From positions 102,049 to 166,048 of the forward strand of contig NW_005434560.1 in NCBI RefSeq assembly GCF_000315625.1: 64,000 nt of DNA, read 5' to 3'. The notes under the pieces are model-generated. The model had not been told where the DNA came from. It was given only the letters and a program-made list of their open reading frames with translations, and did not search any database. Position 1 is the first letter of the stretch. Every line of letters starts with the position of its first letter. The translations under genes were made by a program, and so were the position numbers. This document shows, in pieces, positions 1-64,000 of this stretch. This DNA comes from Guillardia theta CCMP2712 (taxonomy: Eukaryota; Protista; Cryptophyta).

Positions 1-3000
1 TACCCAGCCCATCGGGCGCTTCGTCCCGGGAGATACTACGGATTACATTCAGACGGGGGTTGCGGGTGGCTGGGACCAGTGTCCAGATGCAAGAGAGGAT
101 TGGGAAGCACACCCCCCCGTCATCTGGCAGTATGCATCACTGGATCCCGGAGATGTCAAAGGGGGCGACGGCGACGGCGGTTTGGCCTGCGAGTGGACAA
201 ACGTTTGGAAGGTACGAGCTCCCGGAGGGGACGGTGCCGGAGTGGGGTCCTGGCTGCGGGCAGCTACCACTCAGGACTAGTCGCAACGACACAGACTGGC
301 CTGCCCTGCACGGCGCGGCCGTGCGCTGCCTGAGGTCGTGGTCCGAGTCCCGCGGGGAGGAGAGGGACGGGGTTTGCGCCGTGCAGGGCTCGGCGCCGCT
401 GCAGTGCTACCAGAACCATCATTGCAGGGACTCCGGGCAGGTCTGTTCCGCATGGGGCAGGTGCGTGGATGGCTATGTCCTGATGCGGAACAAGGTGGGC
501 TACCCTGTGGAGATGCACTCCCACTCGGAGAAGTGCGGTGAAGAATCGCTAGGGGTACTCCCCCTGGCAGGTCGTCCCGGAGTTCCTCCCGCGCCACGGC
601 ATGTGCGGGTTCCGAGAGTGGTTCGAGTATGAGACGATCCGGGCGAGGCCGCCGGGGGCGGCGAGCCCCGGCACGCTGGCGGCGGTGAACCCGGATGTGC
701 TCTGGTACAGCACAATCCCCTATGTGACGGACGCGGTGGTGAAGCAGGGTCTGTTCGAGAGGGGTATCCTGAAGGTACACCCTCACAGGGNNNNNNNNNN
801 NNNNNNNNNNNNNNNNNNNNNNNNNNNNNNNNNNNNNNNNNNNNNNNNNNNNNNNNNNNNNNNNNNNNNNNNNNNNNNNNNNNNNNNNNNNNNNNNNNNN
901 NNNNNNNNNNNNNNNNNNNNNNNNNNNNNNNNNNNNNNNNNNNNNNNNNNNNNNNNNNNNNNNNNNNNNNNNNNNNNTTTCTCCGGTGTGGCCGGGGAGG
1001 ACAGCTTCGCGGGCGTCCAGAACTCGCTCAGCCTCTGCTCGAATCTTCAGCTCTGTTCTCTTCAGGAGTTCTATGTACAGGGCTACCATACGCTCGGGCG
1101 CAAGATCAACCGGGTGCAGAAGGATGGGAGCTGCATCGATTCCGGGAATTGCCTGGCGACCCCCTACCAACTGCAGGACGGCCTATTCTGCGGTGCTGCG
1201 GGATATCTGAAGGCCCTGGACCCTTCGGACGTGGCGAGGAGGTACGACCCGATATGCAGGGTGGACCCCCTGGTCACTCCCCTGGTGAGGATGTTCTGCA
1301 CCGCCGATAGGGCGTCCATATCGAGTGCCTGTGACCTCGACCCGAGCTATGCCACCGTGTCCAACGTCCAGGAGCTCTGCAGACTCTGGGACGAGGACTA
1401 CAACTACCAGTCGCTGCCCAACATCGACCGCGCGCTCAACCGGGCGCTTCTCCGCTTCTTCAAGCGCGGTTTCACGACCTGGGACGAGTACCAGAGGCGG
1501 GCGACCTGCGCGGCGACGGTGTTCAACCTGATGGGGGTGTACGCGGGGCAGCAGACGCAGGGCACGGGCGGCACGCAGTGGTACTCCGTCGAGCTCGAGC
1601 CGGGGGTACCTACCTATTTTCCTCCCTATGCTTCGCTGTACGTCTTCCGCGACGCTTCCCAGATGGAGATCCCGGCGGCGTGGTGGGTGCAGTGCGTGCT
1701 GCTGGACTCTTCCGTGAACGTGGAGCTCCTTGAAAGTGCATCCACCGACCAGGTGCCGTGCCGCGGGTGGGAGAACGCCAAGACCGCGGGGTACCAGCCG
1801 CAGACGGTGCGTGACTTCCTCCTTAGCTCCCCGAGGGTGTACCTGGAATCCGGGATGAACTCGCCTACCAATGAGACGCAGATCGCGCTGAGCATCTACG
1901 ACAACCTCTTCGAGCAGGTGTCCCTGGCAAGGCACACCGTGCAGGGCGCCATGGGGGGAGGGGAGCATCGGCTTTCCTATGTGTATTATCGCACCTTGAA
2001 GGACCTGTATCTCACCGACGAGGACTACAATGAATTCGCGAATGCGGTCGACAGTGGTGGCAACAGCAACAACGATAAGGTGTTCAAGACCAATGCCGTA
2101 CCCCGGGATGACGGGACATACCCCTTCTACGACGATTCCGACATCCCCGGCATATTCCAGCAGGTGGTGAACTACATGATGAGCGGGAGTGTCAGGGATG
2201 GCTACTTCCCCCCCGGGTCGGGTGTGAACCGCCTGTCCAAGGCGATGGGATCGTTCACGAAGACGTCGCTCTCGGACGGCTTCCTCGATCTCGGCCCTGC
2301 GTACTTCGACCCATCCCTGGGCGTGCTGCAGTACACCCTGCCGACCCTGGCGCCTTCGTTCTTCGAGGCGGAGTTGGACAGGATCCTTGCGGGAGTGCTG
2401 AAGCAGGAGGATGACCTGCAAGATTGGAAAGATATCGGGCTCGAGTATGAGTACGATGCCTTCAAGGACTATGCCACCCTTGCCGACCTTTCCACAGGGA
2501 CTATGCGCATGACCAAGTGCCTCAATGTCAACTTCAATACCTCCGAGCCCGGGGTGAATCAGAACTTCATCAGGCCATTCGTGAGGCTGCTGGATCAGAA
2601 CGCCGGGGGTGAGGACATATATGTCTGTGACAGCGATGTGGGCTACGACAGGCGCACCGGGCAGAGCTGTGGGCTGATGCATGACTCGTTAGATGACAAT
2701 TGCTCCACTCGATTCGTCTATCTCCGCGAGTACAACAACGGGGAGGGCATCGTGGTGCAGACGCATTGCAAGCAACCCCTCTTTGTGCGGGATCTGGTGG
2801 AAGACGACAAGCGTAAGATCGCGGACCTCTCCCGCCTCGACCTTGACACGGCAAACCCCGCGGGGGCCATCTGCCTCCGCACGGATTCCACGTGCTTGCA
2901 GGGCGGTGGGTTGGAGGGGAGTTCGGTAGGAGTGGTGTCCGTCGTTCCCACCTTGGGTGTGGAGGTGCAGACATTCTACCGCGAGATGCAGAGCGGTGAC

Positions 3001-6000
3001 CCCAACTCCGACAAGTTCTACGGGCCGCTGTACCAGAAGGCTTCCACCCGCTGGTACCCAGCGTGGGTGGACTGCTACGGTGTCCCGGGGGTGACAGAGC
3101 AACCTCCAGGCCTGGACGGGCTGGGATAGGGCGCGCGTGGAGCAGGCAAGGGAGATTCTGCTTGCTAGAGAGAATGCGGAGGGCTCGAGCCCCAACCTAC
3201 AGGTCCTGGACCTAGAGGCGATCTGGAATAGCAGCAGCACCCGCCCGGTGAGCTTCTCCGTCCGCTGCAACGTCTCCTCGTGCACCACCAGCACCGGGGT
3301 TTCGTTCGATTGCGGCAGCGACGGCCAGTGCAACGTCCGGATGGATAACATGGCCGTCCATGCCATGTCCCTGCGCCTGACCGAGCCCTCCGTGTACTTC
3401 TGCGCGTCCAGCGAGGCGCAGGCGAGGGAGCGGTGCCCGGCGCGGAGGACGAACGACAGCGTCCTGGTGGAGATCAGGAACAACCTCTGGTACTGCAAGG
3501 CCGACTGCGTGAGGAAGACGCTCCTGAAGTACGTCGGGAAGCACTCCATCAAGTACCGCGGACTCAGGGAGGACGTGCTGGGCTTCACCCCCTCGGACAG
3601 GAGCGCAATCGGGCTGAGCGATACGAGCAACGCCCGGGACGGCTATTCGCAGAAGGACAGCTTCCGGCTGGTGCACCACCTGATGAGGAAGCAGATCTTT
3701 GGCTCGGGTAACGCGCTCCCTGGCTCCATCTACAACAGCGTCTGGATGAAGCCCAGCGCGCTGAGTGCCTCCTTCATGGACCGCCACTCGCTCTACCCCT
3801 TCCAGGCCCTCACCCTGTACGATTACGTGAATTACGTCGAGCAGGCCGACACGATGCGGAAGCAGCCGCTGGACACCTGCATCAACCAGGCGGTCGACGT
3901 CACCGAGTGCTCGAAGGACCAGATCACGGGGCAGCGCGTCCATCGCAGCAGCCTGGAGCAGTGCGCCTCGGAGCTGAAGCGGAGGTCTTCCTTGGTTGCC
4001 AATCCGGGCTACGCTGTGCTTGTGAAGCTGAGGGGAGAGGAGCTCACCTCTTCGCATCTGCTTCATTGGGCGGCGGCATCGCGCCCGGAGAGGGACCGTT
4101 TCGTCGACTGGGTGACGAGCGCCGGCCGTTGCTCGGAGACGCGCCAGTCCGAGGCGGTGTGCTACCTGACCGGGGACGGGAATGTGTTCACCATCAACCC
4201 CTGGCTGGGCGGCGGGTTCAATATCCACGAGGCCTGCGACACCGTGCCGCTGCCGGAGCAGCTCACCCGGGTGATCAGCGCGGACTGCTTCCCCCAGGGG
4301 TCCGGGACTTGCAGGAATTACACCGCCCTGGTCTATACCCCCTGTGTCTCCAAGAACAATCAGCCCCCGAGCAGGACGGACATCTTCACCTCCGCCTCCA
4401 ACAATCTGTGTGAGAAGGCGCCGCGCCCCAACTCAACCTGCCTGCAGAGGCAGGGTCTGTACGGGGGCGGGGAGGGGGAGGGCATGACCGATCTGTACAC
4501 TCGGCCTTTGTATTCCATGCCCTACTCGGGGATCTTCGGCATGGAGCCCAACCCTTCCTACCATTCCAGGACTCCGTCCAATGGCATTCTAAGGCAGTCC
4601 TTCATGGATCTGGGGGGTGGTTTCTTCGTCGCGGACCTTCAGACCCTGGAGGATGGGATGACCGACAACCTGCTGCCGGCCTGCATGCCGCTCTGGTACC
4701 CCACCAAGGCAGACGGCTCCCCCGACCTTGCGGGCAGGGACCCGTGCTCGAACAACAGCATGGACTGGCTCTCCTCTTACTCCGTCGATTCCCGCGTCGA
4801 CTACGACCTTAACCGGGTGGATCTCGGGAACACCGTGGCGGAGGGCCAGCTGCCGCCGTGGGACTGCCCCGTCCGGGAGATGCACTTCTGGGGCGGGGGC
4901 GACGCCTCCTTCCGGCCCAGGGCGCCATACGGGCCGAGGGCAGGGGTGATGTTCTTCGAGGCGAGCAACATGGGGGGGAGTGCCGGAAACGGGATGTCGA
5001 ATCCGGTGCAGCCCTATGGGGTGGAGATGCCCGGCCTGCAAAGGCCGTACTTTGCATCGGAGATCTGCAGCTGCTCCTCTGCGGGGGACTGTTCGTTCCA
5101 GGTCGTTTCCAAGGAGAGCTGTTCTATCCTTTCAACGGTTGATTTCCTCTCGGGGGAGAAGTGGTACACCCAGCAGGCGCACGCCGGGGCGGCGGGCTGC
5201 CGGACCTCTACTGACTGGCCGCACTCGGGGGGCATGCTAAGGGACGGGACTTACCTGACCGCCTCTGCTCAGGACTGTCCCGTCCACGACCGCCTGCGCG
5301 AGTTCCAGCTGCGCTACATCCCTGTGCAAGTCACAGCGGATGCCGGGAGGACCACCCTGGACGAAGGCGGGGAATGCCACATGGGGAGGATGGTCAGCGT
5401 GCCTTCCACCGTCCCGCTCGGGGGGCAGTGCCACCGCTACAACTACTCCCACCTCGAGTGCTCGGTGACGGCTATCTCCGGGGGAGAGGGTGCAGTGACG
5501 GAGGTTAGCTACCACCACCTGGATGTTCCTAGGTCGACCATGTACCTGGAACAGCTGTCACGGAACTTCCGCAGGCGCTGCGGGCAGTGCCAGGCTCCCC
5601 CCAAGACGGAGAAGTTCGTCAACAGGGCTGATCGGAGCATCCATGGCGTCAGCTACCTCGCCGACGGCCGCTTCACGAGCTTCGGCGTGCCCGTCAGGCT
5701 GTCCCTCGCCCGCATGCTGGCCCGGGACATACGGCAGCAGGTATGCGGGAATCAGGCGCAGTGTTCCCTGCTGGACTCCGTGGCGAACACGAACGAATGG
5801 ACGATCGACAACTTCATGGGGAAGTACCTCCGTGACATCGCCGGGCTCTTCACCTCGGGAGGGGCTGCGGGGAGCATCACCCCGCCTGCTCCCAGCCTGG
5901 TGGACGACACGATGTTCTGGGGGCGCAACTGGACCTTCTGCACGGAGACGGAGCGCAACCTGACGACCGGGCAGTACCGACGGGAGTGCTTCGGGAGCAT

Positions 6001-9000
6001 ACCGAAGGACACCTGGATGCATCCCTCGCTGCGCAGCCCTTCCTGCAAGTCCGCGATGCTGTCCAGCACCCCCACCCGGGCGGCGATGATCCCTGTGAGG
6101 ATCTGCACCCTCGATGCCACGATGAACGACCTCTGCATCCGCATCGGTGACTTCATCCAGCGCATCCAGGCGGCCAACTGCAAGGCAGCGGGGGTGTGCA
6201 GCGACCAGAAGTTCCTATACAACCCGGCGGCTTACAGCATCTCGAACCAGCAGTTCATCACGGAGACGGTCCTGGACTTTTACGAGTCGGTGTCCGCCGG
6301 GGTCTGCGCGGCGTCCTACACCACGGGGATGGTGGCCGAGGTCATCGCGCAGAACAATGTCATGAGGGGCAAGTGCCCGGCCCAGATGCTCGTCCCGGTG
6401 CAGACCACCATCTCCCAGCTGCGCCAGGTCGTACAGACGCTCGTGAAGCTGGCGTATTACGTTGCAATGATCGTGATCAACTTCCTCAGGCTGGTCACCG
6501 GGTTGCCCTCCAATGAGGTCATGCCAGACGTCTTCCGGTGGCTCGACCTGTTCATTAACGAGGCTAAGGTCCTCTTCGACCAACTGGGAAACATGCTCTT
6601 CGGGATCATCCAGGCGACCCCCTTCGGAGAGCAGCTAATGATCATCATCCGGATTATCTGCACACTCTTGAATTGGTTCATCATGTACTTTTGGCTCCCT
6701 GTCATGTGTCCCATTCTTCAGGGTGTGGGTCATGTCTCCCTCTTTATCGCTAACATCCTTAAGGGAATTGCGGAGATATGCATCCTTGGTATATGCCCTT
6801 TTGAGTGGATCACATACCAGATCCCGTTAAAGGTCGGTGAGATGCTCGTGGGCATGGACTGCACCCCACGAGAGGTATTGGACTGCAACATCGGGGATAA
6901 CTACCAGCCCAGCGCCGGGGACGGGACGCTCCCCACCCCGACGCGCTGCTGGGCCAGCTACTTGAGCAGCGTGGCCGATTCCGGGAAGTTGTCGTGCTCT
7001 GGTGCGGACACCTGCGCCAGGGGGTTGACCTCGGACAATGCCGATACGGTAGTGTGCGATGCGTGCCCCTTCGGTGCCGACGTCACCGTCACGAACCGTT
7101 TCGGCTGCGACCCCATCCGCAAGCAGTGCTCCTGCAATGTCCAGCAGATCTCGCAGACACCCTGCATGACGCACGAGCAGTGCATCAACCAGGCGGGAGC
7201 TACCTGCGTGTTCATGAATAGCCGCGTGGAGCAGACGTTTGGGAACATACCCTGTGGTCAGTGCACCAGCCAGCCCATGTGTGTGATCCAGCCTGGGCAG
7301 ACCTACGGGTCTTGCTCTTGCTTCTTGACGAAGGTGGTACCGGAGTCTTGCTCTGTGAGTGAGGTAGGGATGAATGTTCAGTACAAGCTATCCGGGCTGT
7401 GCCTGGCGCAGGTTTCAGGTAGCATGGGCGGCTTCACCGCCGAGACGAGCTCTACCTACACAATTAGCTACAACAACCTCCTTGCAACGCCGTGCTACAA
7501 CGCGGATTCTTCCAGGATCTATTGCTACAGCGTCTACAGCTCGGCCTTCAGCTACGCTCCCATGCTCGTCTCCCTGGGTGTCAGCGGGCTCTCCGGTTCC
7601 GGCTCCCAGTCCCCCTACGGCAGGCGCTTGCTCGGCATCGAAGGCGCTCCTGACTTTTTCAGCCACGACGAGCTCTGCATGGACGCCTGGGACGACTTTC
7701 TCGCCACCAACCGCAGCACGAGGGTGATGGCCGGTTGTGTCACCCGGTTTGCCGCGACCTACGACGTCGTGTCGGCGCACGGGCTGCTGGACTACATCCC
7801 CCCGAACATGTTTGTGAGCTGGGCGGACTTCCTGACCACAGTGGGTGACAGGCCGGACTCCCTCCTGGTCCTCCTGTACTCCCCTGGCCTTGCCTTCGAG
7901 CTCCTCCTCCGCACCCCCCTGTACCACCGCCTGGTCAGGCACTACCGAGCCTGGACGGCCGCGCTGACGGAGCTTTACCTCGACGTGACGGTGCACCGCA
8001 GGATCCAGCCCAACGGCGGGCTGCACTATGAGGTGGACGCAGAGGGCGGCGTGTTCATCCATGGGCACAACATCAGCGAGTTTACACTCATTCTCCTCAA
8101 TCTGCTCCACAGGTTTAATCTGAGCGCGAATACGTTGTACCCTGGTAACGTATCCCTTGCCATCCGCAACCAGGAGTCTGTCCGAAAGTTGCTGTCTATG
8201 ACAGCCACCTCGCCACTCGCCACGGAGCTTCTCTACAACGGGACGGGGATACAGGAGAGACTTTCACGCAGGCATCTCCTCATGTTTACATCGTGGAAGA
8301 CCCGCATGGAGGAGGTCCAGCGCTTTACGGGCACTGTCGCCTTGAACGACGGGGTCCCGATGGCCGTGGGAAGAGAGACGGCGGCGGACTGGGTCGACAG
8401 CCCGTTTGCCTGGCCGCTCCAGTTCGACTTTGGTGGGACGATCTTCGAGTGCCCGCTCCTCGCCAGGACGTTTGAGTTGACACGCGATGCATTTACCAAC
8501 ACATCGCTGTACTACGCCAACGGGCACACCCTTAAAGCAACCCCCCGCAGCATCGTCTCGGGCAGCTGGCCCTTCAGCAACCTTCCCTACCGCGGGCCGG
8601 TGCCTCCCTTGAAGGAGCCCGCCCGGCAGACCTTCCTGAACATGCTGGTGTTCCGGGCATTGCAGTGGATCGACCAGACCCCCTTCAACCGGCAGTTCTT
8701 CTACGACCTCTTCAGCGCCTTACCCGGGATGCTCAGGGATTTTGCCCGCTGCGACCGCCAGGCGGTGATGCTCTGCAGCCGCCACCACTACACGCTCCTC
8801 GTCTCGGGCTTCGTCATCGCCGTGGTGTGGTCTGGAGTGTCGCTCGTGGCGTCTTCCTTCCGCATCCCGTACCTGACCACATTCCTCTGGATGGTTCCCA
8901 CCTGCATCTTCCAGGATTTCGTCGAGGTCCTCAACTTCTTCTTCCCCGCCACACTCCGCTTCCCCGACAGTCTGCAGAAGAGCCCCGGCTGTCTGGACGC

Positions 9001-9406
9001 AGCCCCGAATGCCACGGCCAGGAAGGACTGCCTCCTCTCCTGCTCCCTCCAGCCCTTTGAGTACGTCTCCTGGGAGTCCGAGGTGGCGTGGTGGACTTGC
9101 TTCGCCTCTACCGGCCTGTGTCGGTCCGTCGATGGCGTGGTGACGAGCATGCCCCTCCTCAACAAGCTGACCTCTCTCCACCGCGATCTCGTCGTCAAGG
9201 CCGCCATCGTGGAGGGCGAAAACGCGGACATGATCCTCGCCCAGTCCGTCTGCGCCGCGCTCAACGTATGGAGGGTCATACCCATCGTGATCCTACTCTT
9301 CATCGTCATGTACGCCTTCAGCGTCATCGCCACCTTCCCCTTCTTCGTGGTCAACGAGTTCGTCCGGCTCGCGATACAGGGCGTCATCATGAGCCACACG
9401 GACTGA
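1..9406 (+). CDS. Giant cysteine-rich membrane/virion glycoprotein, 5'-truncated, probably one gene of >3100 aa broken by frameshifts (near 185-200, 552-555, 3091-3097) and an N gap
   Basis: ORFs 60..632, 601..3129 and 3137..9406 join into one Cys-rich sequence when the frame is shifted (e.g. EESLG|YSPWQVVPEFLPRHGMCGF). It has many NxS/T sequons, hydrophobic clusters at ~6440-6840 and ~8790-9390, and RRLL/RKLL/RHLL motifs. Confidence 0.7.
791..977. other. Assembly gap (N run)
   Basis: Run of N characters. Confidence 1.
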
Positions 9407-9417
9407 AGGGGACGGGT

Positions 9418-9427
9418 TGTATTTAAA
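9418..9427 (+). promoter_or_regulatory. TGTATTTAAA promoter motif (representative of a recurrent element)
   Basis: The same or a near-identical motif lies mostly ~30-45 nt upstream of ATGs, at 10043(+), 12769(-), 13470(-), 15179(-), 32575(-), 42518(+), 43076(+), 51481(+, ~80 nt), 56564(-), 56592(+) and 57822(+). Confidence 0.75.
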
Positions 9428-9464
9428 CGAGTTGTGATGGGTATGTTTGTCGTACTGAAGAGGA

Positions 9465-9944
9465 ATGCAAATTAATCACAAAATATACGCTACTTTGATT
9501 GCTTCTCGCGAGCGCGATGATGCCATAATGCGTATGGTAGAGACGTTAATATCCACCCTTGCTTCCGAGCCCCGTGTTTCCAGGCCCTTCGATTCCAGGG
9601 GTCGTACTCGCAAGGAGGCAAAGCTGGCCACTCTCGAGATAAATGATAAAGTCTACTTAGAGCGTATCGAGGAGGTTCAGGAGTTCATCGACAGGAAGAA
9701 CAACGGCGACGAGACGCCATGGAGTAAATGCCCATGTTTCTACAGTATCAAGTATCATACCAAGAAGGAGGTGTCTTTCGAGTCTTGTCAGGAGTACATC
9801 AGCATTATGTCATCCAAGATCATTGCCAATCAGCAGGAAATCATCAACTCCACTGTGTTTGAGTCACGCAACCCCATCCGCTTTGTGGTTAAGAGCCACG
9901 ACACCAAGCGTCGCAAGCTCAATGTGTTCGAGACCGAGGATTAA
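9465..9944 (+). CDS. Hypothetical protein (159 aa)
   Basis: ATG ORF with upstream TGTATTTAAA and downstream AATAAA (~9986). Confidence 0.75.
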   Translation: MQINHKIYATLIASRERDDAIMRMVETLISTLASEPRVSRPFDSRGRTRKEAKLATLEINDKVYLERIEEVQEFIDRKNNGDETPWSKCPCFYSIKYHTKKEVSFESCQEYISIMSSKIIANQQEIINSTVFESRNPIRFVVKSHDTKRRKLNVFETED

Positions 9945-10089
9945 GGTGTCATGCGAGAGGCAGTAGTCGTAGTGACTAAACCGCAATAAATGTTCAAAAA
10001 TAACCTGTCTCACATGAACTGCTAAGATACACGCAGATTGCACGTATTTAAAGCGATGGGGTGGATATGAGTGTCTTTCCGAAGAAGAA

Positions 10090-10337
10090 TGCTCTCCGCA
10101 CCGACTCAACGCACTACCACGCTCACCGACCATCAGGTCGATCTCGACAAGATCGACGATGACATTGATTATTACAAGAAGCGAATCAAGTTTCTGCAGC
10201 AGGACATACCCAATATGGAACTGCACATGCAGTTCGCAGATGAAGACTCTAAGAAGTATATCAGGGTCTACATCAATTGGGCTCGTAGCGAGATCGAACG
10301 CTACAATCAGAAGATCAAGGATCTCCCAGTACCGTAA
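10090..10337 (+). CDS. Small coiled-coil hypothetical protein
   Basis: ATG follows CGTATTTAAA (10043), with AATAAA at ~10377. UTRs resemble those of the 9465 gene. Confidence 0.7.
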
Positions 10338-10407
10338 GTCAAAAGACTAGTAGCTGTAGTGTGTACACTAAAACACAATAAACGTTCAGAAAATTCACAC
10401 TACATCT

Positions 10408-11019
10408 TTACTCGGGGGTTAAATGATGCAGCAGGAGGTACTCCGGGGAGATGGGGTGCTTGTAGGGGAGGAAGGGCATGCCTAGCTTGATCCGGATTTG
10501 CGAGATGATGTTGTACATCTCCGTGTAGGCTTGGAAGATGTTGGGCTCGATGCGTTCCAGGTTTTCGAGGACGTCCCCATCGCTGTACATGACAAGGCTT
10601 GCAATCTGTTGTTTGCTTAAGACTTTCTGGTGGCCCTTGTTCGTGCGGATGACATCCTGCATGACCTCCCATGTTCTCTGATCCACGTTGTACAGGGCGG
10701 TGAACAGGGGTGCGAGCTTCGCCTTCCTCTCCTGCATATCACGGATGAAGTTTCGGAACATGTCGCGCTGCTCGACGAACATCTCCACCTCGTGCTCCAC
10801 GAGTATGATGGTCTCCCTCGGGTACCTGGTGTGGATATGCTCCGTGCTGTTGTCCTTGATCAGGAGGAGGATGTCGCTGTATTTGAAATCGCCCTTGCTG
10901 ATCACCTTGATCATGTACATGCGCGAATCCCACATGTAGTCGAGCGCGATATGCAGGTCTAGCTCCGATGTCATTTCTTCAGAATCCGGTCCATCCAATT
11001 CAGTCCCTCCCCGTAGCAT
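10408..11019 (-). CDS. Hypothetical protein (start uncertain, 11019 or 10974)
   Basis: Helical globular-looking ORF with genome-typical codon usage. Confidence 0.7.
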   Translation of the reverse strand: MLRGGTELDGPDSEEMTSELDLHIALDYMWDSRMYMIKVISKGDFKYSDILLLIKDNSTEHIHTRYPRETIILVEHEVEMFVEQRDMFRNFIRDMQERKAKLAPLFTALYNVDQRTWEVMQDVIRTNKGHQKVLSKQQIASLVMYSDGDVLENLERIEPNIFQAYTEMYNIISQIRIKLGMPFLPYKHPISPEYLLLHHLTPE

Positions 11020-11117
11020 GGCAACGCGCCAAATAAGAAAAAAAAGAAGCTTCTTTTTGGTCACCGGGGCTCGGATGGGAGGACCTGGAAAAAAGGAATG
11101 GTCAGCGGGGGACGGTT

Positions 11118-12098
11118 ATGACAAAGCCCTGCGAGCAATGCTTTGTCTGCAAGCGCTGCAAGCAGCTCAAGGCGCCGAAGCCTGGCTGCACCACCTGCCG
11201 CAAGTGCCCGGACTGCTGGGACACCAGGGTGAGGTGCTGGAGGGCGGTGAGCGACCCTTTCGTGGTTCCGAAGGGGTTGGCGGGCCACAAATGCCGCTGG
11301 CAGTGCATCGACTTCGACCTGGCGGGCTGCACCGAGTGCGGGGCGATCCACCGCTGCGACGCGGCGACCTGCCCGGTGTTCGAGGAGGAGGACAGCCACG
11401 TCTGCACCATCACGGGGAACTGCGTGCGGCTGAAGCGCTTCACCCACGACGAGTTTATGGACAACGTGGTCATCTCCGACCTCCCAGGGCCAGTGGAGCG
11501 GGAGATGCGGCTGCTGACGGATGAGCGGGAGGTCAGGGAGAACGTGGAGTGGCTCCTTTCCTCCCGCACGGCGCGGCAGAGCTTCGAGCAGGAGCGCGGC
11601 CGCATGGAGCAGAAGCACCGGCACCTCCTTTGGAAGCTGCTGCGGGAGATCAAGCTCCGGGGCGGCATACCGAACCTCTGCCAGGTCATGACGCAGATCC
11701 TGCACGCCACCAACAAGATCCGGGTGTGCAACACCAGCTTCCAGCCCGAGCTGAGGCAGGAGGTCGTCGGGCGCTGCGTGTACAGCATCGTGCGCTTCCT
11801 GAACCTCATGGGCCAGCGCTTCCGCTCCGCGCTCGGCGCGCTCAAGACCTCCACCCTCGTGGTCGGCACGCTGTACCTGATGCGGATGGGTATCTCCATG
11901 CACAACATCACCCTGCTGCCCCGCATGCCGCAGCTCCAGCTCATCCTCCCGATGGAGACCCACCTCAAGACCTTCTTCCAGATCAAGTGCAAGAGCATCA
12001 CCGAGGTCGAGAACCTCATCAAGATGTGCCTGCGCGGCCTGAGCCCCGCCGAGCTGGAGAGGATGGGCTTTACCATGGCAGAGGAGGTCACGATGTGA
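11118..12098 (+). CDS. Zinc-binding protein resembling the herpesvirus UL92/ORF31 late transcription factor family
   Basis: GCTECGAIHRCDAATCPVFEEEDSHVCTITG follows the UL92 pattern CxxCxxxHxC-x4/5-C-x9-VCxxTG. There is an extra N-terminal Cys cluster and a helical C-terminus. Confidence 0.6.
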   Translation: MTKPCEQCFVCKRCKQLKAPKPGCTTCRKCPDCWDTRVRCWRAVSDPFVVPKGLAGHKCRWQCIDFDLAGCTECGAIHRCDAATCPVFEEEDSHVCTITGNCVRLKRFTHDEFMDNVVISDLPGPVEREMRLLTDEREVRENVEWLLSSRTARQSFEQERGRMEQKHRHLLWKLLREIKLRGGIPNLCQVMTQILHATNKIRVCNTSFQPELRQEVVGRCVYSIVRFLNLMGQRFRSALGALKTSTLVVGTLYLMRMGISMHNITLLPRMPQLQLILPMETHLKTFFQIKCKSITEVENLIKMCLRGLSPAELERMGFTMAEEVTM

Positions 12099-12157
12099 TG
12101 AAGGGAAAGATAACAAATGGTGTGGGTTTTACTCACTGCTACTACGACACTGGATGA

Positions 12158-12754
12158 CTAGAAACGGGATGCAACTTCAGCGAGGAGCTCCAGGTTGCTC
12201 ATCGCGGCGTCCTGCGGCAGGAAAAACACCCGCATGTGGTTGTGGAGCTTCTCTGTTCCACAGTAGTATTTCGCAAAATCGATTTGTTTTTTCAACTCGT
12301 CCTGGAACTCATGAAGGAGTTTACGATGGTGTTCAGTAGTCTTGTCGGCCTGATTGGGTTGGTTCTTGGATTTCAGCTTGTCTCTGACCTTATAAACGAT
12401 GGTATTCAATCCGCTGAAGTAACGGTCAGAGGTCTCCTTTACGTGGTCGAATTCTTTCTGCTGGAACTGAAGACAGCGAGTGTGGACAAAAGCAGAGCTT
12501 GTCATCTGCAGCTTTTCGTAAACCTCGATGTATAGATAAAGCATGTTGTTCTTTTCTAACTGGTCCCGGAACTTGTACATGCCTCCTGTGGTCTGCACCA
12601 TGAGATCGTGACTCAGGCTGTTCGTGGATTTGCCGGTGTACAAGGCGATGAGGTCGTGTATGGTGGGCATTGCACCCACCTCGACGTACGAATCACCCTT
12701 GACGTAGATAAAGAAAGATGGAAAAAAAGTTATCATCGTCTTGGTGGAAGCCAT
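12158..12754 (-). CDS. Hypothetical protein (198 aa)
   Basis: ATG ORF downstream of TGTATTTAAA (12769-12778, minus). Confidence 0.7.
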   Translation of the reverse strand: MASTKTMITFFPSFFIYVKGDSYVEVGAMPTIHDLIALYTGKSTNSLSHDLMVQTTGGMYKFRDQLEKNNMLYLYIEVYEKLQMTSSAFVHTRCLQFQQKEFDHVKETSDRYFSGLNTIVYKVRDKLKSKNQPNQADKTTEHHRKLLHEFQDELKKQIDFAKYYCGTEKLHNHMRVFFLPQDAAMSNLELLAEVASRF

Positions 12755-12861
12755 GATACAATAAGATGTTTAAATACACGTTTCGTGTCACGGATACAAC
12801 GGTAAAAAAAAGTGTGCGGTGACGCAGAGAAGTGCGTAGCCAGAGATGGACGGGAGAGGAA

Positions 12862-13047
12862 ATGCGCGCGTGGCGCTACTTCAAAGTTAAGATCCTCCCC
12901 ATCACGCGGAAGTGTGCCTTCTGCCCACCCCCCATAGCGCTGAGGCCGTGGGAGCCGTGCCCTTGCCCCTATCTCAACACCCGCAGGTGCATCTTCGAGA
13001 GTGAATTGAAGAAGAGTGAGAAACGGCTGCTGTGTGAAGGGAAGTAA
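12862..13047 (+). CDS. Small Cys-containing hypothetical protein
   Basis: MRAWRYFK...CAFC...CPC ORF filling an intergenic gap. Confidence 0.45.
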   Translation: MRAWRYFKVKILPITRKCAFCPPPIALRPWEPCPCPYLNTRRCIFESELKKSEKRLLCEGK

Positions 13048-13061
13048 ATGCTTGAAGGTTA

Positions 13062-13433
13062 TCAGAAGAATCCCCAGTGCCTCTTCCTCTTGACCCTGAT
13101 CACATCCACCTCCGTCATCGTCACGGGCGCGGTGGACTGCAGCACCTTGACGTGCACGGAGATCCGCTTCCCCTCCACGGGGGCGACGCCGACGTTCTGC
13201 ACCCGCACCGGGTTCGCGTCGCGGATGAGCTGCAGGTCCGTCAGCCCCACCATGGGGCTCGCCGTCTTTGCCAGGATCACAAAGCCGTCCTTGGCCGTCC
13301 GCACCTCGTAGTCCACGAAGCACAGGTCCCTGGAAAGCCCCTGCATCACCGCCAGCACGTTCTCGATCACCGCGCGGTCGTCCGCCTTGATGCCCGACAG
13401 CATGCCGTCGATCGGCAGGATCGAGCTCGACAT
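13062..13433 (-). CDS. Hypothetical protein (123 aa)
   Basis: ATG ORF with strong GC3 bias and an upstream TGTATTTGAA (13470-13479, minus). Confidence 0.75.
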   Translation of the reverse strand: MSSSILPIDGMLSGIKADDRAVIENVLAVMQGLSRDLCFVDYEVRTAKDGFVILAKTASPMVGLTDLQLIRDANPVRVQNVGVAPVEGKRISVHVKVLQSTAPVTMTEVDVIRVKRKRHWGFF

Positions 13434-13566
13434 ACCGGGGTGTCAATGCGTGTGGGAGGGAAGTCGGGCTTCAAATACATCTCAGGGCACGGCACACAGA
13501 AAACAGAGGTCTTAATATTCGAACGGGTTTTAATGTATCGGTACGCTACACCTACGTTACGTCTAC

Positions 13567-15150
13567 TCAGAAAATCCAGTATAAGTAGACGGCCACGATG
13601 ATCTGTATGCCATACAAGATTCTTACGGCTGATCCGCCTTGTTTAGTCTTGAAAATATCGATATATTTAGGATTCATGTGGCACACCTTTCCATGTGACG
13701 GAGGAATCGTTTCTTGCAGGTAAGGTTTGATCACAGTGGTGACAACAGACATGAGAATAAGATAGGGACGCTGAGCGCGTGGCGAAATCAGAATAGTCGC
13801 CACGAACAATGCCATGTGCACCAGGGTGGAAATGAACGTGATCTTGATGCAAGTCAAGAAATGATATGGCTCTACCTCCCATAGCTTGATTTTGATTTCT
13901 TCTTCGTCCTTTTTTTCTTGTTGTTCTTCATTGTCAACACCGTTGTTCCCGACGGCTGCTTCTCCGCGACGTGGTGGTGGTTGTGCTGCTGCTCCTGCTG
14001 CACCTGCTGCTGCACCTCCTGCTGCTGCTGCACCTCCTGCTGCTGCTGCACCTCCTGCTGCTGCTGCACCTCCTGCTGCTGCTGCACCTCCTGCTGCTCC
14101 TGCTGCACCTGCACCTCCTGCTCCTGCTGCACCTCCTGCTGCTGCTCCTCCTCCTGCTGCTGCTGCACCTGCTTCTGGTTCTGAGAAATCGGGTTCAAAT
14201 TTGATATTTTCGGCTCTTCCTTCTATTTGCGTTGCCACGTGATTATTCGGCTGAGTGAAGTAGGTTGATAACAGGTAGAACATGGTCGCCAGATGAATCA
14301 TAACAAGCGTGAATTGTACGTGTATGATAATTTCGTCGAGAGATTGCTGTACCACGTCCAATTTTTGTTTCTCCGATTGGATGTATGCAGTCAAATGCTT
14401 GATCGACTCATGAACATCGTCAGGTATATCACCCAATGAAGAAAAAGCAGCGAGTGAAGCATTATTTCTTTTGATGTTACCGTGCAATTGATCCAAAAGA
14501 ATTTGCGTTTGTTTCATGCTTGCAATCTTGACGCCGTAACCATTGACATACAAGTCGAATAGTATCATTACGAGACAGTGGAGACAGAGCAGTATCATGG
14601 TATTGCCCAGATTCGAGAAGAATATGTAGTTGTAGATATTGATACTCAAAAACGAATTACATTCGTACTCTGGAAGGAATTGAGTTCCAAAGATCAACGC
14701 AAAGTTCAAGATAATCTCGAATGCAATATACCTTGTCATTCTTAGATTGATATCAATGTGTGTTATGTCGAACTCCATATCGAAAGGGAGACATACCGTG
14801 AAGAATACGATCATGCAGAAGATGACACCCGTCTGCACCGTCGCAAGGTGTGACCATCCTCTTGCAAACATAACACTCGTGATGACGGTCTTGTGCACCA
14901 ACCAATAGATAGTATAGGTGTAAAGTTCCAATGTTTCCATGATCTGTACATGGCAGAACAAGTAATGCATCGGTCGCTTGATGATCCTTGCGACCCAGCC
15001 ATTCTGCACGAACTTGTTGGTCTCCTTGATAACATCCACAATGTTGAAGATGCTCTTGTCCTTGGATTCGGAAAACCGTTCAACCATATCGACCATCCAA
15101 ATGTAGGCTGCAATACCGATAACGGCCCAAAAGATAGCTGTCTTTATCAT
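13567..15150 (-). CDS. Multi-pass membrane protein with Ala/Gly-rich insertion (low GC)
   Basis: 527-aa ORF with many hydrophobic segments and an upstream TGTATTTAAG. Visibly AT-richer than its neighbours. Confidence 0.75.
   Translation of the reverse strand: MIKTAIFWAVIGIAAYIWMVDMVERFSESKDKSIFNIVDVIKETNKFVQNGWVARIIKRPMHYLFCHVQIMETLELYTYTIYWLVHKTVITSVMFARGWSHLATVQTGVIFCMIVFFTVCLPFDMEFDITHIDINLRMTRYIAFEIILNFALIFGTQFLPEYECNSFLSINIYNYIFFSNLGNTMILLCLHCLVMILFDLYVNGYGVKIASMKQTQILLDQLHGNIKRNNASLAAFSSLGDIPDDVHESIKHLTAYIQSEKQKLDVVQQSLDEIIIHVQFTLVMIHLATMFYLLSTYFTQPNNHVATQIEGRAENIKFEPDFSEPEAGAAAAGGGAAAGGAAGAGGAGAAGAAGGAAAAGGAAAAGGAAAAGGAAAAGGAAAGAAGAAAQPPPRRGEAAVGNNGVDNEEQQEKKDEEEIKIKLWEVEPYHFLTCIKITFISTLVHMALFVATILISPRAQRPYLILMSVVTTVIKPYLQETIPPSHGKVCHMNPKYIDIFKTKQGGSAVRILYGIQIIVAVYLYWIF
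13984..14172. repeat. GCA/GGA-based minisatellite (~18-bp unit) encoding (AAAAGG)n
   Basis: Tandem tgctgctgcacctcctgc-type units inside the 13567..15150 CDS. Confidence 0.9.
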
Positions 15151-15310
15151 GATGATTGCAGATTGTCTCTAGACCACACTTAAATACACCGTACTGCCCC
15201 AGCCCGGGCCCTCTGGATAGCCCGGACAGCCTGGACCCCGGGGAAAAAAAAAATCCGCAGGGGCAAGCTGGCGGGAAGGCGGGAAGGCACGGGCCGAGGG
15301 GCTCGCCGCC

Positions 15311-15985
15311 ATGGACCCATGGGATGATCCCCTGTGTGCCCGTGCGCTGCTGCACCTCTGCTTGTGTGAGAGCTTCGAGTTGTACGGGATGCCGCTGCGG
15401 CTGGCGCGAAATTTCGAAGTTGAGTACAACTGCTTCCACCGCGGCAAGCATGAGGGCTGCACCAACGAGCGCTGCGCCAAGAAGAGACTGCTTGGGGACA
15501 CGCCGTGCCGCACCCTCGCCACGTGGCTTCCGAAGGATCGCGTGGGGATCACCCTGTATGTAGACTCCGGCCTGCGGACCTTTGTCGGCATCCGCGGGAG
15601 GGTCATGCTCGCTACGGAGCAGGTCATGCAGGGGAACGTCCTGCCCGCGGAGACGCTGGTTCTGGCGCACTTTGTGCTCGACCGCGTGGAGGGGGGCAGG
15701 CTGGAGCCCCGGGTGCTGGTCTTCGACGTCTCTCTCCTCGGCGGGAGGGACATGGAGGGTCTACCACCCTCAGAGCGCTACTCCGCCCTCCTCAGCCTCT
15801 TCCGCAACCGGGGCGGCATGACGACGCTGCAGTGGGTCGGGGAGGAGGCTTCCGCGGTAGCGCAGCTGGACGGCCTGAGGAAGAAGCTCCCACATGACGT
15901 CGAGTGCGTTGTGAGCGTGGGGTGCGACCCCTGGCTGCTCAGCCGTGTGATGCACGTGAACGTGGGGAAGGGGAGCCTACGATGA
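15311..15985 (+). CDS. Degenerate mRNA capping guanylyltransferase/ligase-fold (nucleotidyltransferase-like) protein
   Basis: ETLVLAHFVLD (motif III-like), PRVLVFDV (IIIa), PSERYSAL and LPHDVECVV (IV-like) are present. No canonical KxDG motif and no OB domain. Confidence 0.5.
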   Translation: MDPWDDPLCARALLHLCLCESFELYGMPLRLARNFEVEYNCFHRGKHEGCTNERCAKKRLLGDTPCRTLATWLPKDRVGITLYVDSGLRTFVGIRGRVMLATEQVMQGNVLPAETLVLAHFVLDRVEGGRLEPRVLVFDVSLLGGRDMEGLPPSERYSALLSLFRNRGGMTTLQWVGEEASAVAQLDGLRKKLPHDVECVVSVGCDPWLLSRVMHVNVGKGSLR

Positions 15986-16036
15986 AGGGTGCTATTTCAG
16001 ACTGTAGGCCATTTGCTGAAGAATAAAACCTTGTGA

Positions 16037-17470
16037 ATGGCGTCTCATGCCCTCGACCGCATCAACACAGAAGCACTGCGTGACCCGCGGAAGCTTCGGG
16101 TGGTGCAGCCATCCCAGGGCGGGATCCAATTCATCTCCCCCTCCTCCCATAGGGAGAAGACGTCCGTGCTGCGCATGTCCGGGGCGGCGTCGTCGCGGCT
16201 GGTACGGAAGAAGGCCGAGGACGACACGCCCGAGGCCATCACCCGCTTCCTGGGCAACAAGGTGACGGGGCAATACATCCAGACGTGCCGCAACATCTCC
16301 GTCGACTTCAACCTGACGACGTCGGTGATCCCCTTCCTACTCGCCAACCTGAAGAGCGTGAGCCACGAGGAGGTGCTGGGGACCGTCTTCCGCGAGATGG
16401 ACCACGAGCCCCCCTTCGTCGACTGGGCCTGGGTCAGGGAGAATATCACCAAGCCCAACACCAACAGCCTGGGAGACACGAGCTGCTGGCTGACGTTCAT
16501 GCGTCACATCCACTTCAGCGACGAGATCGAGACGGAGACGGAGCGCCTGCTCTGCTTCCACACATTCAAGAGCCTCTTGAGGAGCGTTGGTTTTGTGCAT
16601 AAGGATGAGATTGGGATCAAAGATATGATCAAGGTGTACCTCCTGCTCAACATCGTGGGGCTCACGGGCCACCACGCCATGGAAAGATACCTATCTGATG
16701 TCCTCGAGGGTAACATTCGCACGCGCTGCCTGCAGTTCGCCGCCAAGCTAGGGGACCAGAGATACATGACGGAGGACTACAATGAGGCGGCGGTGAGCGT
16801 GCTGAGTTGTATCACCATCTCCCCGACCTTCACGGGCGACATCCAGGTCCACATCGCGACGAAGAAGGAGCTTGACATGCAGATGCGGCAGAAGGAGATC
16901 GAAATGTACAAGGGAAGACCACGGCTGTCGGCCTATCTGAAGGACAACCGTACTTCCCGCTGCGATATGGTCTCCGTGCACAACATGCATACCTTTGATA
17001 TTTGGTTGAACTTCATCAAGTTTCCTAATACTATCAGTCGCAAAACACGGCACATGGTGTACCTCCTGATGAGCACTCCGAGTCTTACCCACTCGGACTG
17101 GATCAATCGCTGCCTCACCAAGGAGCTCGCCGCCTCTGTCCTTGCCACTCCGGTCACCAACCCGGAGCTCAACACCATCTGCCATATCATTTCAAGTATC
17201 GACTACCGCGCGCAGGCCTTCCGAGAGCTTGCCGAATTCAGAAACGAGTGCCTTAACGGTCTATCACAGAAGAATATGAAGGAGATGACACTATCGAGAC
17301 TCATGCAACTCTACATATGCGCCTACCAGTGTAAGCACATCTGGAAGGACTGCTGGAGGTTCATCCTCCCGGTGCTGAGCTTCCCGCTAGTGCAATCGGT
17401 CGAGGGGTTCGTGAACAAGAACAGCATCAACGAGACGGAGGTGTACAAGGCGCTCATGTACAGTGCCTAG
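16037..17470 (+). CDS. Hypothetical protein (477 aa)
   Basis: Long ATG ORF with typical codon usage and no recognised motif. Confidence 0.8.
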   Translation: MASHALDRINTEALRDPRKLRVVQPSQGGIQFISPSSHREKTSVLRMSGAASSRLVRKKAEDDTPEAITRFLGNKVTGQYIQTCRNISVDFNLTTSVIPFLLANLKSVSHEEVLGTVFREMDHEPPFVDWAWVRENITKPNTNSLGDTSCWLTFMRHIHFSDEIETETERLLCFHTFKSLLRSVGFVHKDEIGIKDMIKVYLLLNIVGLTGHHAMERYLSDVLEGNIRTRCLQFAAKLGDQRYMTEDYNEAAVSVLSCITISPTFTGDIQVHIATKKELDMQMRQKEIEMYKGRPRLSAYLKDNRTSRCDMVSVHNMHTFDIWLNFIKFPNTISRKTRHMVYLLMSTPSLTHSDWINRCLTKELAASVLATPVTNPELNTICHIISSIDYRAQAFRELAEFRNECLNGLSQKNMKEMTLSRLMQLYICAYQCKHIWKDCWRFILPVLSFPLVQSVEGFVNKNSINETEVYKALMYSA

Positions 17471-18192
17471 GGTGCGCGGTCTTCTCTTTCCGTTTTGATC
17501 CCGAGCCTCTCTACAGCATCATCAATGAATGTGTTGCGTATGTAATAGTATATGTCACTGAATGAGTCCCACATATGCATGGTTTGCCAGGAAAGACGTT
17601 CCGTTAAAAACACTTCAAATAGAAGTCGATGTGTGCGTAAAAACGGGTCAATTATATTTCTGATATCGGGAATGATATCATCTGCGTATATTGATAACAT
17701 GTTTTTCTGCTGGGATGATGAGCAGCTTGAAATTATTTTTGCAGTGAGGACCATCTTTCGCATGATATGCACCGTGCGTTCTATGATATTCATTTGCTCG
17801 TTTACTATCTGTGCTTTTGGTGCTGTCGCCATCGAAGGTAAATCACATAAGATCCGTACAAATTGGATCCAAACATCGATAATGTCCAGTGGAATTTCAA
17901 GCATAAAAAAACCCGATATTTCCAAATGAGTGAGGTTAGATCGCCGATTCATGACATAATCCAACACCTTATCATAGTCCAAATTATAATCAAGATTCCA
18001 AATTCGACCCGGTATATCATCTAAATTCAAACCCATTACATCATGGATGAATCTCCGTAGGTGTAGTGCGATGGGTTGTAGTGTCTGCTCGTTCATATTT
18101 GTCCTATTAATACCCTGCATTTGGCGTTCCATATCCCAAATCCTCTCACACAAACTATCAATACTTTTTTGCAATCTCTCTCGCCTCTGCAT
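17467..18192 (-). CDS. Hypothetical helical protein, low GC
   Basis: ATG at 18192 follows a TATATAAA (~18217-18225, minus). The segment is AT-rich. Confidence 0.7.
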   Translation of the reverse strand: MQRRERLQKSIDSLCERIWDMERQMQGINRTNMNEQTLQPIALHLRRFIHDVMGLNLDDIPGRIWNLDYNLDYDKVLDYVMNRRSNLTHLEISGFFMLEIPLDIIDVWIQFVRILCDLPSMATAPKAQIVNEQMNIIERTVHIMRKMVLTAKIISSCSSSQQKNMLSIYADDIIPDIRNIIDPFLRTHRLLFEVFLTERLSWQTMHMWDSFSDIYYYIRNTFIDDAVERLGIKTEREDRAP

Positions 18193-18228
18193 TTTAAGCG
18201 TTCCATACACCTGAACTTTATATAACAC

Positions 18229-18588
18229 TTAGCACGGCCGCATGTGGGCGCTGACCAGGCAGCACTCGAGCGGCACGGCGGACTGGGCGAGGCTGAAGGC
18301 GGGGGTGGCACCCCCCGTGGCCCCGGTCTCGAGCTCCTCGGGGAGGGGATCCTTCTTCGCAGCGTCGCTTACCAGGACCGGGAATGCGGGCTCGACGGGC
18401 ACGGGACTGCGGCTGGGCCAGAGGAGGGAGAGGAGCGAGGTGGGATGGGGGCAGTTTGCCCTGGGCTCATCCCTTTCTCTCAACTGGACCTCGCTCATCT
18501 CGTTCGGAAAATCAAGCCGCAGCGGTGCTGCCTCCTGCGGGTTCTTCATATCGGAAGGGAGAAGCTCTTCCTTGCGCGGCGCGATCAT
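18229..18588 (-). CDS. Hypothetical protein (119 aa)
   Basis: ATG ORF just downstream of a TATAAAG on the minus strand. Confidence 0.5.
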   Translation of the reverse strand: MIAPRKEELLPSDMKNPQEAAPLRLDFPNEMSEVQLRERDEPRANCPHPTSLLSLLWPSRSPVPVEPAFPVLVSDAAKKDPLPEELETGATGGATPAFSLAQSAVPLECCLVSAHMRPC

Positions 18589-18641
18589 CCCTTCTTTCTT
18601 TATAGAACACAGTGCTACAAACGAACTAAATATATCATAAA

Positions 18642-21600
18642 CTACCCCGTAGTAAAGCCCACGTTGTCACAGACCATATCTTCCGTCTCCTCGGCGTAGC
18701 CCTCCTCGAGCAGGTGCCGGTAGTGCACCTCAAGCAGCATCGTCTCCAGGCTGTCCTCGAACTCGCCGTCTTTGCAGTAAGACATACCCAGGCACACCGA
18801 CGGCCTCTCCGCGGGCACGTGATACACGTAGACGAGCCCATCCTCATCGTGCGTCGGGAGGAAGATCTTGTCCCGCGGGAGGAGGCTGGCTGGAAGGATC
18901 ATCCTTTGCAGCTCCCCGACGAGCACGTGGTGCAGGTTGCAGACGTAGAGCCGGGCCGTGAAGGGCTCATCGCGCTCGAGATCGTAGAGTTCCACGGTGT
19001 AGGTTCCGTCGTAGTCCAGCATCATCTCCCCGGGCGGGGCGAGGACGACGCCGAAGGAGGCGATGGACTCCCTGCCCTCCAGGCCCTCGTACTTGTCGCG
19101 GTATTGTCTCCCAGCGAACACCAGACGGCGGCAGAAGATTCGGGGGTAGGGGTAGGCGCGCAGCCGCATGAGCGCGGTGTGCATGTTCGACAGCGGGATG
19201 CGGATGACATCCTCTCTCTCCATGTGGAAGTCCTGGTTCACGTTGAAGAGGTAGATGTCGACCTGCGGTGCTCCGTCGTCTATGATCTTGCAGAGGACGT
19301 ACTGCCCTTCGGGGGTCACCAGGACGTAGAGGTTGAAGGCGTCGTAATCCAGCGGCATCAAAAACTCCGGGCCCTCGGTGCGGAAGTTGTCGATCATCTG
19401 CAGGTAGTCGAAGAAGGGGATGGGGTCGTCGGTGAGCTCCATGCCCTCCCGCATCCGCTTTGCCATGCCGACCATGTTCCCGCATATTGCTGTCTCCTCC
19501 TCGAAGAAGGGCGTGATGCTGGAGGCGTTGCCCTTCATCCTTGGCTGCGCGCCATGCCACTCGATGTCGTGGATGCGAGGGAAGAGCCAGCGGTGCGGCG
19601 GCAGCGCCTCCTCGTCGGGCAGGCGGAAGCTGATCCACTTGCCGAGGTGGTCGACCTGCAGCACGGGGAGCGCGCCGCGGGGCCAGTACGCCCTGGGCAC
19701 CTTCCGCGTGATGGCAAACTCCACGGCCTTGCAGGTGGTGTGCTTCTGCTGTAGCTGGTGGAGGATGTTTAGGTTCTCCGTCTGGAACAGGGGGGCGAGC
19801 AGCACCAGAGCGATCAGGTTGACCGCCAGCACGCAGGAGGTCCTCCCGACGTAGACGAGGTTGAAGATGTTGGAGTTGCGGTTGCCCTCGTCCCTCAGCG
19901 CCGAGTGCAGGCTCATCTTCTTCCATCCCGCGGGCACGAGCTCGGCAGGCACTCCGAGCGCTTGCAGCAGCTCAACGAACTTGAAGCCATCTCTCCCGAA
20001 GATGGTGTCCATGCAGGCGCGGTTCAGCCGCTTGGCGCCGAAGAGCATCTGCAGCAGCTCGGGACTCAGCATCTCCCTCCGCAGGCGGAAGCTAGAGAAG
20101 GCATTCTGCACCTCCGGCAGCCCTAAGAGCAGGCCCTGGATCGTCTTCCATATGTTCTTCCCCGCCTCTTCCCCCTCCGCGTCCTCCATCTGGCCACTGG
20201 CGAAGAATCCCGCGTCCGCGATGAAGTTGGAGCGCCCCTCCGCGCTCGTCCAGTGCTCCCTTATCCCTAGGTAGCTATCCATCAGGCTGTCCACCTCCCT
20301 CGGCTTGGTACTGTACAAATCCTTGGTCTGCACCAGAAACTTCATGCGGTGCTGCACCCACACCCTAAGCGCCGTGAGCGCGGCAACCTCCTGCGCCGTC
20401 GCCCCGTCGATCCCCTCAATCGAGCCCGCCTCCACAAGGCGGACGAGGAGCGGGAGGGTGTAGCCCGTCGGCAGCTCCAGCTTGCGGATGCAGCAGCGCA
20501 TCATGACGTACATGAACGAGTCGTAGGTCACGTTGGAGACGTAGGCGGACACCATGCAGTGCAGGGAGAGGTCGGAGAAGATCAGCTCCATGATGCTGTC
20601 TCGCACCAGGGCGTCGATGTCAGGCGTCGAGCCTCGCATTGTCTGCGCCAGCAGCTTCCGCAGCACGATGGCCTGGATGTGCATCGGAACGGCTAGAGAG
20701 AGCATCAGCCCCTCCTGCTTCCTGACGAAGCGGTCCTCCTCGTTCACATCCGAGCTCAAGAGAGGCTCCAAAATTCTAAAAAGGACGGCATTCACCTCCT
20801 TCTGCACCATGCGGGAGACACAATTGTTCTCGTTGCAGTAAAGACGGAACCCGCTCAGCGTGAAGAGCTGTGCGATGGCGGTGCAGGCATGCTGAACCAC
20901 GATGAGCAGGGCGTTCTGCCTCGACCGGGTCAGGTTCAGGTCCACCGACTCCTTGCCCCTTCCGTCGGCCCGGGCCAGCAGGTGCCCAAGGTCGTGGGCG
21001 AGGGAGAAGCGCGCGGAGGTGGTGGACACGGCGGTGACGGCGTCGCTGCCAAGCCTGGCCCGCGTGTGGTTCTCCTGCTCGCTCGTCCTCAGGGGTACGC
21101 ACGTGTCCTCCGCCGCCGATTCGAAGAATCGAAGACGCGCCGCGAGCGAGAAGACGTCACCCATCTCAGTCTCCTTGCGGTTTGTGGCGATGAGCATGAT
21201 CCTTGGCTCCTCCATGAGCATGAGCTTCTTGTTGTAGTTCTCCCCCGTCTTCGCCCCGCCGTCCGCGTCCGACTTCTTGGAGCACGCCTCCCTAAGGAAC
21301 GTCTTGGCCTGGCCCGTGTTCTGGATGAGCGTGTGGCAGTCCTCGCTCACGAAGATCAGCTTCCCATACTCGCAAAGCGGCACCGTGTCCTCGGGGTCCA
21401 CCCGCTGGTCATTCTTCAGTGCTAGGGTCAGGCCCATGCGCTTCTTCTTCCCGTCCGTGTAGTTTGCCCCGCTCACCACCATGTCTGGGCTCCGTGTCTT
21501 GGCGAGGAGGAAGGGCGAGGATAGCATCTGCTCGAAGCACACCTGCGTGAAGTTGAAACCCGCGCTGTCGCGCTTGCTTCCCGCCACGCCAAGGAATCGC

Positions 21601-23930
21601 GTCCGGCCCTTGTCCTGGATCACCAGCTCGCTCTGGCACGCCGCGTCGACCAGCATGATTGTCGTCGCCCACGCGGGTTCCTTGGGCAGCGTGTAGGAGA
21701 TTGTGTTCGTCAGCAGGATGTAGAGGAGGTTCAGGTTGCTGTTCTTAAGCCGGAAGACGCGATTGATCAGCTGTATGGTGCGCTGGAGGATCACAAGCGG
21801 CGTCTCCCACATACAGACGGAGGGGATGGCGCCCGCCTGCAGGATCTCGGTCAGCTGCGCCTCGAGCAGCTTTAGCACGCCGTCCTTCCCTGCGTCCTCC
21901 GCTAGCACCTTCAGCGCCCGCACCAGTCCGGCCTGCACGGGGGACTCGGAGACCGACGCCTGCTCGCTGATCCGATGGATTATCAGGTTCGCCGTCGAGA
22001 CCACCGAGGTATACTCCCTGCTCTTCAGCGCGATGTCGAGCATAACGGAGAACATGCGATTTGTGCTGTGGTGCTTCCCGATAGTCCGCAGGTAGGCGTC
22101 CTTGACCTCCATCCCGGGCTCATCGCGCTGCTCCTCCACGTTGGAGATCATGTAGAAGGCCCACCTCGCCTCCGGGGAGCGCAGGCTCTCCAGGTGATTG
22201 GCCGAGCAGCGCAGGTTCTGCATCTCCTCCCGGAAGGCGTTCGAAGCCGCCAGCCTCGGGTCGCAGATCACACGGAAGAGCGTCGCGAAGATGCAGTTGC
22301 GCGTCACGTCGCTGGGGGACAGGCCGTCCCTTAGCCAGTCCTCCCCCAGGTTCAGCGAGAAGGAGAACGTCGCAGGGGGGAGCGGGGCGCACACCACCTC
22401 CCCCCTCACCCCATCCTCGTTGCGCATGACGTACACACCACGGAAGAGCCCATCCACCTCCGCCACGATCTTGATCTGCTTCATCTTGGTGGTGGCCTTG
22501 CACTGGTTCATCTTCTGTTCGATGATCCCGACGTAGCGCTGCACATCCTTGTGGACGCAGCCGAGGACGACCCTGCCGAAGCCATCGGTGGCCACCGGCA
22601 CGTCACTGCTGATGATCTCGAGCTCCAGGCCCACCGACCAGTTGTAGAGCATCATGCAAAGGAAGGAAGGAGCCGTAATCCAGTGCATCATCGTCTTGAT
22701 ATCACTATCCGAGAGCATGTTCCCCTTGTTCAGGCACTTGACCATGCCGTCCAGGATCGACCACACCGACTTGCGCACCCGCGGCCCCAGAGAGTTCATC
22801 GACTCGATGAAGGCACTGTACGGATCCACCCCGCTCATGCTCCGGAGCAGCACCGATTGCGCTACAAAGATCTTCTCCACGTCGGAACTGTCCCGGCATC
22901 TCACCATCCGCATCTCCACAGAGGCGTCCAGGATCCCCTTGCTGATCACGAAATTCTGGTTGTTCTCCAGGAAGTTATCCACCACCAGCGTATAGTTCAG
23001 CGTGCTGGTGTTGTACGAGGCCGACAGCATATCCTTCATGTCGTCGGGGGAGAAGTTGTCGTCCTTCTCCATCTCTGCCAGCCGTTCGACATTCGACGCC
23101 TGTATGATCTCCTTGAGCTGGTAGTGGAGGCCCTCGATCTCCGAGCGGTTGAGCTTCACGCGCACCGAGTCCGCCTTGCTGCTCGCGTTGTCCCCCCGGT
23201 ACTTCATAAGCGTCGTGTTGGTCTGCACCGTGAAGTTGGTAAGGCAGTGGCTCTTCCCGCCCTCGCTGATGTTGTGCGCCACACGGATCACGTCCAGGAG
23301 CCCGGGGTGCAGGTCCACCCCCTCCGTAATCACGGTGAACATCATGCTCGGCCCATCCGTCTCGAAGTGAAGCTGGTGAAATCGGTTCAGCTTGTCGTAG
23401 CACGCGAGGGGCTTTGCACAGCTTCCACCGATGGTGAAATCAGAGGTGAACTTGTTCCCCCACAGGCAGCTCCCAAACTCGTTGTTCTGAAGACGGGATA
23501 TATCCTCGATCACGCTCAGGAACTCGATCCTGTCCCACTGGAACGGTGGGATGTCGAAGAAGCACTCCTCCACCGTCTCTTGAGTGAAGCCCTTCGGTAG
23601 CTGGTTTTCGTTGCAGACAAACTGATTCGTCTGGATGTGCAGGGCGCTGAGCTTGCTGACCTGGATTTCCCTCTCCTCTTCAACCGTGAGCTCGGGCACC
23701 TTCGTCGAATGCACCCCGTCGTCCAGGTCTGCCTTTCTCTTCGTCCCCCTGTTGCTGCTCAAAATTTTGTGATTGGGTCTCACTGGGATCGGGGCCATGG
23801 AAGCCAACCTCAGTGCCGCGCTGCTTATACTCACCCCAGTGCTCGAAGCGGCATCGTCTTCGGGAACCGAGCTCTGCGACAGCAGGGCAGCATCCCCCAT
23901 GCCCTCGCGTGGCGCTGCGACGGCTAACAT
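18642..23930 (-). CDS. Large protein (1762 aa) with a possible degenerate AAA+/MCM-like ATPase module
   Basis: Ordered elements: KRDSAGFNF (Walker-A-like, no Lys), LIFVSED (Walker-B-like), IMLIATN (sensor-1-like), SLAARLRF (Arg-finger-like). The CDS is certain but the function is tentative. Confidence 0.45.
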   Translation of the reverse strand: MLAVAAPREGMGDAALLSQSSVPEDDAASSTGVSISSAALRLASMAPIPVRPNHKILSSNRGTKRKADLDDGVHSTKVPELTVEEEREIQVSKLSALHIQTNQFVCNENQLPKGFTQETVEECFFDIPPFQWDRIEFLSVIEDISRLQNNEFGSCLWGNKFTSDFTIGGSCAKPLACYDKLNRFHQLHFETDGPSMMFTVITEGVDLHPGLLDVIRVAHNISEGGKSHCLTNFTVQTNTTLMKYRGDNASSKADSVRVKLNRSEIEGLHYQLKEIIQASNVERLAEMEKDDNFSPDDMKDMLSASYNTSTLNYTLVVDNFLENNQNFVISKGILDASVEMRMVRCRDSSDVEKIFVAQSVLLRSMSGVDPYSAFIESMNSLGPRVRKSVWSILDGMVKCLNKGNMLSDSDIKTMMHWITAPSFLCMMLYNWSVGLELEIISSDVPVATDGFGRVVLGCVHKDVQRYVGIIEQKMNQCKATTKMKQIKIVAEVDGLFRGVYVMRNEDGVRGEVVCAPLPPATFSFSLNLGEDWLRDGLSPSDVTRNCIFATLFRVICDPRLAASNAFREEMQNLRCSANHLESLRSPEARWAFYMISNVEEQRDEPGMEVKDAYLRTIGKHHSTNRMFSVMLDIALKSREYTSVVSTANLIIHRISEQASVSESPVQAGLVRALKVLAEDAGKDGVLKLLEAQLTEILQAGAIPSVCMWETPLVILQRTIQLINRVFRLKNSNLNLLYILLTNTISYTLPKEPAWATTIMLVDAACQSELVIQDKGRTRFLGVAGSKRDSAGFNFTQVCFEQMLSSPFLLAKTRSPDMVVSGANYTDGKKKRMGLTLALKNDQRVDPEDTVPLCEYGKLIFVSEDCHTLIQNTGQAKTFLREACSKKSDADGGAKTGENYNKKLMLMEEPRIMLIATNRKETEMGDVFSLAARLRFFESAAEDTCVPLRTSEQENHTRARLGSDAVTAVSTTSARFSLAHDLGHLLARADGRGKESVDLNLTRSRQNALLIVVQHACTAIAQLFTLSGFRLYCNENNCVSRMVQKEVNAVLFRILEPLLSSDVNEEDRFVRKQEGLMLSLAVPMHIQAIVLRKLLAQTMRGSTPDIDALVRDSIMELIFSDLSLHCMVSAYVSNVTYDSFMYVMMRCCIRKLELPTGYTLPLLVRLVEAGSIEGIDGATAQEVAALTALRVWVQHRMKFLVQTKDLYSTKPREVDSLMDSYLGIREHWTSAEGRSNFIADAGFFASGQMEDAEGEEAGKNIWKTIQGLLLGLPEVQNAFSSFRLRREMLSPELLQMLFGAKRLNRACMDTIFGRDGFKFVELLQALGVPAELVPAGWKKMSLHSALRDEGNRNSNIFNLVYVGRTSCVLAVNLIALVLLAPLFQTENLNILHQLQQKHTTCKAVEFAITRKVPRAYWPRGALPVLQVDHLGKWISFRLPDEEALPPHRWLFPRIHDIEWHGAQPRMKGNASSITPFFEEETAICGNMVGMAKRMREGMELTDDPIPFFDYLQMIDNFRTEGPEFLMPLDYDAFNLYVLVTPEGQYVLCKIIDDGAPQVDIYLFNVNQDFHMEREDVIRIPLSNMHTALMRLRAYPYPRIFCRRLVFAGRQYRDKYEGLEGRESIASFGVVLAPPGEMMLDYDGTYTVELYDLERDEPFTARLYVCNLHHVLVGELQRMILPASLLPRDKIFLPTHDEDGLVYVYHVPAERPSVCLGMSYCKDGEFEDSLETMLLEVHYRHLLEEGYAEETEDMVCDNVGFTTG

Positions 23931-24114
23931 GCCCGGATTACCGATTCGGGCGGGAAATAGGCACCGACGGGCCGTAAGCTCAAATCCAAAAAAAAGTATA
24001 AAAAAACGTTATGGGTCGCAACTATTTTTTTTGTAGCCGGATTGGAAGGTCGATCGCATCCGGAGTATTTACCCTCCCACGCCAATATACAAAGGAAAAA
24101 AAGAGCACGAGGAA

Positions 24115-24519
24115 ATGCACCTCACGCACACAGACAACCAGCAGAGGGTGGACCTTTGGAGGGGCGGGAGGGTGACGGACATTGAGATCTTCCTCGCAGC
24201 CAAGCCCTACCTGAACCGGAGGCTCGCGATTCACTATGGCGACGGGCAGTATGTGAGAGTTTTCGACGAGCCCGAGCTGAGCATAGTGAGCCGCATGCTC
24301 GCGGCCTACTACAACTTCGAGAGCGACCGGGTCGAAGATCCGCTTTCCGACCCCTTCTACAAATCGAGCCTGTGGAACACATGCGTCTTTGCTCAGGAGC
24401 CTGATGGCTCTATCATGCCAGTCGATGGCTCTAGGAAGAAGAACAGACAAGAGGAGGATGACCCAGGTGAGTCACAGGGGTGTATTTATTCCGAATGCGA
24501 CGAACACACATCGAAATAA
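24115..24519 (+). CDS. Hypothetical protein (134 aa)
   Basis: ATG ORF divergent from the 18642..23930 gene. Confidence 0.7.
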   Translation: MHLTHTDNQQRVDLWRGGRVTDIEIFLAAKPYLNRRLAIHYGDGQYVRVFDEPELSIVSRMLAAYYNFESDRVEDPLSDPFYKSSLWNTCVFAQEPDGSIMPVDGSRKKNRQEEDDPGESQGCIYSECDEHTSK

Positions 24520-24869
24520 TGGAGACGAGTATGGAGGCAGAGAGAGAGAGCGCGACAGACCTGGTGAGGGGAAAATTACACGATATCATGCTCCCCGCAG
24601 CCCCGCTCAAGACGACGCAGCTGCGCGAGAAGCTCATGGACCTCAACACAGACACCTCCAAGCGCGAGAAGCTCATGGACCTCAACACAGACACCTCCAA
24701 GATATGCCTAGAGTACCTCGATTCTTGCCAGAACGTCCGCATGATCGATCTCATGACCATATGCCACATCCTGAATAGGGAGCAGCTCTACATCCTCGAG
24801 GACGAAGAGTCCATCGTCGAGGAAGACTTCCTGCGGTCGCTGGAGAGCATCGTGTCCATCGCAGACTGA
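24519..24869 (+). CDS. Hypothetical acidic protein with a 13-aa internal duplication
   Basis: ATG overlaps the preceding TAA, TGTATTTA lies at 24481, and REKLMDLNTDTSK occurs twice. Confidence 0.7.
   Translation: METSMEAERESATDLVRGKLHDIMLPAAPLKTTQLREKLMDLNTDTSKREKLMDLNTDTSKICLEYLDSCQNVRMIDLMTICHILNREQLYILEDEESIVEEDFLRSLESIVSIAD
24623..24700. repeat. Perfect 39-bp tandem duplication
   Basis: gcgcgagaagctcatggacctcaacacagacacctccaa occurs twice. Confidence 0.95.
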
Positions 24870-24883
24870 CCAGATAAGCGCCC

Positions 24884-26113
24884 CTAAACGCTGAACACCG
24901 CCGACTGGGCGATCAGGATGATGGCCAGTGCTGCCTTGGAAGTCGTACTCAGGAGGTTGTAGACGTACTCCCGCAGGTAACCGTCGATCTTTGTCTCCTC
25001 CTTCTGGATGAAGTGGAAGTAGATCTGCGCCGCGGCGAAGGTGAAGAAAAGAACCAACTCGATAATATAGATAAGAATTGGATAGACTGTGTAGCTGCTG
25101 AGGTTTTTGTCATTGAGACAGTCGAAGATCCTCATGTAGTCTCCAAAGAGGTTGTTCCCGATGTAGAACCATATCATCACAAATAAGTACATCCCAAATA
25201 AGAAAGCCAATCCTTTCATGTAGTTCGTTATCTTCTTGAGGTCCTTTGGCTCCACACCCGGCATGCCCCATGCAGCATTCATCTCGACCCCGATCGTCCT
25301 GTAAGCCGGACTGACCACCGACCCCTTCTGCCACGGCATGTTGAAACGCACGGGGACGATGACCGCGCTCGTGCGGTCGGAGCCCCACGCTCCCCTGAAA
25401 GCCATCTCACTCCTCTCCATGTTACTATATTCTCCAGTATCGACCTTCTCATCCGGAACGCTTTGTGCCTCCCTGAAGAGACACTCCTTCGATGCCACGT
25501 AGTCCGCCGCCTCGACGACGTACCCCAGGAAGCACATCACCGACTGCGCCAGGGACACAAAGATCAGCACCCACACGTCCGTCGTCCCCGTGTAGAGGCA
25601 GATCACGACGATCATCGAGGAGGACGAGAGCGCGTACTCGATCCAGCGGTCGTAGCGGGGCAGGCCCTTCCGAAGCGGGTCAATGAATGCACCCATCATT
25701 ATCGCCCTGTCGAGGTGTGCCAAGATTGTGACGACGACGAAGAAGAGGATAAAGAAGCTGACGGGGAAGAAGGATGTCTCCACCACCCTGGGTTGGTACA
25801 TCCAGGGGTTGGAAGAGCCCCACCGCACCTCGTAAGGAGGCGGAGTATTGACACCACAGCGGTCTAAATCAGGATGGCTCCCCGCCTGCGGCACCGTGAT
25901 CAGGCTGGCATTCCACAGGAGCGGCACCGTGCGCGTCGTCGGGGGTGTGCGGATTCGATTCATCGCCAGAAGGACGATGAAAGCGATTAGAAGGAGTCCA
26001 TGAATGAACGCATTGAACAGATTGCGGTTTCTGGAGTACCGCAACCTATCCTCTTCTTTTACCCCTGCGCCCTCGAAAGCAAAGATCATCTTCAAATCAT
26101 TCCCCAACCCCAT
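24884..26113 (-). CDS. Heliorhodopsin with a long insertion between TM4 and TM5
   Basis: TM1 His (NAFIH), TM2 His (ILAH), RWIEYALSSSSMIVVI (TM3 counterion motif), FLGYVVE (TM4), and EYVYNLLSTTSKAALA (TM7 SxxxK retinal lysine). Confidence 0.9.
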   Translation of the reverse strand: MGLGNDLKMIFAFEGAGVKEEDRLRYSRNRNLFNAFIHGLLLIAFIVLLAMNRIRTPPTTRTVPLLWNASLITVPQAGSHPDLDRCGVNTPPPYEVRWGSSNPWMYQPRVVETSFFPVSFFILFFVVVTILAHLDRAIMMGAFIDPLRKGLPRYDRWIEYALSSSSMIVVICLYTGTTDVWVLIFVSLAQSVMCFLGYVVEAADYVASKECLFREAQSVPDEKVDTGEYSNMERSEMAFRGAWGSDRTSAVIVPVRFNMPWQKGSVVSPAYRTIGVEMNAAWGMPGVEPKDLKKITNYMKGLAFLFGMYLFVMIWFYIGNNLFGDYMRIFDCLNDKNLSSYTVYPILIYIIELVLFFTFAAAQIYFHFIQKEETKIDGYLREYVYNLLSTTSKAALAIILIAQSAVFSV

Positions 26114-26194
26114 GTGGTCACCTGCGATCCCTTCCTTCCCCACACTTACCCAAGCCCGCGTTTTATATGAAGTGAGTAACTCACAATACCCTCC

Positions 26195-27658
26195 TCAGTC
26201 AATCTTGAGCCCCGCGCTGAAGTCCACCGTTGGGAGCACCGCGTTAATCGGCTGGGAGAAGGCGAAATGCTGGTTGCCGCTCTGGTGCCCCTGCTGCTCC
26301 AGTCGTCTCCTCCGGAAGTCGTCGAACTCCGACCCAGTAGGGTCGTAGTTGAAGACCGAGCCCACCATCATGATGAACTGGAGGGTAAGCACACTGCTGA
26401 GGAAGTAGAGGTGAGGGTACGTGTTGACGTGGCCGGAAACCCCCGGAGCGAAGAGCCTCTCCCTGTGGCCGAGCGCCGCGTCCTGGTCCCTGAACAAGAA
26501 GAGCAGCAGCGCGGTCATCTGGAGGGCGAGGTTCATTAGGATGTAAATCGGCACTGTCATCGGGTATTTCGTCAGCGGGAAGTGCTGGTACCCATAGTCA
26601 CCCAGGGCCTGAAGCAAGAAGCAGACCACCAGGGACCCGTTCATGATCCCGAACACGAGATAGAATTGGTTCCAGATCCCATAGCGGTCACCCGTTTCGG
26701 CCATCCAGGGCGTTGACCTCACGTCACACACCACCGTGCCGTGATTGGCCGCCATCTGCAGCAGCAGTGTCATCGCCGTGAGGTGGAAAGTGAAGCTCGT
26801 GTGGACGAAGACGCGGTTGCCCCTCGCCCTCATGGTCGTCGCGGCGGAGAGGAAAAAGTAGAGCAGCACGATGATGGTCAGCAGCACCGTCCAGAGTACA
26901 AAATAAAGGTCCTGCCACGGAAACATGACCGGGAACAGCAGCTTGGCCAGCTGCTCGTTCACCGAGAGCGTATCTCTCGCCCCTATGACCAGAGAGCCGT
27001 AGAAGATCCATATGACGGTCACCGCCAACACCGCCGTCAGCGCCCCGTTGACGACGGACTGGAAGCGGTGGTCTGTGATCTTCATCTTGTTTTCGACGAA
27101 TGTGGCCAGCACCATGCCTACCACCATCAGCGCCGTGGCCAACGCGACCGAGCCCAGCGCCCAGAACGTCAGCGTGGGCACCGAGCCCGTGGGGTTGCTG
27201 GTGAAGCCACCCAGGGCAGTAAAGGTGGCATATGTGAAGAGCACCAAGACAGAGATCTCCACCACCCATACAAAGATCCGAGAGGGGGCGAAGGTGCGGT
27301 TGACCTTGTCCAGCGCCTCATCTAGTTTCATCTCCTCTTTCTCCATACCCAGCTCGTCATCCATGGAAGGATCATTGATGGGGGCATTCATGGGAGCATT
27401 CAAAGGAGTGTTCAAAGGAGTATTCATGGAGGTCATAAGAACCCTGTCCCGAGGGCGCCGGATCCTTGGAAACAGCGCACCGAGGTTGGACTTCATGGGA
27501 TCTTCGGACAGGGTCGTTTCCGGCTGGGGCGGGGTGTTCCGTTTTCGGGTGTACTGTAAGGGAATGCGTAGCACGCCAGGTGACGTCGGGTGCGACCTTC
27601 GGCGGAGGACCAGTTTCCCGGGCACCACCTCCTCGCGCGGGAGCCCACCACCCTGCAT
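26195..27658 (-). CDS. Multi-pass membrane protein (start uncertain, likely ~27496 or later)
   Basis: About 8-9 hydrophobic segments, with NTPL/NAPM/NAPI short repeats near the N-terminus. Confidence 0.75.
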   Translation of the reverse strand: MQGGGLPREEVVPGKLVLRRRSHPTSPGVLRIPLQYTRKRNTPPQPETTLSEDPMKSNLGALFPRIRRPRDRVLMTSMNTPLNTPLNAPMNAPINDPSMDDELGMEKEEMKLDEALDKVNRTFAPSRIFVWVVEISVLVLFTYATFTALGGFTSNPTGSVPTLTFWALGSVALATALMVVGMVLATFVENKMKITDHRFQSVVNGALTAVLAVTVIWIFYGSLVIGARDTLSVNEQLAKLLFPVMFPWQDLYFVLWTVLLTIIVLLYFFLSAATTMRARGNRVFVHTSFTFHLTAMTLLLQMAANHGTVVCDVRSTPWMAETGDRYGIWNQFYLVFGIMNGSLVVCFLLQALGDYGYQHFPLTKYPMTVPIYILMNLALQMTALLLFLFRDQDAALGHRERLFAPGVSGHVNTYPHLYFLSSVLTLQFIMMVGSVFNYDPTGSEFDDFRRRRLEQQGHQSGNQHFAFSQPINAVLPTVDFSAGLKID

Positions 27659-27734
27659 TTCATGTCTACACTTACTTTACTAATTTTAATAGGCACACAC
27701 CCACGTTAGCAACACACAAGTTACACAAATCAAA

Positions 27735-28784
27735 TTATACACAGGACTTGACACACTCCTTGACTGTCTCCATCGCCCGGAACGCATACTGTTCGCACTC
27801 GAGCGTCCAATGCAGGCGGCTCTTGAAGGACACACGGACGCACAGGATGCCCCTCCGCGTCAGGGTGCAGTTGAATGTACTGCAGTTGTCGACCCACTTG
27901 CGCGGGAGGTCGGGGAACATGCCGGGCATGTCCTGCACGCTGAAGATGATGACGTTGTAGTGCTGCTCGGTGCGGCACATGAACCGGACGCAGTCGGGCC
28001 ATCGCATGTTGAACAGGCGCTGCAGCATGCCCATCTCCGAAGTGTCCACATACCGGCCGACGTGGCAGTTGGCCCCGATCATGTTGACGGTGATGACGGG
28101 CTCCGAGCACAGCTCCTCCACCAGCGAAGACTGCAGCGTCGCAACGACATCCCGGGTGCTCCTGAACCCCCTGAAGAGCACGCTGGGCATCCCATCCTGA
28201 TGCTGCAGGTTGCCGCTCAGGTGGTAGAGGTTGGACATGCGCCCGAAGCAGTTGACGTACACATCCAGGCACGCCCTGTACTCCGGCTTGAAGACGTCCT
28301 TCGTCTTGATGTTCGTGCTGCAGGAAACACCCCGAAGGTCCATCTTCCCACTCATGTTGTGGACGCGGAAGGATGACTCCTCCTGGTGGAAGTACTGGCT
28401 CGTCATGAGATCGTAGAAAGGGCCCCAGGCGACCAGGGCCTGCGGAACATCCCCGTTGCTGAACCCACCGGTCATATCGATGTCCAGGCCCACCGTGTAG
28501 CCATCCTTACCCTCGGAGCCCTGCACCGTCGCCTGCAACTGCAGGCCGCCCACCTCCACGCGGAAGGCCGTCGCGTCACCCCTGGCCCACACCCTCCTGT
28601 AGATCCTCATCGTCCCCCCCATGTTGAAGACGAGGACGTATTGCGCGTTCTTGCCCTGCGCATCCACCTTCCGCTCACTGTGGCTGGTCTTCAGGCGCTT
28701 CCGAAAACATGACCTCGCGGACAACCTTGTCATATCGGAGGCAAGATCCAAGGAAGCACCGAGACGCACAGTTCCACCTCGCAT
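27735..28784 (-). CDS. Divergent TATA-binding-protein-like protein
   Basis: SVLFRGFRSTRDVVATLQ resembles the TBP 'KMVCTGAKSEE' helix, VITVNMIGANCHVG resembles 'FKIQNMVGSCDV', and CTLTRRGILCV resembles 'LLIFVSGKVVL'. Recognised by eye only. Confidence 0.5.
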   Translation of the reverse strand: MRGGTVRLGASLDLASDMTRLSARSCFRKRLKTSHSERKVDAQGKNAQYVLVFNMGGTMRIYRRVWARGDATAFRVEVGGLQLQATVQGSEGKDGYTVGLDIDMTGGFSNGDVPQALVAWGPFYDLMTSQYFHQEESSFRVHNMSGKMDLRGVSCSTNIKTKDVFKPEYRACLDVYVNCFGRMSNLYHLSGNLQHQDGMPSVLFRGFRSTRDVVATLQSSLVEELCSEPVITVNMIGANCHVGRYVDTSEMGMLQRLFNMRWPDCVRFMCRTEQHYNVIIFSVQDMPGMFPDLPRKWVDNCSTFNCTLTRRGILCVRVSFKSRLHWTLECEQYAFRAMETVKECVKSCV

Positions 28785-29084
28785 CCTCCACCGTCACAAG
28801 GGCACCGGTCGGGTTGAAGAGGGAGAAGTGGACCGGCTCGGAAACCAGCACCTCCACCACGCTCAGCTCACCGCGTGGCGCCAGGACGATGCGATGCAGC
28901 CCCACCCAGCGGAGGATCTGCCCCTGCAATTCCATAGGGGCGCAACGCGCGTTACCCCTCCCTGCACGCCGCCCCTCCCAGCACCCCTCCCCTACTTTTT
29001 TTTTACCAAACCAAACCCGACCAAAAAAAAAAGCGCGGGAAAGCGGGCCCGTGAAGGGTTCCTTGGCGCCCAACCCATGGGGGG

Positions 29085-29438
29085 ATGCGGTCTTTTGTGA
29101 TCTTCCTTTGCATGTGCCTTCTGTGTGCTCCATCCAGAAGCTGCCACGTCCTGGTCAAGGGCATATCGACGGTCCTGCGCGAGAACATCGTCTACAGCAA
29201 GCGTGAAATGCGCCAGTGTCTGAACCATATCATCCACTGCCCGCACTGGCACCGCAACTGCAAGGAGAACGCACACCACCAGAGGGTGCTGCTGCAGCCA
29301 GAGAGCATCGACTTCCTCGTGAAATCGGGATTGTATGCAGAGCTCATGGAGCTGGGTATCCGGGGAGGGCATCCTTCCCCGAATTGTGACAAGCCCCTTT
29401 CACACTGCAGGCCTCCCCAGGGCCCGTCCCCCGCCTAG
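29085..29438 (+). CDS. Small protein with N-terminal hydrophobic segment
   Basis: ATG ORF with a signal-like N-terminus and Cys/His residues. Confidence 0.5.
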   Translation: MRSFVIFLCMCLLCAPSRSCHVLVKGISTVLRENIVYSKREMRQCLNHIIHCPHWHRNCKENAHHQRVLLQPESIDFLVKSGLYAELMELGIRGGHPSPNCDKPLSHCRPPQGPSPA

Positions 29439-30080
29439 GGTCCAGGCGGGCATCGCCAGGCGGTTGGCGTGGAGGTTCTGACCTATGTGTAACGACGCGT
29501 TCGTGGTCTTCTTGTCTTCCGCCTTCACGTCGGTCTTGGGAGAATGGCTGGGAGAATGATTGCCCAGAAGGAATACCATCAGCACCCCAGACACCGATAT
29601 CACCAGCAGGACCTGGAACACGACGAGCTCCACCTCCCGCATGTTCTGCCGCGTCACGAACCTCCTGCTCACCGGGTCGTACACCACCTGCACGTCGTTG
29701 TAGAAGTCGGCGTCGTGCAGCGTCTGCGAGTGGAAGTTCCCCATGACTGCCAGGAGTACCAGCCTCACCAACTCCCCGTCATGGAAGAGACTCGCGTTGC
29801 GGATGTCCTCCAAACTGCCCAACGAGGAGAAGTTCCCGGAAATCGACAGCAGCTCCCCGTACACCGCGGAGAGCACCACCGGGTCGACGGAGCTCTGCAC
29901 CGTGCTCCCGTCCCGCACCACGAAGATCCTCTGCACCTCCGACACCACCACGGGGGACAGAGTGCCGAAGAAGAACGACGGGGTTGCCTGCGATGCAGCA
30001 CCGGAGTCGACAGAGAGGCAGAGCAAAAGCAGAATAAAGAAACCTTGCATCCACACCAAACAAAATACATCAAGTTGCAT
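29400..30080 (-). CDS. Type I membrane protein (signal peptide plus C-terminal TM)
   Basis: Hydrophobic N-terminus (MQGFFILLLLCL from 30050) and TM VFQVLLVISVSGVLMVFLL. Confidence 0.75.
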   Translation of the reverse strand: MQLDVFCLVWMQGFFILLLLCLSVDSGAASQATPSFFFGTLSPVVVSEVQRIFVVRDGSTVQSSVDPVVLSAVYGELLSISGNFSSLGSLEDIRNASLFHDGELVRLVLLAVMGNFHSQTLHDADFYNDVQVVYDPVSRRFVTRQNMREVELVVFQVLLVISVSGVLMVFLLGNHSPSHSPKTDVKAEDKKTTNASLHIGQNLHANRLAMPAWTLGGGRALGRPAV

Positions 30081-30142
30081 CCTATTTGGCTTAAATGCGG
30101 GCTGCCATATAAGATGTTATTATGGGCGTGAGGTAAAGGAAG

Positions 30143-30385
30143 ATGGACCCACCTACTGCAGAACCAGTCTATCCACCCCAACAACTAATGATTCACAACC
30201 ATCACATTTACCATCACACGGTTGACCAGTCTCATGAAAACAGCAATGTTCTCCTTCAATCCATCTTATGTTGTCTCTTCTTTGGCTGTCCATGGAATTT
30301 GCTCCTTTGCCAAGCGGAACCCACCAGGAGACGTACAATCTCGGTGCATCAAACTCACTATAATCAATACCCGCACAATCAATAA
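30143..30385 (+). CDS. Small Pro/His-rich protein with a Cys-rich hydrophobic segment (CYSTM-like)
   Basis: Upstream CATATAAG, the segment ILCCLFFGC, and AATAAA overlapping the stop. Confidence 0.55.
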   Translation: MDPPTAEPVYPPQQLMIHNHHIYHHTVDQSHENSNVLLQSILCCLFFGCPWNLLLCQAEPTRRRTISVHQTHYNQYPHNQ

Positions 30386-30490
30386 AAAAAGAGTATATCC
30401 ACCTACATCGTTGTCCCATTCCTTGCCCACCCCATCCCTCACCCTCCCTCCAACACGTCTTCGCAGCCTAGGCCAGAGAGGCGGGGCCCA

Positions 30491-30721
30491 GTGAACCCCA
30501 TCCTGCGCCACCTGCTCACCGAAGCCTCCGGGATCAAGAGCGCCAGGGTCGAGGAGCACGTCAGGCTCGTCCAGGAGCGCAAGCGACAGGAACTCCGCGA
30601 CTACGTCATCGTCTGCATCCAGAGGCTCGACCCCCAGAGGCCCTCCCTCCTCCCGCCTCCCGACCACCACTCCAACGTGCACGCCATCATGGAGGAGACG
30701 CTCCGGAGGTGGAAGGATTAA
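30491..30721 (+). CDS. Hypothetical protein, no in-frame ATG (GTG start or spliced 5' end)
   Basis: Strong C/G third-position bias like neighbouring real genes. Confidence 0.5.
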   Translation: MNPILRHLLTEASGIKSARVEEHVRLVQERKRQELRDYVIVCIQRLDPQRPSLLPPPDHHSNVHAIMEETLRRWKD

Positions 30722-30752
30722 TAGAGAATAAGACAAGAAGACACCACAGGAA

Positions 30753-31250
30753 ATGCTCGCCTTCGACATCGAGACCATGGGCCTCAGCATGCACCACCAC
30801 GAAATCACTGTCGCCGCCGTCTACGACCCAACCAAGGGCATCCGCCACTGCTACAACTTCTACAGGCACCGCCACGACCGCACCAGGTGGCAGCGCGAGG
30901 TGGACGATTTCCTACGCACCCTCGACGAGGCCCGCACCCTCTGCACCTTCAACGGCATCCGTTTCGACATCCCCTTCATCCAGACACAGTTCAAGGTCGA
31001 CCCGGAGAGGGTGGGCCGCTGGGTGCTCAAGACCGTCGACCTCTTCCACCGCTGGAAGCTCCTCCGCGACCACACCTTCTCCCTCGACAAGCTCCTCATC
31101 GCCAACGGCCTCCCCGTCAAGACGTCCAAGGGCTGCTTCGCCATCGATATGGCCAGGCAGCAGCGCTGGGACGAGCTCGAGGACTACTGCATGAACGACA
31201 CCGTCCTCACCCACCTCGTCTCGTCCAAGGAGAGGCTCGTCATACCCTGA
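30753..31250 (+). CDS. DEDDy/DnaQ-like 3'-5' exonuclease (RNase H fold)
   Basis: ExoI AFDIET, ExoII TFNGIRFDIPFI, ExoIII YCMND. Confidence 0.9.
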   Translation: MLAFDIETMGLSMHHHEITVAAVYDPTKGIRHCYNFYRHRHDRTRWQREVDDFLRTLDEARTLCTFNGIRFDIPFIQTQFKVDPERVGRWVLKTVDLFHRWKLLRDHTFSLDKLLIANGLPVKTSKGCFAIDMARQQRWDELEDYCMNDTVLTHLVSSKERLVIP

Positions 31251-31292
31251 AGTTATTAAAATTCGAACTTTATTCTCGTGTACGTACAAGCT

Positions 31293-32543
31293 CTACTTGG
31301 AGTACTTCTTGGAAAGCATAACCTTGTGCTGATAGTCGAACTCAGAGATCCAGTAATTGAACATCACCCGCTCAATTGCCTCTCCGGTGTTGTTCTTCTT
31401 GAACTCCTCTGTGTACACCTCCGACCCGTCGGCCCTGCGCTTGATCCCCGGATTGGACGGTTGCCAGCCAAGAGCCCTGAAGTCCACAAAATGTTGGTCC
31501 TTCTCGCTGAGCAGGACAAGCGACTCTAGCTTCTTGATCCTCTTATCCTGCAACTTCGAATCATCGGGAGTTGGGGTAGGAGCACGAATGATGTCGAGGA
31601 AATTTTGCATAACAAGACCATGAAACTTCATAGGCTTCAGCATATCTCTCCAAAGCATCTTGAAGGTCTTGTGTACAAACTTGTCATCGAGCGACACATT
31701 GCACAGGATACGGAAGAAATGGCACCACGTCTTTGCCTCGTTCGTGCTCTTGTAGAGAGCTTTCAGCCCTTTGTCCTCATGGGTCAGCTCTTTGTTCTTC
31801 ATCCTGACGACAGATGCCAGGAACATGGAAACACCAACCTTGACGTAGCAATTCTCGTAGCAGGGAACATCTGGCTTCTCCTCGTTCGATCGAAGGATGT
31901 CCAACATACCCAGGATAACATCCCTGGCAAGCTTATTGCGCAGCTCCTTGCACTTCGCGACCTGCTCATCCGGCGGGGCATCGTTGACCTTGGAGACATA
32001 TATCCAGGCTATCTCGGTCATCTCATTCAGATTCTTATACTTGGCCACGGTCACTTTGTTCACAGCGTCATCGTCGGTAGGATCAACATTCGTATTGTCA
32101 CGGATTGAGATCATGTACTTGCGGTATGAAAGCTTGCAATCCGTCTTGATCTGCTCAAACTTTTCCCAGCACATCTTCCCAAGCTTGTCAAAGTCGATGT
32201 CATACTCTGGTTCATATTCCACGTCCTGCCATTGCTGGAATATCGGCGACTGACCCTGCTGACCCTCTGCGGAGTAACCGTCCTCTGGAGTTGGTGTCTC
32301 TTCATCTTCTTCCAACACTTGCGTCTCCTTATCGTCTTCCTCCTCCAGAATCTGCGTCTCGTTATCCAAATCCTCCATCTTCTCACTGACGGGAGAAGGA
32401 CTTGGAGTCGGGGTCGGTGGTATGATGTAGCACTGCTTCTTCATTTCATAGGGTATCTTATCGACGTAATCCCTAGGATCAAATCTCTGAAGCTCGATCT
32501 TGTAATCGTACAACGAAAGGTCTAGCAAGATATTGATAAACAT
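31293..32543 (-). CDS. Hypothetical protein with an acidic/Pro-rich linker
   Basis: ATG at 32543 lies 32 nt after TGTATTTAAA (32575-32584, minus). Confidence 0.75.
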   Translation of the reverse strand: MFINILLDLSLYDYKIELQRFDPRDYVDKIPYEMKKQCYIIPPTPTPSPSPVSEKMEDLDNETQILEEEDDKETQVLEEDEETPTPEDGYSAEGQQGQSPIFQQWQDVEYEPEYDIDFDKLGKMCWEKFEQIKTDCKLSYRKYMISIRDNTNVDPTDDDAVNKVTVAKYKNLNEMTEIAWIYVSKVNDAPPDEQVAKCKELRNKLARDVILGMLDILRSNEEKPDVPCYENCYVKVGVSMFLASVVRMKNKELTHEDKGLKALYKSTNEAKTWCHFFRILCNVSLDDKFVHKTFKMLWRDMLKPMKFHGLVMQNFLDIIRAPTPTPDDSKLQDKRIKKLESLVLLSEKDQHFVDFRALGWQPSNPGIKRRADGSEVYTEEFKKNNTGEAIERVMFNYWISEFDYQHKVMLSKKYSK

Positions 32544-32636
32544 TTCGATGCGTGACCCGACCGCTATACCAGGCTTTAAATACACTCTCTGTCTATTTAA
32601 AAAAAAAACAGAAAAAAACCAACAGAAAAAAAAATA

Positions 32637-32894
32637 ATGCCCACCCTCCCGGACACCCTCCGCGCAGCCACCCTCCTGGCCTCCTTCGGCCTCTTCGTCG
32701 TGCTCCCGCTCTACACCCCGCTGGGGATCGCCCCCGCCATCGCCGGGGCCCTGCGCAACCAGGTGGGTCTCGACGCCTCCCAGTCCGGCCTCTACCGCAA
32801 CGTCTACATCTCCACCGCGGGCCTCTTCGTCCTCTCCCTCTACGTCACCGGGTGCAAGTTCATAAACCCTTCATTGGAAACAAAAGATAATTAG
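32637..32894 (+). CDS. Small two-TM membrane protein
   Basis: Two hydrophobic helices and an upstream TATTTAAA (~32594). Confidence 0.7.
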   Translation: MPTLPDTLRAATLLASFGLFVVLPLYTPLGIAPAIAGALRNQVGLDASQSGLYRNVYISTAGLFVLSLYVTGCKFINPSLETKDN

Positions 32895-34672
32895 ATAGCA
32901 AAGGTCAGCGAGCTCGACATCCCGCTGTACACGTCCGCGAACGTCGTCGCGTGGATAGGAACAGGGTTGAGATAAGCAGGGAAATTCAGGTTGTGATTCG
33001 CTGCGTTTCCACAGAAGAATTTCTGCGGCTGGTTAAAGGTGCAGTGCGTCTTGTTCAGGCCCAGCAACACGTCGATGAACACGACGAGGGAGCCTGCGAT
33101 GATCGCGAAGGCGAAGATTATGGCGTTGAAGTACACGACCCACCTGTAATTGGTGGTCGTGAAGTAATTACAGAGAAGGATGGATGCCACGAATGGAAAG
33201 TTCAACAAATAAGCGAACCATGTCAAAAACTTCGTGGACTCCGCGGGGTTGAGCAGAATGATGTCGTAGACAATCTGGTTGATCCACAGCAACAGAAACA
33301 CGGCAAACACCAAGATCGTATCCATGCTGTAATTGATGGTGAGATTAGGTAGGTCTGGATCTTCCTGCATTAAACCAGGATTTTCATCTGATTCCTTTCC
33401 ATCATCCACCAGGATCGCCCTGGGATTGCCATCCTGATAGGCATCCGGTGCAGTCAAACCAAACTGTGTCCGCATGAATCCAAACCTCGCGTTCTGTTTT
33501 GCGGCCATGTCCATCTCCTTCTGCACCTTGTTGTGCGTACGGATGGGATTAATCCTGCGGTAGTTCAGGAGCATCAGCCCCATGATGAGCAGCACCGATC
33601 GCACAAAGGCCGCCTGGAACGACCACTCCACGGCGTTGTTCACTGCGATGGCGTAGAGACTCAGGATCAAGGTGGGAAAGAGGAAGATTTGCGAGCTCAG
33701 GATCACGTTGATCACTCTGTAGTTCTCGTATGATTCATTGCTTTGCATATTCTTCCCAGGTGGAAGAAAACTATTTGTCATCCGGATGCATGCAATAAGA
33801 TTGATACCTTCGAACATGGCAACGTCCCCCTTCACTTGGTCCTTGCTGCATCTCCTCATAGTAATAATCTGCTGCACAATCGTGGCAGCGATGAGCACCA
33901 GCGCAAAGATGACGTTGTTGCGGGGGATGACCGCGTTGTCGACCTGGAAGATCGCGGAGAAGAGCACCACAATGAGGATTAAAATGTGCCAGAAGGAATA
34001 GATCCAGATCTTGAACATTCCAAAGTATTGCAACAACCAGAAAATCTTGTTTGCCTCAGTGTAACCCGAACAGTCCCAGAGGAGCAACAGCCAGCTCGCG
34101 TACATGAAGAGCACCACCATGACCATGAAGAAGGGATTCCAGGCCGCGGAGAAGGTGATGCTCACGGGGTTGTTGCGGTACAGCGCCACCTGCTTCGAGC
34201 GCTCGATGTTGCACAACCTGTGTTGCCTTTCACGTTCAGTCATAGAGAGACCAGCAGCGTATCCCGCATCCTGGCACAGGTAGTAGGTGTAGTTCCTGCG
34301 GTCCGCGAAGGTGGGTTCGTCGAAGCTCAGAGGCAGGGGAGCCATCGGCATGTACGACATCCCGCCCGGGGTGGTGGTCTGCAGCACCGAAGTCTCCCCG
34401 AAGAGGGTCACGTGCTGGCTGCCGATGGCACGGCCGTACACATTGCTGTACAGCGACTTGAAGATGGGGAAGCTGATCTTGCCCTCATTCTCACCGTAGA
34501 CTTGGATGTGCCGAATGTAAGCACCGAAGAACAGTATGGAACAACAGAACGCCAGCAAGAATAGAGACATGAACAAGCCGCGCTCGGTCTGGGCCATGAT
34601 GCACCGGCTGCCCTTTCCTACACATGCCCTGCCCTCGCCATTTATATGGTGGAGCGCCCGAAAAATTTCCAC
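32891..34672 (-). CDS. Multi-pass membrane protein (probable start MAQTERG ~34597)
   Basis: About 8-9 hydrophobic segments with long loops. A TATAAA lies at ~34641-34646 (minus). Confidence 0.8.
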   Translation of the reverse strand: MEIFRALHHINGEGRACVGKGSRCIMAQTERGLFMSLFLLAFCCSILFFGAYIRHIQVYGENEGKISFPIFKSLYSNVYGRAIGSQHVTLFGETSVLQTTTPGGMSYMPMAPLPLSFDEPTFADRRNYTYYLCQDAGYAAGLSMTERERQHRLCNIERSKQVALYRNNPVSITFSAAWNPFFMVMVVLFMYASWLLLLWDCSGYTEANKIFWLLQYFGMFKIWIYSFWHILILIVVLFSAIFQVDNAVIPRNNVIFALVLIAATIVQQIITMRRCSKDQVKGDVAMFEGINLIACIRMTNSFLPPGKNMQSNESYENYRVINVILSSQIFLFPTLILSLYAIAVNNAVEWSFQAAFVRSVLLIMGLMLLNYRRINPIRTHNKVQKEMDMAAKQNARFGFMRTQFGLTAPDAYQDGNPRAILVDDGKESDENPGLMQEDPDLPNLTINYSMDTILVFAVFLLLWINQIVYDIILLNPAESTKFLTWFAYLLNFPFVASILLCNYFTTTNYRWVVYFNAIIFAFAIIAGSLVVFIDVLLGLNKTHCTFNQPQKFFCGNAANHNLNFPAYLNPVPIHATTFADVYSGMSSSLTFAI

Positions 34673-34680
34673 GGTGCTAG

Positions 34681-35103
34681 CTACGTAGCCTTACCCGCAC
34701 AGCGCAGGAGGTCAACATTCAGGAGGTCCAGGTCCAGAAGCCCCGCGCCCATCCCCCCGAATCCACCCGTGCAAATGCCCGGCACCAGCAAACGGGACGC
34801 CACCGCCACGCTCGAGGTGACGATGAAGAGCACCACAAAGAAGGCCAGCAGGAGGCTGTCCCGCTCCGGCACGGAGAACACCACCGAGAAGCTCGTCGAC
34901 GAGTGCGGGTTGTGGGTGCAGATCACGTCCACGTCGGGGAAGCGGTCCTTCACCCGGTCGTGCATCTCCCCGTTCCACTCCTCGTAGTCCGTCAGCATGC
35001 AGGTCGTCCCGCTCACCACCATGCATCTCCCCCCGTGCGCCTCCGTGTTGCACACCTCCCTGACGTGGGTGCAGATGCGGTCGATCTTGCGCGCCCCCTC
35101 CAT
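34681..35103 (-). CDS. Small membrane-anchored protein
   Basis: ATG ORF with a C-terminal TM (LLLAFFVVLFIVTSSVAV). Confidence 0.65.
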   Translation of the reverse strand: MEGARKIDRICTHVREVCNTEAHGGRCMVVSGTTCMLTDYEEWNGEMHDRVKDRFPDVDVICTHNPHSSTSFSVVFSVPERDSLLLAFFVVLFIVTSSVAVASRLLVPGICTGGFGGMGAGLLDLDLLNVDLLRCAGKAT

Positions 35104-35149
35104 GTTTTCTATAAAACCCTTCTAGCTCGACAACGGGGAGGGAAGAAAT

Positions 35150-36496
35150 ATGGGCAACTACAACTCCAGCCATGACCACATCAACGACAACCCAGACAAC
35201 CCCATCCAGGACACTGCGGGGTGGAGAAACTCCGCGGGTGCCGTGGCTGCAACCACCGCAATAGAAAATGCAAACCACATCGCCATGGACCGCAACCTCC
35301 GCCAGCACGCGATCCGCCAGGCGGTGTATAGGGCCTTATACAAGGTGAGGTTCGAGCAGGTCACCCCACAGGAGGCTTTCTGGATCTACAAGTGGGTGAA
35401 GGCCCTGAACCTGGAATTGCAAGTCACGGAAGGCATCGCGGGCGCTTCCACTCTCTTGAGCTTATCGATCGTCATGAAACCCAACTTCGACGCCCTCTCG
35501 CGGCGCAACGAGGCGCTCAGCGTCGACTTCTGGAAGCAGTTCATCCAAACGGCCGTGAGGGATGCCAATATGATCCCGGAAAACTTCTTTCGAAATGCAA
35601 ACACCATGGAGGAAAATGCAATGAACAACCTCCGGAGCTTCAAGCGGCTTATCAACATCCTCGAGCAGAACATCCACACCCTCACCCCCGTGGCGTGGAA
35701 CTCGCTCTCCGACGCCCTGCAGATCACCCGGCAGGTGTTCGTCGAGCGCGGGGTGGACCTTAACGATTTCATCACGCGCAACGAGGACCAATCGACGGCA
35801 ACCCCGAAATTCACCGAGAGAGAGCTGCTCACCTTCCTCTCCCGCCACCCAATCCTCCGCGAGAGCCTCTCCAAGGCCGCGGGCTCCATCCTCCAGTCCA
35901 CCCTCAACCTCCGTGACGGGGCCTACTCCGGCATTCGCAAGCTCAACGCCAACGACGCTAGGATGATCGGCTACATCCTCTACCTCAAGAGCGAGGTCCG
36001 GAAGCTTGCAGACGAGATCAAGAACGTACTGACCGATGCACTCCTGAACCCGCACAAGTACGTCGAGTATTTCCTCGATGTCACCGATGCCGTGAGGGCG
36101 GACGCGTTCGACGAGTTCCTCGTATCGGACAGCAGGGCGGCGACCCGTAGAAGAGAAGCAGATAGGCCTGTCGCAGGAAGACGAGGAGGAGGAGGGGGCG
36201 GGGGAGGAGGAGGTGGTGGGGGAGGAGGAGGTGGTGGGGGAGGAGGAGGTGGTGGGGGAGGAGGAGGAGGCGGAGGAGGCGGAGGAGGAGGAGGAGGACG
36301 ACGAGATGCTGCAGACGCAGCTCGAGTTGTGGGAAGAAGAGAGGCAGAGGCTAGTTCTATGCCACTGACATCCAACCTCGATGGCGCACAGGACGACCCA
36401 CCCCAGCGCGTCCCCACCACCGGGGGCTCGAACCCCCGCAAGTACATACGGATCAACGGGGAGATGGTTGCACTCGATTCATTCAGGCAAGAATAA
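35150..36496 (+). CDS. Hypothetical protein with a poly-glycine tract
   Basis: 448-aa ORF starting MGNYNSS (myristoylation-like MGxxxS). Upstream TATAAAA (35110), and AATAAA at the stop. Confidence 0.8.
   Translation: MGNYNSSHDHINDNPDNPIQDTAGWRNSAGAVAATTAIENANHIAMDRNLRQHAIRQAVYRALYKVRFEQVTPQEAFWIYKWVKALNLELQVTEGIAGASTLLSLSIVMKPNFDALSRRNEALSVDFWKQFIQTAVRDANMIPENFFRNANTMEENAMNNLRSFKRLINILEQNIHTLTPVAWNSLSDALQITRQVFVERGVDLNDFITRNEDQSTATPKFTERELLTFLSRHPILRESLSKAAGSILQSTLNLRDGAYSGIRKLNANDARMIGYILYLKSEVRKLADEIKNVLTDALLNPHKYVEYFLDVTDAVRADAFDEFLVSDSRAATRRREADRPVAGRRGGGGGGGGGGGGGGGGGGGGGGGGGGGGGGGGGGGGGGRRDAADAARVVGRREAEASSMPLTSNLDGAQDDPPQRVPTTGGSNPRKYIRINGEMVALDSFRQE
36184..36298. repeat. (GGN)n low-complexity repeat encoding ~38 glycines
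   Basis: Tandem gga/ggt/ggg/ggc codons. Confidence 0.95.
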
Positions 36497-36509
36497 AGAG
36501 TAGTATCAG

Positions 36510-38345
36510 TTAAGAAATATAGGGAAGGACCGAGAAGTGCATGCAGTCCGAGCCGCTGCGCCCCACCATGGACAGGATACAGATGTCATGGACGTTCCCG
36601 CGTACCTCCGGGCGGTTGCGCTCGGTGCAGAGCCACACGGCGCGCAGGGTGTGCTCGAAGGGCGCGAGCTCGGGGTCCGCCCGGCACGCCGCCACGATGT
36701 AGCAGAGCCGCGCCACAGCCTCGCGGAGGTTACTGGCAGTGCCACCCCTTTCCATCCCTGACACGCCCATATCCGCCGCCACCCTCGCCGCGGGGAGCAG
36801 GCGCATCCCGCCCACCGCGTAGAGCGCGTAGACCGCCCCGTTCCGGAGGAAGGAGATGAACTGGGCGGAGTCACCCTTGCAGGCCTCCGCCACGCCTCCC
36901 AGCATCCCCATCGCCTTGGCGGCAGGGAGGATCTGCGCCTGGATGGGATTCCCGTCACTCCCATAATCAAATTGGAACTCTATGTCGATGCCGTCCGCCC
37001 TCCCGTAACCGCCCTCCGTCGCCGCCGCGGTGTACCCAGGGGCGTTGAGCAGGCGGATGCCGGCAGGCGCTCCCGCCGCCGCGTTCGCCGCGAGCAGGCA
37101 GTCCTGGATCTCCTCGTCGGTCATACCCAGCCGCATCAGGCCGCGCGTGTCCTCCTCCTTGATGCCGAGCTCGCGGAACACCGCGGGGGAGTTGCTCGAG
37201 CCGTGCGCGGAGAAGAGGTAGCGCTTGCTCTCGGTCCCGTCCCAATACCGCACGCCGCACGCCGCCGCGACCGCCTCGAAGGGCGAGCCCTTACGGATGG
37301 GCTGCGTGGTGATCAGCCCCATGTCCGAGATGCGCCTCCGCGCCTCCTTCCGGTCCGTGAAAGTGCAGGGGATGTCCGTGAAACTCCCTTGAAGCTCGAA
37401 CATGGAGTGCGACACCGCCTTGGCCAGCGACCTGAAGCCGGTGACATAAGGGTCCCGCTTCACCACGGGCTCCAGGATGACAGAGAAGAGCCCGTGAGAC
37501 ACCAGCAGCGACCGCTTCATCTCTCCTCTCCCCAGCTCCGCGATGAAGCCCGGGGCCCTGTTGACGCTGCAGGAACGGAAGAGCACCGTCTCACCCCCCG
37601 CAGCGTGCAGCGTCGAAGCGCCGTGCTCCTGCAGGCTCCCGGCGATGCTCACGGCGTCCCCCTTCCGGTACCGCACCTCCACCGTATCACCCGCCGACCT
37701 CGAGGTGGCCGCGCCCTCCACGCGCAGGAAGCTCTCGGAGCCGTGCGTCCGCTTGGTCAGGAAGTCCTGCACCTCCGCATCCGAGGAGCAGCGCATGGAG
37801 GACCAGCGAGGCACGTTGCGCTCCAAAAAGTCCCGCACCGACGGGCAGCGCAGCGCGGAGGCGCCGGCGGGGGAGGCGAAGTGGAAGGCCTGCACCACGT
37901 TGGGATTGTTCACGCTGGCGTACACGCAGGACTGGATGCCGAACTTGTCACCCTCCTTACCCCCACCCTGGAACGCCAGCAGCACCCCGTCGGGCTTGAC
38001 GGAGGCCTTCATCCCGCGCTTCTTCGGGTCCGCCACACCCCCCGTGCACAGACCCCCCAGGAAGTGCACATCTCTCCCCTCCAGCTTGTCCGCGCGGAGG
38101 ATCTCGCGCAGGCGTGCGCGGACGTAGTCGTTGCGAAGCCAGTGCTTGCGGACCTCCGCGTTGGGTGGCATGTCGGTCCTGGCTGGCTTCGAAGCCAGTG
38201 ACGATGCGGTCGAAGGCACCCTTCTTGGATCGTCCCTGCGCTGGCCCTGCATGAACCTCACCTTCCTCGTATCCCTTCTCGTAGTATCCATCCTTGTAGC
38301 ATCCATTCTTGTAGTGTTCCTCCTATCACCCGCAATCGACACCAT
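36510..38345 (-). CDS. Hypothetical protein (611 aa)
   Basis: Long ATG ORF with an upstream TGTATAAAA (38388-38396, minus). Confidence 0.8.
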   Translation of the reverse strand: MVSIAGDRRNTTRMDATRMDTTRRDTRKVRFMQGQRRDDPRRVPSTASSLASKPARTDMPPNAEVRKHWLRNDYVRARLREILRADKLEGRDVHFLGGLCTGGVADPKKRGMKASVKPDGVLLAFQGGGKEGDKFGIQSCVYASVNNPNVVQAFHFASPAGASALRCPSVRDFLERNVPRWSSMRCSSDAEVQDFLTKRTHGSESFLRVEGAATSRSAGDTVEVRYRKGDAVSIAGSLQEHGASTLHAAGGETVLFRSCSVNRAPGFIAELGRGEMKRSLLVSHGLFSVILEPVVKRDPYVTGFRSLAKAVSHSMFELQGSFTDIPCTFTDRKEARRRISDMGLITTQPIRKGSPFEAVAAACGVRYWDGTESKRYLFSAHGSSNSPAVFRELGIKEEDTRGLMRLGMTDEEIQDCLLAANAAAGAPAGIRLLNAPGYTAAATEGGYGRADGIDIEFQFDYGSDGNPIQAQILPAAKAMGMLGGVAEACKGDSAQFISFLRNGAVYALYAVGGMRLLPAARVAADMGVSGMERGGTASNLREAVARLCYIVAACRADPELAPFEHTLRAVWLCTERNRPEVRGNVHDICILSMVGRSGSDCMHFSVLPYIS

Positions 38346-38499
38346 TCACCCCACACGACGGTCCCGCCCGGGATGCAAAGACCCGTCTTTTATACACACC
38401 CTCGATTCATCACAGGCATGCATCTACCAAACAAAACACGAGCAACATATATGAACCATTGCAGGGTAGAAGTACAAGGAAGACAGCATTGTCAGTAGC

Positions 38500-39051
38500 A
38501 TGCATTGGGCCAAGCACACCTGCGCCCTGATACCAGCATTCATGGTCCTCTTCTGGATCTTCATGTTTGCCTTCTCCAGGGCCTTCATGCTCTACTCGGA
38601 GTACCAGGCAGAGATCGCCAGGCTCAACGACGACGCATGGCTCCGGGTCAAGTGCAAGGACCCGGAGTTCTTCCACAACATCAAGCAGCACACCGACCTC
38701 TGCCTCAAGGTAGAGCAGAACGCCAGGAAGTCCTGCCTCCTCGTCGCCCTCAACACCGTCGCCTCCACCACCTACCTCTGCGGCTACAGGAGCTGCGCCG
38801 ACTACCTCACCGACGCCGTCCTCTGGGTGATGGGCTTCGGCCTCCCCGCCGTACTCCTCATCTCCGTATGCCTACTCCTCTTCCCCACGGTGCTCTACCC
38901 CGTCTACTCCTCGTACCTCAACCGTATGGCCGACCGCAGAGTCATGGCCCTCTACAACGCACCCTACGGGATGGAGCACTACTCCGCCTCCCACCCCAGG
39001 CTCGTCTACCCCGTCATACAGGACATGGAGGATGCGAAGAAGTTGGTGTGA
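38500..39051 (+). CDS. Two-TM protein with a Cys-containing luminal loop
   Basis: TM, then a loop with C...C...LCGxxxC, then a second TM. Confidence 0.8.
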   Translation: MHWAKHTCALIPAFMVLFWIFMFAFSRAFMLYSEYQAEIARLNDDAWLRVKCKDPEFFHNIKQHTDLCLKVEQNARKSCLLVALNTVASTTYLCGYRSCADYLTDAVLWVMGFGLPAVLLISVCLLLFPTVLYPVYSSYLNRMADRRVMALYNAPYGMEHYSASHPRLVYPVIQDMEDAKKLV

Positions 39052-39096
39052 CAAAGTTGATATTCTCTCGTTGTACGTAGATCAATATATGTCATA

Positions 39097-39549
39097 TTAA
39101 AAATAATGCTTTACAGGAGCTACGCCGACTGATGATTCACACTGATGTGATTCACACTGGTCAGTTGGTAGGATGACTGGAGGGGTGGTGGGTTCATCTT
39201 CTTCGCCATCAAACTTTGGCTTACCCAGGTTTTTCGTATCTTTGGAACGCGTGATAAACTTGACCTCTGTGATAACGACCTGCTTGGGCATGTAGGGTTT
39301 CTTCAGCTCCCTGGAACAGATATCCGAGAGCTTGACCTCCATGATGTTGCGGAGGTTCTTCCTGATATCCTCCTTGAGGTTCACCTGCGCATCGAGAAGA
39401 GAGAGGATCTGCAGGCACTCTTTCACCTCAGAGAGGCACGACTCCTGAGGTTCGTCTACGCTTCCCGAGGCTGAAGAATCACCAAACATCTGTTGGTGAC
39501 GCACCCATGCCTGCAAGCGCTCAGTTGTCATCTTCTCAGTTCGATCCAT
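39097..39549 (-). CDS. Hypothetical protein (150 aa)
   Basis: ATG ORF with an upstream CGTATAAAA (~39584-39592, minus). Confidence 0.7.
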   Translation of the reverse strand: MDRTEKMTTERLQAWVRHQQMFGDSSASGSVDEPQESCLSEVKECLQILSLLDAQVNLKEDIRKNLRNIMEVKLSDICSRELKKPYMPKQVVITEVKFITRSKDTKNLGKPKFDGEEDEPTTPPVILPTDQCESHQCESSVGVAPVKHYF

Positions 39550-39701
39550 CGTGGCGAATAGTCAGACAGACCCACATCAGGGGTTTTATACGCTTCGTTT
39601 TTTTTACTCCCTGTTTTTTTCATTTTTTATTTAAAAAAAAATTCCCGCCTTTTTTTAGGAGTCAATAAAAAGACCGCTGCGAAGTTCACCCTCCACTGCC
39701 C

Positions 39702-40091
39702 ATGCAATCCCAGGCAGCCGTCATGGAGACGCTGATGAAGAAAGACATCCAGCTGCAGAAGATGCAGCACGCCATCGACTGGTACAACGGGTACAAGCAG
39801 CACCGCGAGAAGGTCGACCGCGTGGTGTGCGCCAACCTCTCATCCTCAGACCGGTTGAACCCTACCCTGCTCACCAAGGTCGAGAGCGAGCTTTTCTCAC
39901 CCGACAAGCGTTACCAAGAGTACAAGCCACCGGAGGACCTTCTCCCGCGGCTTGCTTTCTCGGACGTCGTCTCTCTCGACACCGCGGAGCTAGCCCTCCG
40001 CATCACCAGGATCGAGGAGGAGATCGATGCATGCAAGAAGCAACCAGCCTATCGCGCCATGATGCAAGAGCTGAATGATGCCTTGAAGTAG
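39702..40091 (+). CDS. Hypothetical coiled-coil protein (129 aa)
   Basis: ATG ORF with AATAAA immediately downstream. Confidence 0.75.
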   Translation: MQSQAAVMETLMKKDIQLQKMQHAIDWYNGYKQHREKVDRVVCANLSSSDRLNPTLLTKVESELFSPDKRYQEYKPPEDLLPRLAFSDVVSLDTAELALRITRIEEEIDACKKQPAYRAMMQELNDALK

Positions 40092-40176
40092 AGTTCTAAT
40101 AAAAAAAAAGAAAGTATTTGTGGCTCTAAGCTTGTCGGTATGCCAGCACATCTCACCTCCAATAACACCCCCAACC

Positions 40177-40353
40177 ATGTCGGAAGAAGAATGCGATGTC
40201 GTGTTTGCAATCAACGAGAGTGAGGAGCAGATCGCAAGGAACATCGTCCGTCTGATCCAACACGAGAGACAGACGCAGCCTTCTCCCTCCATGGCAGAAG
40301 ACACCATGGAGCAGGGACCGGGAGGGACAACTACCGGTGATTCATCGGTGTGA
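40177..40353 (+). CDS. Small acidic hypothetical protein
   Basis: accATG context, short ORF before the palindrome. Confidence 0.45.
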   Translation: MSEEECDVVFAINESEEQIARNIVRLIQHERQTQPSPSMAEDTMEQGPGGTTTGDSSV

Positions 40354-40410
40354 GAGGGGTAGGGTACTTAACGGTACTAAATTGAGTAAATTTATAATAC
40401 TTATATAGCC

Positions 40411-40775
40411 GGTCTCCCAGGAAAGGCCCCCCCCCTTGGCCAGAATCTGGAAACCGTTAAACCGTTAAACCGTTAAACCGTTAAAACCTTCAACCACAGT
40501 CCGGCGATTCTTGTCCTTTGATCATTTTAAATAAGGTTCGCCGGACATATATATATATACATATATTACATACATAGATACATACATATACATAGTATGT
40601 ATATACATACATACATATACATACATATACATACATACTATATACTATATACATACTATACGTATACTGTCCGGCGAACCTTCTTTAAAGGTTTTAAAGA
40701 CCGTTAACCTTTAACGGTTTAACGGTTTAACGGTTTTCAGATTCTGGCCAGAGGGGGGGCCTTTCCCTGGGGACC
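40411..40775. repeat. Nested inverted repeat with 8-bp iterons and a 120-bp AT-rich core, candidate replication origin
   Basis: Outer arms at 40411-40486 and 40710-40775. AAACCGTT x4 (40451-40482) faces AACGGTTT x3 (40713-40736). A perfect 15-bp inner IR AAGGTTCGCCGGACA (40533-40547 / 40668-40682) flanks a (TA/TACA)n spacer at 40548-40667. Confidence 0.9.
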
Positions 40776-40821
40776 CAGGTCGGGGTATGAGGGCGATGAT
40801 ATTTTTTTATTTTTTTTTTAC

Positions 40822-41463
40822 TCAAACAGCGCATCGACAGATGTCGGCGACGGTGATGCGCCAGAGGTCCTCGGTGCGGCGCAGGATCTCCGTGTGGATG
40901 TCGGGGGAGACCATCTGCATGTACCAGGGGAGGTCCTGGTGGATGACGGTGATGTTGGCGGTGGGGGACGCTCCCGAGACCACGGGGGTAACGACGGAGA
41001 CGGTGATAGAGGAGACAACGGGTAGGTTGGATATGACGGCGTTCTCGTTCATGACAAACCTGTCCGATGAAGTACAGTCGAGCAGGTCTTGGTCCTTGTG
41101 CTGGAAGGCCTGGATGTTGCCCACGAAGGGCTTCAGGAAGGCGGGTGGCGTGACGGGCACATGGTAGTCCACGCTGCGGCTGAAGACGACGTGGGTGTCA
41201 CAGGTATTGGAGAGGTCGGAGATGGGGATGTTCCTCCACTTTCCCAGGCTGATGCCCTGCACGCCGGAGTCCCAGCGGCTGAGCCTCTTCTTGATGGCGT
41301 CGTCGCTCATGTAGAGGACGTACTGCAGGGGCTTGTTGACATTGCAGTGGCAGGACGGGAAGGCAAGCGAGGAGGTGAAGGTAGAGAGCGATGATATCGG
41401 TAAGGGCAGAAAGAGTAAGACGGTAGCCAACAGCAGGAACGCTTCGGCGGCGGCCTGATTCAT
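40822..41463 (-). CDS. Signal-anchored protein, possibly START/VASt-like helix-grip lipid-binding fold
   Basis: N-terminal hydrophobic segment, a run of beta-strands (GKW...RSVDY...NLP) and a long C-terminal helix after LPW. The fold call is tentative. Confidence 0.45.
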   Translation of the reverse strand: MNQAAAEAFLLLATVLLFLPLPISSLSTFTSSLAFPSCHCNVNKPLQYVLYMSDDAIKKRLSRWDSGVQGISLGKWRNIPISDLSNTCDTHVVFSRSVDYHVPVTPPAFLKPFVGNIQAFQHKDQDLLDCTSSDRFVMNENAVISNLPVVSSITVSVVTPVVSGASPTANITVIHQDLPWYMQMVSPDIHTEILRRTEDLWRITVADICRCAV

Positions 41464-41557
41464 GGCAGGGGTTTTCTGTTTTCTGGAAACACGCGGTCGT
41501 TTGCTCGTTTTATACCCAAGCGGGTATTAGGGGTGGGATGCGTGGGGGGGCAGGGAA

Positions 41558-42487
41558 ATGGCGGGTCAAGACGAAGCGATGGACGCTCGGCTTCTGGAGA
41601 CTTATATCCCGGCTTTCTTCATGATCATGAAGACCATTGCCGTGCTGGGCTTCATCCCCTTCGCAGGCTGGCTGGGCATGTCAAACGAGCACGTCTTCAA
41701 TCTCATTGGGACGCTCCTGTTTGTGGACCGCGTGCTGTTCAACGTGGAGGTGCAGGGTGGGATCGATTCCAACATGTCCGTGGCTTGCGTCTTGCTGTGC
41801 TTCGTGATCAACACGGAGAGGGTATGGACAGCCTATGTCGACACGGCCCTGGATATTGTCCTAAATGTGACTTGGTGCCTGCTGGCGCTGTTCCTGCTGG
41901 TGAAGGATGAGCTGCCCTTGGGCCACCACTGGATGATGTCCCTGCTCCCGAGCCCGGATATAATCATCGGGGCGGGGATGTTCTATGTCCACACCCTGCT
42001 TCCGCTGTCCTCCGCCTCCGTGCTCGAGCTCTCCATACGCGCCATCGTCTTCCAGTGCCTCTCCGTCAGCTGGTTCTACACCTTCCGGATGCGGGTCAGG
42101 GACCCCCTTGACACCCCCTTCACGCTTTGTATAAGTAGGTTCTTCCCCGTGATGTTCGTGGGCCCCATCGTCGCGTGCGTCTTCGCCGGGATGGTGTGGG
42201 TGTGCATCATGGTCAAGTTCTACCGGCAGCAGGGCGAGTTCCGGGCGTATTTTGTGCAGGTGGACAGGCATCGGAAGGCCCCCACACCGGATCCCATCGA
42301 GACCCCCATCTTGTACACCCAGAGGAGGCAGAGGAACCAAGCCTCCCATTCCACTGTTTATATTCCTGGCTCTCCCATGCCTGTCCCTTACGAGAGCGCA
42401 GAGGACGCGGAGGGCGACGAGGACACCATGCTGCTCAGGGAGATGCTGCAGAGGGGCAGGGAGGGGATCGAGTCCGGGATGGTTTGA
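41558..42487 (+). CDS. Multi-pass membrane protein
   Basis: About 7 hydrophobic segments and a polar C-terminal tail. Confidence 0.8.
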   Translation: MAGQDEAMDARLLETYIPAFFMIMKTIAVLGFIPFAGWLGMSNEHVFNLIGTLLFVDRVLFNVEVQGGIDSNMSVACVLLCFVINTERVWTAYVDTALDIVLNVTWCLLALFLLVKDELPLGHHWMMSLLPSPDIIIGAGMFYVHTLLPLSSASVLELSIRAIVFQCLSVSWFYTFRMRVRDPLDTPFTLCISRFFPVMFVGPIVACVFAGMVWVCIMVKFYRQQGEFRAYFVQVDRHRKAPTPDPIETPILYTQRRQRNQASHSTVYIPGSPMPVPYESAEDAEGDEDTMLLREMLQRGREGIESGMV

Positions 42488-42510
42488 GGGGATCGAGTCC
42501 GGGATGGTTT
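42461..42510. repeat. Perfect 25-bp tandem duplication spanning the stop codon
   Basis: gaggggatcgagtccgggatggttt occurs twice. Confidence 0.95.
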
Positions 42511-42559
42511 GATGCGCTGTATTTAAATGATCTGTGTGTGCAGGGATCAACTGTGTGTC

Positions 42560-42958
42560 ATGTTTGCCTATTGGATTTTCAAGGAGCCCTACCAGCACAT
42601 CTTTCAGTGCGATGAGGCTTGTAAGGCCACAGATGATAAGATCAGGGCCGTGGACAAGAAGGAGAATGATTTTAATGAGTTGCTTGATATGATGAATAAG
42701 GGTTACATCTACTGTGCATGCGACAAGAACACGCTGTCGGAAGAAGACCGCGAGTACTACGACCACAGAAAGAGCATCATTAAGGAGTACTTCACTGCCA
42801 AGCTCGAAGCTTACCAAGCGGCCATGGCCTGCCTGAAGAAGCACATGAAGACCCTCTCCGTGACGTCAAACGCGGAGGAGCTCAAAAATTGCACCAAGCT
42901 CGAGACAGAGTTCGACAACGAGATCATCAGATACAGCATCAAGGTCATGGAGATGTAG
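42560..42958 (+). CDS. Hypothetical helical protein
   Basis: ATG 32 nt after TGTATTTAAA (42518), with AATAAA at 42995. Confidence 0.75.
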   Translation: MFAYWIFKEPYQHIFQCDEACKATDDKIRAVDKKENDFNELLDMMNKGYIYCACDKNTLSEEDREYYDHRKSIIKEYFTAKLEAYQAAMACLKKHMKTLSVTSNAEELKNCTKLETEFDNEIIRYSIKVMEM

Positions 42959-43115
42959 ACTCACCCTGTAGGATGTCCTGGTAGAATTAAACAGAATAAA
43001 CCTCTGCGTAATAATAACCATGTGCGCACCCGCGTGTATAAGGGACGGGATCGAGTCTGGGCTGGTTTGATGCTCTGTATTTAAAGGATATTACACAACA
43101 CGGGGGCATCACGTC

Positions 43116-43568
43116 ATGTTCAAGGCAATATACAATTTCTTTTCAGGGACGACGGGCAAGCGGAAGCGCTACGAGATGGATGATGTAACGGTACCATGCA
43201 AGTGGACGAATGAACATTACAGCCCAGAAAGATGGATCTCGGAGCTGAGTGACGGTCCGTTTCTCGAGAATGCAGAAAAACAACTCACTGTCCTCCGTCT
43301 ATACGAGAAAGCCACTGAAGACATGATTCAGGATATGGAAGACACTAAACGTGAGATGGGATCCTTGAGAGATGATCTTTCTCAGAATTGGCGGAATGCT
43401 ACCGGTAGTCATGCACAAAGATATTTCGACATGCTTGCTAAAACCAACTCTATCATCCGTAACCACAAGTCGCTGATGACTAGGTTTGTAATTCCGTATC
43501 TCTACTGTGCCAGCAACATAGATTCGTTGAAGGAAGCCATCCATATGGTAAAGGAGAGTAGCGCGTAA
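43116..43568 (+). CDS. Hypothetical helical protein with KRKR NLS-like motif
   Basis: ATG 30 nt after TGTATTTAAA (43076), with AATAAA at 43587. Confidence 0.75.
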   Translation: MFKAIYNFFSGTTGKRKRYEMDDVTVPCKWTNEHYSPERWISELSDGPFLENAEKQLTVLRLYEKATEDMIQDMEDTKREMGSLRDDLSQNWRNATGSHAQRYFDMLAKTNSIIRNHKSLMTRFVIPYLYCASNIDSLKEAIHMVKESSA

Positions 43569-43626
43569 GTGATGCCCGTGGTAGATAATAAACCTCTACG
43601 TAATAATAACCATGTGTGCACCCGTG

Positions 43627-43636
43627 TGTATAAAAG
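43627..43636 (+). promoter_or_regulatory. TGTATAAAAG TATA-type promoter (second motif class)
   Basis: Similar (G)TATAAAA elements precede genes at 26113(-), 35150(+), 38345(-), 39549(-), 41463(-), 51425(-) and 61458(+). Confidence 0.7.
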
Positions 43637-43684
43637 AAACCATGCGGGCGGGGGCTGCCATGTACCGAGCGGGGGAGACGAGCC

Positions 43685-45262
43685 ATGTCGAACTTCTTCG
43701 GGAACCTGAACAACCCGCGCATGCCCGAGGTGGTGATGAACCAGGGCCCGCTGCCGCCGCTGAGCACCGACAACCTCCCGTACGGCCTGAACGGGACGGC
43801 GGATGCGAGGATCAACTACAACAATGCGCTCCTTGGGGACATCAGTCCGTACGTCTACGGGGATTCCGCCCGCATCACCACCCAGACCTCCTACCTCAAC
43901 CAGAGCTACCGTATCCAGAAGATCGTGCCTGAGCTGTACCTCCCCCCCATCGGGGACGGGCACGGGCTGGTGAAGGTGTCGCACGCCGTGGATTACGGGG
44001 ATATCGCCTGGTCGCTCCGGCTCAGAAACATCTCCGCCACGCTCGGGGTGTTCATGAAGTCGGCCGAGGGCGTCGGGGACAACGGGACGCACATCACCGC
44101 CTTTGTCAATTTTCCCACGGTGAACTACATCCTGGTGGGGTTCCAGAACCTGTGGTTTCGGAGGCGAGCCGTGCCTGCCGTTCCCGCCACCTCTTCGGAC
44201 AAGGCTTGGCTCCGCCTGTGGTTCGACCTGTTCAACCTGACGGGGAACCCGGAGGACTTTGGTCAGTTTATGAATGGGATCACAACTGTGCAGGATATTT
44301 CGGAGAAGCTCATGAAGATCATCACCCCCTTCGGCGTGTCGGTGCAGTCCGAGAAGCAGGGTGGGATGCACGAGGTGGGCCTGAGCCCGGTGATGTGGGC
44401 GGTCAACCACCTGACGAGCATCAACATCGACGGGATGACGCGGGACATGATCAACTATTGGAGACATATAGATGTCAACTCCGGGGATAGGATCTGCTTC
44501 CGCCTCATGCCCATCGACCTGAGCGGGGACCAGCGGGCGACCCTGAACCACTTCTACAAGCATATCGTCAACCTCGAGTTCACCGTGAGCGAGGGGAGAT
44601 ACGAGATCCTTGTCCCCGATACCTACCCGTACTGCATCCCCGGGGATAAACTTCTAAGGGTGCCGGATGCAGCCGTGCGGCAGGAGTACAACAGGAGGAA
44701 GATGCACTGGTACATCGGCACGACACAGCAGCACTACCCCAAGATGTACGAGGAGTTCAGTGAGATGAAGAAGTTCATGGACGATACCGCGTTCTTGAAG
44801 GGCGCGCTGCTGCAGACCACCATCACGCCGATGCTGGTGAATTCTAGGATACGTCATGTTGCGGATGGGGCTATCTCCTTCTTTGGCTCCCGCCTCTCTG
44901 CGTCTGATCCCCGCAAGCGCGCGCTGGGGGTGACCTGGGCGGACGAGCGGCAGGGCGGGAAGCGCAGGTTCGCGCTGTCCGGGCCACCGCCTCCCAAGTT
45001 CAGTCTCCCGCAGCAGGCTCCCCAACAAGCTCCGCAACAGACCCCGCAACAAACCTTGCAATCCCGGAACGGCCTCGACATCGACGCCCTGCTGCGGGAG
45101 GGTGGGCTTCAGGGATCCGCTGAAGGTGCAGCCCCCGAAGAGCCCAGGAACGTAGTCCCCCAGGCCGTCGCCACCGGCTCCGCCCTCAAGCCCAAGAAGC
45201 AGGTCGCCAAGCCCGTGGGCGGGAAGGAGAAGAGGGATGGGGTAGCGGTGTCCGTGGTTTAG
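43685..45262 (+). CDS. Probable capsid triplex subunit (mirusvirus type)
   Basis: Motifs KIVPELYLP, HAVDYGDIAW, VNFPTVNYIL, PFGV..SEKQGG and IDG...MINYW...SGD resemble mirusvirus triplex proteins as I recall them. Disordered C-tail. Not verified by search. Confidence 0.45.
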   Translation: MSNFFGNLNNPRMPEVVMNQGPLPPLSTDNLPYGLNGTADARINYNNALLGDISPYVYGDSARITTQTSYLNQSYRIQKIVPELYLPPIGDGHGLVKVSHAVDYGDIAWSLRLRNISATLGVFMKSAEGVGDNGTHITAFVNFPTVNYILVGFQNLWFRRRAVPAVPATSSDKAWLRLWFDLFNLTGNPEDFGQFMNGITTVQDISEKLMKIITPFGVSVQSEKQGGMHEVGLSPVMWAVNHLTSINIDGMTRDMINYWRHIDVNSGDRICFRLMPIDLSGDQRATLNHFYKHIVNLEFTVSEGRYEILVPDTYPYCIPGDKLLRVPDAAVRQEYNRRKMHWYIGTTQQHYPKMYEEFSEMKKFMDDTAFLKGALLQTTITPMLVNSRIRHVADGAISFFGSRLSASDPRKRALGVTWADERQGGKRRFALSGPPPPKFSLPQQAPQQAPQQTPQQTLQSRNGLDIDALLREGGLQGSAEGAAPEEPRNVVPQAVATGSALKPKKQVAKPVGGKEKRDGVAVSVV

Positions 45263-45278
45263 GCATTTATTAAATGAT

Positions 45279-48200
45279 TTACTGGGGTGCATCGATCAGG
45301 TTGGATGACTTTAGGATGAGCTCGTAGGATTCCTTGTTGTAATCACTCTGTCTTGTGTGGTTCAGAAGCTTATTGACGGTGGGTGTAAAGGGCCATGGTG
45401 CATTGATCCCATCAGGCTTCCATTTGATCATCAGTTCGTTCCATGCCTTCTTCTTCTCCTGCAATCCCTTGCGGATCTGCTTCCGCATGTCCCGCTCCCG
45501 GAAGCTCCCATACATGTCGATGAGGTCGTAGTTGCCATCCGTGGGTGGCTTCCGGCCGATTTCGTAATTGTCTGGGTTGTAGGTGATGGCGGTGTAGGCC
45601 GCGTTGATGAGGTTGGAGCTGTAGAAATTCTGGAATTGCACGACAATGTCCTCTAAACTATTCCCAGGGAGATTCTCGATGCAGTACCACGGGAAGTACA
45701 TATCGGCGGATAGGTGGTCAAAGAAAGACACAGGGGTCCACAGCTCGGTGTGCCTCAGCCGGTGGCTCACGATGGTGTACCAAGTGTCGGAGGTCCTTTG
45801 CATATAGTAGCTTGATTTTTTGTTTTTGGCCTTTGCAGTTTCGTTTGTTTTCAGCGATTTGATGACATAGGCCATGTTCAGCGTGAACTTGTGCAGGGCG
45901 CGGATGTATCGGAACACCCAGCGGTGCAGCACTCCGTCCCAGTTGGACTCTTCGATACTGACCTCTGGGGTGTTGTCGCCGAATAGCTCTGTCTTGTGAT
46001 TGTTCTTCATATTCTCGATGGACTTCTTCAAGATTTCAGCGAAGACCTTGCCGCTCACAACGATGGTTGCACTCCCTGAACTGTATTTGACAACCTGCAT
46101 GTTCCGCGCGACCCTGCTCCGCGTGACGTATAGCTGATTGTATGCTAACTTGGGTAGGACTTGCTTCAAGCGGTACTTCACGACGCTGTCGCGGTCGAGG
46201 TGGATGTGCAGGATACGGGTGAAGTCTTCCTTAGGGAGGGTATGAAGAATTCCTATGATGTGTACCTTCCAGGGTGTGGCGCTGCTGACCGACGTGGTGG
46301 AGGAGGGGTGGCTGTGGGCGGGGCTTGGAGATCGGGGGCGCTTGTTGGAAGCTTCAGGATCTTCATATAGAAGCCCTCCGCGATTGTGACCCCCTCTGGT
46401 ATGGGGTGGGTTCCATACTTTTTCGTGGTCAATCTCTTGATCGCGGGACGGCTTGGGAGAGTTAGAAGCTTCCTCCTTTCTCACAAATCCGGGGAGTACA
46501 CCCGGAGAGTGCTTTCTGACGTTGGAAGCTTTAGAATCTTCATCTGTGTTCTTCCCTCCAATCCCTCTTTGATCGTGGGCCTTTCTGACACCGGGGTCGT
46601 TATCCATCTGCGTATGGTGTCTGTTATCGGGTTCCATGTCAGGCTCTTCCGGTTCCATGTCAGGCTCACTTTCGTTGTCTTTCTCGCTTGCATTGTCTTC
46701 CATCCCATCTCCATCTGCACCAAGTTTGGCGTGCATGGGAGTGGGAGAGGAAGGGGAATATGTGGGAGAAGGAGGGGAATATGTGGGAGAAGGAGGGGAA
46801 TATGTGGGAGAAGGAGGGGAATATGTGGGAGAAGGAGGGGAATATGTGGGAGAGTGAGGAGATAAATCAATAGACTGAATCCTTCCCTTCTGATACGCCA
46901 GTTCCATGTTGTACAGAGCATTCGTGTATAAACTGAGCATTGCCCTCAAATTAATAAATGAATCGACATCATTCATTTTCAGTTGACTGGCATTGATCTC
47001 TATCGTTGACATCTGTAAGAGAATGCCATTTGTTATATCCTTCAGGTATGCGTATTTTTTAAGTTCAGAATCAATATCCTTGTAAATTCGCCATGTTTCC
47101 TTCAACTGAGAAACGAGTGAATTCAGAATATTGTTGGGTGGTACGATTGCTGTCCCTAATGCTGTCTTGTATGTAAATTGGTAATCCATGGTAAATATTT
47201 CATTGAGTTTATCGATAATCTTCTTCTTGGTATCTTCCCAATGATTTTTCATCACAGTTTCCATATGATCTGTTGAGACTTGTTGCTTTTTAGCAACATC
47301 TTTGATGATGCCAAGTGAATTTTCCCGTAACGTTCCGTCCAGCCTTGGGTACTTAGTGATTCCTGACATCGGTGTCAGCTTGTCGATCACTTCCGTCAAT
47401 GGGGCGTTGGTGAGGGTGACGTAGAAGTCATCCCAGGAGCGCATGGACCATGTCAGCATGGGCTTGTCGTTCTCCGCCGCGCCAGGCAGCCTGGCTATCT
47501 CCAGGTCGGCGGCTTTGTCGTCCTCACCGGCCAGGATGACCTGGATCATGTGCTCGAAGTTCGTCACGATGTTCATGAGGTTGGTGGTATCCATGTTTGT
47601 CGTTTGTACGGTCATGCGCGTGAAGGGGTTCAGGAATGTCTGGTTGTGGAGGATGAAGGAAAGTATCGCCTCCTGCTGTAGTGTTATCCTTAGTTTCTTG
47701 CGGTAGTCGTAGTAGATACCCTTGATGATCTCGACGAATGAGTTGATGACGTAGGGCATGAGGCGGACGATTTTGAGCGGATCGTCTTCCTTGATCAGCC
47801 TTCTTGTATTGATGTACAGGCTGGTTGTCAGCTTCTTCACCTTGGGGTTGAGGTGCAGGGAACATTCCTTGAATTGTTTCGCGCTGTGCTGGTAGTTGAC
47901 GCTCTGGATGACGAGGATCTTAAGCACGCGCTGCATGACGACGGATATGACCATCTTGCAGCCCATGATGTACTTCACGATGGCTTGCTTGGCTGTTTCG
48001 TTCTGTTTACCCACCGCGAAATTGTACAGTTCAATCAGCGTGCTTTTGGGACTTGTGTCCCTGTACCGTGTGGTGTTGGATACTTCCGTGATTTTCGACA
48101 TAAACTTTTTCCGGTTTTCAATGACGCGATCGATGCCATGTTTCTCTATATTATGCAGGTTAGTGGTGGACTGGTCCAGGGATATCTTGAGTTGAAGTAA

Positions 48201-51200
48201 CAACCCATTCAGTCTGGACACAGCACTCCTGTATCTCATAATTTCACTGTTGTACCTCCGTCTTGGCTGCAAGTCCTTGTTTTTTCTGTTCCTTCTTCTT
48301 TTTGCGTTGTTAGTGACTGCAACAGGCATGCCAATAAACATGGCGGAGACACCCTTTTGATCGTCACACTCGTCTTCGCTGTCGCTGTCGCTCTCCCCCA
48401 TCTCCGCGGCGTAGCCCCACGCATCGCCGAGGAGGATACCGTTCGGGTCTTCAATATCCCTGTGGATATCGCGGGAGAAGATGCATTCGAGCCTTGGTTT
48501 TTTGCTGGACCGGCTGGAATCCTGGTCCGTCCTTTTGTTCTTGTCCGACATCAATGGGATTGTGCGTTGAAAGGGATTTTTCTGCTGTATTGGGTTGTGT
48601 CTATGCTGTATAATTTTCTCTATGAGTTTCGTTTCCTTGTTGAGCTCCTGCTTGAGCTTTTCCCTGTCGTTCTCATTGATCTCATTTGAGCTCAATGCGC
48701 TCCAATCTTTCTTGTTCAATGCACTAACAACCTTCGTCATCAATTTTAATTTTTCCAGTACATTTCTGTGATTTTTTTGGAGTTCCTGCTTGGAAGATTG
48801 GTATGATTTTATGTTTTCCTTGATTATGTTTTCGTTGATAACCCTGTTATCCATCTGGGTGAATGTTTCAATGTTCCTGTCGATCCATTTTCCGAATTGG
48901 TACAGAACCATCAACTTCGTAAATTCATATATGGTCTGTATGGTGGATTTTATGTCGTCTATGTACCCAGGTGCCCTTACAAGTACGTTCATTATGTCGT
49001 TGTTCTGTTCTGCATTAACATTGAATTCGTGTACACTGAGCCATGTTTTGACAGTGGGTAGCTCGAGGTGGAGGTAGTCCTTTAGCTGTTCCATCTGCTT
49101 GAACGTGAAGGAATCCGGCTCGACCGTTGTCTTAATGTCATTCATCATGTATTCGTTGGGTTCCAATCGGTATTCACCATAGCCTCTCTGATATTCCAAA
49201 GGAACTTCTATCGATGATTGACCCAGCAGAGCATCGATCATACCCAGCATGTAGCGTTGGAAGACTTTCTTGGAGTTGGCGTCCTGATCGTTGTTCTTGA
49301 TGCTGGGCATGAGGATGACATTGAGCGCCTTGATGGTGTTTATCCTGGCTGCTAGAATGAGGGGCAATGCCTCTTTGAAGAGTTTAACAGCCTCGCTGTT
49401 GCGTATGATCATACCGTAGTCATCGGTAGGTTTTGCATTGTTAACCTTGGTATTCCAGACATCTTTGTGTGCGTCTAGTTGCATCTGTTGTTTCATGATT
49501 CTTTTCACGTTGATTGCGTTGAGCAGGTTCGAACCGAAGCGCTTCATGTGCCCTGGCTGTACATCCGCCATGTAAGGCTTCATGTCATACAGCTCCTGTT
49601 TGATCTCCCTTATGTTGACTCGATATGGATCGATGTCGAGGGATGATGAAGTCATCGTGGCCTTCATCCACATGTTATAGACCTTGTGGGTGTATCTCTT
49701 GCAAAATCGTAGCCTTTCCACGTTGCCCGCGTAGGCTCCGTGGACTTGTTTGAGGATCTTCTTCACCCGGCGGTCGTTCCTGGATTGGATGTCAAGTTTG
49801 ATATCTTTGATGTCTGTAGTGTCGGCGTACTTTTGCTTTCCCTTTATCATCGCGGCGAACATGTATTGTGGTGTTATGTTGAAATCTTCTTTGTTGTTTT
49901 TCTGGAATTCCCCTTGATTCCAGGGTTCTTTGCTCTTCATGCGTTGTATATCTCTCTGTATCTCTTTGTCTGCATTCGTGTCCAGATCTTTGATGTATTG
50001 GTTGTATGTGGATTGGTGCATGTTCAGGGCTTGTTTGAGCTCGGCTTCATCCTTTGGAATAGCGCCGATAGGATTTCCGCGGACGATGTCCTCGAGTATG
50101 CTGTAGTCTATCTTGTCATTGAATCCTTCTACAAAGACATGGTCTATCTTCGCCCATTGGAGCATATACCGGATAGACGTTATGACCTTGATGGTTGCAA
50201 TATGTTCTGAGTTGTCTTCTATGAATTGTTTGAAATCGTCGCTTGCATCCATGCTCTTGTCTATCTCATCCATTTCATCTAAGGTGTTTTTCAATACATC
50301 TATCTCATGTCTGTTTTTTTCATAATCATGCCTGAGATACATCCGCTTATAATAAATGTTGTGAGAGTTTATCTGCTCTTCCGTTAAGATTTCACGTGCA
50401 ATATGATGTAGATCACCCTGTGGTTTTTCCCATATAGGGAGTTTAAAATGTTTCATGACACTTTCCTTTCGTTCTTCGTCCTTGTACTCGGATTTCATCA
50501 ATTTGATGAATTCGTCTCGACCATTCTTGTTGGCAAATAAGATAAGTGATACGTATCTCATGACATTGTATGTATCCTTTAGTTCATTACGTGCCGTATT
50601 GATGTTTTTTTGGTATTCATCTCGGTCGGTCACCTTCCCTTTTTCTAGATTATTGACATGGCGTAGTAGGTATGACATTCTTCTGATGACAAAATTTAGT
50701 TTTCGTGTCATACTCAGAAATTCACTGTAATATATGTTTTTGAATTTTCCTCCAAGAGGTTTGGTATAACGACGTTTCAGAGTATCACATTTTTCCATGA
50801 GTTTGTCGATTTCATGGTTGATTTGAAAGCTTTTGAGTGATGTCATCGCATCCTTGATATAATTCGGTAATATCTGGTAATCCTTGAGCCTCTTGATGAA
50901 TATCGGTGTGTTATCCTTCTTTTTCTTCTCGGCCACGTCCTTCCAATTGCCGGCCGCCCCCTCCCCCGGCGCACCGATCTCGGGGCTGAATTCATGCCCA
51001 CTCTCTGACATCTCCTCGTGATCGCTGCCTGGCTCATCGTCGCTGCTGTAGTCATACCTGGGTGTGACATGCATGGAGCCATCACCGAGGTCATCGTTGT
51101 AGAACTCCCTCTCGTCGTCGTAGTATGCCTCGTCCCACAGCCCGTCGTCCTGGATCCCCGCGGCGCGGAGGACGCTGGGGGGGAAGCGGAGGACGCCGTC

Positions 51201-51425
51201 GTCGCGGTCTGCGAGCTCGCTCCACTCGGCGAGCTGCTCGAGGGACTCGTGGAGGAGGTCCATGGTCTCCTGCTCGATCTCTTCTTTGGACGGTGTCGGC
51301 GTTTCATGGGAATGGCAGTCGTTGTTGGGAATAGAAGCCGAGTGGAACACCACCTGGACTCCATCGTAATCGATGGCTTCTTCGGGGTGAGATCCAGACG
51401 GCAGGTGGTTTACTGCGCCGTGCAT
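45279..51425 (-). CDS. Giant (2048 aa) helical/acidic protein containing RNA Pol II CTD-like heptads
   Basis: Uninterrupted ORF with an upstream CGTATAAAA (51451-51459, minus) and (YSPPSPT)4-YSPSSPT. No RNA polymerase motifs. Confidence 0.85.
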   Translation of the reverse strand: MHGAVNHLPSGSHPEEAIDYDGVQVVFHSASIPNNDCHSHETPTPSKEEIEQETMDLLHESLEQLAEWSELADRDDGVLRFPPSVLRAAGIQDDGLWDEAYYDDEREFYNDDLGDGSMHVTPRYDYSSDDEPGSDHEEMSESGHEFSPEIGAPGEGAAGNWKDVAEKKKKDNTPIFIKRLKDYQILPNYIKDAMTSLKSFQINHEIDKLMEKCDTLKRRYTKPLGGKFKNIYYSEFLSMTRKLNFVIRRMSYLLRHVNNLEKGKVTDRDEYQKNINTARNELKDTYNVMRYVSLILFANKNGRDEFIKLMKSEYKDEERKESVMKHFKLPIWEKPQGDLHHIAREILTEEQINSHNIYYKRMYLRHDYEKNRHEIDVLKNTLDEMDEIDKSMDASDDFKQFIEDNSEHIATIKVITSIRYMLQWAKIDHVFVEGFNDKIDYSILEDIVRGNPIGAIPKDEAELKQALNMHQSTYNQYIKDLDTNADKEIQRDIQRMKSKEPWNQGEFQKNNKEDFNITPQYMFAAMIKGKQKYADTTDIKDIKLDIQSRNDRRVKKILKQVHGAYAGNVERLRFCKRYTHKVYNMWMKATMTSSSLDIDPYRVNIREIKQELYDMKPYMADVQPGHMKRFGSNLLNAINVKRIMKQQMQLDAHKDVWNTKVNNAKPTDDYGMIIRNSEAVKLFKEALPLILAARINTIKALNVILMPSIKNNDQDANSKKVFQRYMLGMIDALLGQSSIEVPLEYQRGYGEYRLEPNEYMMNDIKTTVEPDSFTFKQMEQLKDYLHLELPTVKTWLSVHEFNVNAEQNNDIMNVLVRAPGYIDDIKSTIQTIYEFTKLMVLYQFGKWIDRNIETFTQMDNRVINENIIKENIKSYQSSKQELQKNHRNVLEKLKLMTKVVSALNKKDWSALSSNEINENDREKLKQELNKETKLIEKIIQHRHNPIQQKNPFQRTIPLMSDKNKRTDQDSSRSSKKPRLECIFSRDIHRDIEDPNGILLGDAWGYAAEMGESDSDSEDECDDQKGVSAMFIGMPVAVTNNAKRRRNRKNKDLQPRRRYNSEIMRYRSAVSRLNGLLLQLKISLDQSTTNLHNIEKHGIDRVIENRKKFMSKITEVSNTTRYRDTSPKSTLIELYNFAVGKQNETAKQAIVKYIMGCKMVISVVMQRVLKILVIQSVNYQHSAKQFKECSLHLNPKVKKLTTSLYINTRRLIKEDDPLKIVRLMPYVINSFVEIIKGIYYDYRKKLRITLQQEAILSFILHNQTFLNPFTRMTVQTTNMDTTNLMNIVTNFEHMIQVILAGEDDKAADLEIARLPGAAENDKPMLTWSMRSWDDFYVTLTNAPLTEVIDKLTPMSGITKYPRLDGTLRENSLGIIKDVAKKQQVSTDHMETVMKNHWEDTKKKIIDKLNEIFTMDYQFTYKTALGTAIVPPNNILNSLVSQLKETWRIYKDIDSELKKYAYLKDITNGILLQMSTIEINASQLKMNDVDSFINLRAMLSLYTNALYNMELAYQKGRIQSIDLSPHSPTYSPPSPTYSPPSPTYSPPSPTYSPPSPTYSPSSPTPMHAKLGADGDGMEDNASEKDNESEPDMEPEEPDMEPDNRHHTQMDNDPGVRKAHDQRGIGGKNTDEDSKASNVRKHSPGVLPGFVRKEEASNSPKPSRDQEIDHEKVWNPPHTRGGHNRGGLLYEDPEASNKRPRSPSPAHSHPSSTTSVSSATPWKVHIIGILHTLPKEDFTRILHIHLDRDSVVKYRLKQVLPKLAYNQLYVTRSRVARNMQVVKYSSGSATIVVSGKVFAEILKKSIENMKNNHKTELFGDNTPEVSIEESNWDGVLHRWVFRYIRALHKFTLNMAYVIKSLKTNETAKAKNKKSSYYMQRTSDTWYTIVSHRLRHTELWTPVSFFDHLSADMYFPWYCIENLPGNSLEDIVVQFQNFYSSNLINAAYTAITYNPDNYEIGRKPPTDGNYDLIDMYGSFRERDMRKQIRKGLQEKKKAWNELMIKWKPDGINAPWPFTPTVNKLLNHTRQSDYNKESYELILKSSNLIDAPQ
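46741..46860 (-). repeat. 21-bp tandem repeat encoding CTD-like heptads
   Basis: ggggaatatgtgggagaagga units, translating to SPHSPT(YSPPSPT)4YSPSSPT. Confidence 0.95.
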
Positions 51426-51567
51426 CCTGCCGTACGGGCGTCGCGGTCTCTTTTATACGGGGGAACCGTGCGGATAACCGTGTATTTAAGTTCGTGTGGC
51501 GGAGGGACAGATACGCTGGTCTGGCTGGATTCCTTGAAATTCATTGCTTGCCAGATACACGGGCGGG

Positions 51568-52383
51568 ATGTCGCTGTCGAAGTTTCAAGAACAGTCAAAC
51601 TATGCTGTTGCATTCCACTTATGCAGGAACATGGCTGATGTGAGGAAGGACATGAAGAAAATTCAAGGGTTTAATTATCAGGCTCCCTATGAATTCATGA
51701 ATTATCATCTCAAATATGCAATTCCCTCGGATAAGTACAAGTGTGCCATGCAGTATGGCAATTACCTGATGTTGAAATCCGCTGAGTTGCTGATGGGTTT
51801 GAAGGATAAGTTCCAGAAACCCCTCGATGGTAACAGAAAAGTAGGGATAGATGAAAAACACAACTTCATTTTTTCGGATCCTTGTACGGTCATACAAGCC
51901 ATGAAGTTGCATAATGGACACTACTACGAAAACTTTTCTCTCCCCAAGGATCTCATGGAGGACCTAGAGAATCCAAGCCTGGAGCCCCCTTTCCTTGTGG
52001 TGCATAATTATGAGGTGCACTGGTTCCCTGCCTCCAAGATCACCCCGGGCAAGAATGGGATGGGGTGGTACGTCGACTCCGTCGTTCGCACCGTCGACGA
52101 TCAAATGAGGCCGGTTCAGTTCTTCGCGGCATACTCCAGTGAGGAGAGGAATGAGTACAGCCGCGTCCTGTACGACAACTGCGAATTCGGGCCCTCGAAC
52201 TGCAATATCGACATTCCGTTCAAGAAGTTCGAGTACAGCCAGGAGAGCCTCGACGCCATGAAGCAGTTTCCACACCCTCCGATGTTGAACGCGAACGAGT
52301 TGCCAGATTCGCCGTTGGAGGCAAGCTCGGAGGAGGAGTGGAAGCCCCCTGCGAAGGTGTCCAGGACGAGCGCGAGGAAGTAG
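51568..52383 (+). CDS. Hypothetical protein
   Basis: ATG ORF with TGTATTTAAG at 51481 and a basic C-terminus. Confidence 0.75.
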   Translation: MSLSKFQEQSNYAVAFHLCRNMADVRKDMKKIQGFNYQAPYEFMNYHLKYAIPSDKYKCAMQYGNYLMLKSAELLMGLKDKFQKPLDGNRKVGIDEKHNFIFSDPCTVIQAMKLHNGHYYENFSLPKDLMEDLENPSLEPPFLVVHNYEVHWFPASKITPGKNGMGWYVDSVVRTVDDQMRPVQFFAAYSSEERNEYSRVLYDNCEFGPSNCNIDIPFKKFEYSQESLDAMKQFPHPPMLNANELPDSPLEASSEEEWKPPAKVSRTSARK

Positions 52384-52451
52384 ATGCCAGGAGGGTAGGC
52401 GTCCCGTGTGTGTGTTTGGTACTAAATCACGTTTAATTTACTTCATATGTA

Positions 52452-53039
52452 CTACTCCTCCGAGACGCTCTCCATGAGCCATGCGACCTCTGTCTTGGTT
52501 CTTTCGGCGTAGGAGAGGAAATGGTCATCCTTGTCGATGTTGTACTTGCGGATGTAGTGGAAGTACTTGTCGGAATCTCGGTCATAGTAGCCGTCGGCCA
52601 CGAAAACGACCCCGTGATTGATGAACAGGGGTGCGTGCTCGTAGTGGGTCTGGCGAACATAATAGGGGTACCAATGCACCGCCTTGACCGCCATGCTGTG
52701 GAAACACTCGATCACGTCTTCAGTGGGGACGGTGATCCTGTCCACGGCCTTTGCCTTCTCGAGCGCGCCTTCGAGCTGCTTGATGGCAGAGGCGATAGTG
52801 TCCTTCTTCTCTTTGGAGGTCGTGGTGGTGAGTTTTTCCTTCAACTCGGCGAGCTTCGGGGGTGCGAAGGTCTCGAACCTCTCGTTGCAGATGGTGACGG
52901 TGCGGATAGTGACAGTATCCAATTCTTCATCCCTGACTTTGAAGGATAGCGTCACCTTGGCCGGGTGGGCTTCAAACCTCGGGCGTTTGCGTGCGCGCTC
53001 TTCAGCGTTGCTTTGCAACCTGTAGATCTCGGTGAACAT
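52452..53039 (-). CDS. Hypothetical protein with RKRPR NLS-like motif
   Basis: ATG at 53039 lies ~30 nt after TATTTAAA (~53071-53078, minus). Confidence 0.7.
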   Translation of the reverse strand: MFTEIYRLQSNAEERARKRPRFEAHPAKVTLSFKVRDEELDTVTIRTVTICNERFETFAPPKLAELKEKLTTTTSKEKKDTIASAIKQLEGALEKAKAVDRITVPTEDVIECFHSMAVKAVHWYPYYVRQTHYEHAPLFINHGVVFVADGYYDRDSDKYFHYIRKYNIDKDDHFLSYAERTKTEVAWLMESVSEE

Positions 53040-53214
53040 GCCACGCGTGCCCTGTGCTTTTTGGTGTAGCTTTAAATAAAACATCGAGGGGGGAATAAAA
53101 AAACACAAAAAAAAACTTCCATGACGCCGAAATCCATCTCTCCGCGCTTTCGAACGTATTAAACCCGGCGATGGCGCCGCCCTCCTCGGACTGGTTACTG
53201 ACGCTTTCCCGCAG

Positions 53215-54783
53215 ATTGGGACGACCAAGGGCACCGGCGGGGATGTGCTGATCCTGGAGGAGGCGGCATACTGCGACGAAGGTTTCTTCTACGAAACCGT
53301 CGCACCCATCCTTTCCATCGGCAACACGTCGCTGCTGTGTATATCTACCTTGACATCGGAGATCAATTTCTACACCAGGCTGATAAAGATGCGGGACCCG
53401 GAGACGGGCAGGCCACTCTTCGCCGTCAGGTGCATCGAGCTCGCCTGCCAGGCATGCAAGGAAGACGGCAAGGCGCACGAGTGTGTGCACCTCCTGCATC
53501 TCGTCCCGCAGTGGCAGAGTGGCGAGAGGCACAGGAGGCTGAAGGTGATGATGCAGGATCGCCCGGATCTGATACAATCCGAGCTGGCGGGGCTGGCGTT
53601 CGACTCCCTGCAGCAGGCCTTCCGCCCCAAAGACGTGGAGATCATGTTCGAGCAGGTCGCCCCTCCCCTCTCCAACGGACAGACCGTCTTCGTCGTCGTG
53701 GACCCGGCGGCGGGAGGGCCGCAGAGCGACTACGCCGTCGTGAGCATCGTGAGGAGCAAGGGGCTTGTGACGGTAACTCTCTGTGTGTTTGCACCCTTCT
53801 TCCCCTCTAGCTGTATTGGTAGACCTCCCGCAGCTCCCGCTCGAAGTCGACGCTGAGGCGGAGCTCGTCGCGGAGGAAGCGGGGCACGACGCGGGAGCCG
53901 AGCTCGCGGAAGAGCACGGGGGCCTTGTGGGGGCAGAGGCCCTTGAGCGTGACCCCGGTGGGTTCGTGGAGGAAGGAGCGGCAGACCGCCTCTTTTAGCC
54001 CCATGTCCACGTTGAGCAAGAGGAAGAAGACGCACCTCGCGCTGTGCGGCGACCGCCTCGCGATCTCGTAGAGCCGGACCGCCTCCGTGTCCCGCAGCTC
54101 CGCGGCGATCCTCTCCACCGCCCCCTTGCAGAACTCGAGCGTGGTCCTCATGTCGTCTGTGTAGAGGATGTGGAAGAGGACGTCCCTGTTTCTGAGCTCT
54201 GACATCTACCCTTCGCAGATCGTCGGGATGGACGTGCTGTCGGGATGCAAAGGTACTTCTTTTTTTTTTAATCTTTCCTGCATTGACTCCCTTGGAAGAG
54301 CCCGACAAGCAGTTCGACCTGCTCGGGGAGCACATGGAGAGGCTGCGGGGGATGAACACCGCGCTCTACGCCTCGGAGTTCGTCGTCATGGTGGAGCGGA
54401 ACCTGGGCTTCGAGGCGGAGTACCACCAGCGGCACTTCAACGGCATGCCCCATGTCCGCTTCCGCGTCGACCACAAGGCCCAGAGGTACGGCGTGCTGAC
54501 GACACTCGAGATAAAGCACGCCATGTGCACCATGCTCAACACCATGCTGCGGGAGCGGAGGGTGCACCTCTGGGGCGAGTTCGTCAGCCGCGACCCCAGG
54601 GGCATGAAGCGCCGGCTCCGCGAGCAGCTCGAGATCTACTCCTACCAGTTCAAGGGCGCCGCCAGCGTCTTCAACAAGGACCAGCTCGCGCTCAGCGGGA
54701 AGGTCGGCGGGATGAAGGACGACGTCTGCATCGCCCTGCAGCTCGCCTGCTACTACAGCTCCAACCCGGAGTTCTACGTGTAG
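53215..54783 (+). CDS. Herpes-type terminase large (ATPase/nuclease) subunit, 3' exons: 53215-53772, 54219-54252, 54299-54783 (358 aa spliced); Walker-A exon absent from window
   Basis: KGTGGDVLILEEAAY (Walker B), CIST (motif III), CxxC..C.H..P.W, and RNase-H nuclease motifs VVVDPAAGG, VERN and SGKVGGMKDD. Removing two GT-AG introns restores one frame (1077 nt). Confidence 0.88.
53773..54218 (+). other. Spliceosomal intron (446 nt, phase 0) in the terminase, containing a nested antisense gene
   Basis: Donor ACG|GTAACT, branch CTCTGAC (54197-54203), acceptor CCTTCGCAG. Splicing joins GLVT to IVGMD. Confidence 0.8.
53807..54205 (-). CDS. Hypothetical protein (132 aa) nested antisense inside the terminase intron
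   Basis: ATG-to-TAG ORF filling 399 of 446 intron bases, with genome-typical GC3 codon usage and globular composition. Confidence 0.7.
   Translation of the reverse strand: MSELRNRDVLFHILYTDDMRTTLEFCKGAVERIAAELRDTEAVRLYEIARRSPHSARCVFFLLLNVDMGLKEAVCRSFLHEPTGVTLKGLCPHKAPVLFRELGSRVVPRFLRDELRLSVDFERELREVYQYS
54253..54298 (+). other. Spliceosomal intron (46 nt, phase 1) in the terminase
   Basis: Donor AAG|GTACTT, T-rich body, branch CATTGAC, acceptor AAG. Splicing joins GCK-E-PDKQF. Confidence 0.8.
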
Positions 54784-54845
54784 TCACTGCTGTTCACGCA
54801 TATTTATGTGACTCTCTCTGGTGACAGTCCAACGTTCAAGTTACT

Positions 54846-55097
54846 ATGGTTTCAGAAGAAATGAGTAAGAGAGAGAGCCACATCCTGTCCTTCAAGACCT
54901 GGTCTATAGGCATTCTGGATGAAAGTGACATTGATGCCGTCAAAGTTGCCATATCCTTGGATGATGTGCAGCATATCTTCCATAAGATCAACTACAGGGT
55001 ACCTTATGATTGTGATCACAAAGAACTTTGTTGTATGTGGCTCAAGGTGGTCATTGATGACAATCTTGAAGCTGCCTTTAGAAATGTTTCTATTTAG
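54846..55097 (+). CDS. Small hypothetical protein, low GC
   Basis: ATG ORF with an upstream TATTTAT (~54801). Confidence 0.55.
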   Translation: MVSEEMSKRESHILSFKTWSIGILDESDIDAVKVAISLDDVQHIFHKINYRVPYDCDHKELCCMWLKVVIDDNLEAAFRNVSI

Positions 55098-55147
55098 GCT
55101 AAACCCGTTCTCTCTGTATTGGAATTAAATTACGATTCCTTATTAAT

Positions 55148-56527
55148 TCAAAGCCGCATCTGCACCAACATCATCCGCATGGCAGCCTGCATCCTGTTGC
55201 ACCGCACCACCCTCTCCGCGTCGTCCTCCGGAATCCCGCGGAGTGCGCCCAGGTACCGGGTGACGAGGACGTGCTTGACGAGGAGGTACTTCCCGGTCCG
55301 GATGCTGTCGGAGTTGAGGTTGGCGGCCTGTGACATGTACGCCTTCAACCCGTTGAAGTAACGCACGTTGACCTGCGCGGGGGACTGCGCGGCGGCGAGG
55401 AAGGTCATTCCCTGGATCTCGCCCAGGTGGAACTTACCGTGGAGGTAGACCGCGATGTAGGGGTTGGTGGCAATGTCCCGCAGGATTATGTATGCAAAGG
55501 CCTTCTCTTGCATGAATGTGAAAGACGATGTCTTGATCTTTGGTTGAAGTTCGAAGGGATCCTCCGAAAAGTCTTTCCTATTTCCTGCGTCCTCTTGCAT
55601 CAGCAGCTTCATCATACCCGATCCCCACTCGTTGGTGCACTGCATCCTCACCCCGAGCTTGTTGTAGTAGCCGGTGGGGTAGTTGATAAAGACGCGGGTG
55701 GTTTTTGTCTGGTCTGCGGTGTGCTCGTCGTTCCACATGTAGAGCACAAAGCGCTCGATGACCCGCCAGAGGCTCAGGTACAGGTGCGTCGGGAACACGT
55801 TGCCCACTAGGGACGTCTTGAAGCGCAGCACCGCCGAGATGACGTTGTTCGTTTTTTCGAAGACCTTGTAGCTCTCGCTCATCAGCTTGTTGTCTCTCGT
55901 TTGCATGTCTTTCCAGTCCTTCTTGTCCGCGTCCACCTCGATGAGCAGCGTGATGTGCATGCCGGCGAACTCCACGAAGAGGGAGACGTCGGGGCGGGTG
56001 CTGTTGCCGTCCCTCCCGCAGATGGTGCGGTTGAAGATCATTCTTACCTGGGACCCCGGGAAGCGGGTGGCGATCTCCCTACCGCACATGCCGGCGAAGA
56101 CCTCCACGACGGGGTGGTCCTGCAGGATCGCCGTCGGCACCCCGGGCATGGCGACGCAGCACATGCAGACCGCTGTACCCTTTCTGGTGTCGATGCGGAG
56201 GTCGGTGAGGCTGACGATGGAGCGCCGGCCGCAGATGGCGCAGACGAAGTGCCGCTCGTCGCACTGGGCGACCACCCAGCTCTGCAGCGACTCCATCAGC
56301 GCCACGCCGTCGATCGCGGAGGCGTCGATCTCGGCCTGGAGGGCTGCGATCTCCGCGGCATGCAACGCATGTTGGTCCTTCGGAAACATGGCTTTCGCAT
56401 CTTTGTTATTCTTGAAGTTCGGTGTCCAGAAGGGGGTCTGCGTGAAGACAGAGGCGAGGTTGGCGCGCATGGCAAGCTCCTTGTTGGGATATCTTTCTGG
56501 AACGGGGTCACAGGTGATCGTCTGCAT
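55148..56527 (-). CDS. Zn-ribbon plus PD-(D/E)xK-family nuclease
   Basis: CAICG...CMCC zinc motif and TRPDVSLF...LLIEVD nuclease motif. ATG at 56527 follows TGTATTTCAA (56564-56573, minus). Confidence 0.65.
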
Positions 56528-56635
56528 GCATCGGTTCTCTGGGATGGCCTCCTTGCCGACCCCTTGAAATACAGCCCCGCCCCGGCGCCCGGGTATTTGA
56601 ACCCGGCAGGCCCCACCGGAGAGAGATTCCATACC

Positions 56636-57811
56636 ATGCAACGCGCGAACCGGGCCGTGACCTTCCAGGAGCTCTACGCCAGGGCCAGGCTCTACATGCG
56701 CTACCACGTCATCATCTCCGTGCTGCTGCTGGGCGCCGCGACGGGGCTCTTCCTCCTCAACATCAACAGCTTCCTCCGCCAGAGCGGGGTGGTCGTGAAC
56801 GGCAGCTCGCCGCCTACGAGGAGGAGCGGGGCGGATGCTCCTTACAAGGACGAGTCCGAGTCACGTTCCCTCGTGAAGAAGCTGACCCGCCGGGCGATCG
56901 CCGAAAACGCCGTCCCCGACCGCCTCCTCACGGTCGTCATCCTCACCCGGGACCGGCCCTGGAGCCTGGAGAGGCTGCTGGTCTCGCTCTCCGCGGCAAG
57001 GTACGACCAGGGGGTCAGGGTCAACCTCATCCTCAGGCAGGACCTCCCTGCCAACGGCGTGCTCTGCCAGGACACGGCCAGGATCATCCGGAGGCTCTAC
57101 TGGCCCCACGGCTCCGTCGACCACGCCATCGAACAAGCGCCCAGGGGGCCCATGCGCATGTGGCTCGGCGCCTACGCCCCCTCCGGCCCCACGGACTACT
57201 TCCTCGTCCTGGAGGACGACATGGAGGTCAGCCGCTTCTACTGCCGCTGGGTGCTCGCCGCCCTCGACCGCTTCCGCCTCGACTCCACCGTCTTCGCCGT
57301 GTCCGCGTCCAAGCCCGAGCTCAGGGGCAGGGACCCGCTGGGGCTCGGCCCGGTCCAGTCCAGCATCCCCGCCGGCACCACCCACGTCAAGTACAGGATG
57401 CCCACCCCGGACGCCCTCGCCCCCGTTCCCAGGCACTGGAACGCCTTCCGCACCTGGGCGGTGAAGATGCTCGACAGCGATGGCTTCGACCCCACGCTCA
57501 CGGAAGAGGTCGACGTCCGCGACCTCCGCCCCTTCGAGATCTACAGGGAGATGCGCGCCATCGGGAGGCAGGAGCTCGCCTGGACCGCCTTCCTCGTCCG
57601 CTACACCTTCGAGGTCGGCCAGTCCACCGTCTACCCCTGGACCCCCACCGGCGCCTCCCTCGCCCGCTCCTGGGACGAGCCCGACGCCCTCACCCGCCAC
57701 GGCCGCGGCCCTACCTCCGACCTCCTCGCCGTCTGGGACCCGGCCCTCGTCCGCTGGAACCCCAGGGCTGGAGTCAGGCTCGACTACACGGGCAGGCCCA
57801 TGTCTCCTTGA
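56636..57811 (+). CDS. Type II membrane GT-A fold glycosyltransferase
   Basis: N-terminal [25 protein letters not shown] and LVLEDD (DxD-like). ATG follows GGTATTTGAA (56592). Confidence 0.85.
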
Positions 57812-57867
57812 CGGAGTGCGGTGTATTTAAACGCGGCGAGAAAGGAGGTGGCATCGTGGTTTTGATT

Positions 57868-59355
57868 ATGGGACGCACCAAACAAGATCAACGGAGGGAG
57901 ACCGGTCAAAGGGCTCCAGTCGCGAGGCTCTCAACTCAGAGAGCCAGAGAAGATGCACCCTTTACGGCGGGTGTAAGACAGCCAGGCAGCACTGCTACCA
58001 AGCAGCGCGGTGTTGTCGCATCGGGCGTGAATGTGCCCAATTATCTGCAGTTGATCTGTGCCCTTTCTGCTTTTCAAAGTGAGGAAGATCTAAAACAAAT
58101 GCAGTACTTTGTCGACCTTTCTAAGGAAGATGAAGCTTGGTACAACAAGCTTACCTCAGAAAACAGGCAAATATTTGATGATCTCTGGGTTAGGCTCGAT
58201 TCCGTGTCTGTACCTCAGACAGAACAGCAAACGACTGAAGGTGCAGCTTCTATCTTGCAGAGCATGCGCAATGACGAGAATCAAGACACGCAACAGGAGT
58301 TCCAGGAATCCGATCCAACCAATGTCGTGAGCGGCACCCTGCAACCGGACGTCACGGTGCTCCTCGAATCCCAACCCGAGAGCAATGAAATGGATTCGCA
58401 GCAAGAGCCTGTGCCGGCCCCTCCTGCCGTCGATGGAAATGGTGATCCAATCGATGAAACGGGCACTGGATCGCAGGTTCCTGGGACGTCGCCGACCGAT
58501 GAGCCGACATCCGTTTCCTCTACCATCGATGAGAACAATCAAGAAATCGATGGAACGGGTACTGAATCGCAGGTTCCTGGGACGTCGCCGACCGTTGAGC
58601 CGACATCCGTTCCTGTCGTCGATATGAACGAGAACAGAGATGAAGGCTCTTCCAACGCTACCGGTTCAAGCAAACTGCTAGAGAAGGCATTTCAGCGAGA
58701 GAGCAGCTCGGATGAATCCGATGATCCCGATGCACCTGTGATCACCAACTCTCGCAAGAACGTCGGTGGCAAGCAACTCCCACAGATGCAACCACAGATG
58801 TCGAACCCACAGCCGCAACCAGCAACGTTTGTGAACCCAGCTTTGGAAGAGTATCACTTCGTTATTCCCGAGCAACCCGACAATGGTCCGGAACAAACAG
58901 GCGTTCCATCTACTGCCACTGATTCGTCTGTTTCTAAAAAACCAATCAGAACCAAGCAGACTGCCAAGAAGAGCACTGGCGGCAAAGCACCACGCAAAGG
59001 TCGCGCCAAAAAGGATTCTAGGAGGTCCACCGTACACGACGGCGGAGTCAAAAAGCCCCACCGCTTCCGCCCCGGCACCGTGGCCCTCCGCGAGATCCGC
59101 AGGTACCAGAAGAGTACGGAGCTCCTTATCAGGAAGATCCCTTTCCAGCGGCTCGTCAGGGAGGTAACGCAAGACCTGGGATTCCGGGGCATCCGATATA
59201 AAGCAGATGCCATCATGGCGTTGCAGGAGGCTTCGGAGGCCTACCTGGTTGGACTCTTTGAAGACACCAACCTCTGTGCCATCCATGCCAAGCGTGTCAC
59301 GATCATGCCCAAGGACATCCAGCTGGCCCGGAGGATCCGTGGGGAGCGTACTTAG
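57868..59355 (+). CDS. H3: Histone H3 fusion (495 aa): N-terminal H3-tail copy, long acidic linker, complete H3 (58945-59352)
   Basis: The C-terminal [17 protein letters not shown]...[28 protein letters not shown]...[20 protein letters not shown] is unmistakably H3. ATG at 57868 follows TGTATTTAAA (57822). Confidence 0.95.
58450..58614. repeat. Imperfect ~69-bp repeat x2 (96-bp period) in the H3 linker
   Basis: [22 protein letters not shown] versus [22 protein letters not shown]. Confidence 0.9.
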
Positions 59356-59379
59356 ATCGTACTTAGATCGTACTTAGAT
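59347..59379. repeat. 11-bp tandem repeat x3 spanning the H3 stop codon
   Basis: cgtacttagat occurs three times. Confidence 0.95.
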
Positions 59380-59456
59380 TATCCCACCCCACGGGCATAC
59401 CGTCCCCTTTCCGTTCGTAGTGATTAAACGTCGCTTAATATTACTTTACTGTTTCT

Positions 59457-60527
59457 CTACGCTACGAAGGTCACGATGGAGGTGTCGAGGAGGCCGTGGG
59501 TGTGCTGGAAGGCCATGATCCTGCCGTGGACGAGGCGGGTGATGATGTCCTCTGGCCTGACCTCGCAGGTGATGCCCTCGACGCTCCTGCCCCGCCCCGC
59601 CATGAAGGCCATGCGGACGGTGCCGGCGCGGACGCTGCGCTCCTCGGTCTCGAAGGTGAGCTCGCTGCAGACGGTCTCTTGCTCTGCCGCTTGGTGGGTG
59701 CCTTCCTGTGCCCTCTGCAAGGGAACCACGCGGGAGCGGGCGACCTGGGTGATGCTATCCCCGTCGTCGGCGTAGCAGAGGCCGAAGGAGATGCTGGCGG
59801 GGCGCAGGATGGTGAGGGCGCGGCTGATCTTCCTGCACTGGTTTCTCTGGACCGCGAACCTCTGCGGCGGGTGGATCTCCGGGTGCTCGAAGACGACGTT
59901 GAGGAAGAGGTGGATGCCGGTGGAGCACTGCGTCCAGTACGGCAACCCCGCCTCGAAGGGGTGCCGGTTGAGCGTTTCGAGGGCCTTGAGCACGCTGGAG
60001 GGGGGCATGTGGAGGATGGCTTGGAGCTGGAGGTTGGGGTAGACAAAATCCCACTGCCGCAGCAGGGCGATGTCGGTCATGAGCTCACTGACGGGGACGA
60101 GGTCGATGTCGACGTCGATGTCCTCGAAGTCTTCCTCGGCCTCCTCCCTTCGCATCTCCTTGCGCATGCGCTCGACGTGGCCCGCGACGGCCTGGCGGCA
60201 GGAGGAGGGGAGGCATTCCGCGCTCAGGGGGCTGCCGTGCCCGCTCCTGCACATGGGGCAGCGCATGCCGTGGAGCATGAAGTAAACCGCGAGGGCGACG
60301 GGATGGAATGCCTTGCCGCAGCACGGAAGCTTCACCACGCAGCACTTTCCCCCGTGGACCTCTAGTGTGTGCGACTGGGGTATGCCCTCCACCTCCGCGC
60401 TCCCCAATGGCTCCATGAGGATGGGGCAGTCGTCCGGCGGGCTCCCCAGGCAGTCTTCCCCCCCGAGCATGACGTCGATGCAGTGCTCCCCACACTCGCT
60501 CACCCATGTCTGCAGCACCCAAGTCAT
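59457..60527 (-). CDS. RING-finger-like protein (putative E3 ubiquitin ligase)
   Basis: CPILMEPL...LPCCGKAFHPVAL...RCPMCR, a RING with some ligands substituted. Confidence 0.7.
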   Translation of the reverse strand: MTWVLQTWVSECGEHCIDVMLGGEDCLGSPPDDCPILMEPLGSAEVEGIPQSHTLEVHGGKCCVVKLPCCGKAFHPVALAVYFMLHGMRCPMCRSGHGSPLSAECLPSSCRQAVAGHVERMRKEMRREEAEEDFEDIDVDIDLVPVSELMTDIALLRQWDFVYPNLQLQAILHMPPSSVLKALETLNRHPFEAGLPYWTQCSTGIHLFLNVVFEHPEIHPPQRFAVQRNQCRKISRALTILRPASISFGLCYADDGDSITQVARSRVVPLQRAQEGTHQAAEQETVCSELTFETEERSVRAGTVRMAFMAGRGRSVEGITCEVRPEDIITRLVHGRIMAFQHTHGLLDTSIVTFVA

Positions 60528-60625
60528 GGGTGCTCCCGTGCGCTTCTGATTTCGAGCCTATCGACGTCGCATCCCCCGTTTATACCATGCCCCGCGCCGA
60601 CCCCGCTTGCCGTGCTTGAAATGGT

Positions 60626-61042
60626 TCAACGTATGCGTAGTCTGTATGTCTTAAACCTCCCACCTGTGGGCCTTGCAGACAGTGCATTCTGATCCGTAGG
60701 TCCACTAGGTGGGCGTGGTGGTGCGTTGGGTCCCGCTCTTGCTGCCCGCATGCTGTTGTCTATCATGTATTGTATGCATAAATTCAAAGCGGTGTCCCTA
60801 GCAACGCGGTCTCCTTGTCCCAGCTCGTCCCAAACTTGTCTTTCCATTGCGGGTATATCCTGTATATGTTTGTAGCGGTATTTTTCCACTATTCTCCTGA
60901 TTTGTGGGTGATGTCCTAAAGCGGTACGATATGTTTCATCAAGTTCTCGATCAGTTCCATGTCGTACGTAATAATCAAGATAAAGTCTAAAGTCTTTATT
61001 AACAAGGTCCCACCAATCCGCCAAATTCATGCGATCATCCAT
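60626..61042 (-). CDS. Hypothetical protein, low GC
   Basis: In-frame ATGs at 61042 and 61030 next to a TATAAAAA. Confidence 0.6.
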   Translation of the reverse strand: MDDRMNLADWWDLVNKDFRLYLDYYVRHGTDRELDETYRTALGHHPQIRRIVEKYRYKHIQDIPAMERQVWDELGQGDRVARDTALNLCIQYMIDNSMRAARAGPNAPPRPPSGPTDQNALSARPTGGRFKTYRLRIR

Positions 61043-61094
61043 GTTTTTTATAAATGCTTGATGACATGGATTAAATATTGGATCGTATTCATAC

Positions 61095-61367
61095 TCATTC
61101 AAAAGATGGAAAAAAGAGCGAGCAGAACCTTCCGTAGGTGTGCGTCCTGCACACCAGCCCTGGGCCGCAGTCCTTGTCGTCGTGGCACGCGTAGAGGTGC
61201 TGCTGGTACCCCCTGTCCTTCTTGATCTTCCTGAATTTGACGTGCAGGGACTCGTCGAACTGCATGGGGCGGGCGGGGCGCAGCTGGTTCACCGGCACGA
61301 AGCCCAGTGAGCCAGCCAGGGAGACGAGGGGCAGGAGGGCGAGAAGGATAAACCAATGCCGCTGCAT
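61095..61367 (-). CDS. Small secreted protein with a C-terminal Cys motif
   Basis: Signal peptide MQRHWFILLALLPLVSLA, then CHDDKDCGPGLVC...FC. Upstream GTATAAA (~61398, minus). Confidence 0.7.
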   Translation of the reverse strand: MQRHWFILLALLPLVSLAGSLGFVPVNQLRPARPMQFDESLHVKFRKIKKDRGYQQHLYACHDDKDCGPGLVCRTHTYGRFCSLFFPSFE

Positions 61368-61457
61368 AATTTTGCTGCGATCGTAGCCACACCCACGTTT
61401 ATACCCGTCCTCTTCCGGAACGATATAAAACGGCTGTGCTGGGATGTTGCAGGAGGG

Positions 61458-62453
61458 ATGCGGAGTGCCTGGGACTACTGGTATGATTTTGGAGGGGGGT
61501 TCGATCCGATGATACTCGACGCGGCGGGGGCGCTTCCGCTGGCGGTGCTGGGGGCGGACGTGGCCTACGCCTACCGCTCGACCGGGGTGGCGGCGGCGGT
61601 GCTGGCTTCTATGGTGACCGGGGCGCTTCTGAGGTGGGGTGTGCCTGGTTTCGCTGCACCTGGGATGGGGCAGGTAAGTTTCCATGGACCCCTGGACGTC
61701 CTCCACGGGCTGGACCTCCTGTTGATCCCCGTGGTGGTAGCCGCCTCGGTCTCCCGCCCTCACCACTACGTCGGGTCGGTGCTTCTGCTGGTCTTCCTGG
61801 TGATGGCGCTCCGTCGGTATAACCGCCTAAAATTCCCGATAAGCTTCACGAGTATGTTTATCCTCCTTGCCTGTGCGATGGGGGCTTCGGTGCATGGATT
61901 GACGGTCACTCCTCCCGTCCAGACGCGCTGGGAGGAGCTGGGTTGGTCAGCCGTGCCTTGCCTGGCCCTCTTCGTGCTGGCTTGTACGAGGAGGTCGCCA
62001 CCCCTGGAAGGTTCGAAGGTCCCAGTGCCGGCTGTGGAGATTGGGGTCTCTGTCGCTCTCTTCATCCTTGGTGGCTACCTCTGGAATACGGAGTGGGGAT
62101 CCAGGGCAGAAGGGCTCGTCTATATGGCCGTGGACGTGAGGGACGGGGGCTGGGAGGCTGCGCTGCTCCGCCTTCCCACCTACCTCGCCCTGGTCGCGGT
62201 GGTGGCGCTGCAGCTGCAGCAGGGGAAAAAACACGAGTCGTTCGAGCAAGCCAAGGCGCGGCTGGAGATCGAGGTCGTCTGCATCGCCTCCGCCTCGGTG
62301 GTGGCCCTCCCACTCCTCGCGCTGTGCCCCTTTGTTGTCCTCCCCCTGATCGCACTGCTATTGCGGGGGGCTGCTTTCCTGACGGTATATAAGACAAATT
62401 TGCACGCTTTTCCAAATGTGGCGTACTACGCGCCGGTCCCAGGTGGCCCTTAG
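61458..62453 (+). CDS. Multi-pass membrane protein
   Basis: ATG after ATATAAAA (~61423), about 9 hydrophobic segments. Confidence 0.75.
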   Translation: MRSAWDYWYDFGGGFDPMILDAAGALPLAVLGADVAYAYRSTGVAAAVLASMVTGALLRWGVPGFAAPGMGQVSFHGPLDVLHGLDLLLIPVVVAASVSRPHHYVGSVLLLVFLVMALRRYNRLKFPISFTSMFILLACAMGASVHGLTVTPPVQTRWEELGWSAVPCLALFVLACTRRSPPLEGSKVPVPAVEIGVSVALFILGGYLWNTEWGSRAEGLVYMAVDVRDGGWEAALLRLPTYLALVAVVALQLQQGKKHESFEQAKARLEIEVVCIASASVVALPLLALCPFVVLPLIALLLRGAAFLTVYKTNLHAFPNVAYYAPVPGGP

Positions 62454-64000
62454 CTTTGTAGCGCTGCTTGCCCTTCATTGCTGTGGGACTCTGGAAGCGT
62501 TGCCAATCCTCTCCAATGAAACCAATAGCAGCGCCTACCCCGATCTCTCAGCAGCCCCCGTCAACGATACCGTCTTCCTGGAGACACAGGCTGCCTTCCC
62601 TGCCACTCCCACCCCGGAACCCGTCCTGGTGGACACCGTATCTAGCGAGGCGGAGGCCAAGGTCGCGCCGGTGGACACAACCTACTACTCCCTGATCCGG
62701 CTGAACATCGAGGGCGACGTCCCCGAAGGCACCACCCTGGAGGAATACCTGCAGCAGCAGGTGAAGCTCTACGTCGCGACTTACGGGGCGCAGGTCAGCA
62801 GCCTTGTCCTCGACTATGTCACCCAGATCCTGACGAACAACGTGGACCCTGGCAGCAGCCTGTCGGGCAACCACCGCAGGCTGATGGAGACGCTCGGCGG
62901 CGGCACGGAGCTGGCCCAGAACACGACGGCGGTGATCGTGGCGCTGCAGTCTCAGTCATGGACCAACATGCAGGCGGTGACAGCGGGAGTGAATGCACAG
63001 AACCTCGCCCAGACGATCAACGGGAGGAAGGTGCTGCAGGTGTCAGCGGTGTCGTCCACCATCTCGTACACGCTCCCCGGCCCGGCGGAGGCGCTCAACT
63101 TCCTGCAGCGCGTCTCCCCCAGCCTAAGCGCTCTGAGCGGCCTGCAGTACAACGCCTCCACACAGCTATGGTCTGTCAGAATGCGTTTCGTGCCCGAGCC
63201 CGGCAGCTTCTCCGCTCTCTACGTCACCAGGACCAACGGCTACAGCGCGGCCGACATGGCGAACCCGTGCGTGCAGCCGACGGCGACGCTGTGCTGCGTC
63301 TGGGACGTGATGGCGAGGTACTACACCCCGGACCTCCCGCTCTCGAATTTGAGCTGCAGCGCGGCGCTCACGGCGCAGCAGTTCTTCGACTCTCTCGGAG
63401 CTCAGAGATTTGTACACATCGACCTCCCATCCCTGGGCATTCGCTCCAGCTACGCAAGCCCCGGGGATGAGCAGGAAGGGATAGTGACGGTGGAGCTGGC
63501 CCAGGGGGCGGTGGAGCAGTACGTGAGCACGGTCCAGTCTACCTCCCTCTCGACAGGGGTCAACCGCTTCGGGATCGGTCTTCTCGTCATCCGCCCCAAC
63601 CCGACCAGCAGCCCGGACGCCATCCTGGACTTCAGCGTCTTCGACGTCTTCAGCGTCAACAACTTCCTCCTCTCCGTCCGATCGACACAGGACTACACCC
63701 TTCTCAGCGGGCTGCAGGCTTCACTCCACGAGGTCAGCCATCCACTCGCTCAAGGTAGCACCGCCCGGGGCTCTATATATTACGCCAACCTCAACTTCGT
63801 CGTCCCGCAGGCCTACCGCATGGTGGACACCCCTGAGAATATCGTCGCCTACCTCGGGACGCAGCAGCTTCCCTTCTCGCAGACCAGCGCGTGGCAGTCT
63901 CCCTGTGGGGTGTATGGGGATGACCCCAACGCAAGGCTGGAGGAAAGCTGCAGGAGCCTCTCTACTCTGAACTTCTGCCACCCGATCCAGCACAACTTCC
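62416..64000 (+). CDS. Secreted/virion glycoprotein, runs off the window end (absent from the ORF track)
   Basis: ATG at 62416 follows GTATATAAG (62385). Signal peptide MWRTTRRSQVALSFVALLALHCC and several NxS/T sequons. No stop seen in this frame. Confidence 0.8.
   Translation, partial: MWRTTRRSQVALSFVALLALHCCGTLEALPILSNETNSSAYPDLSAAPVNDTVFLETQAAFPATPTPEPVLVDTVSSEAEAKVAPVDTTYYSLIRLNIEGDVPEGTTLEEYLQQQVKLYVATYGAQVSSLVLDYVTQILTNNVDPGSSLSGNHRRLMETLGGGTELAQNTTAVIVALQSQSWTNMQAVTAGVNAQNLAQTINGRKVLQVSAVSSTISYTLPGPAEALNFLQRVSPSLSALSGLQYNASTQLWSVRMRFVPEPGSFSALYVTRTNGYSAADMANPCVQPTATLCCVWDVMARYYTPDLPLSNLSCSAALTAQQFFDSLGAQRFVHIDLPSLGIRSSYASPGDEQEGIVTVELAQGAVEQYVSTVQSTSLSTGVNRFGIGLLVIRPNPTSSPDAILDFSVFDVFSVNNFLLSVRSTQDYTLLSGLQASLHEVSHPLAQGSTARGSIYYANLNFVVPQAYRMVDTPENIVAYLGTQQLPFSQTSAWQSPCGVYGDDPNARLEESCRSLSTLNFCHPIQHNF

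What the first reader, a model, noticed from the sequence alone, without database searches (positions are those of the whole stretch)
40411..40775. Candidate replication origin with herpes simplex oriS-like box III / box I / AT / box II geometry plus iterons
Seen: a non-coding nested palindrome between convergent genes. A 120-bp (TA/TACA)n core is flanked by the perfect IR AAGGTTCGCCGGACA...TGTCCGGCGAACCTT. A third, mismatched, inverted copy (GTCCGGCGATTCTT, 40499-40512) lies upstream of the left box. Outside are 4+3 inverted AAACCGTT iterons and C-run/G-run arms. Known: HSV oriS has an inverted weak box III, box I (CGTTCGCACT), an AT spacer and an inverted box II. The GTTCGC core and the orientations match here. 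Inference: an initiator-bound unwinding origin, with a second protein binding the iterons. A packaging or terminal signal is the alternative. The hexamer match alone could be chance.
Basis: partly seen in the sequence, partly recalled or inferred. Interest (0 to 1): 0.85.

Follow-up and report, generated by a model that had tools for sequence, protein, structure and literature searches.

The report
Mirusvirus replication origin at strand-bias switch
A 440-base mirror-image DNA element in a herpes-related virus, likely of cryptophyte algae, sits exactly where the DNA strand bias flips, so it is likely the start point of two-way genome copying, a site I found described for no mirusvirus; its likeness to the herpes simplex origin is likely one of layout only.

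Summary
The nested palindrome is real, far beyond chance, and somewhat larger than reported (about 40373-40807). The window is a mirusvirus genome piece: it has a herpes-triplex fold, a UL92-like protein, a heliorhodopsin and a histone, and its closest named relatives are in cryptophytes.

The main new evidence is strand bias. The cumulative G-C and keto skew minima of the 64 kb fall inside the element (40715 and 40680). At silent codon sites, whichever way genes point, the best polarity switch among 39 gene gaps is this one (permutation p 0.0004-0.0007; 0.007 over all gaps). The core is the least stable 120-bp duplex in the window.

Contigs from four studies carry the arms and 8-bp repeats. 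Two of them hold further copies with unrelated flanks. There is no target-site duplication and no terminal inverted repeat.

The best reading is a bidirectional replication origin (0.72). Membership of the HSV oriS family is not supported: the box matches 6 of 8 bases and lacks the CAC shared by all three HSV boxes, the spacer is 120 rather than 18 bp, and none of 181 window ORFs is UL9-like. The initiator is unknown. Copies per genome are unresolved.

The parts
40373..40410 (.). Left A/T-rich extension, shared between copies that have different flanks
   Evidence: contigs of X1 and X2 match from 40373 and have unrelated sequence before it; X6 and X8 match from 40375
40369..40374 (+). Single TAACGG-type site at the left border
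   Evidence: (D6)
40411..40450 (.). Left outer arm (C-run plus a 13-bp perfect inverted segment)
40451..40482 (+). Four tandem 8-bp repeats, each holding a TAACGG-type hexamer on the minus strand
40498..40512 (-). Degenerate third copy of the 15-bp box (3 mismatches); varies in other copies (40497, 40498, 40499, 40506)
40533..40547 (+). Left 15-bp box
40548..40667 (.). TA/TACA core; least stable 120-bp duplex of the window; predicted unwinding element
   Evidence: -118 against window mean -178, sd 12.6; next weakest -143 kcal/mol
40668..40682 (-). Right 15-bp box, perfect inverse of the left
40700..40736 (-). One reversed site (40701) and three inverted 8-bp repeats (40713-40736)
40738..40775 (.). 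Right outer arm (G-run)
40776..40807 (.). Right G-rich extension, shared between copies up to 40799-40819
   Evidence: tables 7 and 8
20000..64000 (.). Strand-bias domain centred on the element: plus strand C/A-rich at silent sites from about 20 to 40 kb and G/T-rich from 40 to 64 kb
40177..40353 (+). 58-aa ORF ending just left of the element (flank, not part of it)
40822..41463 (-). 213-aa gene converging on the element (flank); conserved in relatives at 81-92%
43685..45262 (+). Capsid triplex-like gene that places the window among mirusviruses

Best explanation
The element is likely a bidirectional DNA replication origin of a mirusvirus that probably persists in a cryptophyte alga. Shown: a dyad of 8-bp repeats and 15-bp boxes surrounds the most easily melted 120 bp of the window, and the strand bias flips there regardless of gene direction. 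Inferred: proteins bind the inward-facing repeats and boxes, the TA/TACA core opens, and two forks leave in opposite directions. Over many generations this leaves the leading strands G/T-rich. Inferred with less support: the bias fades or reverses about 20-30 kb to the left because forks meet forks from another copy or cross a rearranged segment. The initiator is not identified. The TAACGG repeats would suit a Myb-type protein of host or virus (motif recalled, untested).
For: Skew position: cumulative G-C minimum 40715 and keto minimum 40680; 40176 and 40335 with the element masked.
Silent sites: at fourfold-degenerate sites of 40 genes the element's gap is the best of 39 breakpoints, permutation p 0.0004 and 0.0007 at the site and 0.007 over all gaps. 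It stays best in 40 of 41 (keto) and 39 of 41 (G/C) leave-one-gene-out runs. 91-93% of bootstraps put it within 38-43 kb, and 25 of 30 genes beyond 20 kb agree. A scan of 122 positions gives 40500 in all three model shapes, with 'jump then gradual decline' fitting better than a plain step (log-likelihood gain 116 against 59). Gradients inside the genes 3341-9406 and 18642-23930 run the same way. Unassigned DNA flips too (-0.133 at 20-40 kb, +0.067 at 41-56 kb).
Sign: it matches the bacterial rule of a G-rich leading strand (PMC1904460 passage).
Core: least stable duplex of the window.
Conservation: arms and repeats are kept in contigs of four studies, and flanks differ between copies while the element stays about 85-100% alike. 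Homologues of both flanking genes are listed with the same 2,625-base contig length.
Against: No direct measure of initiation, and no read-depth gradient (only contigs were laid). Only 64 kb of a 243,622-base contig could be read. The T-versus-A part of the bias alone is weak (52% of bootstraps in 38-43 kb). Only 4 of 11 genes left of 20 kb agree, and unassigned DNA at 56-64 kb has the opposite G/C sign. The sign rule is not universal (opposite in budding yeast, recalled), so a terminus is not excluded. Herpesviruses with known origins show no clear skew switch (PMC1904460). No initiator, helicase or polymerase was found among 181 ORFs. In one X6 contig the repeats run almost straight into TA repeats with no 15-bp box between, so the box may not be universal (one 24-letter loose end). 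I picked the gene set by hand: 40 of the 59 ORFs, dropping 19 overlapping or short ones.
Confidence: 0.72

Rival explanations
1. The element marks where replication ends or where genomes are cut and joined: a fork terminus, a resolution site, or a packaging or terminal junction. Forks would arrive from both sides and the leading strand would be C/A-rich.
For: It also predicts a polarity switch here. Long inverted arms could extrude as a cruciform. C-run and G-run motifs occur in herpes packaging signals (recalled). An earlier AI note proposes this for a giant-virus palindrome (e1-5493854, unchecked).
Against: The bias jumps abruptly at the element and changes gradually away from it, the shape expected of a fixed origin with dispersed termination. 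The core is the easiest stretch to melt. The interior is not a perfect palindrome, as a hairpin-telomere junction would be.
Confidence: 0.1
2. The element is a recombination or inversion hotspot, and the skew switch comes from inverting one flank of a genome that is biased in one direction.
For: One X1 contig joins 40411 to 40763 on opposite strands, and one X8 contig pairs the right arm with the inverted left extension. A named cryptophyte gene model (P0010) joins homologues of 43685-44260 (+) with 35004-34771 and 34576-34154 (-), a different gene order in a related virus.
Against: Uniform bias plus one inversion would give a plain step, which fits much worse than a jump with decline. The joints are equally explained by copies whose left arm resembles this right arm. 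The P0010 order implies breakpoints near 35.1 and 44.3-45.3 kb, roughly symmetric around the element, not at it. Such an inversion keeps fork polarity.
Confidence: 0.07
3. The element is a transcriptional enhancer or double terminator (for example a cell-cycle enhancer built of Myb-type sites) with no role in starting replication.
For: 9 of the window's 17 TAACGG hexamers lie inside it; the Myb/MSA reading is recalled. It lies between convergent genes, next to poly-A/T tracts.
Against: It does not explain a bias switch reaching 20 kb on each side at silent sites, independent of gene direction. It can coexist with origin function.
Confidence: 0.06
4. The element is a MITE or selfish foldback element that spreads among viral loci.
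For: Several copies with unrelated flanks occur in X1 (at least 3 left and 5 right contexts) and X2.
Against: No target-site duplication. The shared ends are not inverted repeats (5 of 30 matches). There is no second copy in the 64 kb. A fresh insertion would not sit at a long-standing skew switch.
Confidence: 0.04
5. The element is a true oriS homologue, recognised by a UL9-like initiator inherited from the common ancestor with herpesviruses. This is a special case of the best explanation, not an alternative to it.
For: The order and orientation of weak box, box, AT core and inverted box match HSV oriS. GTTCGC is shared. The capsid triplex fold links the virus to herpesviruses.
Against: The CAC shared by HSV Boxes 1-3 is missing. 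The spacer is 120 against 18 bp. The weak box lies 20 nt from the left box instead of forming a tight hairpin with it, and it varies between copies. No Herpes_ori_bp or helicase hit in 181 ORFs and no RVKNL motif. A search for mirusvirus plus UL9 gave 3 papers; passages of two place UL9-like proteins in nucleocytoviruses or were false hits, and the third was seen only as a listing.
Confidence: 0.06

Closest known systems
HSV-1 oriS (Box 3 / Box 1 / AT spacer / Box 2, bound by UL9); PMC12543377 and PMC13458718, passages seen
   Same: Inverted boxes face an AT-rich centre, a weaker inverted box lies outside one of them, and GTTCGC is shared.
   Different: The box lacks CAC; the spacer is 120 bp against 18; it has 4+3 tandem 8-bp repeats and long G/C arms; no UL9-like gene was found in the window; and it shows a clear strand-bias switch, which PMC1904460 says is not seen at herpesvirus origins.
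EBV oriP dyad symmetry element (EBNA1 sites plus telomere-like nonamers recruiting TRF2 and ORC); recalled, not from a call
   Same: A dyad with short telomere-like repeats in a herpes-related nuclear virus that may persist in its host.
   Different: No sequence match was tested, no EBNA1-like protein is known here, and persistence as an episome is not shown for this virus.
Baculovirus homologous regions (hrs); recalled, also named in earlier AI notes
   Same: A palindromic non-coding element present in several genomic contexts, a possible origin and enhancer.
   Different: One long nested dyad with a 120-bp melting core instead of arrays of short palindromes. Several copies per genome is not established here.
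Replication-associated strand asymmetry at bacterial oriC (PMC1904460 passage) and mammalian skew jumps (recalled)
   Same: An abrupt switch to a G/T-rich plus strand at a fixed site, visible at silent codon positions.
   Different: It is seen in a eukaryotic virus over a 40-45 kb domain, and tied to one defined sequence element.

Membership tests
Alphaherpesvirus oriS (UL9-type origin) | High-affinity boxes matching GTTCGCAC / GCTCGCAC / GTTCTCAC | tested here: not met
   0 exact matches to any HSV box inside the element; the box is 6 of 8 and lacks CAC
Alphaherpesvirus oriS (UL9-type origin) | Two inverted boxes around an AT-rich spacer, plus an inverted weak third box | tested here: met
   layout only
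Alphaherpesvirus oriS (UL9-type origin) | Short (18-bp) spacer, and Box 3 close enough to Box 1 to form a 12-bp stem with a 3-nt loop | tested here: not met
   120-bp spacer and 20 nt between third and left box
Alphaherpesvirus oriS (UL9-type origin) | Virus encodes a UL9/OBP SF2 helicase | tested here: inconclusive
   0 of 181 ORFs hit Herpes_ori_bp or any helicase family; only 64 of about 244 kb could be read
Bidirectional replication origin (functional class) | Strand-bias polarity switch independent of gene direction | tested here: met
Bidirectional replication origin (functional class) | Easily unwound element flanked by repeated binding sites | tested here: met
   (computed stability; binding itself not shown)
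Bidirectional replication origin (functional class) | Nascent strands start there, or it supports autonomous replication | not testable with these tools
   needs experiment
MITE | Terminal inverted repeats at the element ends and a target-site duplication | tested here: not met
   with ends taken; flanks of other copies could not be paired
Baculovirus hr-like dispersed origins | Several copies within one viral genome | tested here: inconclusive
   several contexts per sample, one copy in 64 kb; several related viruses per host is an equal reading
Mirusviricota (the carrier genome) | Herpes-like virion module with heliorhodopsin and histone | tested here: met
   triplex-like fold, E 4e-4, top hits all chains of herpesvirus capsids; heliorhodopsin, histone and UL92 Pfam hits. 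The major capsid protein, portal and terminase were not identified in the window.

The most novel reading that the evidence does not exclude
This is a host-licensed, oriP-like origin. Host Myb- or telobox-type proteins bind the TAACGG repeats and bring the algal replication machinery to a viral episome. Several copies spaced about 50-60 kb apart fire bidirectionally, so a herpes-related virus copies its genome like a small eukaryotic chromosome, and co-resident mirusviruses keep or exchange a near-identical origin cassette while their genes diverge.
Probability: 0.22. Interest if true: 0.88.

Novelty: new variant of a known kind. Interest (0 to 1): 0.7.

Why it matters
How mirusviruses copy their DNA in the nucleus is open. 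PMC12768974 (section 10, read in full) reports that two major orders lack DNA polymerase and other replication genes and must rely on host enzymes, which it calls unique among viruses above 140 kb. My searches found no described mirusvirus origin. A defined 440-bp site with independent compositional support, in a virus whose relatives sit in culturable cryptophytes, makes the question directly testable: which protein binds, and whether the host licenses it. The clear skew switch also suggests a two-fork (theta) mode unlike herpesvirus lytic replication, and gives a way to find origins in the 1,200 or so environmental mirusvirus genomes.

Tried and rejected
- Whole-genome search: no genome is held for this window.
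- DNA patterns in viral contigs: 2, 0, 0 and 1 loci; all 3 loci were unrelated on inspection.
- Metagenome pattern scan: 11 of 11 loci were bacterial-looking coding DNA, not the element (10 look like purQ, label recalled). The one scan therefore gave nothing.
- Prokaryote genome contigs: 0. Plasmids: no match.
- Triplex relatives in viral contigs: none confirmed.
- Rfam: 11 sub-threshold hits driven by the TA repeat, rejected.
- G-quadruplex idea: a motif at 40753-40793, but 32 such motifs occur in the window, so it is not specific.
- The N gap at 791-977 as a hidden second copy: its flanks show no arms.
- Candidate initiator: the 611-aa ORF 36510-38345 has 7 relatives but no structural match with E up to 0.001 in PDB or BFVD and no Atlas hit; the wider structural search was busy and was not run. 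The 448-aa ORF gave no Atlas hit. PHROGs on 35 ORFs gave only the stand-alone exonuclease as a clear hit.
- The mammalian skew paper PMC1174978 is not held, and one paper search on skew sign gave 0 results, so sign conventions beyond bacteria are recalled.
- No supplements were read; tables of mirusvirus genomes there could mention such elements.

Full report
Observation. The structure is as described. A 120-bp TA/TACA core at 40548-40667 is flanked by a perfect 15-bp inverted repeat. A third inverted copy with 3 mismatches lies at 40498-40512. Four and three inverted 8-bp repeats and C-run/G-run arms lie outside, between convergent ORFs. None of 30 Markov simulations of the window gave an inverted repeat of 15 bp or more within 500 bp, and none of 100 shuffles folded as well (z -14.45). 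There is no second copy in the 64 kb.

The carrier genome. Pfam on 44 main ORFs gave Herpes_UL92, heliorhodopsin, histone and a stand-alone 3'-5' exonuclease; 137 further frames gave one sub-threshold hit. The 525-aa ORF at 43685, folded from a 68-sequence alignment (pLDDT 69.9), matches chains of herpesvirus capsids of triplex size (best E 4e-4, low TM-scores). Its closest named homologues are Guillardia theta gene models, and the 183-aa ORF has Hanusia phi homologues. Heliorhodopsins and histones are mirusvirus core functions (PMC12768974, section 10), and cryptophyte assemblies hold 18 mirusvirus capsid homologues in 3 assemblies (PMC10827195 passages). Three window proteins are recorded in NCBI, UniRef and EukProt on a 243,622-base contig, close to the 265-kb mean mirusvirus genome. 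I infer a mirusvirus resident in a cryptophyte; its order, and whether it is episomal or integrated, are not determined.

Strand bias. The cumulative G-C and keto skews of the window reach their minima at 40715 and 40680, and at 40176 and 40335 when the element is masked. To remove gene-direction effects I used fourfold-degenerate sites of 40 hand-picked genes (40 of 59 ORFs, chosen before per-gene values were seen but after the window profile; a 41st was added from then on). Genes pointing away from the element are G/T-richer at these sites than genes pointing towards it, on both sides. G/(G+C) pooled is 0.55 (left, minus) and 0.51 (right, plus) against 0.44 (left, plus) and 0.35 (right, minus). 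The element's gap is the best of 39; permutation p is 0.0004-0.0007 at the site and 0.007 over all gaps. It is best in 40 of 41 and 39 of 41 leave-one-out runs, and 40500 is the best of 122 positions under three model shapes. A jump with gradual decline fits better than a step, and two long genes on the left show internal gradients in that direction. Against this: T versus A alone is weak, only 4 of 11 genes left of 20 kb agree, there is no signal in the 16 genes more than 18 kb away (p 0.2-0.4), and unassigned DNA at 56-64 kb has the opposite sign. The sign fits an origin under the bacterial rule; the same paper notes that herpesviruses show no clear switch (PMC1904460 passages).

Melting. 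The core is the least stable duplex of the window at 50, 100 and 120 bp (-118 kcal/mol against a mean of -178 and a next weakest of -143).

Other copies. Eight public runs from 5 studies hold part of the region. I laid contigs of five runs; X1 may be the source and is not independent. In X1 the flanks have depth 68-75, while other contigs match from 40373 or up to 40799-40819 and then continue in unrelated sequence: at least 3 left and 5 right contexts, counting the window's own. X2, from another study, shares one of those right flanks. X6 and X8 (freshwater and lake metagenomes) carry arms and repeats with few changes, and X6 also carries the same left neighbour. So the conserved unit is about 40373-40807. 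The third box varies between copies. The left box and most of the core were skipped as repeats (40539-40644), so their conservation is only partly seen, and one X6 contig seems to lack the box. I could not obtain full sequences of the copies. They may be several origins of one genome or single origins of several co-resident viruses. X2 holds a diverged homologue of the 38500 gene at equal depth, two distinct triplex homologues carry the same species name, and co-resident mirusviruses are reported in another protist (10.64898/2026.07.28.741200 passages), which favours the second reading. The fading bias on the left favours the first. There is no target-site duplication or terminal inverted repeat.

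Gene order. The gene model P0010 joins homologues of three window genes in an order that an inversion of about 35-45 kb, roughly centred on the element, would give. This is one event read from a probably chimeric gene model, so it is weak support.

Comparison with oriS. The HSV boxes are GTTCGCAC, GCTCGCAC and GTTCTCAC (PMC12543377 Table 1), with an 18-bp spacer (PMC13458718). The element copies the layout but matches 6 of 8 bases, lacks the shared CAC, has a 120-bp spacer and has no UL9-like gene in the readable part. It works like a dyad-plus-melting-core origin but fails membership of the oriS family. The better-conserved feature is the 8-bp repeat: 9 of the window's 17 TAACGG hexamers are in the element. 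From memory this is a Myb/MSA-type site and resembles telomere repeats, as in EBV oriP; that link is untested.

Novelty and verdict. Searches of the held library found no described mirusvirus origin (term look-ups in three mirusvirus papers). Earlier AI notes report similar dyads in other mirusviruses without functional support; I did not test them. The element is most likely a bidirectional origin (0.72), a new variant of a known kind, with interest 0.7 because it has independent compositional support and makes mirusvirus replication testable.

Noticed in passing
window 42486-42531 / 43044-43089 and 42995-43041 / 43587-43633: Two pairs of 46-47 bp near-identical TATA-containing upstream segments around the small genes at 42527 and 43116, suggesting a tandem duplication of promoter modules.
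   Followed up: no
window 36510-38345 (-): Conserved protein of about 555 aa with only 7 relatives, a fairly confident model (pLDDT 73.8) and no structural match; it lies 2 kb from the element.
   Followed up: partly
window 30753-31250 (+): Stand-alone 165-aa 3'-5' exonuclease domain related to the PolB proofreading domain, with no polymerase in the window.
   Followed up: no
window 11118-12098 (+): Herpes_UL92-family hit (E 4e-7). UL92 is a late-transcription factor of beta- and gammaherpesviruses (recalled); the term does not occur in the main text of PMC12768974.
   Followed up: no
window 57160-59355 (+): Histone fold at the C-terminus of a long ORF, with a 67-bp internal direct repeat at 58449-58515 / 58545-58611.
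   Followed up: no
window 39643 to 40802: One X6 contig (depth 7.27) joins these two poly-T tracts, skipping the element and two ORFs: either a relative without the element here or a poly-T artefact (table 5c).
   Followed up: no
window 40754-40816: Contigs of X2 and X6 carry the right G-rich module alone, with unrelated sequence on its inner side: solo arms or diverged elements.
   Followed up: no
window about 18-21 kb: A second, downward change of silent-site polarity: a candidate fork-meeting zone or rearrangement boundary.
   Followed up: partly
window 45279-51425 (-) and 13567-15150 (-): Large ORFs with lower GC3 than their neighbours and internal repeats (21-bp x5.4 at 46741; Ala/Gly-rich repeats near 14000), possibly fibre or surface proteins.
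   Followed up: no
window 59347-59379: Perfect 11-bp tandem repeat, three copies, between convergent genes.
   Followed up: no

Follow-up and report, generated by a model that had tools for sequence, protein, structure and literature searches.

An orphan splice acceptor at the Walker B exon of a mirusvirus-like terminase gene and the probable trans-splicing of its two halves

A 64-kb stretch of DNA (hereafter the window) contains a terminase gene that begins at a splice acceptor, just before its Walker B region, which raises the question of where the Walker A half of the gene resides and how the two parts are brought together. An earlier note on this DNA had suggested that the back part is either trans-spliced to a separately transcribed front half or joined to it across a very long cis intron. 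The evidence set out below leads us to infer, with a probability of about 0.82, that the back part is trans-spliced to a separately made front half in the virus represented by the window.

The back part of the gene and its acceptor

The motifs reported in the earlier note are all present at the positions given there. CGTATTAAA occupies 53155-53163 on the forward strand and is followed by the branch point TACTGAC at 53196-53202 (branch A 53201), the pyrimidine tract GCTTTCCCG at 53203-53211 and CAG at 53212-53214, after which the exon opens with IGTTKGTGGDVLILEE. Conserved terminase sequence starts exactly after this CAG, in phase 0. The terminase frame has a stop codon at 53122-53124, is open from 53125 and includes near-cognate codons; its first in-frame ATG, at 53389, lies past Walker B and the ATG at 53171 is out of frame, confirming that no start of this kind precedes Walker B. 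When both strands were scanned, a branch point followed by a pyrimidine tract (at least 70%) and YAG was found at just three sites in the window. A second strong combination, ending in CAG, is located at 11108-11085 on the reverse strand, where it overlaps the region in which the divergent gene 11118 starts, about 65 nt before the ATG at 11019.

Comparison with relatives, for which the 80 best loci out of 266 confirmed in metagenomes were used, revealed that the acceptor is conserved. After nine loci without an intact IGTTKG motif had been left out, YAG was observed directly before the intact IGTTKG start in 70 of 71 loci (68 CAG, 2 TAG), the exception being L063, and CTRAC-like motifs occur at similar distances in most relatives. 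The peptide encoded upstream of the acceptor is, unlike the YAG and the phase, not conserved. Since the YAG is maintained across these loci, the acceptor is not a chance match. A misassembly breakpoint, a concern of the earlier note, is unlikely because contigs from sequencing runs X1 and X2 both cross 51500-55300 as one unbroken piece; X1 may itself be the source, and X2, whose contig has one single-base gap here, represents another sample from another study. Besides the window's virus, at depths near 61 in X1 and 7 in X2, both runs contain other related terminase loci whose depths differ (42.7, 65 and 143.7 in X1), one of which has an acceptor-like sequence at the equivalent codon, and this reads as several related viruses within one sample.

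Downstream of the acceptor the gene contains two cis introns, and its coding length from 53215 is 358 codons in all. The first exon (53215-53772, 186 codons) covers the Walker B region, the linker and the start of the nuclease domain. It is followed in the nuclease region by a GT-AG intron of 446 nt (53773-54218, with a CTGAC branch point at 54199-54203). Of 66 testable loci, 65 have its GT donor at the equivalent codon, and the remaining one, again L063, precisely lacks the intron. An exon of 34 nt (54219-54252) restores the sequence of the intronless homologs P0009, P0018 and P0023, and is separated by a putative 46-nt GT...AAG intron (54253-54298) from the last, nuclease exon (54299-54783), which also matches intronless homologs and ends in TAG. 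The proposed boundaries of the 46-nt intron derive from the only one of six candidate acceptors tried that preserves the frame, and an intron is present at the equivalent place in L055 and L063.

The 446-nt intron encodes on its reverse strand a protein of 132 residues (53807-54205) that belongs to a conserved family, 37 of the 44 distinct intron ORFs, the window's included, matching one profile. Its predicted structure is mostly helical (pLDDT 91.5), an earlier single-sequence model having been poor, and no structure in the PDB emerged as a clear match in fold searches (Foldseek E 0.96 and Z 5.0 at best). This gene is likely to be MING-1: MING-1 introns are likewise described in PMC12768974 as carrying a homolog-less gene at a constant position within the terminase nuclease region, and the conserved small helical fold is a further likeness to that description.

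On the basis of close homologs and the ESM Atlas, the window gene can be assigned as a terminase large subunit. A search for longer proteins returned 55 homologs, many of which start their conserved part at an equivalent Q|IGTTKG-like point. Three (P0040, P0041 and P0043) are unsplit at the junction and continuous from a Walker A region. P0040, which is 65-69% identical to the window over the shared part, matches phrog_7579, a terminase large subunit (PHROGs, E 8e-10), and Terminase_6N clusters at 0.95-0.97 in the ESM Atlas. The window exon alone has no Pfam match and no terminase-labelled PHROG match, and a PDB sequence search with the family profile returned nothing significant. The three unsplit homologs break off about 125 residues past the junction, after QSELS, so that their lineage would seem to be split, or interrupted by an intron, at another place.

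The source is likely to be a large virus, a mirusvirus of single-celled eukaryotes, as judged indirectly by heliorhodopsin and histone genes, spliceosomal introns and the terminase family. Those homologs that carry names derive from cryptophyte data sets. The heliorhodopsin gene is located at 24884-26113 (reverse strand), and a 495-residue protein with a C-terminal histone fold is encoded at 57868-59355 (forward strand). Elsewhere in the window, a non-coding region at 40411-40775 comprises nested inverted repeats, whose arms measure 62, 27 and 22 nt, with AAACCGTT units and C/G runs surrounding an AT-rich TACA core, and resembles an origin of replication or a packaging signal.

The Walker A half in the window and among relatives

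A search for the front part of the protein gave 727 matches, and among the 120 listed most end either in SYPSK followed by V or in SYPSK followed by IG and unrelated residues. We read these two endings as probable GT donors in two phases. Measured against the unsplit P0040, P0041 and P0043, the window exon, from 53215 on, adjoins the SYPSK end of the V-type front halves without gap or overlap. Front halves end at the GT without a conserved tail. Some long matches were considered as joined terminases and rejected; they consist of front halves plus unrelated downstream sequence, two of them being database gene models.

The statement of the earlier note that the 64 kb lack a Walker A half is borne out. 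A tblastn search of the window with P0040 found nothing, and a profile of 120 N-terminal halves run over its six frames reached a maximum of 5.2 bits. When pieces of real N-terminal halves were scored in the same way, 5.2 bits was exceeded by 215 of 248 pieces of twenty residues and by 149 of 256 pieces of twelve; consequently, only very small exons, or the 187-N gap at 791-977 inside ORF 601-3129, which is beyond the reach of the profile search, could hide the front half. The searched flanks without it amount to 53 kb upstream and 9 kb downstream of the acceptor. Scans of viral contigs returned distant relatives only, or nothing, and comparison of X1, X2, X10 and X6 with the relative L054 did not reveal the front half of this virus; X1 and X2 gave no pick-up at a likeness cut-off of 80%, which relatives, being only about 74% alike in DNA, would not reach. 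Run X10 has the appearance of unspliced DNA from a relative, and the RNA run X21 contributes seven short reads and no joints. No full-length joined protein of the window's clade appeared in the protein searches, which mostly covered genes called on DNA.

Separation of the halves is common among the relatives. A front half is present in 10 of the 80 loci, nine of which have it co-oriented 1.2-3.5 kb upstream with genes between. The tenth, L083, has a front-half exon at 17496-17741, about 10.9 kb downstream of the back-half acceptor on the same strand, although this permuted order is known from one contig whose end lies inside the front half. Fifteen loci extend at least 9 kb upstream, and 10 of these, representing about five distinct viruses, lack a front half. 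In a tree of 54 distinct rows, from which interrupted or truncated first exons (L081-L086 among them) were omitted, the nine loci with close halves fall in one group of 14 rows with moderate support (90/83), nested in a well-supported clade that also holds loci with far halves; the window falls outside the group. The tree is rooted at the midpoint and does not establish the order of events.

Two contigs, L071 and L079, are likely to be chimeric: their terminase match breaks off mid-exon (at L071:228 and L079:265) into unrelated sequence without AG. Conserved antisense genes flank the split in L040, L054, L057, L059, L061, L080 and others, one of 93-114 residues after the donor and a cysteine-rich one of 210-236 residues before the acceptor; neither is found in the window. 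The divergent neighbour of the window's acceptor (52452-53084, reverse strand, 210 residues, 130 nt from the acceptor) has no match to the acceptor-side genes of relatives.

A candidate promoter, a repeated tag and an unusual contig

The earlier note had called CGTATTAAA promoter-like. This proposal gains support from motif counts in the window and in relatives, a promoter function remaining putative. The element contains GTATTAA and lies 59 nt before the exon. Of the 43 called genes, 14 (4 antisense) have the pattern GTAT[AT][AT]A at a distance of 23-58 nt ahead of their ATG; the pattern occurs 28 times in all, 18 times in front of an ATG on the same strand, and the match at 53156 points toward the terminase. 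Similar TATA-like boxes are located 53-82 nt before the acceptor in relatives. Among 32 dereplicated relatives, drawn from 68 with enough flanking sequence, GTAT[AT]T precedes the acceptor in 13, compared with a mean of 2.4 and a maximum of 8 in 300 shuffles. Within -90 to -45 there are 13 sense and 5 antisense matches in the 32 loci, and the next 45 nt upstream have none (0/32). No match precedes the cis acceptor (0/25), the comparison region there being coding DNA. These patterns were picked after inspection of the sequences, and of those counted in relatives the window's own box fits only the looser [GC]TAT[AT][AT] (17 versus 2 of 32). The box is partly symmetric, as reflected in the antisense matches in 5 of 32, and could be used by the divergent neighbour gene instead.

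Transcription usually starts about 25-30 nt behind a TATA box. With this spacing, the start region and a short 5' intron piece, or outron, are predicted at 53164-53195, and the ATG at 53171 would sit upstream of the transcript start. The window's outron has no stable fold.

The earlier note had also proposed a test for complementarity between the donor intron and the region before the acceptor, which could bring the two RNAs together. This idea receives no general support, as the cognate pair of donor-side and acceptor-side intron ends stands out in only one of nine paired relative loci (L075, z -4.8 versus mononucleotide shuffles), and not in its near-twin L077. A repeated tag, AAAGTC, is observed in a sister clade: in 8 of 9 loci it occurs in 2-6 copies within 100 nt past the donor, and in 8 of 9 it occurs once, on the same strand, 45-65 nt before the acceptor, far above the expected 0.03-0.07 per 100 nt. 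The carriers (L040, L049, L057, L059, L061, L075, L077 and L080) are kin of one another; neither L054 nor the window's acceptor has AAAGTC. Where it precedes the acceptor, the tag lies, by eye, about 20 nt behind the TATA-like box, and therefore may be an initiator.

The contig L063 is 99.8% identical to L055/L058 minus precisely a 408-nt intron, with the next intron retained, and looks RNA-derived. At its orphan acceptor it has 37 foreign letters (L063:1-37) with an in-frame stop and no SYPSK. This suggests splicing of the acceptor to a donor that is not its neighbour, although the evidence is a single, possibly chimeric contig; the 37 letters are a candidate host leader, a stray donor or a chimera. 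They have no matches in viral contigs, the relative loci, the window or the texts of papers searched, and are unlike the cryptomonad (PMC5619915) and eustigmatophyte (PMC8570151) leaders as printed.

Trans-splicing, its rivals and how the halves may meet

The trans-splicing interpretation is supported by the conserved acceptor, by a window without the Walker A half and by a published precedent in mirusviruses (Medvedeva et al., Nat Microbiol, PMC12768974). The back part would have a promoter of its own in the TATA-like box at 53156 and a transcript start near 53180-53187, so that the transcript would begin with an outron of about 30 nt carrying the branch point. The front half, with Walker A, would be encoded elsewhere in the same viral genome and made as an RNA of its own, and the host spliceosome would join that RNA to the acceptor at 53214. 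The product would be one mRNA encoding a terminase of roughly 570-590 residues.

According to PMC12768974, the majority of mirusvirus terminases, two orders apart, are trans-spliced, in some cases with the halves on opposite strands, and junction reads from metatranscriptomes back this; the term 'trans-spliced' occurs 656 times in its genome table. As described there for Okeanovirales and Styxvirales, these genes share with the window the split between a Walker A part and a Walker B plus nuclease part, canonical splice sites, halves that are far apart and extra cis introns, and the branch-point consensus of Styxvirales, CTGAC, recurs in the window. The published cases differ in having junction reads, whereas the window's case is known from the back half alone. 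In orthoherpesvirus UL15 an intron also separates ATPase and nuclease exons and houses other genes (PMC13595911, PMC3079670), but it is about 3.5 kb long with the halves in order, whereas in the window the gap exceeds 53 kb or the order is different. The alloherpesvirus terminase is likewise described as a multi-exon gene (PMC12567609). Spliced-leader trans-splicing, for example in cryptomonads (PMC5619915), is comparable in that the RNA with the acceptor begins with an outron and has no donor ahead of it. The donor in such systems is a short leader, whereas the window requires a coding exon of 210-230 codons, and a leader at the orphan acceptor is known from one contig, L063. The earlier note had further raised the idea that a shared split position may be ancestral to herpesviruses and mirusviruses. 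This is only partly supported: some mirusvirus sites do match those of alloherpesviruses, but the site varies among mirusvirus clades (PMC12768974), and among the relatives examined here two split phases plus unsplit forms are found.

The best surviving alternative, which we nevertheless consider improbable, is a cis intron that would start at a co-oriented front half located before the window and exceed 53 kb, a larger form of the gene-containing intron known from UL15 at 3.5 kb (PMC3079670, PMC13595911). The 9 of 80 relatives with a co-oriented front half 1.2-3.5 kb upstream may possess an ordinary intron of this type, and, for co-oriented halves, short junction reads alone would probably not separate long cis from trans. 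However, the cis pre-mRNA would have to read through at least 20 co-oriented called genes, 10 of which have terminal polyA-like signals (AATAAA/ATTAAA), together with 17 antisense genes, and a TATA-like box stands just before the acceptor. The permuted order in L083 and the opposite-strand halves in PMC12768974 also argue against it.

It is somewhat less probable still that the back part is expressed alone, from CTG 53191, ATT 53215, ATG 53389 or a host leader, to give a nuclease-only protein with the ATPase half as a separate polypeptide. The open frame from 53125 with its near-cognate codons would allow this, herpesviruses offer a precedent in UL15.5 (PMC3079670), L063 bears a non-terminase leader at the acceptor, and no full-length joined protein of the clade appeared in the protein searches, mostly of DNA-called genes. 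Against this stand the position of the split, between Walker A and Walker B and thus inside one fold through which unsplit relatives read; the retention of YAG and phase in 70 of 71 loci without retention of the upstream peptide; the ending of front halves at a GT with no conserved tail; and the joined transcripts reported in PMC12768974. A near-cognate start as the main route was ranked low. Slightly less credible again is that the acceptor is a relic, in an integrated or rearranged viral fragment that has lost its front half or in a misassembly. In its favour, the best-matching runs are labelled with organisms and not as metagenomes and contain several related terminase loci, and the front half is undetected in X1/X2. 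Against it, X1 and X2, which are different samples, each cross the site in a single contig, neither the reading frames nor the splice signals are broken, the window is gene-dense, and an orphan acceptor is the norm among relatives.

If the halves are indeed trans-spliced, a more specific account of their meeting can be put forward, although as a whole we regard it as speculative and rather unlikely. The back half would always be transcribed as a unit of its own, its outron measuring only about 30-50 nt, even where the halves are 1-3.5 kb apart; its partner would be chosen not by RNA base-pairing but by a factor acting on a tag repeated at both broken intron ends, this tag being AAAGTC in the sister clade; and the free acceptor would also take foreign leaders. 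The intron-encoded MING-1-like protein is a candidate for the tag-binding factor. If true, this would explain for the first time how gene-to-gene trans-splicing works in a DNA virus.

The arrangement as such is already published for mirusviruses, and the window locus is one more example. The word 'promoter' is absent from the main text and peer-review file of PMC12768974, and, as far as word searches of its text go, that paper does not cover the TATA-like box, the AAAGTC tag or the foreign leader. Mechanistic work awaits cultures, according to PMC12768974. The virus is present at high depth in runs labelled by organism name and not as metagenome, which may mean that the host can be cultured. 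The candidate promoter, the short outron and the tag of the sister clade make the meeting of the two halves experimentally approachable, by 5'-end mapping and mutation.

Follow-up and report, generated by a model that had tools for sequence, protein, structure and literature searches.

A 495-aa open reading frame in the window, the 64,000-nucleotide stretch of DNA analysed here, encodes a viral histone H3 with two H3 tails. One tail belongs to a complete H3 at the C-terminus. The other is a tail copy at the very N-terminus, followed by a novel segment and a long acidic linker. Lone viral H3s are already known; the two-tailed architecture is real and unusual. We propose tentatively, and with less than even confidence, that the tethered extra tail with its fixed changes T6D, K9R, S10E, G13Q and K14R resists H3K9 silencing of viral chromatin. 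The coding region is composed as follows:

57868..59355, + strand: ORF of 1488 nt (495 aa) with outer H3-like tail, novel segment, acidic linker and complete H3
57868..57984, + strand: outer (N-terminal) H3 tail copy, H3 positions 1-38, 19/38 identities
57985..58131, + strand: conserved segment after the tail, protein residues 40-88, aligned with the homologue P0122
58258..58944, + strand: acidic low-complexity linker, residues 131-359, 41 D+E versus 10 K+R in 230 residues counted
58945..59058, + strand: inner H3 tail, from residue 360 on, without a free N-terminus, 26/38 canonical
59059..59355, + strand: H3 alpha-N helix and histone fold, intact (PF00125)

The outer segment codes for Met and 38 residues that align with canonical H3 1-38 without a gap. 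As canonical reference served the form present in 235 of the 236 tail matches among the matches of the whole-protein search. None of 100,000 shuffles of the outer tail reached 19 identities. When the first 60 residues were compared to PDB with phmmer, all 60 matches listed (the best 60 of 118) were H3 chains (best E 2e-6). In addition, an H3 tail profile matches the outer tail with an E value of 2.8e-9. By these alignments, the outer segment is a true H3-tail copy, as the initial annotation had stated. The substitutions it listed (T6D, K9R, S10E, K14R, K18A, K23Q, K27E, S28D, K36R, K37Q) are all right. Furthermore, this strain carries A1G at the free end, i.e. in the residue after Met. Only one of eight lysines is kept compared to 18 of the 30 other residues (Fisher p=0.04), and the net charge is +5 versus +12 in canonical H3. 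The first six residues alone are, at sequence level, no evidence of histone mimicry: none of several viral-contig ORFs that begin with an H3-like hexapeptide (L088, L090, L093, L118 and others) is related.

The inner tail is well kept. It retains K4, K9, S10, K14, K18, K23, K36 and K37 (7/8 lysines) and carries R8K and K27R. At positions 1-18, 16/18 residues of the inner and 9/18 of the outer tail are canonical. Both tails share only 12/38 residues and are each nearer to canonical H3 (26/38 and 19/38, respectively) than to each other. This fits an old duplication of the canonical tail followed by separate divergence, from which we infer the origin of the outer tail. A Met directly before the inner tail is absent. 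As the inner tail lies within the chain, the only free N-terminus of the protein would be that of the outer tail.

The fold matches Pfam PF00125 with an E value of 1.4e-42 and 145 bits (cut-off 26.4), and 82 of 98 columns are identical to canonical H3. It has one additional residue in loop 1, has lost K79, carries F84Y and reads D-A-I-M at positions 87-90, while Q68 and T107 are kept. A Pfam search of 65 window ORFs revealed no H4 fold. Because the H3 fold is host-like and H4 was not found in the window, the viral H3 likely pairs with host H4. Two other classifications were ruled out. A histone doublet or multiplet does not apply, as there is one Pfam histone stretch and the N-terminal part scores nothing with the H3 core profile. 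Centromeric H3s (CENP-A/Cse4/CID) have a long divergent N-terminal extension, an additional residue in loop 1 and a replaced F84. They are recognized by the loss of Q68, F84 and T107, a longer loop 1 and about 50-60% identity to H3. The H3 described here shares with them the long extension, the additional loop 1 residue and the replaced F84. In contrast to them, it keeps Q68, T107, 84% H3 identity in the fold and a canonical inner tail.

Two relatives of the outer tail were found. The first, P0122, is a 101-aa protein encoded on a 670-nt contig. It matches the N-terminal part with an E value of 1.3e-24 and 54/88 identical residues (61%), and is known as these 101 aa only, so that a join to an H3 fold is not part of the contig evidence. 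It has Ala1, Gln4, Lys27, His28 and Lys36. A search with residues 1-135 yielded one protein in the range of 30-271 aa, P0122, and none in the range of 272-867 aa. In a profile search of 1.84 billion representatives, P0122 was the only full-length relative among the best 150 of 577 matches; the other listed matches comprised 147 ordinary H3 tails and two repeat-driven false matches. The second relative comes from run X6, in which a contig of 340 nt (depth 4.1) covers 57874-58213. Its 11 differences all fall into one 56-nt stretch at 57931-57986 (H3 positions 21-39), a clustering observed in none of 200,000 simulations. They result in S21A, Q23K, R24Q, D28N, V35Q, R36K and G39N, and one synonymous change keeps Glu27. 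No DNA difference is present at positions 2-20. Single low-depth contigs can err. Nevertheless, these changes are unlike sequencing errors, since three of them (A21, K36 and N39) agree with P0122 and three restore canonical residues. Elsewhere, X6 is near-identical to the window, so the independent lineages number only two.

Conservation along the tail is uneven:

57871..57918, + strand: better conserved block, H3 positions 1-16, 12/16 identical to P0122, with T6D, K9R, S10E, G13Q and K14R
57919..57963, + strand: fast-changing block, H3 positions 17-31 (sites of K18, K23, K27 and S28), 4/15 identical to P0122

The flanks of the fast block are identical to P0122 at 32/42 positions (p=0.001, post hoc). 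Position 4 of the better conserved block differs, with Lys in this strain and Gln in P0122. Across the three versions, 21 of the 37 covered positions are invariant. Fourteen of them are canonical and seven are not: T6D, K9R, S10E, G13Q, K14R, G33A and K37Q occur in 3/3 versions. Two or more of these seven were found in none of the 147 other H3-tail matches listed in the profile search, and D6, R9, E10 and R14 are absent from 11/11 single viral H3s of IMG/VR. As to modifiable sites, K9, S10 and K14 are lacking in all three outer tails, whereas K4 is present in two, K27 in one and K36 in two.

This comparison splits the code proposed in the initial annotation, according to which only K4 was kept, K9 and K27 were lost and positions 10 and 28 were acidic. 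K9R and S10E, together with T6D, G13Q and K14R, are found in all three versions. By contrast, Lys4 is present in two, the loss of K27 in two (P0122 has Lys27, X6 keeps Glu27) and an acidic residue 28 in one (His28 in P0122, Asn28 in X6). Retention of K4 alone is a trait of this strain, as X6 has Lys23 and Lys36 and P0122 has Gln4, Lys27 and Lys36, and the loss of lysines, nominally significant in this strain, is not significant in the relatives (3/8, p=0.43; 2/8, p=0.23). The outcome named beforehand as speaking against such a code is seen in part, with variation at positions 4, 27 and 28 and none at 9 and 10. Judged from the aligned residues, K4, K27, S28 and K36 are outside the conserved signal. 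The proposed code is refuted for K4, K27 and S28; its K9 half holds up, on thin sampling, for K9, S10 and K14 along with T6, which leaves the initial interpretation partly supported. Residues shared by the versions may also reflect plain inheritance.

Further searches widened the view on viral H3s. The whole-protein search returned H3-containing proteins only, with a lone tail-like segment in none of the 120 matches listed. IMG/VR scans with the N-terminal part, the terminase piece and DNA patterns, a tblastn search of 163 IMG/VR pattern loci and two JGI metagenome scans yielded no relative. One candidate, L187, was rejected as a chance match. A second tail is present in none of 23 IMG/VR H3 loci. 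Some of these viral-contig H3s have peculiarities of their own. In L013:2879-4342, the H3 fold is preceded by about 380 residues that are unrelated and contain no H3-tail copy. At L008:3992-4375, an H3 with a shortened tail has Met at position 9, which recalls a dominant K9M allele. By alignment, L006 carries K23M and L010 K14M.

The source of the DNA is probably a mirusvirus, most likely of the Styxvirales. This assignment is based on a heliorhodopsin, a UL92-family gene, the H3, terminase-like pieces and near-identical DNA in a freshwater metagenome. The following neighbouring genes were recognized:

11118-12098, + strand: UL92-family gene (Pfam)
24884-26113, - strand: heliorhodopsin (PF18761, E 6.5e-17)
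30753-31250, + strand: RNase H-like 3'-5' exonuclease
53125-54783: two terminase-like pieces separated by an antisense 132-aa ORF (53807-54205); Walker-B-like and nuclease-like motifs read by eye
59457-60527, - strand: RING-like gene, below threshold

The motifs at 53125-54783 are those that we take to mark terminase pieces. The match to a PHROG terminase is weak (E 0.3), the single-sequence model is poor (pLDDT 49), and the ATPase N-half of the terminase was not located. No capsid protein was detected among the large window ORFs with Pfam or PHROG, a comparison that included no mirusvirus profile. A 2048-aa protein without Pfam match (45279-51425, - strand) contains about five tandem heptads like those of the RNA polymerase II CTD repeat and is, by its sequence, a possible CTD mimic. 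A gene-carrying intron in the nuclease region of the terminase has been described for Styxvirales and Okeanovirales (PMC12768974), and the layout at 53125-54783 resembles this split terminase. Styxvirales are also described as freshwater-prevalent and intron-rich (PMC12768974). Heliorhodopsin and H3 are listed as core mirusvirus genes (PMC10132985, PMC12768974), and the window holds both of these accessory genes (PF18761 and PF00125).

How could the extra tail act? The intact H3 would pair with host H4 and be loaded onto chromatin. The duplicated outer tail, the only free N-terminus of the protein, would ride on the acidic tether. Its fixed changes would block H3K9/K14 marking on the outer tail, Asp6 and Glu10 might act like phosphorylated T6 and S10, and the acidic tether might loosen packing. 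Viral chromatin would thereby be kept out of H3K9 heterochromatin. Several published data are consistent with such a role. [quoted passage not shown] In Neurospora, K9R, S10E, G13M and K14R reduce DNA methylation beside wild-type H3, whereas changes at K4, K18, K23, K27, S28 and K36 leave it unreduced (PMC3248561). Among the positions tabulated in that study, the viral tails do not vary at 8/11 sensitive and 1/7 insensitive sites (p=0.05, post hoc), a contrast confounded with position, as the sites form one contiguous block. T6ph and S10ph suppress LSD1 (PMC13142947), and S10ph releases HP1 (PMC4103482). The K9 methyltransferase DIM-5 needs R8, for which R8A and not R8K was assayed (PMC3248561); the inner tail lacks both R8 (R8K) and K27 (K27R). 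A lone bracovirus H4 with an extended tail enters host nucleosomes (PMC9145170), and nuclear replication has been predicted for Styxvirales (PMC12768974).

The main weakness of the silencing-resistant tail is its location. In the fungi, the effects were measured on the tail next to the fold. In the viral protein, this tail has K9, S10 and K14, and the altered one lies 360 residues from it. The earlier statement that this histone can be K4-marked and not silenced leaves the inner tail, with its K9, S10 and K14, out of account. Moreover, deleting the tail could equally avoid K9 marking. A more far-reaching version, speculative and on the whole unlikely, is that a nucleus-replicating mirusvirus lineage hard-wired an outer tail that is phospho-like at T6/S10 and dead at K9/K14, breaks the host K14ub-K9me3 loop on viral chromatin and changes fast at 17-31 under host pressure.

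Nearly as likely as the silencing-resistant tail, though itself doubtful, is a degenerate duplicate. In this case, a tail relic in a novel N-terminal domain would be kept for a role unrelated to marks, e.g. nuclear import, DNA or chaperone contact or spacing, and the apparent code would be a by-product of lysines drifting to Arg or Gln. The variation of K4, K23, K27, S28 and K36 among the three versions agrees with this. So does the conserved run: with 54/88 residues identical, a stretch of eight identities in a row is no more than chance predicts (P=0.49). Conservation does not fall off behind the tail either, as the adjoining segment equals it in this respect (20/26 at residues 32-57). GC3 rises from 0.46-0.55 in the N-terminal extension (57868-58944) to 0.79 in the histone core, and neighbouring genes reach 0.88-0.91; this composition suggests that the extension is of more recent or of foreign origin or that its codon usage is less constrained. 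In addition, the linker contains a direct repeat and what may be a third tail fragment, which imply that the region grows by duplication:

58424..58611, + strand: two direct-repeat copies of 92 nt, 84% identical, 96-nt spacing, in frame
58750..58776, + strand: candidate third tail fragment, strongly decayed and weakly supported, residues 295-303

The third fragment scores 3 bits with the tail profile, with E values of 0.03 in a four-sequence search and 34 in a whole-window search. On the other hand, a mere relic would hardly keep its register, exact length, Met position and 14 canonical residues in all three versions. The uneven variation also argues against it, both the 4/15 versus 32/42 identities and the confinement of 11/11 X6 differences to 56 nt. 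As for the novel domain itself, residues 40 to ~130 have no match in Pfam, PDB or Atlas. They are probably helical from about residue 59 according to a single-sequence model of low confidence (pLDDT 44). A decayed second histone fold behind the outer tail was rejected, as neither the H3 core profile nor hhalign scores there. Pieces of the linker are present in X6 and X7 with 1-4 differences each. At the other end of the gene, an 11-12-nt unit repeated about three times spans the H3 stop codon (59355-59400).

Clearly less probable is a decoy. The outer tail would bind and occupy a host protein that modifies or reads the 6-16 region, either as a substrate that is not turned over or by mimicking a product. 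It could do so in trans, while tethered or once cleaved off. Conceivable targets are enzymes that methylate K9, acetylate K14 (such as Gcn5) or dephosphorylate S10. Lys-to-Arg exchanges retain the charge and block turnover, and T11, G12, A15 and P16 are kept, whereas G13 is replaced. A preference of isolated Gcn5 for S10-phosphorylated peptides has been reported and is disputed in the same review (PMC4103482). S10E abolishes the activity of DIM-5 and S10ph inhibits it (PMC3248561), which speaks against binding of a K9 writer. The amino-acid changes of X6 at positions 21-39 would fit a host-contact surface, but their excess (seven changed residues, one synonymous codon) is not significant (pN/pS 0.24/0.07, p=0.26).

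There is little chance that the outer tail is absent from the mature histone due to a later start, splicing or proteolysis. Translation from ATG 57868 is supported by a promoter motif, an insertion in a related strain and the homologue:

57823..57830, + strand: TATA-like promoter motif GTATTTAA, 45 nt 5' of the start codon
window 9419, 10044, 12777, 15187, 32583, 42519, 43077, 51482 and 57823: copies of GTATTTAA, mostly 8-86 nt before a gene

The nine copies of GTATTTAA in the window compare to 0.8 expected, and an ORF of at least 143 aa follows 7/9 of them. This recurring sequence is a probable viral promoter motif, and ATG 57868 is the first ATG downstream of it. The related strain has 11 extra bases between the upstream stop codon and ATG 57868, and P0122 has a Met at the matching place. 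A later start is also at odds with the missing Met before the inner tail. Splicing would agree with a donor-like GTAAGA at 57973 and with the intron-rich Styxvirales (PMC12768974). However, the GT of this donor is replaced in the X6 contig and the frame is open across all 495 codons, including the linker with its in-frame repeat. Consequently, an intron linking outer tail and fold is unlikely and was rejected. One RNA run contained five matching reads, none of them with at least 99% likeness, which speaks neither for nor against expression. Separation of the tail would be compatible with the end of P0122 after 101 residues and with the peptidases encoded by mirusviruses (PMC10132985).

The least probable reading is the initial one of a tail tuned for K4 methylation alone with K27 and S28 also disabled: its lysine bias is true of this strain, K4 is present in 11/11 single viral H3s examined and D6 and E10 might protect K4me against LSD1 (PMC13142947), but K4Q, K27, H28 and K36 in P0122, K23, N28 and K36 in X6 and the Gly for Ala at position 1 in this strain contradict it.

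How does the two-tailed H3 compare with known systems? A histone was found in 54% of the mirusvirus genomes of the 2023 set (Gaia et al., 2023, PMC10132985). The core H3 of Mirusviricota (PMC10132985; OG0000007, PMC12768974) is likewise a lone H3 beside heliorhodopsin and a terminase-like gene. One supplement row gives a 324-nt gene for it (PMC12768974), whereas the gene described here has 1488 nt, a host-like fold (82/98) and two tails. Lone viral H3s can have N-terminal extensions of 35 to ~170 residues, the long ones of which were called unrelated to known proteins (PMC9145170). Examples are DSLPV1 (+53 aa), SRX310217.15 (+68 aa) and two phycodnavirus MAGs (about +170 aa) (Talbert et al., 2022, PMC9145170). 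These single H3s of large DNA viruses resemble the present one in their host-like fold, in helix 2 with its hybrid chaperone site, in the extension that precedes a fairly well-kept tail and in the presumed assembly with host H4. They differ in that the extension here comprises 359 aa and opens with a second H3 tail (PMC9145170). The bracovirus protein CvBV-H4 is also a lone viral histone with extra N-terminal sequence, which enters nucleosomes and acts via its tail. In contrast, it is an H4 with a 38-aa lysine-rich extension, and here an H3 carries a lysine-poor tail copy on an acidic tether (PMC9145170). The engineered K9R, S10E and K14R alleles of Neurospora and fission yeast contain the same substitutions and weaken heterochromatin beside wild-type H3. 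They are single changes in the fold-proximal tail, whereas the virus combines them in a distant extra tail and keeps the proximal K9, S10 and K14 (PMC3248561, PMC13079825). No two-tailed viral H3 was encountered in the databases and literature searched; the supplements of PMC12768974 and PMC9145170 and subscription papers may hold some.

Lone H3 genes are a core yet unexplained feature of mirusviruses. A code read from a single strain can collapse with one homologue, as that for K4, K27 and S28 did. The fixed changes of the extra tail at K9, S10 and K14 are those that geneticists use against heterochromatin, which makes an anti-silencing role testable. If the more far-reaching version above is true, this H3 would be a viral counterpart, evolved in nature, of the dominant K9R/S10E/K14R alleles, and its two tails would have different tasks.
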